In this document: positions 1 through 47,531 of the stretch, one piece after another
Numbering within the stretch: the stretch's first letter is position 1
Layout of the letters: every line of letters starts with the position of its first letter
NCBI GenBank assembly: GCA_020051955.1
Contig: JAGVQB010000014.1
Coordinates: 1 to 47,531, forward strand
Reading direction: 5' to 3'
Origin: a bacterium
GTDB lineage: Bacteria; Patescibacteriota; Patescibacteriia; UBA9934; GWF2-40-263
Length of the DNA stretch: 47,531 nt
Position numbers and translations under genes: made by a program
The notes under the pieces: model-generated
What the model was told of the DNA's origin: nothing
What the model saw: the letters and a program-made list of their open reading frames with translations, nothing else
The model's database searches: none

Positions 1-85
1 TCCCAGCGGTGGGTCGCACTACGGCGGCGGAAGCTGGGGCGGGCACGAGAAGGGAGACGGCGGCGGCGGTCCCAGCGGTGGGTAG
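1..85 (+). CDS. possible 3' end of a GC-rich CDS entering from the left edge (frame 2 tail ...PSGGSHYGGGSWGGHEKGDGGGGPSGG, TAG 83-85); frame and coding status uncertain
   Basis: G+C is far above the window average and GC3 is high in frame 2. A + strand hairpin/T-run follows about 40 nt later. Frame 1 (stop 109-111) cannot be excluded. Confidence 0.2.
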   Translation, partial: PSGGSHYGGGSWGGHEKGDGGGGPSGG

Positions 86-125
86 CGCGGAGGGGGTCGC
101 TAGTCTCATCGTGAAGTTCAACGTG

Positions 126-149
126 CACGTCGCTCTGCGGCGTGTTTTT
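126..149 (+). terminator. rho-independent terminator-like hairpin
   Basis: Stem cacgtcgc (126-133) pairs with gcggcgtg (137-144) with one G-U pair and loop tct, followed by TTTTT (145-149). Confidence 0.5.
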
Positions 150-156
150 CTTGTGC

Positions 157-183
157 AAAAAAATCGACGATCGTCGATTTTTT
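157..183. terminator. bidirectional terminator (perfect 16-nt palindrome flanked by A7 and T6)
   Basis: aaaaaaa-atcgacgatcgtcgat-ttttt. On the minus strand it lies directly downstream of the tRNA-Pro pair. Confidence 0.55.
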
Positions 184-186
184 GTA

Positions 187-261
187 TGGTCGGGCCAGTG
201 GGATTTGAACCCACGGCCTCTTGCACCCCATGCAAGCGCGCTACCTCTGCGCTATGGCCCG
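187..261 (-). tRNA. tRNA-Pro (anticodon GGG), CCA encoded
   Basis: Hand-folded cloverleaf on the reverse complement: acceptor CGGGCCA/TGGCCCG, D stem GCGC/GCGC, anticodon stem CTTGC/GCAAG with loop AT-GGG-GT, T arm GTGGG-TTCAAAT-CCCAC, discriminator A, then CCA. Confidence 0.9.
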
Positions 262-273
262 AGTGAAATTAAG

Positions 274-349
<76 letters not shown>

Positions 350-401
350 ATCACGAAAAGATGATACTTCAATTTTTTCATCGTTACCAGGTGACGGTAT
401 T

Positions 402-431
402 TTGGTTAATTCTAGCTTATTCGATTATAAT
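402..431 (+). promoter_or_regulatory. sigma70-like promoter abutting the start codon (near-leaderless)
   Basis: TTGGTT (402-407), 18-nt spacer, TATAAT (426-431). The ATG at 440 is only 8 nt after the -10 box and there is no SD. Confidence 0.4.
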
Positions 432-439
432 ATGCGCGT

Positions 440-949
440 ATGTACCAGTTATTTCTGCTTGTCGCGATCGTTCTGCTTGGCTCTGCCGCGTACGCTGGAT
501 TAAAGGGCGCGCCGTGGGTGCCAACATGGAAACGCGATTTGAAACGGATTGAACGCTTACTCGATCTAAAACCAGGCGAACGTTTTGTTGAGCTTGGATG
601 TGGTAACGCGCGGGTGTGTCGCCACTTACAACAAGCACAACCTGGCGCGACGATCGAAGGCGTTGAACTTTCAATCGTGCAATTCGTCGTTGGGTGGATA
701 CAGAACCGACTTTCAAAAAGCCCGGCGCGCACAAAGTTTGGAAATGTTTTCTCGCGTGACCTCCGTGGCTATGACGCGCTTTATATGTTTCTCATGCCCG
801 CGACCTATTCCAAGATTCGTCCCAAACTTGAAAGCGAACTCAAGCCAGGCGCGCGCGTTGTCACTTACGCTTGGCCGATTCAAGGATGGAAGCCGCTTAA
901 AATCGACGAAGCGGACGGGTCGCAAAAAATATTTTTGTATCAACGATAA
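440..949 (+). CDS. class I SAM-dependent methyltransferase with N-terminal membrane anchor
   Basis: Hydrophobic N-terminus MYQLFLLVAIVLLGSAAYA. SAM motif I is read as ERFVELGCGNARV. Confidence 0.7.
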   Translation: MYQLFLLVAIVLLGSAAYAGLKGAPWVPTWKRDLKRIERLLDLKPGERFVELGCGNARVCRHLQQAQPGATIEGVELSIVQFVVGWIQNRLSKSPARTKFGNVFSRDLRGYDALYMFLMPATYSKIRPKLESELKPGARVVTYAWPIQGWKPLKIDEADGSQKIFLYQR

Positions 950-955
950 ATTTTT

Positions 956-2377
956 ATGCCAAACGATCAAACGTCTTTTGATATTGAACAGCGCACGCTA
1001 GATGTCGCGCGTACAGCATCGCCTGAAAAATTTCTTGTTCCGCAAAAACCTCCGCACACATTGTTCGAGTTTATTGGTATCAAGAACGCGCCGCGTGATT
1101 TGCCAAAAGGGTATTTCAAATATCGCCCTGAGGATTTCATCGTTGAAGAGATTAGACCTGACGGCACGCTCATCACTGTTGATGGGCAGAGCGCGAAGCC
1201 CGACGTCGAGGACGGGGAGGGGACAGTGTATTTTGATCTAACTAAGGTTGGTGTTTCAACCATGGATGCTGGCAATAGAATCGCGGAGGTTACGGGATAC
1301 GACAGCAAGAGCATTGGTTATGCTGGCATCAAAGACGCTGTCGCGCTCACGTCTCAGCGAATGAGTATTCGCGCTGGAATCTTGAACGAGATTTTATTGC
1401 TCAATATCCCAGGCATGATTATTCGCAACGTTCACGAGGCAAAAGGCGTTGTACAGATTGGCGCGCTTTTGGGAAACAGATTCACGTTGCTTCTGCGCAC
1501 GCATAATCCGCTCACACAAGATTGGGTTGATGAGCGTATGGCTCATATCAAAACCCACGGCATAATGAATTATTTTGGTGTACAGCGATTTGGGACTCCG
1601 CGGTTTATCGCTCACGATGTCGGGCGCGCGATGCTTGTTGAGGGCGCGCAGGCGAGCGTTAAAACGTACATCACAAAAGCAAGTCCATTCGAACTTCCGT
1701 TTTTCACTGAACGTCGTGCGCGTCTGCTTGAGCTGTGGGGAGATTGGGTAGCGATGAAAAATGCTATTGCTGATTTACCGTATTCGTTCCGCCACGAGAT
1801 GGATACGCTTTCTTCCCTTATCAAAACTGGTGGAATGTTTAGCGCGGCAATCGAGGCGGTTCAACAACAGGCTGGAATGTGGGTTCGTGCGTACGCGAGT
1901 TATGCCGCGAACGAAGTTTTGTCTGACGCTGAAGTCAGTGGTGCCGAGCTTCCTGATCCAATGCCCCAACTTCTGAATCCAGACCCTAAAGCTTTGTCCG
2001 TTTACAAAAACATTCTCGAGCGTGACAACCTGCGCAACCCAATGAGCGCGCTCAAGAGTTATCCGTTTATCCGCGTTGGGCGCAATCCAACTTTTGTGCC
2101 TGTCATACATCCAGACATTCATTCGTACAAAATTATCCCCGAGGGTCTAGCGCTCAGCTTCAGTCTCTCCAAGGGCGCGTACGCGACAACGATGTTGATG
2201 TACTTGATTGACTCGGTTACGGGCTACCCAGTGCCAGAGTGGGTGAACACAAAATATATTGACGCAAAAGAATTGCTAGGCACAGGCTCATTGCGCGAGG
2301 TGAAAGAAAAATTGGGGGAGGATATTGAAAGGATAATGGCGAGGAAGAATGAGGATGTGGATGGTGTAGGTGAGTAA
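956..2377 (+). CDS. truD: tRNA pseudouridine synthase TruD family
   Basis: GYAGIKDAVALTSQ (GxKD catalytic Asp motif) and NYFGVQRFG are both TruD hallmarks. Confidence 0.85.
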   Translation: MPNDQTSFDIEQRTLDVARTASPEKFLVPQKPPHTLFEFIGIKNAPRDLPKGYFKYRPEDFIVEEIRPDGTLITVDGQSAKPDVEDGEGTVYFDLTKVGVSTMDAGNRIAEVTGYDSKSIGYAGIKDAVALTSQRMSIRAGILNEILLLNIPGMIIRNVHEAKGVVQIGALLGNRFTLLLRTHNPLTQDWVDERMAHIKTHGIMNYFGVQRFGTPRFIAHDVGRAMLVEGAQASVKTYITKASPFELPFFTERRARLLELWGDWVAMKNAIADLPYSFRHEMDTLSSLIKTGGMFSAAIEAVQQQAGMWVRAYASYAANEVLSDAEVSGAELPDPMPQLLNPDPKALSVYKNILERDNLRNPMSALKSYPFIRVGRNPTFVPVIHPDIHSYKIIPEGLALSFSLSKGAYATTMLMYLIDSVTGYPVPEWVNTKYIDAKELLGTGSLREVKEKLGEDIERIMARKNEDVDGVGE

Positions 2378-2380
2378 GGC

Positions 2381-2443
2381 ATTCGGTTATCTACAGATTA
2401 CAGATTCTTACAGATTTACAGATTTTACAGATTTTACAGATAG
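2381..2443 (+). repeat. Rep-A copy (TACAGAT heptamer array), + orientation
   Basis: attcggttatc-tacagat-tacagat-tct-tacagat-t-tacagat-tt-tacagat-tt-tacagat-ag. Near-identical to 10741-10793 and inverted relative to 2885-2930 and 27877-27924. Confidence 0.9.
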
Positions 2444-2456
2444 ATCGATTAGTTCT

Positions 2457-2858
2457 ATGAATGAGGAATTTATTTTTGAGGAGGAGAGTTATCGGATTAT
2501 CGGATGTTTGTTTGAGGTCTTTAATCAGCTTGGAGCTGGTTTGAAGGAACAGGTTTATCAGAAGGCGGTTGTGTTGGAGTTTAAGAAAAATGGAATTGGA
2601 TTTAGGGAGCAGGCGCATATTCCAATTATGTATCAGGGTATGAAGGTCGGAACAAGATATCTCGATTTTGTTGTGGATGAAAAAATTGTTCTTGAGCTAA
2701 AGTCTGGCAGATTATTTTCCCGCCAACACATGGATCAAACTTGCGAATACCTAAAACTAAGCGGACTACACCTCGCCATCCTGGCAAATTTTTCAAACAA
2801 CGGCGTCAAAATAAAACGTCTCGTCAACCTCCCCTCTCACTCCTCGAACTATCTGTAA
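2457..2858 (+). CDS. GxxExxY family protein (PD-(D/E)XK nuclease fold)
   Basis: Contains a literal GLKEQVY (GxxExxY) and a DFVVDEKIVLELK (D...ExK) core. ATG 2457 (MNEEFIFEE) is preferred over the track start 2370, which would translate the Rep-A array. Confidence 0.85.
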   Translation: MNEEFIFEEESYRIIGCLFEVFNQLGAGLKEQVYQKAVVLEFKKNGIGFREQAHIPIMYQGMKVGTRYLDFVVDEKIVLELKSGRLFSRQHMDQTCEYLKLSGLHLAILANFSNNGVKIKRLVNLPSHSSNYL

Positions 2859-2884
2859 AATTCCTCTTCTCCTCATTCCTCGAT

Positions 2885-2930
2885 CTATCTGTAAAATCTG
2901 TAAATCTGTAAGAATCTGTAATCTGTAGAT
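2885..2930 (-). repeat. Rep-A copy, inverted orientation
   Basis: ctatctgtaaaatctgtaaatctgtaagaatctgtaatctgtagat is the reverse complement of the Rep-A core. A 20-nt direct duplication is also present (2842-2861 versus 2877-2896). Confidence 0.9.
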
Positions 2931-2948
2931 CGAGGCAACTCCTGTACT

Positions 2949-3011
2949 AAAAGAAGAGCCCCGAGCGAAGTCGAGTCTCGTTGCCGAGCTGTTCACTCGG
3001 GGACTCTTCTT
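2949..3011 (-). terminator. long hairpin, probable terminator of the minus-strand GC-rich gene
   Basis: aagaagagccccgag (2951-2965) pairs with ctcggggactcttctt (2996-3011). On the minus strand the stem runs into UCUUCUUUU. Confidence 0.5.
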
Positions 3012-3130
3012 CGCACGGGGCTAGCTCGTGCGGCGCGCGACCAGGAGAAGCACCTACTGGTCGCACTACCCGTTCCGTTCACCCGTGAGGAGGAGGGTAG
3101 CGGGGGAACGGAGGGGATGGGGGCGTTGGT

Positions 3131-3799
3131 TCAGATCGAGGCCGCGGGCGCCTCGGGCGCGGGTGGCGTGGACCAGTGGGCTCCGTCCTCGTCCGCGTAG
3201 AAGCGGAGAGGGCGGATGTCGGTGACGGTATCCTTGGAGCCGCAGGCTCCTTGAAAATTTACGGTCACCGTTCCGTTCTTCTTGTTCTCCCACAAGTAGC
3301 AGCTGTGGAAGAACTTGACCATCAGCCGGAGGATCAAGTTGATCGCGGCCCGGGGGACGTCCCCGAGCGCGACACCCTTCTTCATGGTGATCACGAGCGT
3401 GCCACGCCCGCTCCTCCGTTCGTTCTGGGTCTGCAGGACGTGTGCTTCCACGAACACGTACTCGGCCTGCTCGAGGTCGTCCACGAGTTCCTGGGAGCGG
3501 GTCGCCCGCGACTTCGAGAAGTCGTCCGAAGTGTCGGAGTTGAACTCCATGAAACAGTTGCCCGTGTCCACGCGCGGTTCGCCCTGCTTGTTCCTCCGCG
3601 GAAGCTGGATGTCCCTGCCGTCAGCAGTGAGCTCTTCCGCACGCTTCTGGTTGAGCTCCAGCTCGCGGCCGAGTCTGCGCTCCGCCACGTGGATCCCCGC
3701 CCTCTCGAACTCCATGACTTCGGCTCGACTGAGCCTGTACCTGAGGAGGATCTTCTCGCCCCGCGCGGTCGTCTTGCTCTTGGTTCCCTCGTCGGCCAT
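3131..3799 (-). CDS. hypothetical protein, 222 aa, GC-rich orphan (no family recognised)
   Basis: Strong G/C third-position bias in this frame, an SD-like AAGGGGG 6-7 nt before the ATG, a consensus promoter upstream and a hairpin downstream. The + strand ORFs 3176-3817 and 3315-3959 are read as shadow ORFs. Confidence 0.7.
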   Translation of the reverse strand: MADEGTKSKTTARGEKILLRYRLSRAEVMEFERAGIHVAERRLGRELELNQKRAEELTADGRDIQLPRRNKQGEPRVDTGNCFMEFNSDTSDDFSKSRATRSQELVDDLEQAEYVFVEAHVLQTQNERRSGRGTLVITMKKGVALGDVPRAAINLILRLMVKFFHSCYLWENKKNGTVTVNFQGACGSKDTVTDIRPLRFYADEDGAHWSTPPAPEAPAASI

Positions 3800-3913
3800 C
3801 TCTGGCCCCCTTTCTAAATACGGGCTTGCGCCCGAAAATGCTGCAGATGCAGCGGGTGAGAGCGGTGCTCGTGAGGACGAGAAACGCTATCACCAGCCAC
3901 AGTCTGACGCAAA

Positions 3914-3942
3914 AATATACCCTAAAATCGGGCGATTGTCAA
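3914..3942 (-). promoter_or_regulatory. near-consensus sigma70 promoter for the 222-aa gene
   Basis: Minus strand reads TTGACA (3942-3937), 17-nt spacer, TATATT (3919-3914). This predicts a leader of about 105 nt containing small hairpins (ctcgt/acgag, gctgca/tgcagc, gggc-gcaa-gccc). Confidence 0.55.
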
Positions 3943-3951
3943 TCGGTGAGG

Positions 3952-3996
3952 AGGGCTGAAAAGGCTTATAGGGCTTAAAGGGCTGAAAAGGGTGGG
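3952..3996 (+). repeat. junction microsatellite (GGGCT-N3-5 units)
   Basis: gggctgaaaa-ggcttata-gggcttaaa-gggctgaaaa-gggtgggg. Confidence 0.7.
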
Positions 3997-4008
3997 GAAA
4001 ACGCGGGG

Positions 4009-4037
4009 TTTACACGTGGAGGCACTTGTGTTTTAAT
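4009..4037 (+). promoter_or_regulatory. sigma70-like promoter, near-leaderless
   Basis: TTTACA (4009-4014), 17-nt spacer, TTTAAT (4032-4037). The ATG at 4048 is 11 nt after the -10 box and there is no SD. Confidence 0.4.
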
Positions 4038-4047
4038 CCGCAGTACT

Positions 4048-4491
4048 ATGATCATCAAAGATCTTTTGAAACTCCATCTTGGAGACGCAGTACGCATTTC
4101 AAACAAACCTTTCATCCACGTTGGCCACACACAGATTGATCTGGATGACGGCCAGACGATCCGTTGGCTTTATGACGACGAGGGAAGCATGCTTTCTGTC
4201 TCTCGCGAGGACGAGGAGATTATTTTTTTCAACGAACTCGACGAAGAGATCGAACCAGAAGATGACACCATTTCGTTTGGCACAAAAGAGTTTGAGTTTA
4301 GCTTTGAGGATATGGGCACAATCGTAAACGTCGAGGGAGAAGCAGTTGGTGAGGAAGATGATCGGTATATATATTCAGACTATCAGGCGGCTGATGGGGA
4401 GCTTTTGCGTCTTGTGAGCAATGAGACCACGGGTGAGAAGATGGCGTATAAGGGAAAGTATGTTTCAGAGGATGATGTGGCGGAGGTGTAG
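4048..4491 (+). CDS. acidic hypothetical protein (147 aa)
   Basis: Clean ORF followed by a terminator. It is rich in D/E and I recognised no motif with confidence. Confidence 0.65.
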   Translation: MIIKDLLKLHLGDAVRISNKPFIHVGHTQIDLDDGQTIRWLYDDEGSMLSVSREDEEIIFFNELDEEIEPEDDTISFGTKEFEFSFEDMGTIVNVEGEAVGEEDDRYIYSDYQAADGELLRLVSNETTGEKMAYKGKYVSEDDVAEV

Positions 4492-4528
4492 GGAGAGTAG
4501 GAAAGGAGGGGACAATTTGGTAAAATAA

Positions 4529-4552
4529 GGGCAGTGAAAAACTGCCTTTTTG
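4529..4552 (+). terminator. rho-independent terminator
   Basis: ggcagt-gaaaa-actgcc followed by TTTTT. Confidence 0.7.
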
Positions 4553-4557
4553 ATATT

Positions 4558-4716
4558 AGACCTGTTGCCAAATAATCTTATGCCTGCAAAACGTCATACT
4601 CGGCTACAAGCCATTTTCGAAAACCTCAAAATAGCTGTGCTATTCTTCGGTTTCCTCAAACGGCTTTCGCTCGAATCTGACATTTTTCGGCTATAAGCTT
4701 ATTTGGCAACAGGTCT
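4558..4716. repeat. Rod-1: 159-nt imperfect hairpin closed by a perfect 18-bp inverted repeat
   Basis: agacctgttgccaaataa (4558-4575) is the exact reverse complement of ttatttggcaacaggtct (4699-4716). The interior pairs imperfectly around the apex atagc-tgt-gctat. The element ends 1 nt before ATG 4718. Confidence 0.85.
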
Positions 4717-4717
4717 T

Positions 4718-5950
4718 ATGCGAAAGATTCTTTTTTTTCTCATCACAGGTGTGGTCGTGGTAATGGCGATTACGTTTGCGTCTTACATTGTGTTTACGCA
4801 ATTCCGACCGGAGAGGGAGGTTGGTGTGATGATGGGGAAGATGGCGCGGTTGACGAGCTTCGCGTATGACGCTGGGTTTGGATGGAGCGCGGGATCGGAT
4901 GGCGAGAGTGTGAGCACCACGCTTTACGCCAGCGGGAAGGTTTTGGCGAGTGAGTCAGGAGATGTTGATCACGCAACTAAGTTTCGAGTAGTGCGACTTT
5001 CGCGCGCGCGAGATTACAACGATCTCGCGGGTGAGATACGGAATGTCGGCGATACGACGTTTCTGACCTATTCCCCGCCAGGGCCTGATGTGCCTGGGGT
5101 AGATTTTGACGGCGAGACGTGGGTGGAGTTCGACGAGGGGGAGCTTGCGTCCTGGGGTGAGGTTTTGCCAGGGCTCGAGGTACCGATCGAATCAGTGACG
5201 CCAGAGGGTGAATGGACTGATGATGGAATCAAGCGTCTGCGCGTTTTGCTTTCGATGATGGATGTTTTACTTGTCGAATACAATGGTCTGACAGAAATTA
5301 TCGACGGGGAGGTCGCGCGCATTATTGATGGGCGTTTCGATATTGATGCGGTCGAGGGATTTCTTTTGAATCTTGTGCGCGCGAAGTACGGCGATGAGCC
5401 AGATGACGAGGATAGGATTTTCGCGCACGCGCAGGCCATTCAGTTAGCGCGTCTGGATTTGCGTCTCTGGGTTGGGATGAACGATCACTTGTTGCATTGC
5501 GTGCGGGCGACTGGCAATTTTTCTGTCCCCCCCCTGCCCGAGGGGGGGCTAGGGGGGGTGGGAGTGAAGCCAAGCAACGAATCTGTACCAGTTGAAATAA
5601 GGATTGAGTTTTCAGGATTCGACGAGCCCGTCTCGATCCTTGAACCATCCGCTATCGACTTCGCCAGTATTTATCGGACGACGTTCGGTAGCCTGCCGTC
5701 CGCAGGCGACATTGCTTCTGCGACACGCAAAACACTTGTGCGCGCGGGGTTGGTTCATCTCCCCTCGGTACAAATGATTGAATCGAACGATCCAGACAAT
5801 GACGGGCTCGATAACATCCTCGAAACTTTTTACGGAACCTCTGCCCTAAAGGCTGACACTGACAGTGACGGAATAAACGACGGCGATGAAGTCCGAGCGG
5901 GAAGTAACCCCCGAGGACGTGGTTCGTTGTTCGGGTTTGGGTTGGATTAA
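4718..5950 (+). CDS. membrane-anchored/secreted protein with C-terminal Asp-rich calcium-binding-type repeats
   Basis: TM segment ILFFLITGVVVVMAITFASYIVF. The C-terminus carries DPDNDGLDN and DTDSDGINDGDE (thrombospondin type 3-like). It also carries an in-frame Rep-E copy. Confidence 0.7.
   Translation: MRKILFFLITGVVVVMAITFASYIVFTQFRPEREVGVMMGKMARLTSFAYDAGFGWSAGSDGESVSTTLYASGKVLASESGDVDHATKFRVVRLSRARDYNDLAGEIRNVGDTTFLTYSPPGPDVPGVDFDGETWVEFDEGELASWGEVLPGLEVPIESVTPEGEWTDDGIKRLRVLLSMMDVLLVEYNGLTEIIDGEVARIIDGRFDIDAVEGFLLNLVRAKYGDEPDDEDRIFAHAQAIQLARLDLRLWVGMNDHLLHCVRATGNFSVPPLPEGGLGGVGVKPSNESVPVEIRIEFSGFDEPVSILEPSAIDFASIYRTTFGSLPSAGDIASATRKTLVRAGLVHLPSVQMIESNDPDNDGLDNILETFYGTSALKADTDSDGINDGDEVRAGSNPRGRGSLFGFGLD
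5527..5569 (+). repeat. Rep-E copy, in frame in CDS 4718-5950
   Basis: cccccccctgcccgagggggggctagggggggtgggagtgaag, translated as PPLPEGGLGGVGVK. Matches 29009-29049 over about 41 nt. Confidence 0.9.
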
Positions 5951-6021
5951 CTCCCCCTCCTTCCCAACCTGTCCACCGAAGCCTTGGCGAAGGTGGAGGA
6001 GGGGTCAGGGGAGGTTGCCTG
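5946..6021 (-). repeat. Rep-D copy (about 70-nt GC-rich hairpin element), inverted orientation
   Basis: ctccccctccttcccaacctgtccaccgaagccttggcgaaggtggaggaggggtcaggggaggttgcc. Homologous to 8288-8356, 13986-14055 and 31337-31406. Confidence 0.85.
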
Positions 6022-6027
6022 CAAATT

Positions 6028-6459
6028 ATGAAAATTTTTAGTCGTCGCGCCACAAAACACCTCCGTAGTGAAAATCGTAAAGAGATGAATAATCTTGAGG
6101 GGCTTGTATGGAATAGAATTAAGTCGAAACAGCTTCTTGGTTACAAGTTTCGTCGGCAACATGGCATTGGTCCATTCATAGTTGACTTCTATTGTCCAAA
6201 AAAGAAACTTGTCGTTGAAATTGACGGAGACACTCATTACACACCAGAGGCGTTAGTTTATGACGAGACACGTAGTTCGTTTTTAAGAGAGCAGGGTATC
6301 CAGATAATGAGATTTACTAACCTGGACGTGTGGGAGAATTTGGATGGAGTAATAGAAGCGATTATGGAAGCGCTTGCTGGAGATACTGGTAGCCCAGGTG
6401 CAGGCAATTCAGGTGCAGGCAACCCCCCTTTATCCCCCCTTGGGAAGGGGGGAGATTAG
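6028..6459 (+). CDS. DUF559 (Vsr-like) endonuclease domain protein
   Basis: LVWNRIKSKQLLGYKFRRQHGIGPFIVDFYCPKKKLVVEIDGDTHY matches the DUF559 pattern (KFRRQ...IVDF...EIDG..H). The last codons and the stop come from a Rep-D fragment. Confidence 0.8.
   Translation: MKIFSRRATKHLRSENRKEMNNLEGLVWNRIKSKQLLGYKFRRQHGIGPFIVDFYCPKKKLVVEIDGDTHYTPEALVYDETRSSFLREQGIQIMRFTNLDVWENLDGVIEAIMEALAGDTGSPGAGNSGAGNPPLSPLGKGGD
6417..6457 (+). repeat. short Rep-D variant (centre deleted), + orientation
   Basis: ggcaacccccctttatcccccct-tgggaaggggggagatt. Confidence 0.8.
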
Positions 6460-6464
6460 AAAAT

Positions 6465-8228
6465 ATGACAACAAGTAGATGGCGTTCATCTTCGAACCTT
6501 GACCTCCGTCTCGAAGTATTTCGTTACGGGTTGGTTTTGTTCGCGGCGATTATTATTTTGAAACTCGCGTACCTTCAGATTTTTCAACACGGATTTTATT
6601 CCACGTTAGCCAGCGGACAACGCGAGCTTTTTGAGGAGCTTATTCCAGAGCGTGGGGACATATTAGTGCATGATTACAAAGACGAGACAACGCTTCCAAT
6701 CGCCACGAATCAGAAACTCGCGTTTGTGTACGCTGACCCACGGCTTGTTGTTAATCTAGATAATACGTCGCAAGCGTTGGGTAAGATTCTTGGATATGAC
6801 GAGGCGACCATTGACGCGCTTAAAGAACGCTTGGATCAGCCCGCGGATCCGTACGAGCCGATTGCGCGTGAGATCAGCGAAGAGACGCTCTCACAAATTC
6901 TCACGCTCGAGATTCCCGGCGTTTCCTACGTCCGCGAATCCTCCCGTTTATATCCAGAGCCAGAAATGGGCGGTCATGTTGTTGGGTTTCTTGGAACTAA
7001 CGAGGACGGGAGTACATCTGGTAAATATGGAGTTGAAGGTTTTTTTGATGGGGATCTTGCTGGCACGCGCGGGTCTCTAATGTCTGAGCGAGATGTGGCG
7101 GGCAGACTTATTGCTGTCGCGCAAAGTGAATTGATCCCAGCGGTTGACGGCGCGGACATCTTGCTTACGATCGATCGCACGATTCAGTACAAAGCCTGTT
7201 CCGCGCTCAAGTCCGCCGTACAAAAACACGGCGCGGACGGCGGGAGCGTTGTCATTGTCGTTCCGCAGACGGGTCACATACTCGCGATGTGTGGCATGCC
7301 TGATTACGATCCAAACATTTACAACGAAGTGGACTCGATAAACATTTTTAACAACCCAGCGATTTTTGCCGCGTACGAACCGGGTTCGATTTTCAAGCCT
7401 ATGACAATGGCCGCGGCGATTGACGCGTCCGCCGTTGAACCTAATACGACTTTCACTGACACAGGGTCCGTGATGGTTGATGGGTGGCCAAAACCAATTG
7501 GTAACGCGGAAGGAAAAGTTTATGGCACTGTTGATATGACGACTGTTTTGGAAGAGTCGATCAACACCGGAATGATTTTTTCAATGAGGCAGATGGGGAT
7601 GGATGTTTTTGAAAAGTACGTGAAGAGTTTTGGTTTTGGTGTTGGCACTGGTATTGAGCTGGAGACCGAGGCGCACGGGGACATTTCCTCGCTTGATGAG
7701 GCGGCGGAGATTTATGCCGCGACCGCGGCGTTTGGACAAGGGATTTCTGTCACGCCATTGCAGATCGTAATGGCGTACGCGGCGATCGCGAACGGCGGGA
7801 TTTTGAAGAGCCCGATAATTGTTGATGAAATACATCGCGCTGATGGTACGGTTGAGAAGCGCGTGAGCCGCGACGTCGCGCAGGTGATCGATTCCAAAAC
7901 CGCGCGCACTATTTCAGCGATGCTTGTGTCTGTTATCGAGCATGGGCACGGCAAGCGTGCGGCAGTGTCGGGATATTACATCGCGGGTAAAACCGGCACA
8001 GCGCAGGTGGCGCGCACAAATGGAATTGGGTATGAGCAGGATAATACGATTGGTTCATTCGCTGGTTTTGGACCAGTGGAAGACCCAAAGTTCGCGATGG
8101 TTGTGCGAATTGATAATCCCAAGGACGTGGTATGGGCGGAGTCTACTGCCGCGCCATTGTTTGGGGAGATCGCGGAGTTTCTGTTACAGTATTTTGAGGT
8201 GGTACCGGTTAGGAAGGGGGGAGATTAG
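6465..8228 (+). CDS. ftsI: class B penicillin-binding protein (FtsI/PBP2-type transpeptidase)
   Basis: N-terminal TM segment, plus SxxK (GSIFKP), SxN (ESINTG) and KTG (GKTGTA) motifs. Confidence 0.9.
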   Translation: MTTSRWRSSSNLDLRLEVFRYGLVLFAAIIILKLAYLQIFQHGFYSTLASGQRELFEELIPERGDILVHDYKDETTLPIATNQKLAFVYADPRLVVNLDNTSQALGKILGYDEATIDALKERLDQPADPYEPIAREISEETLSQILTLEIPGVSYVRESSRLYPEPEMGGHVVGFLGTNEDGSTSGKYGVEGFFDGDLAGTRGSLMSERDVAGRLIAVAQSELIPAVDGADILLTIDRTIQYKACSALKSAVQKHGADGGSVVIVVPQTGHILAMCGMPDYDPNIYNEVDSINIFNNPAIFAAYEPGSIFKPMTMAAAIDASAVEPNTTFTDTGSVMVDGWPKPIGNAEGKVYGTVDMTTVLEESINTGMIFSMRQMGMDVFEKYVKSFGFGVGTGIELETEAHGDISSLDEAAEIYAATAAFGQGISVTPLQIVMAYAAIANGGILKSPIIVDEIHRADGTVEKRVSRDVAQVIDSKTARTISAMLVSVIEHGHGKRAAVSGYYIAGKTGTAQVARTNGIGYEQDNTIGSFAGFGPVEDPKFAMVVRIDNPKDVVWAESTAAPLFGEIAEFLLQYFEVVPVRKGGD

Positions 8229-8356
8229 AGAAGTCCCCCTCCTTCCCAAGGAGGGGTCAGGGGAGGTTGCCTGAATCTTTCATATCGGCAACCCCCCTTT
8301 ATCCCCCCTCTACCTTCGCCAAGGCTTCGGTGGACAGGTTGGGAAGGGGGGAGATT
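8212..8356. repeat. cluster of three Rep-D pieces (terminal fragment, short inverted copy, full + copy)
   Basis: The three pieces are 8212-8226 ggaaggggggagatt, 8234-8273 (short inverted copy) and 8288-8356 (full copy ggcaacccccctttatcccccctctaccttcgccaaggcttcggtggacaggttgggaaggggggagatt). Confidence 0.85.
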
Positions 8357-8369
8357 CATAAAAAACTCT

Positions 8370-9653
8370 ATGAAAAAACTTATCCAACGTCTCATCACTC
8401 TTAAAGCCAAAAAACTTCTTGCCACGCACCAGCCCTTGGTGATCGCGGTGACTGGGTCAGTAGGCAAGACTAGCGTGCGCAACGCGATCGCCACGGTCTT
8501 GAGCGCGAAGTTTAGCGTGCGCGAGACAATCAAAAATTATAATAACGAGTTTGGCGTGCCGCTCACGGTACTTGGCGCGAAGTCACCTGGTAAATCAATT
8601 TTTGGGTGGTTGAAAATTTTGTTGGCAAGTCCACGCGCTGTCCCACAAGTTTTTGTGCTCGAGTATGGCATTGATCGGCCAGGCGACATGGAATACCTGT
8701 GCGACATAGCCGCGCCAAAGATTTCTGTTCTCACGCGTCTGTCGAGCGTGCACGCGGAGTTCTTTGCGTCCGTGGAAGCGCTCGCTGAAGAAAAGGCGGG
8801 CCTGCTTTCGCGCACCGCGAGTGACGGCTTGTGTGTCTTGAACGCTGACGACCCACATGTAATCGGCGTGAGTGGTCATGCAAAGGCTCCAGTTCTCACA
8901 TACGGCTTTTCGCAAAACGCTGTTGTGCGCGCCACTGACTATCGTCTGGACACACGCGCGGATTTTTCTTTTGAGCCAGGCGAACGTTTCAGTCTCGCGA
9001 GCGTCAAAGTCACAACTCAAGACGGTGATCAATTCGAGATCCAACTTGAAAACGTGTTGGGACAAGCGAACGTCGCGTCTGTGCTCCCCGCGATCGCGAT
9101 CGCCAAGCACTTGGGTCTCACCCATGAGCAGATTCTTTCCAAGATTTCAGAGATCGTCTTTGAACCTGGTCGAATGAATCCTATTCCAGGAGTAAAAGGC
9201 TCGCTCATCATCGACTCTTCCTACAACGCCGCGCCCGCCTCTATGGTCGCGGCGCTGGATGTTCTTCAAGAGTTTGTGACCGCGCAAGGTGCGCGTCGTG
9301 TCGCCGTGCTTGGACCAATGGCAGAGCTTGGCAGTGTAAGCGAACAGGAACATCGAATGCTTGGTTTGCGAGTCGCTGAGGCGGGCGTTGATTTGTTGGT
9401 AACGGTTGGGGAGTTAAGCAGAAATACTCGCAGGGCCGCGATTGAGGCTGGGATTCCAGAAGCGCAAACGCAACATTTTGATACTTCTCTGGACGCTGGT
9501 CGCTGGTTAGATTCCCAGGTTCGCAAAGGTGATATTGTACTTGTTAAGGGGTCGCAGTCAGCACGAATGGAACGAGTTGTAAAAGATGTGATGGCTGAAC
9601 CTTTGCGCGCTGGTGAATTGTTGGTTAGGCAGGAGAATGGGTGGCAAGGTTAG
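8370..9653 (+). CDS. murF: UDP-N-acetylmuramoyl-tripeptide--D-alanyl-D-alanine ligase
   Basis: Mur ligase P-loop VIAVTGSVGKTS and overall MurF-like layout, positioned after ftsI. Confidence 0.85.
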   Translation: MKKLIQRLITLKAKKLLATHQPLVIAVTGSVGKTSVRNAIATVLSAKFSVRETIKNYNNEFGVPLTVLGAKSPGKSIFGWLKILLASPRAVPQVFVLEYGIDRPGDMEYLCDIAAPKISVLTRLSSVHAEFFASVEALAEEKAGLLSRTASDGLCVLNADDPHVIGVSGHAKAPVLTYGFSQNAVVRATDYRLDTRADFSFEPGERFSLASVKVTTQDGDQFEIQLENVLGQANVASVLPAIAIAKHLGLTHEQILSKISEIVFEPGRMNPIPGVKGSLIIDSSYNAAPASMVAALDVLQEFVTAQGARRVAVLGPMAELGSVSEQEHRMLGLRVAEAGVDLLVTVGELSRNTRRAAIEAGIPEAQTQHFDTSLDAGRWLDSQVRKGDIVLVKGSQSARMERVVKDVMAEPLRAGELLVRQENGWQG

Positions 9654-9678
9654 GGCGCGAGGATTATTCATTCATTGA

Positions 9679-9708
9679 GTCTCGTCTTGCCAAGGACGAG
9701 ACTTTTGT
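9679..9708 (+). terminator. rho-independent terminator after murF
   Basis: agtctcgtc-ttgccaag-gacgagact followed by TTTT. Confidence 0.75.
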
Positions 9709-9759
9709 ATATCCTGTGCATTTGTCTGACTCAACCTGAAGTTGCGGAGGGACGCTGAA

Positions 9760-10698
9760 ATGGAATCGGAAGAGAAGAGCGAGGAGGATGGTGGATTCGT
9801 GCAGACAGTGAGGGGGGAGAGGATCGCGGCGAGGATTGTTACTGAGAGAGAGCGCCATGTGATTCTTCGCACGCGAGACGGGCAAGCGGCAAAGATAGTG
9901 AAGGGTTCAGGGGACAGAACTCTTCGCACGCTGGAGAGCATCAGGGCGCGCAACAGGCGGATTCGCAATTTGGCAGAGTGGAGGTATTTGCGAGGCAAGA
10001 CGCACCCTGGGCTATTGCGTGTCGGCGAGAGAGTCGTGGACGCGCGGCGTGACGAAGGGTTCCTGTGTGAGTGGCTTGATACGCCATCGCTGGCGGCAGA
10101 ACCCGCGTTCGTTTCTTCAATGGAGTCCTATTTGTGCAGTGCGATCGTTCTCGCGCAGGCCGCTGGCGAGCTTCATCGCGACGGATACGTCCACGGTGAC
10201 ATCACGCCTGCCAACGCGTGTTTGCGTGATGGCGTGCCAGTGCTCATTGACTTTGAGATGTCTATCAGGATCGGGCAGTACTTGTCAGATAATCCTGGTA
10301 GATTTAGTAACGTGTTTTCCGCAACGCCTTCGTGCTGTTCTCCCGAGCAGGTGCGTGGTCTGCGGATCTTTCCAACGTCTGATGTGTATTGCCTGGGACT
10401 GACGTTCTTGTCGTGGGTGAGCGGTTACTCTGGTGTGTGGGGGGATGAGCAGACTGTCCAAAGAGCGCTTCGCATGTGTGGGCGCGCGCAGTACCCGTAC
10501 TGGGAGATCGTGGTTGAGCGGTTGGGGAATCTGGCGGTCGTTGATGTATTGCGACGGTCAATCTCGCTCAAGCCAAGGGATCGCTTCAAGGACGGATACG
10601 AGTTCGCGCTTGCTCTCGAAGACGCGCTCGACGCAATGAGCGTGGCAGATCGCGAGCGGCCGATCATGAAACCGTGTATCGGCAAGGCGCCTACGTAG
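9760..10698 (+). CDS. protein kinase-like protein (non-RD, HGD catalytic loop), GC-rich
   Basis: HGDITPAN (10192-10215; compare HRDxKxxN), LIDFEMS (compare DFG) and SPEQ...SDVYCLG (compare APE...D.WSxG). GGAGGG lies 8 nt before ATG 9760. No clear glycine loop. Confidence 0.6.
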   Translation: MESEEKSEEDGGFVQTVRGERIAARIVTERERHVILRTRDGQAAKIVKGSGDRTLRTLESIRARNRRIRNLAEWRYLRGKTHPGLLRVGERVVDARRDEGFLCEWLDTPSLAAEPAFVSSMESYLCSAIVLAQAAGELHRDGYVHGDITPANACLRDGVPVLIDFEMSIRIGQYLSDNPGRFSNVFSATPSCCSPEQVRGLRIFPTSDVYCLGLTFLSWVSGYSGVWGDEQTVQRALRMCGRAQYPYWEIVVERLGNLAVVDVLRRSISLKPRDRFKDGYEFALALEDALDAMSVADRERPIMKPCIGKAPT

Positions 10699-10702
10699 CT
10701 TT

Positions 10703-10730
10703 CCGACCCAAACGCAACGGGTCGGTTTTT
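10703..10730 (+). terminator. rho-independent terminator after the kinase-like gene
   Basis: ccgaccc-aaacgcaac-gggtcgg followed by TTTTT. Confidence 0.75.
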
Positions 10731-10740
10731 AGTACAAGAG

Positions 10741-10793
10741 ATTCGGTTATCTACAGATTACAGATTCTTACAGATTTACAGATTTTACAGATA
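10741..10793 (+). repeat. Rep-A solo copy
   Basis: attcggttatctacagattacagattcttacagatttacagattttacagatag. Identical to 2381-2443 apart from one missing heptamer unit. Confidence 0.9.
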
Positions 10794-10950
10794 GTGCGGG
10801 TGGGGGGGGGGGCCTATTGTCGTGGTTCGTGTTACCATCATTGGCGTGAAGACACAGATCCCCGTTGGCTAAATCGGTCAACGTACCCCCTAGGACGATG
10901 GTTCTAGGGGGAAATTGAGTATTTGGGAAAAAATTCAAATGGTGGTAGAA

Positions 10951-11120
10951 GAAAAAAATCCAAAACACAGGAACCAAAATCCAAATGGAGAGAGGGAAAA
11001 GATCCAAAGATCCAAAACCCAAAAATCCAAAAAGAAGAAGGATTAGGAATAGTAATGTTTGGATTTTGGACTTTGGGTTTTGGATTTTTTCCCCCTCTGT
11101 TTGGATCTTTGGATTTTTTG
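10951..11120. repeat. Rep-B copy (CCAAAAT/GGATTTT low-complexity rod hairpin)
   Basis: An A/C-rich arm (aaaaaaatccaaaac...atccaaaacccaaaaatccaaa) faces a complementary T/G-rich arm (tttggattttggactttgggttttggatttttt...). Related to 27769-27868 and 16046-16085. Confidence 0.8.
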
Positions 11121-11127
11121 CCGACGT

Positions 11128-13287
11128 ATGCCATTCACTCTCCATTCCATCTATAAACCCGCTGGCGACCAGCCCCTCGCGATCAATCAGCTGACTGCGA
11201 ATCTTTTAGCTGGCGAAAAGCACCAGACGCTCTTGGGCGTAACAGGATCTGGAAAAACTTTTACGATAGCCAACGTCATCGCGAATGTTCAACGACCCAC
11301 GCTCGTTATCGCTCACAACAAAACCCTCGCCGCCCAGCTGTGTAACGAGTTCCGCGAGTTTTTTCCAAACAACGCTGTTGAATACTTTGTGAGCTACTAC
11401 GACTATTACCAACCAGAGGCGTACCTCCCGCGCACTGATACGTACATCGAAAAAGAGTCGCAGATCAACGAGGAGATTGATCGCCTTCGTCACGCCGCAA
11501 CGCAGGCTGTGTTGTCTCGTCGTGATGTAATTATTGTCGCGAGCGTGTCGTGCATTTACGCGCTTGGCAGTCCGAAGGAGTATGAGAAGACAGTGCTACG
11601 TGTGAGGTTAGGGAACAGGAAACAGGGATTAGGGAACAGGGAACAGGGATTAGGGAACAGGGAACAGGGATTAGGGAACAGGAAACAGGGAGGGGAAGGG
11701 GTCGAAATTGATAGGAACACTCTCCTGCGCAAGCTCATCGAAATGCAATTCGAGCGCACGACCGCTGATCTCACGCGCGGACATTTTCGAGCACGGGGAG
11801 ATATTGTCGAGGTGATGCCAATGCAGGAGGAAGTTGTGTATCGTTTTGTGTTTGAGAATGAAACGATCGTCTCGATTCAGGCAATGGATCCTGTTACGCG
11901 AAAAATTCGCGAGGAGCTGAAGGACGTTTGGATATTTCCAGCTAAGCACTATGTCGTGTCTCAATCTCGCCAGGCACAAGCTCTGCGTGATATCCGTAGC
12001 GAGCTGAAGGAACAGCTCGAGCAATTTGATAAAGAGGGAAAAGTGCTTGAAGCCGAGCGCTTGTCTCGTCGGACGCGTTTTGATCTTGAGATGATCGCTA
12101 ACGTCGGGTATTGCTCTGGCATTGAAAACTACTCGCGCCATTTTGACGGTCGCGTTCCGGGCGCACCGCCGTATACGCTCATTGATTATTTCCCGAAAGA
12201 TTTTTTAACGATTATTGACGAGTCGCATGTAACCGTCCCGCAGATTGGAGGAATGTATAACGGAGATCGCGCGCGCAAGGACACATTGGTGGAACACGGG
12301 TTCAGGTTGCCAAGCGCGAAGGATAATCGTCCGCTGAAGTTCGTGGAGTTTGAGGATCGCGTTGGCCAGGTGGTTTTTGTGAGCGCAACACCAGGCAAGT
12401 ATGAGCACGAAAAGTGTCACCGACAACAGACATCCGACCCCCGACCACTGATTGTCGAGCAGATTATTAGGCCGACAGGGTTGGTGGATCCGAAGATTAG
12501 TGTGAGGAGGGTGACGGAGTTAGGGAACAGGGAACAGGGAACAGGGATTAGGGAACAGGTTGGGGAGAATATAGGACAAGTAGAGGATTTGATTCAGGAG
12601 ATTCAAAAACGTGTCGAGCGCAAGGAGCGTACGCTTGTTACGACCCTTACCAAAAAAATGGCAGAGAATCTTACGGAGTTTTTGATCGAGAAAGGCATCA
12701 AGGTTCAATACCTCCACTCTGATGTCCAGACGCTCGACCGCATCACAACGCTTTCTGATTTGCGACGCGGAGTATATGACGTGATAATCGGCGTGAATCT
12801 TTTACGCGAAGGGCTTGATCTTCCAGAGGTGACGCTCGTCGCGATTTTGGACGCGGACAAGGAAGGTTTTTTGCGATCCGAGACTTCTATCATTCAGACA
12901 ATCGGACGTGCCGCGCGCAACGTAAACGGCGAAGTTATTCTCTACGCTGATGTAATGACAGGTTCGCTCAAGCGTGCGATTGATGAAACGCAACGCCGCC
13001 GCAAGATCCAGTTGGCTTACAACAAGACGCACGGGATAACTCCAAAGACAATAGAAAAACAGATCAAAGACATTCGTGCGATGCTTAGCGGTGAGAAGTC
13101 AACGGAGGCCGTTCTCAAACTTGAGCTGACCGCGGAACCGCACGAAATCGAAGAGGTGATTCGCGAGAAGGAATCCGAGATGAAGGAAGCCGCGCGGAAA
13201 TTGGACTTTGAGACTGCTGCTATTTTGAGGGACGAGATAGTTATTCTCCGACAACGTCATCCCTCCTCACCCTCCTTCCCCTCCTAA
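11128..13287 (+). CDS. uvrB: excinuclease ABC subunit B
   Basis: [20 protein letters not shown] and DESHVT, with near-colinear similarity to E. coli UvrB (from memory). ATG 11128 (MPFTLHS) is preferred over track start 11059, which lies inside Rep-B. Confidence 0.95.
11608..11700 (+). repeat. Rep-C array (GGGAACA/GGGATTA heptamers) in frame in uvrB
   Basis: ttagggaacaggaaacagggattagggaacagggaacagggatta..., translated as [31 protein letters not shown]. Confidence 0.95.
12520..12559 (+). repeat. Rep-C array, second in-frame copy in uvrB
   Basis: ttagggaacagggaacagggaacagggattagggaacagg, translated as [13 protein letters not shown]. Confidence 0.9.
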
Positions 13288-13298
13288 CCCTCCAGCAC

Positions 13299-16019
13299 AT
13301 GCAAAACAAAATCACAATCCGCGGGGCGCGCGAGCACAACCTAAAAAACATCTCGCTCGAGCTTCCGCGCAATAAGCTGATTTGCATTACAGGCGTCTCT
13401 GGATCAGGGAAGTCGAGTTTGGCGTTTGATACGATTTTTGCAGAGGGGCAGAGAAGATATGTGGAAAGTTTGTCAGCGTACGCGCGTCAGTTTTTGGGAC
13501 AGATGGAGAAGCCTGACGTTGATGAGATTGAAGGTTTGTCGCCGGCGATTTCAATTGATCAGAAAGCGCACGGCAGTAACCCACGCTCAACCGTTGCCAC
13601 GATCACGGAGATTTACGATTACTTACGCGTCTTGTTCGCGCGAGTTGGCCAGCCGTATTGCGTGAAGTGCGGGGACGCAATTCAGAAGTTAACGAATGAG
13701 GAGATGGTGAATGTGGTGATGGGAAAGGTGGAAAGGTGGCAAGGTGGTGAGGTGGTGAGGCGGGGAGGTGTTGAGGTGGAAAAGGGGGAAATTAAAATTC
13801 TCGCGCCGGTGGTTAGGGGGAGGAAGGGTGAGTACTACCAGCTTTTGTACGATCTATATAATTCTGGGTTCGCGCGAGTCAGAATCGATGGCAAGGAGTT
13901 TCGATTGGACGAGCAGATTAAACTCGCACGCTATCAGCAACATACGATCGAGGTTGTTGTTGATACGATTCCTGTTGTTGGCTTTGCCCCCCTCCTTCCC
14001 AACCTGTCCACCGTAGCCTTGGCGAAGGTGGAGGAGGGGCAGGGGGAGGTTGCCTGCGCTAAGGACTCTCGTCAACGTCTTGCTGACGCGCTCGAGATCG
14101 CGGTTGAGCGCGGGAACGACGTTGTGACGATTGTTTATCCAGATAAAACAGAACAGCTTCTGTCAGCGAAGTTCAGTTGTCCAAAGGACGGCTTCTCATT
14201 TCCCGAGATCGAGCCGCGGCTCTTCTCGTTTAATTCTCCCTACGGCGCTTGTCAGCAATGCACTGGATTGGGAACAGCGGAGTTGTTCTCTGAAGAGGTA
14301 TGTGGAAAGTGTCTGGGCGCGAGGTTGAGAGAGGAGGCGTTGAATGTGAGACTCCCCGGAGGAGGTGATCAGGTGGGGAGGTGGTCAGGTGGTCAGGAGG
14401 GGAGGTGGGAAGGTGGGGAGGTGGTTAGGTGGGGAGGTGGTCAGGACAGAAAGGCAGGGGTTTCGATCGTGGATATTACGAAAATGTCCATTGCGCAGGC
14501 TGTCGGGTACTTCGAACATCTTTCACTCTCTGATAAACAGCAACAGATCGCTGGGTCAGTGCTCAAAGAGATTCAGAATCGTCTCCAGTTTATGCTTGAC
14601 GTTGGTCTCCACTATCTCACGCTGGATCGCATGGCAGGGACGCTCTCTGGCGGTGAGGCACAACGTATTCGTCTGGCGTCTCAGGTTGGATCAAAACTCG
14701 TTGGCGCGATGTACGTGCTTGATGAGCCGACGATTGGTCTTCACCAGCGTGACAACGATCGTCTGATCAAGACGCTTGAGAACTTGCGTGACATTGGCAA
14801 CACAGTGATCGTTGTCGAGCATGACGAGGACACGATTCTCGCAAGCGATTATATGGTGGAGATTGGACCCGGCGCTGGCGTGCGTGGCGGGGAGGTTGTC
14901 GCGGCAGGGGATTTGTCGGACGTGTACAATGATCCGCATTCGCTTACTGCCGCGTACTTGCGAGGTGATAAAAAGATTGATGTTCCAAAAGAACGTCGCA
15001 CCGAAAGTAAATACACGCTCAAAATCCGCAATGCCTCACAGAACAATTTGAAACATATTAACGTCGAAATCCCACTGCGTCGTTTCGTGTGTATAACCGG
15101 CGTGTCTGGTTCTGGAAAATCTACGCTCGCGTACGAGACAATGTACAAAACGATTGCTAAGCGTCTCTACGGCTCAAAGCACACACCAGGCGCGCACGAT
15201 TCCCTCCTCGGGCTTGAGTATTTGGACAAGGCGATTTTGATTGATCAAGGCGCGATCGGGCGCACGTCTCGTTCTAACCCAGCAACATACACCGGGGCTT
15301 GGGATCCCATTAGAGAAATTTTCGCGTCAACCGCGGAGGCTCGTTATCGCGGATACAAAAAAGGAAGGTTCAGTTTTAACCGTCCTGGCGGAAGGTGCGA
15401 GCATTGCGAAGGCCATGGTCTGATCGCGATCGAGATGCATTTTTTGCCAACGGTGTTTGTCACGTGTGACGTTTGTAAGGGAAGACGGTTTGATCGTGAG
15501 ACGCTTGAGATCACGTTCAAAGATAAAAATATATTTCAAGTGTTGGAGATGGAAGTAAGCGAGGCGGCCGAGTTTTTCAAAGACGTGCCAGTAGTGAGCG
15601 ATAAACTTGAAACGCTCAAGCGCGTGGGGCTCGGGTATGTGAAACTTGGACAGCCGGCGCCAACGTTGTCTGGCGGCGAGGCACAGCGCGTGAAGTTATC
15701 AACGGAGCTTGCCAAGAGACAGACTGGGAAGACCCTGTATTTGTTTGACGAACCGACAACAGGATTACATTTCGAAGACGTGAAAAAGTTACTTGAGGTT
15801 TTGCACGAGCTTGTGGATAAGGGTAACTCTGTCATTGTGATCGAGCACAACTTGGATGTGATCAAGACAGCGGACTGGGTCATTGACTTGGGTCCAGAAG
15901 GCGGCGATCTCGGTGGAGAGGTTGTTGTTTGCGGCACGCCCGAGGATGTCGCGCGTCACTCGAAGAGTTACACGGGGCAGTACCTCCAGCGTGTATTAAA
16001 AAATATCGTTACCAGGTAA
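13299..16019 (+). CDS. uvrA: excinuclease ABC subunit A
   Basis: Two ABC modules ([11 protein letters not shown] and [11 protein letters not shown]; LSGGEAQR twice) and zinc modules, colinear with E. coli UvrA apart from three repeat insertions and one missing segment. Confidence 0.95.
13722..13797 (+). repeat. Rep-F purine-rich (GGTGG-type) insertion 1 in uvrA
   Basis: ggaaaggtggaaaggtggcaaggtggtgaggtggtgaggcggggaggtgttgaggtgg, translated as [21 protein letters not shown]. Confidence 0.8.
13986..14055 (-). repeat. Rep-D copy in frame in uvrA
   Basis: cccccctccttcccaacctgtccaccgtagccttggcgaaggtggaggaggggcagggggaggttgcc, translated as [22 protein letters not shown]. Confidence 0.9.
14358..14446 (+). 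repeat. Rep-F purine-rich insertion 2 in uvrA
   Basis: ggaggaggtgatcaggtggggaggtggtcaggtggtcaggaggggaggtgggaaggtggggaggtggttaggtggggaggtggtcagg, translated as [29 protein letters not shown]. Confidence 0.85.
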
Positions 16020-16045
16020 CGATATTTTAAGTGCGGTTTTCTTTT

Positions 16046-16085
16046 GCTTTTTTTGGATTTTTGGCGTTTTGGATTTTGGTTTTTA
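16046..16085. repeat. partial Rep-B-like tract
   Basis: ttttttggatttttggcgttttggattttggttttt. Confidence 0.6.
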
Positions 16086-16604
16086 CTATTGCACTATCAA
16101 CGTGCCAATCATCCCTGCCTCACGGTTCGATCCAATGTCGCAGTAATATGGATATTGACCAGGCTGTGAAGGTGCTGTGAACGTCAGTGACTCGCCCTGC
16201 GCGATTGAATAGTTGAGATCAAGCTCGTCAATGGTAAACGTGTGGAAACCCGTTGACTTGCTGAATGTGACCTTGACCTTGTCGCCTGGCTTGGTAGTGA
16301 TCACGGATGGGTTGAATGCGAAGTTGCTTACTTCCATATCGACTTTCACATCAGTCTCCCCGCCCAGCGTGATTTCGTAAACAGGAATACCGTTTTCCTC
16401 GGTAATAGTTGTTTCACTACCAACACTTTGTGTTGTCGAATCTTCTTGCGTTGTAAATTCGATCGCCACACCTTCGTCAGTAATCGTTGTTGTCCCATCG
16501 CTATTAACCTCAACGTCTGCCTGTGGCTGAACTTCCTGCGCGGTCTGCGAACAGCCAGCGCCAAGCAGTACGATGATTAGCAATAATGGAATTGAATAGC
16601 GCAT
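16086..16604 (-). CDS. cupredoxin-fold lipoprotein (plastocyanin/azurin-like)
   Basis: Signal peptide with lipobox-like LLGAGC, then GFHTFTI ... YYCDIGSNREAGMIG. The C and M ligand spacing is conserved, but the position where I expect a His is Asn. Confidence 0.75.
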   Translation of the reverse strand: MRYSIPLLLIIVLLGAGCSQTAQEVQPQADVEVNSDGTTTITDEGVAIEFTTQEDSTTQSVGSETTITEENGIPVYEITLGGETDVKVDMEVSNFAFNPSVITTKPGDKVKVTFSKSTGFHTFTIDELDLNYSIAQGESLTFTAPSQPGQYPYYCDIGSNREAGMIGTLIVQ

Positions 16605-16610
16605 AGGAGG

Positions 16611-16642
16611 TAAATTGTTAAATGGTTAAATTGTTGAATTGT
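16611..16642 (+). repeat. junction microsatellite, 4 x 8 nt
   Basis: taaattgt-taaatggt-taaattgt-tgaattgt. Confidence 0.8.
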
Positions 16643-16690
16643 TGGAAGGTTAGCATCACCGAAGAGGAGAATCAATGGTACCCTGGGATT

Positions 16691-18142
16691 ATGATGAACG
16701 AACGGATAAAGATCAAAAATGGGGATTTGCCAGATGAGCCTGGCGTGTATTTTTATTATGACCGAGCGGGCAGTCTTTTGTATGTTGGTAAAGCTACGTC
16801 GTTGAAGCGGAGGGTTGGGTCGTATTTTGTGAAAGCGCACAATGGGAGGATAGCGGAAATGGTTGGCAAGATCGCGAGGATAGATTATATCGAAACGCGC
16901 ACCGTGATCGAGGCGTTGATTTTGGAGGCAAACGAGATTAAGGCGCGCCGACCAAAGTACAACATTCTTCAGCGCGATGATAAGACGTTTTTGTATTTAG
17001 CGATTACCAACGAGCGGTATCCGCGACCGTTGTTGGTTCGAGGTCACGAGCTGAAGCAGGCGGGGGAAAAACAGGGAACGGTGAACAGGAAACAGGGATT
17101 AGGGAACAGGATTGGGAAGGGAAGACGATTTGTTCGGATTTTTGGACCATACACCAGCAGTCGTTCGCTCAAGATCGCGCTGGAGCTTGTGCGCAGAAGT
17201 ATTCCTTGGAGTACTTGTGCACCTCCGAGTTTGGGCGGACGGGCGCGACCATGTTTTGATTCCCAAATCGGCAAGTGCCCAGGCGTTTGCATTGGCGCGA
17301 TAAGTCAGTCGGATTATCGTCGCGTCATTCGTCAGTTGATAATGTTTTTTGATGGCAAGAAGTCTAGTGTCGAGCGTTCGCTCAAGCGGGAAATGGAACG
17401 CGCTTCTCGCGATCAGCGGTTCGAGGACGCGGCTCTGTTGTGCAAACGACTTCAAGCGCTCAAGCATATTCACGATATCGCGCTCATCTCTCGAGAGGAT
17501 TACGAGCTTCTGTTTACGAGAACGATTAGTGGTATCAATCTGTTGGGTCGAATCGAAGCCTATGACATCAGCAACATCTCTGGCACATCGGCGGTTGGAT
17601 CAATGGTTGTGTTTGAGGATGGGAAACCCGCGAAGCATTTATATCGTCGGTTCAAGATCAAGACAGTAAAAGACGCTAATGACGTGGCAATGTTGGAGGA
17701 GGTTGTGAGGAGGAGGATCGCGAGGGGGAGGTGGGGGAAAAGCGACAAGGGTGACAGGGGCAACAAGGGGGACGGGGGGAACAGGGAACAGGGAACGGGG
17801 AATAGTGAACAGGGAACGGGGAATAGTGAACAGGGAACGGGGGCAAGTGGGAGGTGGGAATATCCAGAGGTGATGATAGTTGATGGAGGGGAGCCGCAGG
17901 TAAATCGTGTGCAGGCTGTGCTCGACGAGTTCGGTATTAAGATTCCGATCGTGGGAATTGCCAAAGGTTTTGATCGCAAGCAAGATCGGCTTGTGTACGA
18001 TCGGGACGATCTTGAACTCCAACGCGTCATTACTCGCGGCAAAGAACTTTTCCAGCGTGCGCGTGACGAGGCACACAGATTCGCGATTCAGTATCATCGT
18101 GCTTTACGTGCCAAACATTTCAAAAGAAAAAAGACCTTGTAA
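16691..18142 (+). CDS. uvrC: excinuclease ABC subunit C
   Basis: GIY-YIG domain (PGVYFYYD...LLYVGKA), UVR domain (RFEDAALLCKRLQAL) and endonuclease region (IVDGGEPQ...EAHRFA). An alternative start at 16622 has AGGAGG 11 nt upstream. Confidence 0.9.
   Translation: MMNERIKIKNGDLPDEPGVYFYYDRAGSLLYVGKATSLKRRVGSYFVKAHNGRIAEMVGKIARIDYIETRTVIEALILEANEIKARRPKYNILQRDDKTFLYLAITNERYPRPLLVRGHELKQAGEKQGTVNRKQGLGNRIGKGRRFVRIFGPYTSSRSLKIALELVRRSIPWSTCAPPSLGGRARPCFDSQIGKCPGVCIGAISQSDYRRVIRQLIMFFDGKKSSVERSLKREMERASRDQRFEDAALLCKRLQALKHIHDIALISREDYELLFTRTISGINLLGRIEAYDISNISGTSAVGSMVVFEDGKPAKHLYRRFKIKTVKDANDVAMLEEVVRRRIARGRWGKSDKGDRGNKGDGGNREQGTGNSEQGTGNSEQGTGASGRWEYPEVMIVDGGEPQVNRVQAVLDEFGIKIPIVGIAKGFDRKQDRLVYDRDDLELQRVITRGKELFQRARDEAHRFAIQYHRALRAKHFKRKKTL
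17067..17122 (+). repeat. Rep-C-like array in frame in uvrC
   Basis: aaaaacagggaacggtgaacaggaaacagggattagggaacaggattgggaaggg, translated as [19 protein letters not shown]. Confidence 0.85.
17725..17860 (+). repeat. compound purine-rich array (nonamers, Rep-C heptamers, then 21-nt units) in frame in uvrC
   Basis: gcgacaagg-gtgacaggg-gcaacaagg, then gggaacagggaaca, then (cagggaacggggaatagtgaa) about 2.6 times. Translated as [42 protein letters not shown]. Confidence 0.9.
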
Positions 18143-18148
18143 GGTCTT
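18124..18148 (-). terminator. terminator-like hairpin shared by convergent uvrC and the membrane-protein gene
   Basis: aagacc-ttgtaa-ggtctt preceded by an A-run, which is a T-run on the minus strand. Confidence 0.45.
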
Positions 18149-18175
18149 TGAAGCGTTCGTTTGCGATGAGGTCGT

Positions 18176-18799
18176 CTACTCCAGGAACGGCTGGACAACG
18201 ATCCCTGTGAGGACGATGGCGCTGAGCACGAGCGGGACTTGCCATGGGGTCTTGACCCCGGTCTGCTTTCCCAGCTTCCTCGTCTCGACCGTTGTCTTTG
18301 CCAGAACCCAGAATAGGATGATCCCGATGACCGATACGTGCCCGAAGCGCGAGGTAACGAATTGCACGTGGGCAAGCGTGAGCAATACTGCAAGTAGGAA
18401 CATTGCAACGCCAGAGCGTCTCTTTGCGTTCAGTAGTCTGTCTATCCCACCGAGGTCGGGGAGGGAGGGAAGATGGCAGAGGAAGCTCTCGAAGAATAGG
18501 ACATTCAGCAAGACCAGCCCCGTAAAGAACCCAGCGAAGAGAAATTCACTCCAGCGACCCGTGTGAGAATCCGCTACCACTATCGCGCAGCCCACAACGC
18601 TACAAATCATTATTGCGCCTGTTCCAAGGAGACAAATACGCGACAGCGTCCTAAAAGCCTTTTCCAGAACCTTACTCCCGAGTTCCTGTTGGCTCTCGAG
18701 GATCTTGAGGTGGTAGCTTGTGAGCGGAGCGAAGGCGTAGAAGACGCCAAACGCGAGGAGTGCCACGACAGCAACAGAGAACGTGATTGTATAGAACAT
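18176..18799 (-). CDS. polytopic membrane protein, function unknown, GC-richer than its neighbours
   Basis: ATG 18799 (MFYTITF) has AAAGGAGGAAA immediately upstream on the minus strand. About 5-6 hydrophobic segments. The longer track ORF to 18916 is rejected. Confidence 0.6.
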   Translation of the reverse strand: MFYTITFSVAVVALLAFGVFYAFAPLTSYHLKILESQQELGSKVLEKAFRTLSRICLLGTGAIMICSVVGCAIVVADSHTGRWSEFLFAGFFTGLVLLNVLFFESFLCHLPSLPDLGGIDRLLNAKRRSGVAMFLLAVLLTLAHVQFVTSRFGHVSVIGIILFWVLAKTTVETRKLGKQTGVKTPWQVPLVLSAIVLTGIVVQPFLE

Positions 18800-18973
18800 G
18801 TTTCCTCCTTTCGACTTTGAGTCGACGCGATAAAGTATCAGGGTCTCGTCACTTTGTCCACAGCCGATCTTCTCCGAGGTAATCATTTTGAAGATTGCGG
18901 TCTGGTTTATCCACACCGTCTTTTTTTATTACGAATCCAGTCTGATTTCGAGGTTTTAAGTGGGGAAAAGTAT

Positions 18974-19002
18974 TTGACCCGTGTCACACGGTGGAATAGA
19001 AT
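18974..19002 (+). promoter_or_regulatory. sigma70-like promoter upstream of mraZ
   Basis: TTGACC (18974-18979), 17-nt spacer, TAGAAT (18997-19002). Confidence 0.5.
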
Positions 19003-19026
19003 GGTGATGGGTGGAGAAAAGTGGGG
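19001..19026 (+). promoter_or_regulatory. candidate MraZ operator (three TGG-containing boxes with 10-bp phasing)
   Basis: ATGGT (19001), GTGGA (19011) and GTGGG (19021) sit exactly 10 bp apart, just downstream of the -10 box. E. coli MraZ binds phased TGGGN repeats. Confidence 0.35.
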
Positions 19027-19104
19027 ATTGATCCAGATGGTGGATCGATGCTCACTTTTTATTAAAGAGGTCTCTAAATAGATCGCGTGTCCCAAGCTCC
19101 ACGT

Positions 19105-19536
19105 ATGTTCATCGGCGAATACAATCATTCGATCGACGAAAAAGGTCGCCTCGCGATTCCAGTTAAGTTTCGCAAGGCGCTTGCGAAAGGAGCTGTGGTG
19201 ACACGAGGGCTAGATACGTCTTTGTTCCTGTTCCCCAAGGAGGAGTGGGGCAAGCTGGCAGAGAAGCTTGCAAGTTTGCCCCTGGGGCAATCCAATAGTC
19301 GCGCGTTCGCCAGACTCATGCTTGCTGGCGCAATGGACGTCTCGTTGGATAAACAGGGCAGGGTCGTTTTGCCGGAATACCTCCGAGAGTATGCTTCGCT
19401 CATGAAGAATGTTGTCGTAACGGGTCTCTACAATCGAATAGAGATTTGGGATGAGAGCAAGTGGGCGTCTTATAAGAAACAGGTCGAGAGCGACGCGGAC
19501 GCAGTCGCTGAAAAACTTGGCGAGCTCGGTATTTAA
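19105..19536 (+). CDS. mraZ: transcriptional regulator MraZ
   Basis: MFIGEYNHSIDEKGRLAIP plus a second DKQGRVVLP repeat, giving the duplicated SpoVT/AbrB-like MraZ fold. Confidence 0.85.
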   Translation: MFIGEYNHSIDEKGRLAIPVKFRKALAKGAVVTRGLDTSLFLFPKEEWGKLAEKLASLPLGQSNSRAFARLMLAGAMDVSLDKQGRVVLPEYLREYASLMKNVVVTGLYNRIEIWDESKWASYKKQVESDADAVAEKLGELGI

Positions 19537-19545
19537 CGAGACGCC

Positions 19546-19589
19546 ACTTTCGCCGTCGCCCTTCGGGCTATGGCGGGCAGGAAAGTGGC
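19546..19589 (+). repeat. hairpin in the mraZ-rsmH spacer
   Basis: gccactttc ... gaaagtggc enclosing cgcc-tcgccc-ttcg-gggc-tatggcg. Confidence 0.6.
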
Positions 19590-19634
19590 TTTAACTCTGG
19601 TGTTCATAGCCACTTCAGCGGCGTTCCAGTATCA

Positions 19635-19766
19635 GGAGACCTTTGCAAAAGTCGATGAGATTGCGTTGAACGGGCTGTCGAGCCCCACGAAACGTAGACA
19701 TTCTACGTAGAGTGGGGTCGACGGGCGCCCGTGAAACGCAAGATCGCGACTTTTGCAGAGGTCTCC
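19635..19766. repeat. Rod-2: 132-nt rod hairpin closed by a 20-bp inverted repeat
   Basis: ggagacctttgcaaaagtcg (19635-19654) pairs with cgacttttgcagaggtctcc (19747-19766), with one U-G position. Inner pairings are gcgtt/aacgc, cgggc/gcccg and tcgagccccac/gtggggtcga, with apex acgtaga-cattc-tacgt. Confidence 0.85.
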
Positions 19767-19779
19767 AGGGAGGATCACT

Positions 19780-20646
19780 ATGGACCACATACCAGTCCTT
19801 CTTGAAGAGGTGAGCGATTACCTCAAACCAGAGCCGAACAAGCTTTTTATAGACGGCACTGTGGGGCTGGGAGGGCACGCGTACGCACTCATGTCGCGCG
19901 CCCTTCCTGGCAGCCGTCTGCTGGGCATTGATCGGGACGATTCAAATCTCGCGATTGCAAAAGAACGCCTCGCGAGTTTTGGAGAGTCAGTCGTGCTCGT
20001 TCATGATAGTTACGCGAATGTAAAAAAGTACGCTTATGATCTTGGTTTTACTTCAGCTGGCGCGATCTTATTGGATCTTGGTTTTTCTTCTGTGCATGTG
20101 GATGATCCACTTCGAGGTTTCTCGTTTGCGTCAGATGGGCCGCTTGACATGCGTTATGATCGATCGCGGGGATTAACAGCAGAGACAATCATCAACGATT
20201 GGACGATAGAGGAACTCGCGCGGATATTTCGTCAGTTTGGCGAGGAGCTCCAGGCGCAACGGATCGCGGTGGCGATCGCGAGGGCGCGCGAGGAGCACAG
20301 GATTTCAACAACCGTTGAGCTTGCTAAAGTGATCGAGAGTGTTGTTAAGAGACATGGGAAAATTCATCCAGCGACAAAAGTATTTCAAGCTCTACGCATC
20401 GCTGTGAATGATGAACTTGGCGAGCTCGCGCGCGCGCTTCCAGACTTGGTCGATCTACTTGCTCCAGACGGGCGCATCGCAATTATCACGTTTCATTCGC
20501 TTGAGGATCGATTGGTCAAACGATTTTTCAACGCGCGGAATGATCTGCAAGTTTTGACCAAACGTGTGGTGGTGGCCTCCCAAGAGGAAGTGCGAAAGAA
20601 CCGTCGCGCTCGCAGTGCGAAACTGCGAGTAGCGTCTCGGCTCTAA
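19780..20646 (+). CDS. rsmH: 16S rRNA (cytosine1402-N4)-methyltransferase
   Basis: MDHIPVLLEEV and DGTVGLGGHA, positioned after mraZ. GGGAGGA lies 6 nt before ATG 19780. Confidence 0.9.
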   Translation: MDHIPVLLEEVSDYLKPEPNKLFIDGTVGLGGHAYALMSRALPGSRLLGIDRDDSNLAIAKERLASFGESVVLVHDSYANVKKYAYDLGFTSAGAILLDLGFSSVHVDDPLRGFSFASDGPLDMRYDRSRGLTAETIINDWTIEELARIFRQFGEELQAQRIAVAIARAREEHRISTTVELAKVIESVVKRHGKIHPATKVFQALRIAVNDELGELARALPDLVDLLAPDGRIAIITFHSLEDRLVKRFFNARNDLQVLTKRVVVASQEEVRKNRRARSAKLRVASRL

Positions 20647-20668
20647 TTTTCTTGATGTCCGCGCACAT

Positions 20669-21031
20669 ATGCCCATCGCCTCCTCAATTGTTGCTTGCAA
20701 CACAGAACCGTTTATCCGCAGAACTTCCGCGTGGACGTATCTCTGCTCGCATTTCGTTTTTATAAATATCTTATCGTTGTGTGTCGTTGGGGTAATCGTA
20801 ATTGCCTACATTATCCAGGTGAACGGTGATATCACAAAGGGGTATCAAATCCGCGAGCTTGAAACACAACTTTCAACATTGTCACTTCAAAATCAACAGC
20901 TAGAGGTTATCGCGCGCGAGGCACAGTCGCTTGAACACGTCGCGAGGTCAGTAAAGATGATGGGGTTTGTGGAGGCAGAAATGCCAACGTATATCACATC
21001 GTCTACTCCAGCAGTCGCATTGGCGCAATAA
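20669..21031 (+). CDS. FtsL-like single-pass membrane/coiled-coil protein
   Basis: One TM segment (ILSLCVVGVIVIAYII) followed by a heptad-like region (ELETQLSTLSLQNQQLEVI). The position after rsmH matches ftsL. Confidence 0.45.
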   Translation: MPIASSIVACNTEPFIRRTSAWTYLCSHFVFINILSLCVVGVIVIAYIIQVNGDITKGYQIRELETQLSTLSLQNQQLEVIAREAQSLEHVARSVKMMGFVEAEMPTYITSSTPAVALAQ

Positions 21032-21044
21032 AAAAAGTATTCAC

Positions 21045-21072
21045 AAAAAACCGGCCGCTTTGGCCGATTTTT
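21045..21072. terminator. bidirectional terminator
   Basis: aaaaaa-ccggcc-gctt-tggccg-attttt, lying between convergent genes. Confidence 0.65.
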
Positions 21073-21073
21073 G

Positions 21074-22540
21074 TTATGCTTCTTGTGGTTGTGGTGAATC
21101 AGGTTTGTCAGGCGTAAGGCGTGAATATTTATTGAGAAAAGTGAATTCGGAACTTTCTTCCATAATCTGTGGTTTTGTTGCTTGAAGTAATGATTTGTAT
21201 TCATCATCTGTCAGTTTATTTTTAAGTTGAATTGGGGAGCTACTAGATCCTAGAAGTTGTTTAATAAGGTGTTCATTATTCTGAAAGACTGAATTACTTC
21301 CCCCCATATAGACATGATTCAGCATATCATATTCAATGATGTGCCTCAGTGTTTGTAAGTCCACTTTTATTCTTTTTGGACGTACTCCGCTACTATTTAC
21401 GAAAGAACGCAGTCCTACTTCATCAATGGGGCCTGTAGTATATCCTGCCAACAAGCAGTCCAAAATATGATTAAGTAACTTCTGTTTTTCGTCTGATAAC
21501 GGTTTTCCTCGATCCAAAATCCGTTTTATAACCCATTGAATTTCATTGCCAATTTGTTTTCGAACGAAGTTAGGGTTCAGTGAAGTACTTCGAGCACGTA
21601 GCTCAAGCGTTCTGATCGTCAGCTCTAGCTCATACCCGATTTTGTCGAAAAGATCTCTTTTTTCATTCGTGAGAAAATGTAACACGTTGGCAATGTTCTT
21701 CATTTCTTTTTCAGCGAGGTTGTATTCATCCCCTTGAAGTTGCTCGATTAAGTTTTGAAGGTGCTCGTTGATTATGAGCGCGATTAAGTATTTTTTCTTT
21801 TGTTGGATTGCCCTGTCGATGAGTTCTGGATTTTGTTTATACAGCGTCGTAAATTCAAAAATATCTTCGGCTGCGAATAGCTTTTCAATATGTCGGCGCA
21901 TTTGTTCATTGATGATCTCGTCAAGGATCAATTCTTTTGCTAATTCAATCAGACGTTTCTCAAGCTCTTGTCCCAGGTATTCTTCACACACTTTTGGACC
22001 GATATTGTGTTGCGAGCAAGTTGTCTGGATGTGTTTGATCAAATCATCATGAGCGAACTCGTCTGGCAGGATTGGTTTACCCTCAACTTGGTACATTTCA
22101 AGATAGGCACTAAGCGTGTGTCGGAGAATATCCTTCTGTGCCTGAACACGACGGCTTTCAAAGCGATCCAACGCGCTGGCTATTTCAGGCTCTGCCTTCA
22201 GGCGAACCACAAACGCGTTGAGAGTTTCGGGGTCATTCTTTTTTCCCAAGACCGACTCAGTTACAAAACGCAAAGCGTCTTCTGGACCGTAAATATCCTG
22301 AAGGACACTCATTCCTGAAACAGCGTCTATCATTTCAAGCGCGGATTTTTTTGCTGTTTCAAAATCAATTTCTTCTTGCGTGCGTTCTGGTCGGGTTTCG
22401 AGAGCCCTTAAGCGCCTTCCTATTTCTTTTTGTTTATCTCTCAAACCAAACACATTAGCGTCTTTTGTTCGCATCGCTTTATCCATTTGTTCATCTTGCT
22501 TACCGCGAATTTTTCCCCACGTCTTTTCACGCTCACTCAT
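21074..22540 (-). CDS. hypothetical protein, 488 aa, AT-richer orphan, predicted mostly helical
   Basis: Long uninterrupted ORF. Spot counts give about 32-45% G+C per line against about 43-50% for neighbours. No motif recognised. Confidence 0.7.
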   Translation of the reverse strand: MSEREKTWGKIRGKQDEQMDKAMRTKDANVFGLRDKQKEIGRRLRALETRPERTQEEIDFETAKKSALEMIDAVSGMSVLQDIYGPEDALRFVTESVLGKKNDPETLNAFVVRLKAEPEIASALDRFESRRVQAQKDILRHTLSAYLEMYQVEGKPILPDEFAHDDLIKHIQTTCSQHNIGPKVCEEYLGQELEKRLIELAKELILDEIINEQMRRHIEKLFAAEDIFEFTTLYKQNPELIDRAIQQKKKYLIALIINEHLQNLIEQLQGDEYNLAEKEMKNIANVLHFLTNEKRDLFDKIGYELELTIRTLELRARSTSLNPNFVRKQIGNEIQWVIKRILDRGKPLSDEKQKLLNHILDCLLAGYTTGPIDEVGLRSFVNSSGVRPKRIKVDLQTLRHIIEYDMLNHVYMGGSNSVFQNNEHLIKQLLGSSSSPIQLKNKLTDDEYKSLLQATKPQIMEESSEFTFLNKYSRLTPDKPDSPQPQEA

Positions 22541-22555
22541 AGAGATTCTTGCTTA

Positions 22556-22564
22556 TGTTATACT
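22556..22564 (+). promoter_or_regulatory. extended -10 element (TGtTATACT) upstream of cysS, near-leaderless
   Basis: TG at 22556-22557 and TATACT at 22559-22564. The ATG at 22575 is 10 nt after the -10 box and there is no SD. Confidence 0.35.
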
Positions 22565-22574
22565 TATTGCCGAT

Positions 22575-23945
22575 ATGATTTTTCTTTATAATACACTTTC
22601 GCGAAAAAAGGAGGAACTGAAACCAATCCACGAAGGCAAGATCGGACTTTACTCCTGCGGACCAACGGTTTATTGGTTCGCGCACCTGGGCAACATGCGA
22701 AGTTTTTTGTTTACAGATATTTTGCGCAGAACGCTTGAACTCAATGGGTATGAGGTCAAGCAGGTAATGAACATTACTGACGTTGGACATTTGACTGGTG
22801 ATACTGATGAGGGCGAGGACAAGATGTTGGTCGCGATGCAGAGGGATGGAAAGACGGCACTTGAGATCGCGGAGTTTTATACATCTGCGTTCATGCGCGA
22901 TCTTGAACGCTTGAACATTAAGCCCGCGAATCTTTTTCCAAAAGCAACCGCGCACATTCAAGATCAGATCGAGATGATTGTCGCGCTTGAGAAGAATGGG
23001 TTTACATATCGAACCTCTGATGGAATATATTTTGACACGAGCAAGCTCGCGGATTATGGGCGTCTGTCTGGACAAAAGTCACAGGACAAGCTCGCTGGCG
23101 CGCGAGTGGAGATGGGGGAGAAACGTCACACGACCGATTTTGCGCTTTGGAAGTTTTCGCCAGTCGGCAGTAAACGCGAGATGGAATGGGATTCTCCCTG
23201 GGGTAAAGGTTTCCCGGGCTGGCACATTGAGTGCTCAGCGATGTCAGCTAAGTATCTTGATGTTCCATTTGATATTCACACTGGAGGCATTGACCACATC
23301 GCGGTTCATCACGAAAACGAGATCGCGCAGACACGAGGCGCGCTTGGCGTACTTGAGGCAAATGTCTGGATGCACAACGAGTTTCTCACGGTCGGCGACG
23401 GTAAGATGTCTAAGTCGTTGGGGAATCTTTACACGGTCGAGGACTTAATCGCCAAAGGTTATGACCCGCTCGCGTTTCGATATTTGGTGTTGGGCGCGCA
23501 CTATCGATCAAAGTTGAATTTTACTTTTGAGGCGCTTGAAGGTGCGCAAAACGCTCTAAAAAAGTTACGCGATGCAGTGCGGTCTTGGGATTCTCCTCAG
23601 GGCAGCTGTAAAGAGATCGAAGAGAGATTCGTCGCGGCGCTTAACGATGATCTCAATACACCGCAGGCACTCGCTATTGTGTGGGAACTTCTTGATTGTG
23701 ATGAGGCGTCAGGCGCCAAGGCAAAGACGATTTTGTGGATGGATCGAGTTTTAGGTTTGCGTTTGGATGAATATGTTGGGCGTTCGCTTGATGTTCCTGT
23801 CGAGGTTCAGAAATTGGTTGATGAAAGGGAACGAGCGAGGGCAGATAAGGACTGGACACTGTCTGACACGCTTCGTAAACGAGTGGAGGAGCTTGGGTTT
23901 TCGATTGAGGATACAGATATGGGATCTAAAGTTAAGAAAATGTGA
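22575..23945 (+). CDS. cysS: cysteine--tRNA ligase
   Basis: CGPTVYWFAHLGN (HIGH-type motif), HIECSAM and KMSKS. ATG 22575 is preferred over track start 22380, which overlaps the divergent gene. Confidence 0.9.
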   Translation: MIFLYNTLSRKKEELKPIHEGKIGLYSCGPTVYWFAHLGNMRSFLFTDILRRTLELNGYEVKQVMNITDVGHLTGDTDEGEDKMLVAMQRDGKTALEIAEFYTSAFMRDLERLNIKPANLFPKATAHIQDQIEMIVALEKNGFTYRTSDGIYFDTSKLADYGRLSGQKSQDKLAGARVEMGEKRHTTDFALWKFSPVGSKREMEWDSPWGKGFPGWHIECSAMSAKYLDVPFDIHTGGIDHIAVHHENEIAQTRGALGVLEANVWMHNEFLTVGDGKMSKSLGNLYTVEDLIAKGYDPLAFRYLVLGAHYRSKLNFTFEALEGAQNALKKLRDAVRSWDSPQGSCKEIEERFVAALNDDLNTPQALAIVWELLDCDEASGAKAKTILWMDRVLGLRLDEYVGRSLDVPVEVQKLVDERERARADKDWTLSDTLRKRVEELGFSIEDTDMGSKVKKM

Positions 23946-23962
23946 TAGAATAAAGTCGTTGT

Positions 23963-24517
23963 ATGGCAAATGATAATCGAATCCAGGCAAAGGAATCCGT
24001 TGTAGAAAAGGAAGCTGTTTTAGATTTGAAGGAGGGCGCGAAAAAGTTGGAGCCAGAGATTCAAGCGGCTCAACAGACACCAGAGCAGATGGCTGATCAA
24101 GAGTCGGGTGAACAAGGAGAACAGGCAGAAGTCTCTCCAGTTGTCGAACAAACGCCGGTCAGCACGCCAATATCCGTTGGAGTCGGAAAGGAAGAACGCG
24201 TGGAAGCTAAGGATCGTCTAAGCGAAGAGATTGATGATGTGCTTGAGGAAGACCTTGGTGATCTTTACAAAGCGATGAGCCCAGATGAACAACGAAAGTT
24301 TAAGGAGAAAGGCGAGGAAACAGTGTCAAAGATTCGCGAGTTGGTGCGCGCGACAAAAATTAACGCTAAGAAAATTTTTAAATTGATTCGGGAGTGGCTA
24401 AAGCTAATCCCCGGCGTGAATCGTTTTTTCCTTGAGCAGGAGGCGAAGATAAAGACTGACAAGATTTTGATAATAAGCGAGGAGGAACGTAAACGCGATC
24501 AAAACGAACCAATGTGA
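23963..24517 (+). CDS. acidic hypothetical protein with amphipathic/hydrophobic C-terminal region
   Basis: Clean ORF. Its stop overlaps the GTG start of the next gene (aATGTGA). Confidence 0.6.
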   Translation: MANDNRIQAKESVVEKEAVLDLKEGAKKLEPEIQAAQQTPEQMADQESGEQGEQAEVSPVVEQTPVSTPISVGVGKEERVEAKDRLSEEIDDVLEEDLGDLYKAMSPDEQRKFKEKGEETVSKIRELVRATKINAKKIFKLIREWLKLIPGVNRFFLEQEAKIKTDKILIISEEERKRDQNEPM

Positions 24518-27078
24518 TTTCGTTTTTCCAATTTGGGTTAGCAGTTGAGCCAGAACCAGTGCGCGCGTTCGCGCAAGGGGATTTGTTTATCGCGAGTTTG
24601 ATTTTATGGGGAGTAGGCGCGCTTTTGATAGTGGTTGGATTGCTTTATGTGGCGCGGTATTTTTTACGCCGTATGTCGCGCGCGCGACAGGCGACTTTTC
24701 AGAAGGTAACGATATTGGTCACGCTTCCGAAGTTTCGTCGTGAAGAGGAGAGCGAGCGAGGCTCAACAAAGGAACAAATGCAAGAAGTTATCGCGTCCGC
24801 TGAAACATTTTTTTCAACATTGGGTGGGCTGAAAGCGCAACACGGATTCAAGCCATGGTTGTTTGGTCGTAAAGACGAGTTTGCCTTTGAGATTGTTTCA
24901 GAGAAAAAACTGATCAAGTTTTTCGCAACGGTTCCGCTCGAGAAGCGGCATTATTTTGAACAGGAAATTTCAGCCGCGTATCCAGACGCGTATCTTGAAG
25001 AGGTTGAGGATTACAACATTTTTCAGCCCAAGGGCGTAATAGTCGGCAGTCATTTGGTTTTCAAGCGCATCTCCGCTTTTCCTTTTAAGACATACCGCGA
25101 GCTTGAGAAGGATCCTCTCAACGCGATTACCAACGTTCTTTCAAAGGTGCCAGAGAATGAAGGCGCGGCTTTTCAGTTTCTTGTGCGATCAGCTCGTGGA
25201 AGTTGGCGGAAAAAGGGTGTAAAGATCGCGTCAAACATGCAACAGGGAATGAAGCTTGATGAGGCAATCAAAGGAAGAAAACATAAGCAGACGAATTGGA
25301 TGGCGCTGATGGGTTTTGGTTCAGAAGAAGATAAACAAAAACAGCCAGAGAAAGATTATCGCCTTTCGCCACAGGAAGAGCAGACGGTGAAGGGGATTGA
25401 ACAGAAGGCAAGCAAGGCAGGAATGGATGTGTGTATTCGTCTTGTCGCGTCTTGCGCGTCAGCGTCTGCTTCACAGACACTTATGAAGAACATGTTGGAC
25501 GCGTTTTCTCAATACAACATTTATCAATACGGCAATTCTTTTGTGCGCGTTGTGCCAAGGCGCAAAAAGAAGATTGTCAGGAATTTCATCTATCGAGCGT
25601 TTGACGAACGAAACACAATCGTGCTTAACGCGGAGGAGATGGCGAGTATATGGCATTTGCCAACGCCGTGGACTGACACGCCAAATATCAAATGGCTTGG
25701 AGCGCGCAAACTTCCAGCGGCCGCGAATGTGCCAACGAGCGCGGAGGATGGCGGTCAGATCAAGATTGGTTACAATATGTATCGTGGCGTGAAGACAGAC
25801 GTTTGGATGAAGGGGCCAGATCGCCAGCGTCACATGTATTTCATTGGTAAATCTGGATCAGGTAAAACGGAAACAATGGCGCATATGATTGTTCAGGACA
25901 TTCGTCTTGGACACGGTGTCGCAGTTGTGGATCCACACGGAGATTTGATTGAACAAATTTTGGGTAATATTCCCAAAGAGCGCATTGACGACGTTGTTGT
26001 TTTTAATCCTGCGGACGCGGAGCGGCCAATGGGGTTGAATATGTTGGAGGCGCGTGACCCAAGTCAGAAAGACATGGCGGCGCAGGAAATGATCTCGATT
26101 TTTTACAAATTGTTTCCGCCAGAGATGATCGGTCCGATGTTCGAGCACACAATGCGCAACATGATGTTAACGCTCATGTCGGACACTGAAAATCCTGGAA
26201 CCATCGCGGAGATTCCACGTCTCATCACTGATCCTGATTATCAAAAAGCCTGGGTTGAGAAAGTTACTGATCCCGTTGTGCGCGCGTATTGGGAAAAGGA
26301 AGTCGCTAACACGTCTGATTTTCACAAGTCTGAAATGTTTGGATATTTGATTTCAAAAGTTGGGCGTTTCGTTGAAAACGAGATGATGCGCAACATCATT
26401 GGTCAGGCGCATTCCAGCTTTAATTTCAGGGACATAATGGACAACAAGAAGATCATGCTCGTTAATCTTTCAAAGGGAAGGATTGGGGACGTGAACGCGG
26501 ATCTTTTGGGGATGATTATCGTTACAAAACTACAGATGGCCGCGCTTTCACGGGCGGATATGCCAGAGAAGGATCGAAATGATTTTTATCTTTACATTGA
26601 CGAGTTTCAAAACTTCGTTACTGATTCCATCGCGACTATTTTGTCTGAGGCTAGAAAGTACCGCTTGAATCTGATCATCGCTCACCAGTACATTGGCCAG
26701 TTGGTTAAGAATAATGACACAAAAATTAAAGAGGCCGTGTTTGGAAACGTGGGAACAATGTTTACGTCGCGTATTGGACCAGAGGACGTGGAGACACTTG
26801 AAAAAGTTTATTCTCCTGACGCGAGCGGATACGATTTGATGAACTCAGATAAGTTTACTTGGTACCTGAAGATGATCGTTGATAATTCTTCAATCAAGCC
26901 AATGACGCTGAACGTCACTCCAGTTGGACGAGGGAATCGCGAGCTGGCTGAAGCGATTAAAGAATTGAGTAGTTTGAAATATGGTCGTGACAGACGACTT
27001 GTTGAGTCGGAAATAATGGAGCGCGCACAATTGGGTTCGACTGTTGGCACACAGCCACGCCCGAATATGGAATTCTAA
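24514..27078 (+). CDS. membrane-anchored P-loop ATPase of the FtsK/HerA/TraD-VirD4 (type IV coupling protein-like) superfamily
   Basis: N-terminal TM segment LILWGVGALLIVVGLLYVA, Walker A GKSGSGKT (25846-25869), VVDPHGDL, Walker B FYLYIDEFQNF (about 26590-26610) and ARKYRLNLIIAHQ. Confidence 0.8.
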   Translation: MISFFQFGLAVEPEPVRAFAQGDLFIASLILWGVGALLIVVGLLYVARYFLRRMSRARQATFQKVTILVTLPKFRREEESERGSTKEQMQEVIASAETFFSTLGGLKAQHGFKPWLFGRKDEFAFEIVSEKKLIKFFATVPLEKRHYFEQEISAAYPDAYLEEVEDYNIFQPKGVIVGSHLVFKRISAFPFKTYRELEKDPLNAITNVLSKVPENEGAAFQFLVRSARGSWRKKGVKIASNMQQGMKLDEAIKGRKHKQTNWMALMGFGSEEDKQKQPEKDYRLSPQEEQTVKGIEQKASKAGMDVCIRLVASCASASASQTLMKNMLDAFSQYNIYQYGNSFVRVVPRRKKKIVRNFIYRAFDERNTIVLNAEEMASIWHLPTPWTDTPNIKWLGARKLPAAANVPTSAEDGGQIKIGYNMYRGVKTDVWMKGPDRQRHMYFIGKSGSGKTETMAHMIVQDIRLGHGVAVVDPHGDLIEQILGNIPKERIDDVVVFNPADAERPMGLNMLEARDPSQKDMAAQEMISIFYKLFPPEMIGPMFEHTMRNMMLTLMSDTENPGTIAEIPRLITDPDYQKAWVEKVTDPVVRAYWEKEVANTSDFHKSEMFGYLISKVGRFVENEMMRNIIGQAHSSFNFRDIMDNKKIMLVNLSKGRIGDVNADLLGMIIVTKLQMAALSRADMPEKDRNDFYLYIDEFQNFVTDSIATILSEARKYRLNLIIAHQYIGQLVKNNDTKIKEAVFGNVGTMFTSRIGPEDVETLEKVYSPDASGYDLMNSDKFTWYLKMIVDNSSIKPMTLNVTPVGRGNRELAEAIKELSSLKYGRDRRLVESEIMERAQLGSTVGTQPRPNMEF

Positions 27079-27088
27079 TTTTGTACCT

Positions 27089-27697
27089 ATGGACAATATC
27101 AACGAGCTACAATTTGAAACCGAACCAGAGGCTGACGTGCACGCGCAGGCGCGAGAGAATAGTGGCGTGCGCGCGAGGTTAGCATTACAAATGTTAAAGC
27201 AGGCGCGAGACAATATGAGCCATGTTATCCAGCTTTTGGAAGGAGGCGACAGCGCGCAGGCAATAAATCAGATGGTGAGCTTTGCTGTCCAACGCACGGC
27301 AACAGATGTTGAACTTGAGCAGACCGGCACTCGGACGCTCGAGGGTGTGTTTGATGGGCAGTCAATGGTTGGTGGCGATGGGTTGCGTTACAACGTACCT
27401 GAAAATTACGCGTCAAAATCTAAGCTAGTTGAGGGAGACATATTGAAGTTGATTATTCATCCAGATGGAACGCATATTTTTAAACAGATTGGACCAATCG
27501 AACGCCAGCGTCTTGTTGGAAAATTAGCTATAGATCCATCCACACAGGAGCCTGTTGTCGTGTGCGGGCAGGACGTGTATAAAGTGCTTGCGGCAAGCGT
27601 TTCGTATTTCAAAGGAATGCCCGGGGACGAAGTCGTGGTGATTATTCCGTCAGGCGGTGGGTGCGCCTGGGCGGCAGTGGAGAGGATTGGGGGATAG
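27089..27697 (+). CDS. hypothetical protein (202 aa)
   Basis: ATG 27089 (MDNINELQF) lies 11 nt after the stop of the ATPase gene. No motif recognised. Confidence 0.6.
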   Translation: MDNINELQFETEPEADVHAQARENSGVRARLALQMLKQARDNMSHVIQLLEGGDSAQAINQMVSFAVQRTATDVELEQTGTRTLEGVFDGQSMVGGDGLRYNVPENYASKSKLVEGDILKLIIHPDGTHIFKQIGPIERQRLVGKLAIDPSTQEPVVVCGQDVYKVLAASVSYFKGMPGDEVVVIIPSGGGCAWAAVERIGG

Positions 27698-27712
27698 GGG
27701 AGGTGGGAGGTG

Positions 27713-27748
27713 GTCAAGGGAATCAAGGGAGTCAAGGTTATCAAGGTT
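27713..27748 (+). repeat. junction microsatellite, 4 x 9 nt
   Basis: gtcaaggga-atcaaggga-gtcaaggtt-atcaaggtt. Confidence 0.8.
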
Positions 27749-27768
27749 GGGGGGAGGAAAAGGCTCGT

Positions 27769-27868
27769 GAAAAAAATCCAAAATCCAGGAACCAAAATCC
27801 AAAAAGAAAAGTATCAGGAATAATTAGGTTTGGGTTTTAGGGTTTGGATCTTTGGATTTTTTTCCCCC
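27769..27868. repeat. Rep-B copy (rod hairpin)
   Basis: gaaaaaaatccaaaatccaggaaccaaaatccaaa ... tttgggttttagggtttggatctttggattttttt. Confidence 0.8.
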
Positions 27869-27876
27869 CCCTCGGA

Positions 27877-27924
27877 CTATCTGTAAAATCTGTAAATCTG
27901 TAAGAATCTGTAATCTGTAGATAG
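27877..27924 (-). repeat. Rep-A solo copy, inverted
   Basis: ctatctgtaaaatctgtaaatctgtaagaatctgtaatctgtagatag. Confidence 0.9.
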
Positions 27925-27933
27925 GTACCCCTT

Positions 27934-29445
27934 ATGTCCCAAGTACTATACCGCACATACCGTCCGTCCACGTTTAGCGAGGTTACTGGACAGGACCACG
28001 TTGTAAAGACGATCCAAAATCAATACGCGGGCAAATCTTTAGCCCACGCTTATTTATTTACGGGTCCGCGCGGGGTTGGAAAGACGACGATCGCACGTCT
28101 GCTCGCCAAGCTTGTGAATTGCGAGGATCCGAAAGGGAATGAGCCGTGTAACACCTGCGGCGCGTGTACACAAATTACCGCTGGGCAGGCAATGGATGTT
28201 TATGAGATGGATGCCGCGTCTCATACCGACGTCGAGAATGTGCGTGAGACCATAATCCAAGCCGTGAGGTTCGCGCCAAGCCAACTAAAAAAGAAGGTTT
28301 ATATTATTGACGAGGTTCACATGCTTTCTGTTTCAGCGTTTAACGCGCTGTTGAAGACGATTGAGGAACCGCCAGAGTACGTGCTTTTTGTGCTCGCGAC
28401 GACAGAAATTCACAAAGTTCCAGAAACGATAATTAGCAGGTGCCAGCGTTTCGACTTTAAGCGCATCTCCGTTGATGATCTCGTCGCGCGTCTTTCAAGA
28501 ATTGTGAAGGAAGAGGGGGTAAAAGTGGATGAGGAAGTTTTACGCGAGATCGCTAAACATAGTGGTGGTTGCGCGCGCGACGCGGAGAGTTTGCTTGGTC
28601 AAGTCCTGGCACTTGGTGAAAAAAATATTGGGATGAAAGAAGCGAGCTTGGTGCTTCCCGCGACACAGCAGGTTTTGATTGAAGACTTCGTTAAGAGTTT
28701 GAATGAGAGAGATGCTAAGACGGCGATAACGCAGTTGAACACATATCTTGAACAAGGAGTTGACCTCCATCACTTTGTTGAAGACGTTGTGGATTATCTA
28801 CGGGATCGATTGCTTGAGGCGATCGGTGGGAAGGTGGGTGGGATGAGTGTGGATTTTCTTCAGGGTGCCATTGAGAATTTGTTGCAAGCCTATCGTGACA
28901 TTCGTGGGGAACACATCCCGCAGCTGCCAGTCGAGCTAGCAGTCGTGAAGATTTGTGGATTAAGGGATTTTCAGAAACAGGGGGCTGATTCGGGACGTGT
29001 AGAAATTTCCCCCCTGCCCGAGGGGGGGCTAGGGGGGGTGGGAGTGAAGCAAGAAGAAAAAGTGGCAGGCGCGACAAAGGCAATAAAGGCAACAAATGGT
29101 CAGGAGGTTGCTACGGCAGTTTTTGATACAATCCCCGTCATTAGCCTCGAGGAAGTAAAAGAAAAATGGCCGCAGGTCTATGAGCAGATTAAATCCTGCA
29201 ATGCTTCTTTGCCGATGATGATGAAGGATTGTGAGGTTTCAGGGGTAGAAGGAGGCCAAGTAGAGATAGGATTTGATTATGATCTTTATGTACAAACGGT
29301 TAATCAGGAAAAGAATCGTAGTGTGATCGAGGGCGTGCTTGAGAAGGTGCTTGGAAAGCGCGTGCGCGTAAAGGCGGTTCAAAAAGCACACAAGGATGAA
29401 GTCGTTGATGAGCTAGTGGAAGCGTTCGGTGGGTCAGCAATATAA
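27934..29445 (+). CDS. dnaX: DNA polymerase III subunit gamma/tau
   Basis: GPRGVGKTT, zinc module CEDPKGNEPCNTCGAC, DEVHML and SRCQRF. Carries an in-frame Rep-E copy. Confidence 0.9.
   Translation: MSQVLYRTYRPSTFSEVTGQDHVVKTIQNQYAGKSLAHAYLFTGPRGVGKTTIARLLAKLVNCEDPKGNEPCNTCGACTQITAGQAMDVYEMDAASHTDVENVRETIIQAVRFAPSQLKKKVYIIDEVHMLSVSAFNALLKTIEEPPEYVLFVLATTEIHKVPETIISRCQRFDFKRISVDDLVARLSRIVKEEGVKVDEEVLREIAKHSGGCARDAESLLGQVLALGEKNIGMKEASLVLPATQQVLIEDFVKSLNERDAKTAITQLNTYLEQGVDLHHFVEDVVDYLRDRLLEAIGGKVGGMSVDFLQGAIENLLQAYRDIRGEHIPQLPVELAVVKICGLRDFQKQGADSGRVEISPLPEGGLGGVGVKQEEKVAGATKAIKATNGQEVATAVFDTIPVISLEEVKEKWPQVYEQIKSCNASLPMMMKDCEVSGVEGGQVEIGFDYDLYVQTVNQEKNRSVIEGVLEKVLGKRVRVKAVQKAHKDEVVDELVEAFGGSAI
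29009..29049 (+). repeat. Rep-E copy in frame in dnaX
   Basis: cccccctgcccgagggggggctagggggggtgggagtgaag, translated as SPLPEGGLGGVGVK. Confidence 0.9.
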
Positions 29446-29470
29446 AAGAGAGCCGTTGCGTTAGGCTCTC
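29443..29470 (-). terminator. hairpin with a T-run on the minus strand (terminator of the zinc-ribbon gene)
   Basis: gagagcc-gttgcgtta-ggctctc preceded on + by tataaaa. Confidence 0.5.
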
Positions 29471-29495
29471 GCGTTCGTGGTTAGCGCGCTCGTCC

Positions 29496-29714
29496 TCAGG
29501 TGGGCGCGCTTTGAGTTTCCGCCATCATGCCGTCCCGGGCACTATGACGGAAATCAAAATGTGACTGGTGGGATCTGCGAGTGTATTGACCGAACTCTCG
29601 TTCGGCACACTCCTCACAGATCCCGTGGGAGACGCCTGCGTCGGCATCGTCCTCCATGTCTTCCTTGAGTTTGGTTCCGCACCATGCGCAAATGGTTCTC
29701 ACGTCAGCTCCCAC
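29496..29714 (-). CDS. small zinc-ribbon protein (CxxC...CxxC), GC-rich
   Basis: ICAWCGTKL...SHGICEECAEREF gives four Cys in two CxxC pairs, with a terminator downstream. Confidence 0.5.
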   Translation of the reverse strand: MGADVRTICAWCGTKLKEDMEDDADAGVSHGICEECAEREFGQYTRRSHQSHFDFRHSARDGMMAETQSAPT

Positions 29715-29981
29715 ATTTGGGTTTCAGATTGCGACGAGGAGAATAGCATGAATACCAAATTGTTTCAAGTGTGGATAGATTCGAGGGAAATTAAAATCCG
29801 CTCTTGCGTTGAGCGGAAATGAAGTCACGGAGGCAGGATTCTTGCTTTTAAAAAACATTCTGAACGCTCTTTCGCCATATGGAAGAAGTGCGCTCAGACC
29901 GATTTCACCTTTCTCACCTCGTCCACCTCGACAACCTTTGATCGCCACCATTGTATCTTGTATAAAAAACTCGTTTACTTC

Positions 29982-30081
29982 GATGTATCACGAAGTGCTG
30001 GAGGTAAAAAATTATCGAGGCGTAGGTCAATCCTACGTCGAGATGATTTTTTGCCGAAGCACGAGTGAGGCGCCAAGTTTG
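29982..30081 (+). repeat. R1: 100-nt unit of a direct repeat next to tRNA-Gln
   Basis: Shares about 94 of 100 positions with 30111-30210. Central hairpin cgtagg-tcaat-cctacg is flanked by aaaaaat.../...atttttt. Confidence 0.9.
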
Positions 30082-30092
30082 TGAGTTTCGTA

Positions 30093-30220
30093 ACAAAACC
30101 CCCAAATTTGGATGCATCGCGAAGTGCTGGAGGTAAAAAATCTTCGAGGCGTAGGTCAATCCTACGTTGAGATGATTTTTTGCCGAAGCACGAGTGAGGC
30201 GCCAAATTTGGGGGTTTTGT
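30093..30220. repeat. Rod-5: the R2 unit (30111-30210) enclosed by a perfect 18-bp inverted repeat
   Basis: acaaaacccccaaatttg (30093-30110) is the exact reverse complement of caaatttgggggttttgt (30203-30220). The right arm ends on the first base of the tRNA-Gln CCA end. Confidence 0.9.
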
Positions 30221-30293
30221 GGTTCCGGGACGTGGATTCGAACCACGGTTCTGTGCTCCAGAGGCACATGTCCTGCCGCTAGACGATCCCGGA
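30220..30293 (-). tRNA. tRNA-Gln (anticodon CTG), CCA encoded
   Basis: Hand fold: acceptor TCCGGGA/TCCCGGA (U1-A72, typical of bacterial tRNA-Gln), anticodon stem TGTGC/GCACA with loop CT-CTG-GA, T arm CGTGG-TTCGAAT-CCACG, then A-CCA. Confidence 0.9.
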
Positions 30294-30296
30294 GAG

Positions 30297-30422
30297 TATT
30301 GTCTCTGAAAAAAGCGATCTGCTTGCGCTTCGGCTCGCAAAAGCCTCAACGTAGGATTGACCTACGTCTCGGCATTTGCTTGCCTCCAGCGCGTCGCATC
30401 TCATCTTTTTTCAGAGACAATA
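30297..30422. repeat. Rod-4: 126-nt rod closed by a perfect 18-bp inverted repeat, containing a diverged inverted copy of the R unit
   Basis: tattgtctctgaaaaaag (30297-30314) pairs with cttttttcagagacaata (30405-30422). The interior contains cgtagg-attga-cctacg and gcttcggc, as in R1/R2 but on the opposite strand. Confidence 0.85.
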
Positions 30423-30585
30423 CCTTCGGTGTTGCACGGTCTCGTGCGAACTAACTATTTGATTATAATGTTTTCTATGTGGGCAACCATTTCTTCTTGG
30501 TTATTCATTCATACTAACGACGCGGTGATATTACCAAACAGAGGGATCATTGACAAGAATAAGGGGAGGAGAAAAAGGGGGAGGA

Positions 30586-31536
30586 TTACTTCGAAACAAA
30601 ATCTACAATCGCGCCGGCGACATCCATGCCAGTCACGCGTTCGAGCTCTTTGAAACCAGGGTTAGCGTTCACCTCCAAAAGCAACGGCCCACGATTCGAT
30701 CGAATAATATCCACGCCAGCTATATCCAGTGAAAATAATTTTGCCGCGCGCATTGCCAGGTCAGCCTCCGCACGGCTTAACTCGATAGGGGTTCCGATTC
30801 CGCCGTTGGAAGTATTCGCGCGCACGTCTCCCTCTGGAGCCGCGCGTTCCATCGCGGTCAATATCTCCCCACCAAGCAGGAACGCGCGCAAATCTTTTCG
30901 CCCCGCCTCCGCGATAAACTCTTCAACGATTATTGGATTGCGATCGCGTACGGCCAAGTATTCAACAATTGGCTGTAGCGTCTCTGGGTCTCTCGCAAAG
31001 AACACTCCTTTCCCATGCGTTCCAAACGCGACTTTCAAAATCACAGGGAATCCAATCTCGCGCGCGATCGCCAGCGCATCCTCACTTTTTTGAATGATGC
31101 CCCAGCGCGGACAGGGGATGCCATTGGCAGAACACAAAACATGCTGGGTGATTTTATTTTTCCCATTCATGATTGCCACGCCACCATTGATGACTCGATA
31201 TCCAGCTTGCGCGAGGAGATCTGGCGCGTACGTGCGCAGGCTTGGCTCCTCGATAAAGTTCGGGCGGCAGATGATTACGTCCATTGGAGGAAGGGGGTTG
31301 GATTGGTGAAGAATCGTTTGCGGTGACACTAGTACAGGCAACCCCCCTTTATCCCCCCTCCGCCTTCGCCAAGGCTTCGGCGGACAGGTTGGGAAGGGGG
31401 GAGATTGAAATGACAAAAACGGTTCGAAGATTTTTGCAACTTCGTGTCCGCGCTTCAAAATAGCTTCCTCGAGTCGGTCAGCGCCAGTGTGCTGATCCTC
31501 GGTTGAGGTGGAGAAGGTTAGGATGCCGATGGTCAT
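30586..31536 (-). CDS. rimK: RimK-type ATP-grasp ligase
   Basis: The C-terminal half is colinear with E. coli RimK (from memory), for example IIRSNRGPLLLEVNANPGFKELE. ATG 31536 (MTIGILTF) is preferred over track start 31776, which would translate Rep-C antisense. Confidence 0.8.
   Translation of the reverse strand: MTIGILTFSTSTEDQHTGADRLEEAILKRGHEVAKIFEPFLSFQSPPFPTCPPKPWRRRRGDKGGLPVLVSPQTILHQSNPLPPMDVIICRPNFIEEPSLRTYAPDLLAQAGYRVINGGVAIMNGKNKITQHVLCSANGIPCPRWGIIQKSEDALAIAREIGFPVILKVAFGTHGKGVFFARDPETLQPIVEYLAVRDRNPIIVEEFIAEAGRKDLRAFLLGGEILTAMERAAPEGDVRANTSNGGIGTPIELSRAEADLAMRAAKLFSLDIAGVDIIRSNRGPLLLEVNANPGFKELERVTGMDVAGAIVDFVSK
31337..31406 (+). repeat. Rep-D copy in frame (antisense reading) in rimK
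   Basis: ggcaacccccctttatcccccctccgccttcgccaaggcttcggcggacaggttgggaaggggggagatt, read on the minus strand as SPPFPTCPPKPWRRRRGDKGGLP. Confidence 0.9.
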
Positions 31537-31537
31537 A

Positions 31538-31670
31538 TGGGAGGGGTGAGGGGAGAGGGAGGAGGGAACAGGGAACAGGGAACAGGAAACAGGGAACAGG
31601 GAACAGGGATTAGGGAACAGTGAACAGGGAACAGGGATTAGGGAACAGGGAAGGGTTAGGAGGGGAGGGA
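31538..31670 (+). repeat. Rep-C array (longest copy), between the minus-strand dus and rimK genes
   Basis: gggaggggtgaggggagagggaggagggaacagggaacagggaacaggaaacagggaacagggaacagggattagggaacagtgaacagggaacagggattagggaacaggg. G-rich on the + strand like all other copies. Confidence 0.9.
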
Positions 31671-32681
31671 GCTCGGAGAGAATTCGTCGAGGATTTGGAG
31701 GACTTCGTTGGCAGAGCACGACGTGTGGAGACGCTCTTTGAAAGGTTTCGCGCCGGGCACTCCGCGGAAGTACCACGAGAGATGTTTTCGAAAAGTTGTT
31801 ACGCCCCGCTCGCCATATTGCTCGAGATGGTAACGCAGATGAAGTTTAATGACACGCACGCGCTCTTCATTCGTGACTGGTGTTGGTGCGCACCCAGCGA
31901 GCAGATCATTGATATGTGAAAAAATCCAGGGGTTCCCCAGGGCGCCGCGAGCGATCATGACGCCAGCGGCGCCAGTGGTTTTCAAAGCATCGATTGCAAG
32001 AGGCGCGGTGTGTGCGTCGCCATTAGCGAGCAGTGGTATCGAGAGTGTTTTCGCTAACTCACCGATTAGATTCCAATCCGATTTTCCAGAATACCCCTGT
32101 GACTTGGTGCGCCCATGGACCGTAATTAGATCCGCGCCTGCTTCCTCGAGCACGTGCGCGAACTCAAAGCACTCGCGTGGGTTACTCCAACCAGAACGAA
32201 TTTTTACAGAGAGAGGGACAGTGATCGCGGACTTCATTGCTCTCACGATCTCGCTTGCGAGTTTCGGTTCTCGCATAAGCGCCGCGCCGTTAAAATTGTG
32301 AACGATCTTATAAACCGGGCAACCCATGTTAATGTCAAAACCTTCGGGGCGATGTTGAGCTTCGATGATTCGCGCGGCCTCGGCCATCGTGTTTGGGTTT
32401 GAACCAAAGAGTTGTTGCACCAACGGTCGTTCATCATCGTGGATGGCGGTCATGCCCAGTGTCTTCTCATTGTCACGCACAACCGCCTCCGCGCTCACCA
32501 TTTCGCGGAAGATGATGACTTGATGAGAAGATTCCTCGGTTACTCTTCGACTCGCTTGCGCGGGCTCAGGGTTGTGTTGCGCGACAAGTCGCACAACACG
32601 ACAAAACGCCGAATCTGTCATATCAGCCATTGGCGAAAGCGCGATGATTGGACGCGGGCACGTCGCCCAGTTGAGAAACAT
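31656..32681 (-). CDS. dus: tRNA-dihydrouridine synthase
   Basis: SPMADMTDSAFC, FDINMGCPV, KIRSGW and HGRT. The start is uncertain (ATG 32681 chosen; track start 32882). Confidence 0.85.
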   Translation of the reverse strand: MFLNWATCPRPIIALSPMADMTDSAFCRVVRLVAQHNPEPAQASRRVTEESSHQVIIFREMVSAEAVVRDNEKTLGMTAIHDDERPLVQQLFGSNPNTMAEAARIIEAQHRPEGFDINMGCPVYKIVHNFNGAALMREPKLASEIVRAMKSAITVPLSVKIRSGWSNPRECFEFAHVLEEAGADLITVHGRTKSQGYSGKSDWNLIGELAKTLSIPLLANGDAHTAPLAIDALKTTGAAGVMIARGALGNPWIFSHINDLLAGCAPTPVTNEERVRVIKLHLRYHLEQYGERGVTTFRKHLSWYFRGVPGAKPFKERLHTSCSANEVLQILDEFSPSSLPS

Positions 32682-32862
32682 ATCTCTTGGAGGGTAGCGG
32701 TAAATCAACGATCGTTCAAGCCACTTTGCCGTAACCGGGTAACGGCGAAATGACAGTGGAGGTGGAACCCGTGGTGTCGAACACTGGACAGATAATAAAA
32801 AAGTGATAACTTTGTCTGTCAGCAGACGGCACGCGTGCGTTTGCTGTGAGGAGAAGACGAGA

Positions 32863-34086
32863 ATGGTAAAGCCAGGACCCAAGTCTGGAGCGGAAGAGCG
32901 TTATCCCATTGAGAAGGATCTTCTCAGCCTCGGTGTCTCTGTCGTTGAGATCGCAAGTCGTCTGGGTGTGAGCGATTCCACGGTCTGGGAAGACATCACT
33001 GACAAAGGTGGGTTGCACGTATGGATTCCGTCCCGTCCCAAGAGCGGCGCGGAGATCTACGGTGCGAGGTTCCTGCGCTGTGCGAATATCGAGAGGAGAG
33101 CATGGTCGTTGGAAGAAAGACAGTCGTGTGAATCCATCAGATCGTTGGTTGAAGAATCAATTGGTCTGAATGAGATCAAGACGTTTCTGCTTGGCATGTT
33201 TTGCGCGCACCTCGCGCTCCAGTATCCCGCTGACCATCCTGGGCTCGAACGCGAGATGGAGCTTGCGCGCGCCGTGTTCGACATTCGTTCAATTGCCAAG
33301 AGCGCTGGCATCGCTCAGACAAACGCGGACTACCTGCTCTGGGACTACTTCCAGGAGGTTGTGAGAGGACAACGCAATCCACCCACGTCAAAGGACAACG
33401 CCATCGCGGACCTGGCGGAGATGTTCCGCCTTCGCGCTTCGCGAGAGAAACTGCAGGGTCCGTTTCAGGACGGATTCGCGCAAGCGGTTCGCGAAGCGAT
33501 TGATGCTCTTGCGAGCAACCAGGCGTCTGTACTGCGTATGCGTTACGGCATTGATTCAGAAGTGAGGACGCTGAGGGCGATTGGGGCTTTGCTTGGTTGC
33601 GTAACGAACGCGCGGATTGAACAGATCGAGAAAGAGGCGCTGGTGGCAATCCGCGACTCCAGACATGGGGATCGTCTGCGCGAGTACCTCACTGACTTCT
33701 CGTGTCTCTCCACAAAACTTGTGGAGGCACAGACCGAGATCGTACGCCTTCGCAACCTGATCGTTGATCGCGAATCAAGAAGTGGGGCGCTCGGTTTCCT
33801 CGCGACAGATGTTGAGGATCTTGGTCTGCCGTCTCGTTGCAGAAGGCGGATGCGTGAGCTGGAAATTAGCAAGGTTGGTCAGCTCGTGCGCTGTGCCAGG
33901 AGCGACCTGCGAAAACAGTGGTTCGGTAAGGGGTCGCTTGACGCGATTGCCAATGCTCTGTCTGCTCATGGGTATGGGCTTGATGGCGTGGGGCTTTTGC
34001 CAGAAGAAGTTGAGCTCTATCCGATCCCCGATGCCGTGCTTCGCTACCGAGAGGCATTGGTGGAACGAAAGAAGTCGCGCTGGTAG
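32863..34086 (+). CDS. multi-HTH protein: resolvase-type HTH + sigma-70 region 4-like + RNA polymerase alpha C-terminal-domain-like module, GC-rich
   Basis: N-terminus KPGPKSGAEERYPIEKDLLSLGVSVVEIASRLGVSDSTVWEDI. Sigma region 4-like ASVLRMRYGIDSEVRTLRAIGALLGCVTNARIEQIEKEALVAIR. C-terminus VEDLGLPSRCRRRMRELEISKVGQLVRCARSDLRKQWFGKGSLDAIANALSAHGYGL aligns by eye with E. coli RpoA [64 protein letters not shown] lies 8 nt before ATG 32863. Confidence 0.7.
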   Translation: MVKPGPKSGAEERYPIEKDLLSLGVSVVEIASRLGVSDSTVWEDITDKGGLHVWIPSRPKSGAEIYGARFLRCANIERRAWSLEERQSCESIRSLVEESIGLNEIKTFLLGMFCAHLALQYPADHPGLEREMELARAVFDIRSIAKSAGIAQTNADYLLWDYFQEVVRGQRNPPTSKDNAIADLAEMFRLRASREKLQGPFQDGFAQAVREAIDALASNQASVLRMRYGIDSEVRTLRAIGALLGCVTNARIEQIEKEALVAIRDSRHGDRLREYLTDFSCLSTKLVEAQTEIVRLRNLIVDRESRSGALGFLATDVEDLGLPSRCRRRMRELEISKVGQLVRCARSDLRKQWFGKGSLDAIANALSAHGYGLDGVGLLPEEVELYPIPDAVLRYREALVERKKSRW

Positions 34087-34097
34087 TTCGTTGACGC

Positions 34098-34124
34098 GCC
34101 TGTCTTTGCGAGACAGGCTTTTTT
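34098..34124 (+). terminator. rho-independent terminator
   Basis: gcctgtct-ttgcg-agacaggc followed by TTTTTT. Confidence 0.8.
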
Positions 34125-34147
34125 ATTTCTTGTATACTTTCCAACGT

Positions 34148-34534
34148 ATGAATTCATCGAGCAAGTATCTTTACGCGGCTGCCACATTGGTCGCGATAGG
34201 TCTGGTTGCTTTCGCGGCTACAAAAGGCACGGCGCCATCATCGTATGATGATTTCGCGCGATGCATCACACAAAATAGTGTGAAGATGTACGGCACGTGG
34301 TGGTGCGGTCATTGCAGAGGGCAGAAGGACATGTTCGGTAGCTCTTTTCAATACATAAATTACGTTGAGTGTTCTGATATTCCTTCTCGTGACATGAAGC
34401 AGGAATGTAAGGACGTGGGCGTTGAAGGTTACCCAACTTGGCAGTTCGCTGATGGCTCGCTCGCGCCTGGGGAACAGAGCCTCGAAACATTATCGCAAAG
34501 GAGTGGTTGCGAATTGCCCACGCAGGATTTATGA
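34148..34534 (+). CDS. membrane-anchored thioredoxin-like protein
   Basis: TM segment AATLVAIGLVAFAA and WWCGHC active site. ATGA overlap with the next gene. Confidence 0.7.
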   Translation: MNSSSKYLYAAATLVAIGLVAFAATKGTAPSSYDDFARCITQNSVKMYGTWWCGHCRGQKDMFGSSFQYINYVECSDIPSRDMKQECKDVGVEGYPTWQFADGSLAPGEQSLETLSQRSGCELPTQDL

Positions 34535-34962
34535 AAAAAATCGCGCGCACAATTTTAGCGTTTTCGATAATTGGTTTGTTGATTTCGATTTACTCCTTTC
34601 TCCACAATCAGGGTTTCGCACCAGGCGAGTTTTGCACGCTTAGCGACACTGTGAATTGTGACATTGTGAACAAAGGGCCGTTCTCGCAGATTTTCGGTGT
34701 GCCAGTTTCTTTGATTGGCGTGATTGGATATTTGTTTTTGGCGATAGCGTCGTGCATGAAGATTCGAGAGCCTCAAGATCGCGGTATCACAACTTTTCTC
34801 TTGCTCGCGTCGTTTAGCGGGCTTCTGTTCAGCTTGTATCTTTCTAGTCTTGAAGCATTCATTCTTCATGCTTGGTGTGTTTTGTGTCTAAGTTCCCAGT
34901 TGTTAATCCTCGCGATTTTTATTCTATGCGGATTTCTTTTCATGGAGCGGCGCGCGAAGTGA
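34531..34962 (+). CDS. vitamin K epoxide reductase (VKOR) family protein
   Basis: Loop Cys pair (FCTLSDTVNC), CVLC redox motif and four hydrophobic segments. Confidence 0.8.
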   Translation: MKKIARTILAFSIIGLLISIYSFLHNQGFAPGEFCTLSDTVNCDIVNKGPFSQIFGVPVSLIGVIGYLFLAIASCMKIREPQDRGITTFLLLASFSGLLFSLYLSSLEAFILHAWCVLCLSSQLLILAIFILCGFLFMERRAK

Positions 34963-36293
34963 CGGGATCGTGTCATCACTTTGAAGTAAAAGACACGAGC
35001 GGAAAAGTCAGGCAGATTCTTTTTGACTGCGGAATGTTTCAGGGTGAGCAGATGTGCGGCTCAAAGAACGCTGACGTTTTTGGTTTTGATCCCAAGCTGA
35101 TTGAAGCGGTTTTTATTTCTCACGCGCACGCTGATCACACAGGTCGCCTGCCCAAACTTATAGCAGGAGGATTCACAGGGTCGATCTATATGGTTGAGCC
35201 GTGTATTGGACTTTCAAAACTCGTGCTGGAGGACGCGTATCACATAATGAAAGAGGACGCAAAACGCTGTGGCAGTTCAATTCTCTACGAGCTTGATGAT
35301 CTCAAAGGTGTGTTCGATCGAATCCAACCCGTGAGCTACCATCAGGAAATTGATGTTGCTCCCGGAGTGAGCGTGATGTTCCACGAAGCTGGGCACGTAC
35401 TCGGCTCGGCTTATATTTCCATTGACGCCGAAGGAAAACGTTTGGTGTATTCAGGTGACATAGGAAATGATCGAGTGCCGATTCTGCCAGAGACTGAGCC
35501 GATCTCGCGCGCCGACGTTGTTATTTGCGAATCAACATACGGCGATCGGACGCACGAAGGGACAGAGCAGAGGTCGTCGCTTTTGAAAGAGGCGATTGAT
35601 TTGGTGATTCGCGACCGCGGCGTTTTGATGATCCCAGCGTTTTCAATCGAGCGCACACAGGAGCTTCTCTACGCGATCGATCAGCTTTTACAGACGGAGT
35701 TGAAAACGCACATCCCGATTTTTCTCGACAGCCCAATGGCGATTCGAGCCACGGAGCTGTATCGCCACTTCAAGTCGTATTTAAAATTCGACGCGCCAAT
35801 CCTCGCGCAACCTGACTTGGATTTTTTCAGTTTTCCAAACCTGCGAGAGACCCTTACAACCGACGAATCAAAAGCGATCAATGACACGCAGGCTCCATTC
35901 ATTGTGATCGCTGGCTCGGGGATGATGTCTGGCGGGCGCATTATGCATCACTTGCGACACCACCTCCCCGACGCAAAGAGTCGCGTGCTTGTTATCGGTT
36001 ACCAGGCCGCGGGTACGCTTGGACGCAGGATTTATGAGGGCGCTAAGAGCGTGCGCATTTATGGCAAAGAGGTTGAGGTGCGCGCGAAAGTTTCCGCTAT
36101 CGGCGCGTTCTCCGCGCACGGCGATCAGGACAAACTTACGCGCTGGCTCGCGCCAGAGGATGGGCAGACTCCAAAAAAGATTTTCCTCGTGCACGGAGAT
36201 CGGGAAGTAGAAGAAGTTTTCGCAACCCACCTGCGGCATCATCTTGGTGCAGAGGTGATAATCCCAGAGTATCAAGGGACGTATGAGGGATAG
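34926..36293 (+). CDS. MBL-fold beta-CASP RNA-metabolising hydrolase
   Basis: HAHADHTGRLP with a beta-CASP-like middle and C-terminus (SAHGD). ATG 34926 overlaps the VKOR 3' end by 37 nt. Confidence 0.85.
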   Translation: MRISFHGAAREVTGSCHHFEVKDTSGKVRQILFDCGMFQGEQMCGSKNADVFGFDPKLIEAVFISHAHADHTGRLPKLIAGGFTGSIYMVEPCIGLSKLVLEDAYHIMKEDAKRCGSSILYELDDLKGVFDRIQPVSYHQEIDVAPGVSVMFHEAGHVLGSAYISIDAEGKRLVYSGDIGNDRVPILPETEPISRADVVICESTYGDRTHEGTEQRSSLLKEAIDLVIRDRGVLMIPAFSIERTQELLYAIDQLLQTELKTHIPIFLDSPMAIRATELYRHFKSYLKFDAPILAQPDLDFFSFPNLRETLTTDESKAINDTQAPFIVIAGSGMMSGGRIMHHLRHHLPDAKSRVLVIGYQAAGTLGRRIYEGAKSVRIYGKEVEVRAKVSAIGAFSAHGDQDKLTRWLAPEDGQTPKKIFLVHGDREVEEVFATHLRHHLGAEVIIPEYQGTYEG

Positions 36294-36335
36294 TTGCTAG
36301 CGTGCGATTTTATTTTCAGGTAGGATGTTGTCGTT

Positions 36336-38222
36336 ATGCCCGACCAGGCACACATTAGAAATTTTTGCATCATCGCGCACATTGATCATGGAAAGTCGAC
36401 CCTCGCGGATCGGCTTCTTGAGTTAACTGGCACGGTGGATAAACGCAAGATGAAGGAACAAATTTTGGATTCAATGGATTTGGAGCGCGAGAAAGGGATC
36501 ACAATCAAGCTCGCGCCGGCGAGGATGAAGTACGAGTATTTAGGGAACAGGGAACAGGAAACAGGGATTAGGGAACAGGAGAGAGGACAGTACGTTTTGA
36601 ATTTGATTGATACTCCCGGACACGTGGATTTTACTTATGAGGTGTCGCGGTCGTTGGCGGCTGTTGAAGGCGCGATTCTGCTTGTTGACGCGACACAGGG
36701 CGTGCAGGCGCAAACGATTGGAAACTTGTATTTGGCGCTTGGGGAGGATTTGGAAATTATTCCAGTGTTGAACAAGGTTGATCTGTTAGCGGCAGATATA
36801 CCGGCTCGTATCGCGGAGCTGACTCAACTAATTGGTTGTAAACCAGAGGACATACTTTTGGTCAGTGGAAAAACTGGCGTCGGCGTGCCAGAACTTCTTG
36901 ACGCGATTGTCGAGCGTATTCCACCGCCGTCTGGCAACCCTCTTGCTCCCACTCGCGCGCTCATTTTTGATTCGTTCTACGACGACTATCGCGGTGTTAT
37001 GGCGTACGTTCGAGTTGTGGATGGAAAGATTACAAAGCGTGAGAAGATGAAGATGATGGTGACGCGCGCTGACATCGAAATGTTGGAGACAGGGGCTGTG
37101 ACGCCTGGAGGTTTTATCGCCACAGACGTGCTTGAGACAGGGCAGATTGGGTATGTTGTAACAGGGCTCAAGGAGATAAGCGGGTGTCGCGTGGGAGATA
37201 CGATTACACAAGTAAACGGTGGGACTGATTCTCTTCCTGGCTATAAAGAGGTGAAACCGATGGTCTTCGCGGGGATTTTTCCGCAGGAGGGAGATGATTT
37301 TCACAAGTTGCGTGAGGCAATGGGAAGATTGAAACTGAACGATTCCGCGCTTATGTATGAGCCGGAACATTCTCCTGCGATTGGGTTTGGATTTCGATGC
37401 GGGCTGTTGGGAATGTTGCATTTGGAAATTTTGAAAGAGCGACTTGAGCGAGAGTTTGATATCAATCTCGTTGTGACAGTGCCGTCGGTGGCGTATGAAG
37501 TACATCTTCGCGGCGCAAGCGCACTCCCACCCCCCCTAACCCCCCCTCGGGCAGGGGGGGGATCTTCAATCGTAATCAAAAGCCCGCTTGAGTTGCCTGA
37601 CCTTTCGCGTATTGATCACATCAAAGAGCCGTGGGTGAAGCTGGATCTTGTGAGTCCATCAGAATACATCGGCGCGATAATGACTCTTCTGCAAGAACGC
37701 CGAGGTATTTATCAGACAACAGAATATCTTTCCGGCGCGCGCGCGATTCTTCATTATGAGATCCCACTTTCGATGATCATTATTGATTTCTACGACAAGT
37801 TAAAAAGTGTTACGGCTGGATACGGGTCAATGAACTACGACGTGATCGGATACCGTCCAGCGGATGTTGTGCGCATGGATATTCTTGTCGCTGAAGATCC
37901 TGTGGACGCGTTCGCGACGCTTGTGTATTCAGATGAGGCAGAGAAGGTTGGGCGCAGAATAACAAATGTGCTCAAGGACTCAATTCCAAAACAAAACTTT
38001 GTTATAAAACTTCAGGCCGCCATTGGAGGAAAAATTGTCGCGTCAGAGCGAATCTCAGCAATGCGCAAGGACGTGACAGCTGGTTTGTACGGAGGAGATG
38101 TGACTCGCAAGCGCAAGGTTTTGGAAAAGCAGAAGAGAGGCAAGGCGCGCATGGCGCAGATGGGCAAGGGGAGAGTGAGCATACCGACGGATGCGTATTT
38201 GAAAGTATTGAAAAGGGAATGA
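36336..38222 (+). CDS. lepA: elongation factor 4
   Basis: IRNFCIIAHIDHGKST, DTPGHVDF and NKVDL, with the C-terminal LepA region colinear with E. coli (from memory). Confidence 0.95.
   Translation: MPDQAHIRNFCIIAHIDHGKSTLADRLLELTGTVDKRKMKEQILDSMDLEREKGITIKLAPARMKYEYLGNREQETGIREQERGQYVLNLIDTPGHVDFTYEVSRSLAAVEGAILLVDATQGVQAQTIGNLYLALGEDLEIIPVLNKVDLLAADIPARIAELTQLIGCKPEDILLVSGKTGVGVPELLDAIVERIPPPSGNPLAPTRALIFDSFYDDYRGVMAYVRVVDGKITKREKMKMMVTRADIEMLETGAVTPGGFIATDVLETGQIGYVVTGLKEISGCRVGDTITQVNGGTDSLPGYKEVKPMVFAGIFPQEGDDFHKLREAMGRLKLNDSALMYEPEHSPAIGFGFRCGLLGMLHLEILKERLEREFDINLVVTVPSVAYEVHLRGASALPPPLTPPRAGGGSSIVIKSPLELPDLSRIDHIKEPWVKLDLVSPSEYIGAIMTLLQERRGIYQTTEYLSGARAILHYEIPLSMIIIDFYDKLKSVTAGYGSMNYDVIGYRPADVVRMDILVAEDPVDAFATLVYSDEAEKVGRRITNVLKDSIPKQNFVIKLQAAIGGKIVASERISAMRKDVTAGLYGGDVTRKRKVLEKQKRGKARMAQMGKGRVSIPTDAYLKVLKRE
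36539..36592 (+). repeat. Rep-C array in frame in lepA
   Basis: tttagggaacagggaacaggaaacagggattagggaacaggagagagg, translated as [16 protein letters not shown]. Confidence 0.9.
37522..37561 (-). repeat. Rep-E copy (inverted) in frame in lepA
   Basis: cactcccaccccccctaaccccccctcgggcaggggggg is the reverse complement of Rep-E with one mismatch. Translated as ALPPPLTPPRAGGG. Confidence 0.9.
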
Positions 38223-39955
38223 ACACACGTTGGGTTCTTGAGGAACCGATCACAGATGAAATTAAGCAACGGTTTCCGGAGGTTGGTCCGGTGCTGTTGC
38301 AGTTGTTGTGGAATCGAGGAGTGCGAACAAGGGGAGAGATGGATGTGTACTTGGGGCCAGACTGGAGTCGTGACACATACTCACCGAGTTTGTTTTTGAA
38401 TATGCCACGGGCTGTTGCCCGTGTTTTTGAGGCGCTGAAAAGTGGGGAGGTCATTGTCGTGCACGGTGATTACGACGCTGACGGAGTGTGTGGATCCGCG
38501 GTAATGATTGCGACGTTACGGGATATTGGTCGCGCGTTGTGTTTTGAAAATTTGGTCATCTCTTACATTCCGCATCGAGAGAAGGAAGGTTACGGAATGT
38601 CAGTGGAAACGGTTGAACATTTACACTCTCACGATAAATGCGGACTTATTATTACGGTTGACTGTGGGATCAGCAACAAGAGCGCGATCGATCGCGCTCG
38701 CGAGTTGGGAATTGATACGATCGTGTGCGACCATCACACAATGCCCGACGACATTCCCACTGACGCGATTCTGATCCACCCGCTTGTTCCAGGCGAGACA
38801 TATCCAAACAAACAATTATGTGGCACTGGTGTCGCGTTCAAGTTCGCGAGCGCGCTTTTGGAAGAGGCACGACAGCGTGGTGGGTTATTATCTGATGGAC
38901 ACGAAAAGTGGCTTTTGGATCTTGTCGCGATCGCGACCGTAACGGATGTTGTGCCGCTTGTCGGAGAGAATCGTGTGTTGGAGCGTTACGGACTTTTAGT
39001 GCTCAACAAGACGCGACGAAAGGGGATACAGAAATTACTCGACGTTGCTGGCTCAAAAGTTGGCGCGCTTGATACGGTTTCGATTGGGTTTCAGATCGGC
39101 CCGCGGTTAAACGCCGCGGGACGCATGGCGCACGCGAGCGCGGCGCTTGACCTACTGCTTGAGGAAGACGATTCGCGCGCGACACAGCTCGCGATGCAAT
39201 TGCACGAAACGAACACGCACAGACAAAAGGCGTCGCAGGCAATGTACTTAGCGGCGCGAGAACAAGTTGAAAAAAAATCCAGTGATAAAATTTTAGTAGC
39301 GGTTGGAGATGGGTGGGGCGCTGGATTGGTAGGGCTTGTTGCTGGCAAATTGAATCATGAGTTCCACAAACCAGTGCTCGTTGTGGGCAAAGACGCGGAT
39401 CGGTACGTCGGTTCCGGCCGTAGCATCGAAGGTTTTGACATTACGCGTGCGCTACACGCCGCCGCCGCGTATCTTGATAAGTTTGGCGGTCACCCGCAGG
39501 CGTGTGGGTTTTCCACGACAGGGGTTGAGAGGTTTGAGCAGGCAATATCAACAATGCAATTTTTCGCGGAACAAAACATTGATGATGATTTATTGTTGCC
39601 TTCGACGAAGATTGACGCGCAGATTACATTTGAGGAAATTGATTGGGAACTTTATGACAGTCTCGCGCAATTGCGACCGTTTGGAACTGGGAATCCAGAA
39701 CCGAAGTTTGTTTCTCGTGGCGTGCGGGTTGTTGCGATGAGTGTTGTTGGAGCAGACGGTAAGCATTTGCGTCTGCGTGTTGGGTCTCCAAATGGTAGAA
39801 TGATGCAAGCGATTGGTTTTGGGCTTGGCAGTCACTGCGCGAGTCTTACCCTTGGTCAGCCGATTGATTTGCTGTTTACCATCGACGTAAACGAATGGAA
39901 CGGAAATCGCGAACAGCAATTACGAGTTATCGATATTGATTTTCAAACAAAATAA
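38219..39955 (+). CDS. recJ: single-stranded-DNA-specific exonuclease RecJ
   Basis: DHH family motifs HGDYDADG, DCGI and CDHH, plus GGH. ATGA overlap with lepA. Confidence 0.9.
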   Translation: MNTRWVLEEPITDEIKQRFPEVGPVLLQLLWNRGVRTRGEMDVYLGPDWSRDTYSPSLFLNMPRAVARVFEALKSGEVIVVHGDYDADGVCGSAVMIATLRDIGRALCFENLVISYIPHREKEGYGMSVETVEHLHSHDKCGLIITVDCGISNKSAIDRARELGIDTIVCDHHTMPDDIPTDAILIHPLVPGETYPNKQLCGTGVAFKFASALLEEARQRGGLLSDGHEKWLLDLVAIATVTDVVPLVGENRVLERYGLLVLNKTRRKGIQKLLDVAGSKVGALDTVSIGFQIGPRLNAAGRMAHASAALDLLLEEDDSRATQLAMQLHETNTHRQKASQAMYLAAREQVEKKSSDKILVAVGDGWGAGLVGLVAGKLNHEFHKPVLVVGKDADRYVGSGRSIEGFDITRALHAAAAYLDKFGGHPQACGFSTTGVERFEQAISTMQFFAEQNIDDDLLLPSTKIDAQITFEEIDWELYDSLAQLRPFGTGNPEPKFVSRGVRVVAMSVVGADGKHLRLRVGSPNGRMMQAIGFGLGSHCASLTLGQPIDLLFTIDVNEWNGNREQQLRVIDIDFQTK

Positions 39956-39957
39956 AT

Positions 39958-40362
39958 ATGCGCGTGAAAATATATACGGACGGGGGGTCGCGAGGGAATC
40001 CAGGACCCGCGGCTTCAGGAGCGGTTTTGAAGTCGTCATCGGGCGAGAAGCTCGCGGAGATTTCGAAGTATCTTGGCGTCACGACTAACAATCAAGCCGA
40101 ATACTGCGCTATTATTTTGGGTCTAAAAAAAGCGGCGGAGCTTGGCGCTACACAGGTTGATTTGCTAATGGATTCGGAGCTCGCGGTTAAACAGCTTAAA
40201 GGTGAGTATCGAGTGAAGAACCCCGAGATCGCAAAGCGGTTTCTTGAGATAAAAAATTTACTAACGCGGTTTGATCGTTTCAGCATCGTTCATATCAGGC
40301 GCGAATTGAACGCGCAAGCGGACGCTATCGTGAACAAGTGCTTGGATGAAAATTGGAGATGA
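39958..40362 (+). CDS. rnhA: ribonuclease HI
   Basis: IYTDGGSRGNPGPAA, NNQAEY and DSELAVKQL. Confidence 0.85.
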   Translation: MRVKIYTDGGSRGNPGPAASGAVLKSSSGEKLAEISKYLGVTTNNQAEYCAIILGLKKAAELGATQVDLLMDSELAVKQLKGEYRVKNPEIAKRFLEIKNLLTRFDRFSIVHIRRELNAQADAIVNKCLDENWR

Positions 40363-40381
40363 TTGTGGTATGATTGGGGAA

Positions 40382-40405
40382 AGTCGTTGAGTCGTTGAGT
40401 TAGTA
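40382..40405 (+). repeat. junction microsatellite (8-nt units)
   Basis: agtcgttg-agtcgttg-agttagta. Confidence 0.7.
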
Positions 40406-40433
40406 ATACTTGATGACTAGACGGATTAGCACT

Positions 40434-41543
40434 ATGAATTTTTTTGGAAAGAAAAAAACAAAAAGCTTTTTGGGTGTTGATATAGGTGAAAGCAGTTTGA
40501 AAGTAGTTGAGTTTGGGTCAGTAAGGGGAAAGGCATCGCTACTTACATATGGGTACGCGGAATTGCCAGGCGCGGAGGCTGGCGAAACACTATTGAATAA
40601 TCCTAAGGTAGCTGGCGAATTGCTTGCTCGTTTGTGTAAAGAAGCAGGTGTCAAAGCCACTTCCGCGATGGCCGCTTTGCCCACCTCAAATATTTTTTCC
40701 GCGGTTCTCTCGATTCCAAACGGAAAGGATCCTCGCGCGCGCCAAGTGGCAGTGAACACTGAAGTAAGCAAGCTGACTCCACTTCCTGTTACTGAGATGA
40801 TAATGCAGACGACGTTTCTGGATGAAGAAAAAAAATCGTCAAAAAAGGAAAAGGTCGTCGCGTCAGAACCGTTAAAACAAAAAGGTGATAATTTTCGCGT
40901 ACTCGTAACTGGAGCGGCGAAGACGTTTATCCAGAAATACATTGAGACGTTCAAGGCGGCGAATCTAAACCTTCAAGCAATTGACATTGAAGCGCTGGCG
41001 CTTGTTCGTTCGCTGGTTGGCAAAGACAAGGGTGCGATTCTTATTTTGGATATTGGAGGAAAGCGTACTAACATTCTCATCGTTGAAAAAGGAATTCCGT
41101 TTGTGTCGCGTTCAGTGACGATTGGTGGTAATACAATTACAGGACTAATCATGCGGCAGATGGGCACGCAGGAAGCGCAAGCAGAACGAGCAAAACGCGA
41201 TCTTGGAGCTATGGAAACAAGCGCGTCTGATTTAGCTGGCGGATTACCAAAACTTCTTGAGCCAATCATGCTCCCACTTGTAAACGAGATTCGTTACGCG
41301 ATTCAATTGTATTCAGGTATGGAGCTTTCGCAAATTAGAAAAGTTGAAAAAATTATCATAACCGGAGGGTCGGCGCATTTGCCACGTATACCAGAATACT
41401 TAGCCAGCGTTTTGAACATGAACGTTTATCGCGGAGACCCATGGGCTCGCGTTGTTTATCCCGCGGAGCTTTCTGCCGTACTGGAAGAAATTGGTCCAAG
41501 GATGAGTGTCGCGGTAGGGCTGGCAATGCGCGAACTAGAGTAA
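40434..41543 (+). CDS. pilM: type IV pilus assembly protein PilM
   Basis: FLGVDIGESSLKVVEF and an actin-like ATPase layout (DIGGKRT, ITGGSA). Confidence 0.85.
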   Translation: MNFFGKKKTKSFLGVDIGESSLKVVEFGSVRGKASLLTYGYAELPGAEAGETLLNNPKVAGELLARLCKEAGVKATSAMAALPTSNIFSAVLSIPNGKDPRARQVAVNTEVSKLTPLPVTEMIMQTTFLDEEKKSSKKEKVVASEPLKQKGDNFRVLVTGAAKTFIQKYIETFKAANLNLQAIDIEALALVRSLVGKDKGAILILDIGGKRTNILIVEKGIPFVSRSVTIGGNTITGLIMRQMGTQEAQAERAKRDLGAMETSASDLAGGLPKLLEPIMLPLVNEIRYAIQLYSGMELSQIRKVEKIIITGGSAHLPRIPEYLASVLNMNVYRGDPWARVVYPAELSAVLEEIGPRMSVAVGLAMRELE

Positions 41544-41544
41544 T

Positions 41545-42447
41545 ATGCCGAGACCTAAAAAGAAGTCATTGTTAATTGTGGATGCGGATGTTCGTTTGGC
41601 AAAAATATATGCCGGAAGGTTTGAGGAAGTTGGATGGCGAGTGCTTGTGACGCAAAAAGTTGCTGACGCGAAGAAGCGGATTGCTCGCTTGGTTCCAGAC
41701 GCGTTGATGATAGATCCAACGCAGGAGGGCGCGGACTTTCAAAAAGAGTTGCGAGAAGATCCAAAGACCGCCGCTGTCGTTCAGGTTGTACTTACGAACG
41801 CGGTTGATCGAAACACGATCGCGCGAGCAGTCGTTGCCAACGCTGATGCTTATTTTCTAAAATCGCACACTGCCCCTGGGCAGGTCGTGCGGAAAATCAA
41901 ACAGTTACTCGATATGAACACGCAAAAAAAATCTGTTCAGTCAATAAACGATCAAAGCGGCTTCACGTTAGTTGAGTTGCTTGTAGTGATCGCGATTGTT
42001 GCTCTCGTGATCGTGTTTGCCGCGATCGCGGTTGACTCCGCTCGTTCTAAACAACGTGACGTGACGCGCCTTTCCAACGTGCGGCAGGTGCAATCAGCTC
42101 TTGAAGATTTTTTTAATGAGAGTAACGCGTATCCAAACGGTGAGATGATGCCGTTGGGCGATGTCGCGCAAAGCGCGTGTTTGGGCGCGAGTGGATTTGC
42201 GGCGGATTGTGTTACGTCAGACTCAACATTTTTGCGCGTTGTTCCTGGCGCTTATGAGGATGGTCTCGACAGTATTGTGACGTGTGGCGAACCTGCGCGC
42301 CGAGCGTTTTGTTATTCAAAGCGACAGGACGGAGAATCTTATGTAATCTATTTTGAATTGGAAAATAATTTTGGGCCTGTCGGTCTGCAAAGCGGTGTGA
42401 ATTGCGCCACGCCAGAGGGAATGGAGGCTGGGATATGTCCAGAATAG
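41545..42447 (+). CDS. receiver (REC)-like domain fused in frame to a type IV prepilin
   Basis: REC-like LLIVDAD...PDALMIDP...VVLTN...YFLKSH. This is followed by the prepilin signature G/FTLVELLVVIAIVALV (Glu5 present). An internal ATG at 41914 would give the canonical 16-aa leader MNTQKKSVQSINDQSG. Confidence 0.7.
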   Translation: MPRPKKKSLLIVDADVRLAKIYAGRFEEVGWRVLVTQKVADAKKRIARLVPDALMIDPTQEGADFQKELREDPKTAAVVQVVLTNAVDRNTIARAVVANADAYFLKSHTAPGQVVRKIKQLLDMNTQKKSVQSINDQSGFTLVELLVVIAIVALVIVFAAIAVDSARSKQRDVTRLSNVRQVQSALEDFFNESNAYPNGEMMPLGDVAQSACLGASGFAADCVTSDSTFLRVVPGAYEDGLDSIVTCGEPARRAFCYSKRQDGESYVIYFELENNFGPVGLQSGVNCATPEGMEAGICPE

Positions 42448-42456
42448 TGTGAGCGA

Positions 42457-42586
42457 GAGACCGTTGAAAAACTCGCGATCTTGCCTTTCACGGGGACTCC
42501 GCCACCTCCTCACCGTGGGATTTACCCACGTCTCGGAGGCTGGCTTCCCCGTTCAAGGCAATCTCATCGAGTTTTTCAACGGTCTC
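42457..42586. repeat. Rod-3: 130-nt rod hairpin closed by a perfect 19-bp inverted repeat
   Basis: gagaccgttgaaaaactcg (42457-42475) pairs with cgagtttttcaacggtctc (42568-42586). Inner pairings are ttgcctt/aaggcaa, acgggga/tccccgt and cctcc/ggagg, with apex cgtggg-attt-acccacg. A T7 run follows at 42597-42603. Confidence 0.85.
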
Positions 42587-42601
42587 AGCGAGAGCGTTTT
42601 T

Positions 42602-45060
<2,459 letters not shown>

Positions 45061-45103
45061 ATTTTTTTGTTTGATTAGGGCACGTGTTAATAAAAAAAGA
45101 TTT

Positions 45104-45406
45104 ATGTTTTCAAATGAACAAACTCTCCAAATCGCCAAGCTGGCGCGGTTGAGATTAAGTGATGAGGAGGTTGAGCTATATGGAAACCAGCTTGGTTCGA
45201 TTTTGGGGTACGTTGAGAAGTTGCAGGAGCTTGATACAGAAAACGTACCAGAATTACAGCACGCGGCGCAGTTGCAAAATGTATTTAGAGACGACGTGGT
45301 GAATCAGTGTAGCGAGGAATCCAGGAAGCGCGCGTTAGATAATTTTTCAAATCGAGAAGGCGACCTGCTGAAGGTGCAAGCCGTGTTTGAGAACAGGACT
45401 GAATAA
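45104..45406 (+). CDS. gatC: Asp/Glu-tRNA amidotransferase subunit C
   Basis: IAKLARLRLSDEE...LGYVEKLQELDT, positioned before gatA. Confidence 0.85.
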   Translation: MFSNEQTLQIAKLARLRLSDEEVELYGNQLGSILGYVEKLQELDTENVPELQHAAQLQNVFRDDVVNQCSEESRKRALDNFSNREGDLLKVQAVFENRTE

Positions 45407-45407
45407 T

Positions 45408-46853
45408 ATGGATACGAAAGACATGACAATTAAAGAGATGAAGGATTGTCTCGCGAGCGGGGAGCTAACCTCCTGTGAGATTGTTTCGCAGGCGCTAGAT
45501 CGAATTAAGGAATCAAACGACGAGTTGAACTCGTTTCTTTCAGTTTCTGATTCAGCTCTTGAAGAGGCCACGGCGATTGATAAGAGGCGCGCGGCGGGCG
45601 AGGATCTTGGTTTGCTCGCGGGCATCCCGGTCGCGATCAAGGACAACATGCTTGTGAAGGGTTGGGAGGTAACGGCTGGTTCGCAGATTCTCGAAGGGCA
45701 CATTGGAGCGTACGACGCGACCGTTGTGCAAAGGTTGAAAGCCGCTGGAGCGATATTGATTGGGCGCACAAATATGGACGAGTTCGCGATGGGTTCATCA
45801 AACGAGAACTCGCACTATGGCCCAACAAAAAATCCATGGGACAAGACTCGCGTGCCAGGAGGCTCGAGTGGTGGATCAGCCGTTGCAGTTGCTGCTGGGT
45901 TTGTGAGCGCGGCGCTTGGCTCTGACACAGGCGGGTCTGTGCGTCAACCGGCCGCGTTGTGTGGCGTGGTTGGGCTCAAGCCCACGTACGGTCGAGTTTC
46001 GCGTAGCGGTCTCATATCGCTCGCGTCGAGTTTGGATCAGGTTGGCACGCTCACGCGCAGTGTTGAGGACGCCGCGCTGATGTTGCAGGTCATCGAGGGG
46101 AAAGATCCTATGGATAGCACGTCTGCTGAGTTGTCGCAGGTTACAATTCCAGAGTTGATTGAAAAGGATTTGAAGGGAATGAAACTTGGTCTGCCAAAAG
46201 AATATTTTCTTGAGGGGATGGATCCAGAAGTTAAACGGTCAGTGATGGAAGCGGTTGAAAATCTCGAGCGCATGGGCGCGACCATTAAAGAAGTTTCACT
46301 TCCACACACCCAGTACGCGCTTGCGGCCTACTACATCATCCAGCCATCAGAGGCGAGTTCCAACCTTGGGCGTTTTGATGGATTGCGCTATGGGTACCAT
46401 TCTGGCGGAGAAAATTTGTTGGACACCTACGAACGAACGCGCGGTGAAGGGTTTGGTGCTGAAGTGAAACGTAGAATCATGCTTGGATCATATACGTTGT
46501 CCGCTGGGTATTGTGATGCGTATTATAAAAAAGCCCTCAAGGTTAGGACACTGATCAAGCGCGACTTTGATGAGGTGTTTAAGGATGTCGACGCGCTTAT
46601 TACGCCGACGACTCCATCGGTTGCCTGGCCGCTTGGCGAGAAGTTCAACGACCCTCTCACAATGTATCTTTCTGACATCTACACTGTCACTGCCAACCTC
46701 GCGATGGTTCCGGCGATGTCTGTCCCATGCGGGTTTGTAAATAATCTGCCAGTCGGTCTTCAGATATTTGCGCCAGCTTTTGATGAATACACATTGTTCA
46801 AAGTCGGCTCTGTATATCAATCCAAAACTGACTGGCACAAACGTTGTCCTTAA
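45408..46853 (+). CDS. gatA: Asp/Glu-tRNA amidotransferase subunit A
   Basis: Amidase signature [14 protein letters not shown] and the catalytic context IKDN...GS. Confidence 0.95.
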
Positions 46854-46882
46854 TCACCTTCCACACCTTCCACACCTTCCCC
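46854..46882 (+). repeat. junction microsatellite (9-nt units, pyrimidine-rich)
   Basis: tcaccttcc-acaccttcc-acaccttcc-cc. This is the reverse-complement flavour of Rep-F. Confidence 0.75.
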
Positions 46883-47531
46883 ATGCTCCCTTACTTCCAA
46901 ATCACCACAATCCACCTCGGCCCCATTCCCATCCAGGCATGGGGTCTTATGGTCGCGCTTGGGATACTCGCGGGCTTGTGGGCGGCGTTACGAATGGCGC
47001 GTCAGCGCGGCTTGGACAAACAGATTATTTTGGATCTGGCAGGATGGGTGATTGTGTCGGCGTTTGTAATGGCGCGATTGTTTCACTGTCTCTACGAGCC
47101 GGTTGTTTTTTTCAACGATCCGATCGAGCTACTGCGAATTTGGCACGGCGGGTATTCGATTATGGGAGGGTTTCTTGGCGCGGTGATTGCTGGCGTTTGG
47201 TTTCTAAAAAGACGAAAAGTTGATGTGTTGGCGTATGCGGACACAGTTGTGTTTGGACTCCCGCTTGGAATTTTTATTGGACGCATTGGGTGCTTTTTTA
47301 TCCACGATCATCCAGGCACGCTGACGGATTTTGTCTTGGCTGTTAAATATCCTGGTGGTGCGAGACACGACCACGGCTTGTACGATTCGATCAATGGTTT
47401 GATTTTGTTCGTTCTGTTTGTTTGGTTGGCAAGACACAACGCAAGGACAGGAACCTACGTGATAGTCTTTTTGATCTGGTATGGTGTTGCGCGTTTTTTC
47501 CTCGACTTCTTGCGCGCGACAGATGGCGCAA
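46883..47531 (+). CDS. lgt: prolipoprotein diacylglyceryl transferase (3' end truncated by the window edge)
   Basis: My own translation reads MLPYFQITTIHLGPIPIQAWGLMVALGILAG...IWHGGYSIMGGFLGAV...GRIGCFFIHDHPG...WYGVARFFLDFLR. It is not in the ORF track because no stop falls in the window. Confidence 0.85.
   Translation, partial: MLPYFQITTIHLGPIPIQAWGLMVALGILAGLWAALRMARQRGLDKQIILDLAGWVIVSAFVMARLFHCLYEPVVFFNDPIELLRIWHGGYSIMGGFLGAVIAGVWFLKRRKVDVLAYADTVVFGLPLGIFIGRIGCFFIHDHPGTLTDFVLAVKYPGGARHDHGLYDSINGLILFVLFVWLARHNARTGTYVIVFLIWYGVARFFLDFLRATDGA

Follow-up and report, generated by a model that had tools for sequence, protein, structure and literature searches.

How does a DNA repeat with a unit of 7 nt come to be read in frame inside essential repair and translation genes, and does it serve any purpose there? 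This question is raised by a 47,531-nt contig (47.5 kb; hereafter the window, meaning the whole stretch of DNA analysed) whose host is Candidatus Uhrbacteria (CPR), the group in which the best homologues of its UvrB are found, with 79% identity. The window contains six arrays of the heptamers GGGAACA and GGGATTA, which we call Rep-C; five of them are genic (two in uvrB, two in uvrC, and one in lepA) and one is non-coding. We consider it reasonably probable that Rep-C belongs to a known class of dispersed G/A-rich heptamer repeats and that it is tolerated in frame at permissive interdomain linkers.

Six heptamer arrays in the window

All six arrays were located where the initial annotation had placed them, and Tandem Repeats Finder called a period of 7 in agreement with this (11610-11691, 12522-12559, 17070-17110, 17777-17842, 31563-31652, and 36542-36579). 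A search for GGGAACAGGGAACA with up to two mismatches gave 40 matches, all 40 on the + strand, against 0.28 expected from shuffled sequences, in which the maximum was 2. GGGAACA, GGGATTA, GGAAACA, and GTGAACA units are found across the arrays. In the five genic arrays the frame is kept throughout and there is no internal stop codon, and in the coding arrays no GGGATTA has its T6 as the first base of a codon. No Watson-Crick structure was found for the arrays (fold z from 0.17 to 1.33, and -0.70 for uvrC-2, with minimum free energies near zero) and terminal inverted repeats were not found flanking any of the six. Given this lack of fold signal and of flanking inverted repeats, hairpin and MITE models were ruled out.

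The uvrB gene (11131..13287, + strand, 718 aa; PDB phmmer E=5e-240 to UvrB) hosts two arrays. The first one, uvrB-1 (11608..11700, + strand), has 93 nt or 31 codons, encodes L160-G190, and is built of four 21-nt super-units (TTAGGGAACAGGRAACAGGGA) followed by a degenerate GGGGAAGGGG tail (period 21, 4.0 copies, 96% matches). It lies at the boundary that precedes the UvrA-interaction domain, and UvrB residues 162-189 (28 aa) have no counterpart in solved structures. The second one, uvrB-2 (12517..12573, + strand), is a 57-nt insertion corresponding to E463-I481, in which a core 40-mer (TTAGGGAACAGGGAACAGGGAACAGGGATTAGGGAACAGG, 12520-12559) is followed by a purine-rich tail; here, 19 residues between VKPVK and GQIDDL are without counterpart in solved structures. 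Both UvrB inserts, for which a surface-loop position had been contemplated, were modelled as disordered by AlphaFold2 (pLDDT <50 at 165-191 and 465-480), and the inserts are therefore predicted to be disordered loops. The C-terminal tail of UvrB is made by a different repeat, CCCTCCTAA (13261-13293).

The uvrC gene (16622..18142, + strand, 506 aa as the longest ORF) probably starts at 16691, because its relatives align from M24. Its first array, uvrC-1 (17067..17122, + strand), consists of degenerate heptamers (GGGAACG GTGAACA GGAAACA GGGATTA GGGAACA ...) that encode 19 residues, and the second one, uvrC-2 (17725..17860, + strand), is a composite G-rich insert in which 9-mers of the GCGACAAGG type (17742-17773) are followed by heptamers (17777-17842). 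These heptamers have a 21-nt period (GGGGAATAGTGAACAGGGAAC, 3.2 copies, 95%) made of a triplet that differs from that of uvrB-1. UvrC residues 369-413 lie opposite about 7 reference residues, and uvrC-2 represents ∼38 extra residues with respect to solved structures.

In the case of lepA (EF4; 36336..38222, + strand, 628 aa), the array (36539..36592, + strand) is formed by TTAGGGAACAGGGAACAGGAAACAGGGATTAGGGAACAGG plus AGAGAGGACAG and its 40-mer is one base apart from that of uvrB-2. The LepA insert has 12-17 aa, with 12 extra residues after MKYEY when compared to solved structures, and a 6-nt direct repeat, AGTACG, is present on both sides of it. No target duplication consistent among the six arrays was found, this being the only one with such a flanking repeat. 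The alignments to solved structures thus confirmed 7-nt DNA repeats in frame in uvrB, uvrC, and lepA, with boundaries roughly as predicted. A second, unrelated 14-aa insertion in lepA (ALPPPLTPPRAGGG) lies at about 37511-37555, and the window also holds RPE-like palindromic inserts, a family separate from Rep-C.

The non-coding array (31538..31670, core 31557-31654) takes up the 119 nt that separate the dus stop codon (31656) from the start codon of a rimK-like gene (31536); both genes are on the minus strand (31656..32882 and 30586..31536, respectively). As the array is G-rich on the + strand, the dus-rimK transcript over it would carry the C-rich complement (49% C, 8% G), a composition that offers only a lead towards a Rho-utilisation site. 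All six copies are G-rich on the + strand, including this one between minus-strand genes, as the initial annotation had noticed. This uniformity is no evidence of a link to replication, because five of the arrays sit in + strand genes (32 of the 37 genes in the window have this orientation) and their antisense reading would give Cys, Ser, Leu, Phe, and Pro, which leaves just one independent case; moreover, published relatives of the repeat show no leading/lagging-strand bias (PMC4692102). In the genes, the G-rich strand is the sense strand probably because it encodes the hydrophilic residues Gly, Asn, Arg, Glu, and Gln.

The unit of the repeat is DNA and not protein, because it has 7 nt, identical units are found within and outside coding sequence, and the reading phase differs from unit to unit. 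The organisation in 21-nt triplets that had been proposed for all the arrays was found in uvrB-1 and, with another triplet, in uvrC-2, these two long coding arrays being the only ones with a period of 21 according to Tandem Repeats Finder, but not in the short arrays or in the intergenic one, where the period is 7/14. Finally, seven of the eight strong in-frame arrays in the window fall in uvrABC, which represents 15% of its coding DNA (p about 1e-5).

Insertion sites shared across Uhrbacteria

A set of 119 related UvrBs showed that internal length variation in this protein is confined to positions 161 and 465, with at least 8 extra residues in 39 of them at the first position and in 31 at the second one, whereas the other internal segments average 2 extra residues or fewer. 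Equivalent length hot spots are common to Uhrbacteria in UvrA, UvrC, and LepA, and the relatives show the same concentration of arrays in uvrABC as the window. Each genome fills these hot spots with its own short-unit repeat, such as AAGGGCGCA, GAGGGCTAC, AGGCAACCAA, or, in the relative L247, AGTGAAC, and some relatives present 9-nt and 30-nt units or unrelated palindromic elements. Orthologues have either nothing or unrelated sequence at the insert sites, and therefore the insert residues are not conserved protein features, which is the outcome that the initial annotation had anticipated for an orthologue alignment.

It has to be considered whether the peptides were selected for a function in UvrA, UvrB, UvrC, and LepA, for example as flexible linkers or as segments for interaction. 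Their recurrence at the same linkers in many lineages and their uniformly hydrophilic and predictedly disordered character are in line with such a role. However, many orthologues are free of inserts (P0026, P0083, and P0116 among those without any), the inserts are unrelated between genomes and track the nucleotide repeat rather than a peptide motif, and the same nucleotide units are used in non-coding DNA, all of which makes this explanation very improbable.

A contingency (phase-variation) switch, in which some cells would lose excision repair or LepA through the frameshift caused by the gain or loss of one 7-nt unit, seems to us highly unlikely. Like contingency loci, Rep-C has a unit that is not a multiple of three inside coding sequence, there are runs of identical GGGAACA in uvrB-2 and in the intergenic array, and their concentration in repair genes would be in line with a switchable mutator. 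Unlike contingency loci, its tracts are heterogeneous and lie in the middle of housekeeping genes instead of near the 5' end, with five of five in frame. Furthermore, unit types alternate in the long coding arrays, so that only a shift of 21 nt restores perfect pairing and one of 7 nt leaves mismatches, and the 9-nt and 30-nt units of the relatives cannot shift the frame.

One genome tends to reuse one sequence at several sites. In L241, an identical 32-mer is present at both UvrB sites, and the inserts at the first and second sites share 4-mers in 5 of 18 comparisons within the same protein but in only 10 of 306 between proteins (p=6e-4). This significant sharing, the near-identical 32-40-nt cassettes in unlinked genes of one genome, the AGTACG repeat that flanks the lepA insert, and the finding of different elements at one codon position in close orthologues (LepA of P0122, which is 84% identical, carries SPKATPPSPPLVGGG where the window has heptamers) could all be explained by an active copy-and-paste or templated insertion, i.e. 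a small mobile cassette without terminal inverted repeats for which the hot spots are targets. We regard this as unlikely, since we found no inverted ends or candidate enzyme to go with the inconsistent target duplication, and two or three unit types generate long shared substrings by construction. In addition, the 9-mers and 7-mers of uvrC-2 are layered in place, and unrelated palindromic elements at the same sites are what a selection filter predicts and not what a sequence-specific integrase does.

The same heptamers in other phyla

Pattern scans of genomes and metagenomes revealed the same 21-mer at at least 240 loci outside the host phylum, in Acidobacteriota, Bacillota, Cyanobacteria, and others; the matches listed were mostly from Acidobacteriota, and none of them was a CPR contig with GGGAACA/GGGATTA units. 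Neither these occurrences nor the hot spots shared by Uhrbacteria had figured in the earlier reading of the sequence. The foreign family also includes GGGATCA, GGGAATA, GGGACTA, and GGGAGTA. Among the matches listed, 260 of 321 foreign arrays lie outside ORFs, at a median of 5 nt past a same-strand stop codon, and four units is the mode (151 of 347). The modal array is placed between the stop codon and a downstream hairpin, which at one locus (L069) is a clear terminator. The heptamer-encoded peptide also occurs in linkers between the domains of polyketide synthases, as well as in a histidine kinase, in line with tolerance at such positions. No Rfam family was found for the window arrays at the gathering threshold, the only matches for window and foreign loci together being tRNAs and an unrelated RAGATH-18, and eight foreign loci searched with E up to 0.1 gave none either. 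Carriage of the repeat by phages was unsupported, as only 3 matches to the 21-mer came from viral contigs. The literature on GGGAACA with GGGATTA units returned only unrelated papers, and nothing relevant turned up on tandem repeats or insertions in CPR.

These data also bear on whether metagenomic assembly could have created the arrays as an artefact. The window is known from one metagenome contig only (exact-product look-ups with its UvrB and LepA gave no other), and because three of the arrays (93-136 nt) are almost as long as short reads, their copy numbers may be wrong by some multiple of 21 nt. An artefact is nevertheless extremely improbable, as the five genic arrays are in frame and stop-free, the conserved gene continues on both flanks, independent projects recovered relatives with repeats at these sites, and isolates as well as assemblies whose contigs reach megabase scale contain the same heptamer arrays (Moorena bouillonii PNG5-198, Anabaenopsis CS-531, MFD bins).

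Quadruplex potential

According to the initial annotation the arrays fit the G3N1-7 quadruplex rule. In its strict form, with four tracts, this was true for uvrB-1, uvrB-2, uvrC-2, and the intergenic array but not for lepA and uvrC-1, because GGAAACA and GTGAACA units interrupt their G-tracts. Of the 12 merged quadruplex motifs on the + strand, 7 are Rep-C; shuffled sequences gave 1.75. The G4Hunter scoring that had been suggested gave means of 1.2-1.4 for the arrays, values that are ordinary for this G-skewed strand, being not above those of its other G-rich stretches (e.g. uvrA, 1.47). The near-identical sequence (GGGAATC)3GGG forms a quadruplex in vitro, with a T1/2 of 50.4 C in K+ (PMC4692102).

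The arrays could accordingly have been kept as G-quadruplexes, in the non-template DNA or in the mRNA, that tune transcription, translation, or mRNA decay of uvrB, uvrC, lepA, and dus-rimK, and besides the motif counts and the in vitro behaviour just described, the four-unit mode and the position between stop codon and hairpin among the foreign matches listed speak for it. We find this quite unlikely for the window. Apart from the interrupted tracts and the ordinary scores, it is the C-rich strand that is present in the dus-rimK transcript, in L247 the corresponding UvrB site has GTGAACA/GGGAACA units, of the same family, among which there is just one G3 tract, and other relatives use units that cannot form quadruplexes (AGGCAACCAA, GAGGGCTAC) or palindromic elements at the same sites. 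All these data suggest that the potential to form quadruplexes belongs to the repeat class as a whole and is partly eroded in the window, where any role for it would be putative.

Discussion

The closest known systems are the quadruplex-forming heptameric repeats described as GGGNATC or (GGGANTN)n in Xanthomonas and as GGGGA(C/T)T in Nostoc (Rehm et al. 2015, PMC4692102). GGGNATC arrays show a preference for four units and are mostly intergenic and near stop codons, and the published repeats are under-represented in genes, only 7-11% being intragenic (PMC4692102). Rep-C shares with them the 7-nt unit, the G3 tract, the GGGA core, the heterogeneity of units, and the dispersed arrays (six in one contig), although its units are GGGAACA/GGGATTA and its quadruplex is predicted by analogy. 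Whereas that class avoids genes and was described in large genomes, five of the six arrays in the window occupy the coding strand of essential genes, and the host is a CPR bacterium with a compact genome; the mostly intergenic placement is found among the foreign loci listed. This intragenic bias concerns the distribution and not the sequence of the repeat, and the window is an atypical setting of the class.

Cyanobacterial STRR heptamers are another bacterial heptamer repeat family. A further one is the TAACTGA heptamer of Beggiatoaceae, Cyanobacteria, and Bacteroidetes (MacGregor 2015, PMC4679880). Like these families, Rep-C consists of identical tandem heptamers in scattered lineages with no evident route of transfer, mostly intergenic and near gene ends. 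However, TAACTGA gives stop codons whichever sense frame is read and lies directly upstream of start codons, whereas Rep-C is G-rich and in frame within genes, (GGGAACA)n being stop-free in all six frames. Rickettsia palindromic elements, which Ogata and colleagues reportedly described in 2000 as selfish DNA in protein-coding genes (a study cited in PMC1779305), are similar to Rep-C in being multicopy non-autonomous DNA inserted in frame in conserved housekeeping genes, at tolerated surface positions and with the peptide as a by-product, but they are palindromes of 100-150 bp and Rep-C is a tandem 7-nt array without hairpin potential. In Borg genomes, the units of tandem repeats in ORFs are multiples of three in length, and virtually every locus has a repeat of its own (Schoelmerich et al. 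2023, PMC9879509). Rep-C resembles them in keeping the frame in ORFs, in its purine/A-rich coding strand, in the disordered segments, and in that homologous proteins from different elements often have repeats, and it differs in its 7-nt unit, which keeps the frame at the 21-nt level only, and in the reuse of one unit at six loci. Two other candidates were discarded. The resemblance of ACAGGGAUU to a CsrA-binding site, the consensus of which we take to be ACARGGAUG, is inapplicable to relatives with other units. DNA uptake sequences, which are particular to a species and favour genome-maintenance genes, occur singly and in either orientation, and Rep-C forms one-stranded tandem arrays.

As a mechanism for this tolerance of a known repeat class at permissive linkers, we assume that arrays would grow and shrink by replication slippage and that in genes only net 3n changes would survive selection, so that long coding arrays would come to be built of 21-nt super-units, with GGGATTA kept in phases that avoid its TAG. 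Template switching or gene conversion between arrays may carry units from one locus to another, and the peptides would be tolerated passengers rather than functional modules. For transfer between unlinked loci, neither flanking homology nor consistent target duplication nor an associated enzyme was found in the window. This neutral picture leaves unexplained both the recurrence of GGGAACA with GGGATTA in at least six phyla and the preference for four units and post-stop positions in other phyla, and these two features suggest that the class is under selection somewhere. Moreover, tolerance of linkers alone may be insufficient as the cause of the concentration in uvrABC. It is conceivable, although we judge it improbable, that Uhrbacteria and perhaps other CPR have a process that repeatedly writes genome-specific repeats into the same interdomain loops of UvrA, UvrB, UvrC, and LepA (a mobile or templated "hopping microsatellite" lacking inverted ends and a known enzyme), so that related genomes would overwrite one codon position with different units, and that GGGAACA/GGGATTA reached at least six phyla from a shared mechanism or by horizontal spread rather than by chance.

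The type of repeat was already known; what is unusual is its position in essential genes, at spots that the relatives refill with their own repeats. Here, a class described as intergenic and gene-avoiding is translated in frame as part of essential repair and translation proteins, in a small and gene-dense CPR genome. This raises two questions, one being the reason why unrelated phyla have identical heptamers and the other the reason why excision repair genes are preferred hosts. Such inserts explain length heterogeneity and low-complexity segments of CPR housekeeping proteins in annotation. The refilled linkers are a natural map of insertion tolerance in UvrA, UvrB, UvrC, and LepA, and those of Uhrbacteria constitute a tractable system for studying the spread and homogenisation of dispersed microsatellites in a genome.

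Results

The six Rep-C arrays, made of GGGAACA/GGGATTA heptamers, were all found where the initial annotation had placed them: two in uvrB (uvrB-1, 11608-11700; uvrB-2, 12520-12559), two in uvrC (uvrC-1, 17067-17122; uvrC-2, 17725-17860), one in lepA (36539-36592) and one filling the gap between two minus-strand genes, dus and a rimK-like gene (31538-31670). Tandem Repeats Finder gave period 7 at each of the six sites. The proposed organisation in 21-nt triplets holds for uvrB-1 (4.0 copies, 96% matches) and uvrC-2 (3.2 copies, 95% matches) but not elsewhere, as period 21 was reported at these two sites only. A probe of two units, allowing two mismatches at most, matched the window 40 times, 40/40 on the + strand, compared with a mean of 0.28 and a maximum of 2 in shuffled sequences.

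The longest ORFs read through all five genic arrays, bearing out the in-frame insertion, and solved structures confirmed extra residues in the three proteins: UvrB residues 162-189 and the 19 residues between VKPVK and GQIDDL, which have no counterpart, 12 residues after MKYEY in LepA, and UvrC 369-413, which stands opposite about seven residues. Successive heptamers are read in different phases because 7 mod 3 is 1. The sole stop codon that the repeat can create is TAG, spanning GGGATTA-G, and it is avoided in all arrays, the T6 of GGGATTA falling at codon position 2 or 3 but in no case at position 1. In an AlphaFold2 model of UvrB built with 26 homologues (mean pLDDT 68.7), both inserts (165-191 and 465-480) score a pLDDT under 50, as does 711-719, a C-terminal tail derived from a non-Rep-C repeat. 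We consider it very unlikely that the inserts are adaptive linkers, and phase variation is slightly more improbable still.

The UvrB tail repeat (CCCTCCTAA x3.7, 13261-13293) supplies the last residues HPSSPSFPS and the stop codon, 11 nt ahead of the uvrA start. Further arrays of 9-mers lie at or just past gene ends (AGGGCTTAA, 3952-3988; TCAAGGGAA, 27714-27746). The UvrC of this lineage (16622-18142 in the window; in three loci of related Uhrbacteria genomes, 15272-16612 in L241, 15462-16982 in L242 and 19293-20600 in L243) is just 435-506 aa long, inserts included, and stops directly after the RNase H-like endonuclease domain; Pfam listed no helix-hairpin-helix domain for the UvrC of these three relatives.

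Insertion sites in relatives

For both UvrB and LepA, the closest homologues belong to Candidatus Uhrbacteria (Patescibacteria/CPR), with 79% and 84% identity respectively; a look-up by these two products found no second record of this genome. A comparison of 119 related UvrBs places all internal length variation at positions 161 and 465 (numbering of the window's protein), where 39 and 31 proteins, respectively, are longer by 8 residues or more; length differences are also seen at the C-terminus, and the remainder is near-fixed. LepA is likewise variable at the window's insertion site, and UvrC and UvrA of relatives have two and three variable-length sites. In the DNA of the three syntenic relatives, the shared sites proved to be filled by AAGGGCGCA in L241, by GAGGGCTAC / GGCTTCAAG in L242 and by AGGCAACCAA, with a perfect 30-nt period, in L243; in a further relative (L247), UvrB site 2 holds GTGAACA/GGGAACA heptamers. 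Palindromic elements take the place of short units at UvrB site 2 and both UvrC sites of L242, and in several genomes they give LepA 'TPPSPPLVRGG' peptides. A UvrB homologue of 1199 aa (P0099) carries intein and LAGLIDADG endonuclease domains (PF14890, PF14528), another type of in-frame mobile insert in this family.

Within a genome, several sites tend to hold one and the same sequence. An identical 32-mer occupies both UvrB sites of L241, and the uvrB-2 and lepA 40-mers of the window differ by one base. Among the 18 UvrBs with inserts at both sites, a 4-mer is common to the two inserts of one protein in 5/18 cases and to different UvrBs in 10/306 pairs (Fisher p = 6e-4). This sharing suggests that units are swapped among, or seeded into, unlinked loci of the same genome. 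An active insertion mechanism is a rather unlikely source of the arrays: uvrC-2 looks layered, with 9-mers adjoining 7-mers, which fits change in place. The window's Rep-C arrays lack inverted ends and show no consistent target duplication. The classic example of selfish DNA in frame within genes is the Rickettsia palindromic elements; they are palindromic, whereas fold analysis found no hairpin potential in the Rep-C arrays. A limited search found no paper that describes short-unit repeats inserted in frame at recurring positions in CPR housekeeping proteins.

The window's strong in-frame arrays are concentrated in uvrA, uvrB and uvrC, which make up 15% of the coding DNA and hold 7/8 of them (binomial p = 1.3e-5; gene-level p = 5e-4), and relatives show this concentration as well.

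Other repeats in the window

An imperfectly palindromic element, about 85 nt long and similar to the Rickettsia elements, forms another kind of in-frame insert, with copies both intergenic and inside genes (5942-6025, 6413-6468, 8196-8365; 13976-14061 inside uvrA; 31331-31416 in the rimK-like gene on the minus strand, as QSPPFPTCPPKPWRRRRGDKGGLPV). Its arms are C-rich CCCCCTCCTTCCCAACCTGTCCACCG and G-rich GGCGAAGGTGGAGGAGGGG.CAGGGG.AGGTTGCCTGC, a related variant is GCAACCCCCCTTTATCCCCCCTC...GGGAAGGGGGGAGATT, and its fold z-scores are weak (-0.2 to -1.8). A C7...G7 element, CACTCCCACCCCCCCTA(G/A)CCCCCCCTCGGGCAGG and its complement, translates to TPPSPPL(V/K)RGG-like peptides and is present at 5533-5577, in dnaX (29013-29058) and further down lepA as a second insert of 14 aa (37511-37575); in four Uhrbacteria LepA homologues (P0122, P0124, P0187 and P0208) it sits at the window's heptamer-array site. 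In uvrA, octamer arrays AGGTGGGG / AGGTGGTC (13726-13782, 14363-14445), in frame with 24-nt periods, occupy hot spots common to relatives, and the complementary unit CACCTTCCA x2.9 is at 46855-46880.

Just upstream of uvrB (10995-11125), AAAGATCC/CCAAAAA arrays opposite their complements TTTGGAT/TTTGGATC form a long hairpin (-25.7 kcal/mol as DNA, z = -4.4, 0/200 shuffles as good); TTTGGA(T) arrays recur at 16050-16084 and 27843-27861. A PD-(D/E)XK nuclease gene (PF13366, about 2480-2858) lies between TACAGATT(T) arrays and inverted copies ATCTGTAA (2392-2441, 2887-2931). Gene and arrays could together form a small cassette with inverted tandem arrays as its borders; TACAGATT(T) arrays are also found in opposite orientations at 10752-10792 and 27879-27919. 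A 129-nt unit x1.8 (29982-30217, 92% matches), with a strong hairpin and a T-run, directly adjoins tRNA-Gln (30220-30293, minus strand). The GC content dips to 0.44-0.47 at about 20-28 kb, and 24514-27078, in an otherwise housekeeping stretch, encodes a protein of 854 aa with TrwB/TraG-like domains of type IV secretion coupling proteins.

Quadruplex potential and strand bias

Strict application of G3N1-7 yields 12 merged motifs on the + strand, compared with 1.75 in shuffles, and 7/12 are within uvrB-1, uvrB-2, uvrC-2 and the intergenic array. The canonical motif claimed for Rep-C is therefore present in these four arrays but not in lepA or uvrC-1, which have zero motifs because GGAAACA/GTGAACA units break the tracts. 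The G4Hunter means of Rep-C (1.17-1.39) are ordinary for the + strand, where 61 regions exceed the threshold, and lie below that of a uvrA octamer array (1.47, the window's highest mean). Quadruplex potential is real for part of the Rep-C family, and plausible by analogy. As the units filling the same sites in relatives are quadruplex-incapable, this potential does not define the genic inserts, and we regard a quadruplex-based function as unlikely.

The + strand is probably the leading strand throughout the window, because GC skew is positive in 23/23 two-kb windows and 32/37 genes are on this strand. All six arrays are indeed G-rich on the + strand; for a putative link between this strand bias and replication, however, the dus-rimK array alone is informative. 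The other five are in + strand genes, and their opposite-strand reading gives CSLIPVP/FPNPCSL-type peptides that exposed linkers are unlikely to tolerate, so that protein-level selection explains the genic orientation. In the dus-rimK array the G-rich strand is the probable leading strand and is antisense to the array's own transcript. In L243, a non-coding copy of its unit is inverted, in the orientation of the adjacent minus-strand gene, and Tandem Repeats Finder detected other repeat families of the window in both orientations.

The same heptamers in other phyla

The 21-mer GGRAACAGGGATTAGGGAACA matched at least 120 loci in a genome collection and at least 120 in a metagenome collection. 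Among the matches listed, hosts are mostly Acidobacteriaceae (Terracidiphilus, Granulicella), together with Selenomonadaceae, Oscillospiraceae and other Clostridia, cyanobacteria (Moorena, Symploca, Anabaenopsis, Halomicronema), Planctomycetota, Chloroflexota, Vicinamibacterales and Bacteroidia; viral contigs matched in three cases only. Isolate genomes and assemblies with megabase-scale contigs are among these hosts, which makes an assembly artefact barely credible.

Among the foreign loci listed, 260/321 arrays are outside long ORFs, and a same-strand ORF ends just upstream in 156/224 (median distance 5 nt, interquartile range -1 to 22). A stop codon followed by the consensus aaa(g)GCA forms the left flank, the modal array size is four units (151/347), and a hairpin often follows 3', in L069 a clear terminator. 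The typical Acidobacteriaceae order is stop codon, AAGCA/AGGCA, GGGAACA GGGATTA GGGAACA GGGAACA and often a hairpin (L010, 5408-5442; L069; L075). Five loci (L032, L034, L167, L191, L193) have paired inverted arrays 100-450 nt apart, as likewise reported for Xanthomonas. No Rfam family covers these arrays in the eight foreign loci searched (E up to 0.1). A peptide search found the translated repeat in 334 representative proteins, most of which are short and probably represent intergenic arrays annotated as ORFs. Some are genuine multidomain proteins whose linkers contain the array, among them polyketide synthases (ER-array-KR, array-ACP) and a histidine kinase.

Discussion

G-rich heptameric repeats GGGNATC, or (GGGANTN)n, are abundant in Xanthomonas and Nostoc, where 89-93% are intergenic, with arrays of four units clearly favoured and no preference for the leading or lagging strand, and (GGGAATC)3GGG forms a K+-dependent quadruplex (T1/2 50.4 C; Rehm et al., PMC4692102). 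The foreign loci reproduce features of these repeats, which on sequence grounds assigns Rep-C to the GGGNATC/(GGGANTN)n class. Another heptamer, TAACTGA, is equally patchy across phyla, with no evident transfer route (MacGregor, PMC4679880).

A passenger view does not account for the route of the units to unlinked loci, for the concentration in uvrABC or for the recurrence of GGGAACA/GGGATTA across phyla; the rival readings therefore keep some weight. We nevertheless propose that Rep-C, a heptamer repeat of a known class, has probably colonised tolerated linkers of housekeeping proteins in this lineage, where slippage in 21-nt steps, under constraints of frame and hydrophilicity, probably maintains the arrays, and the inserted peptides would be passengers.
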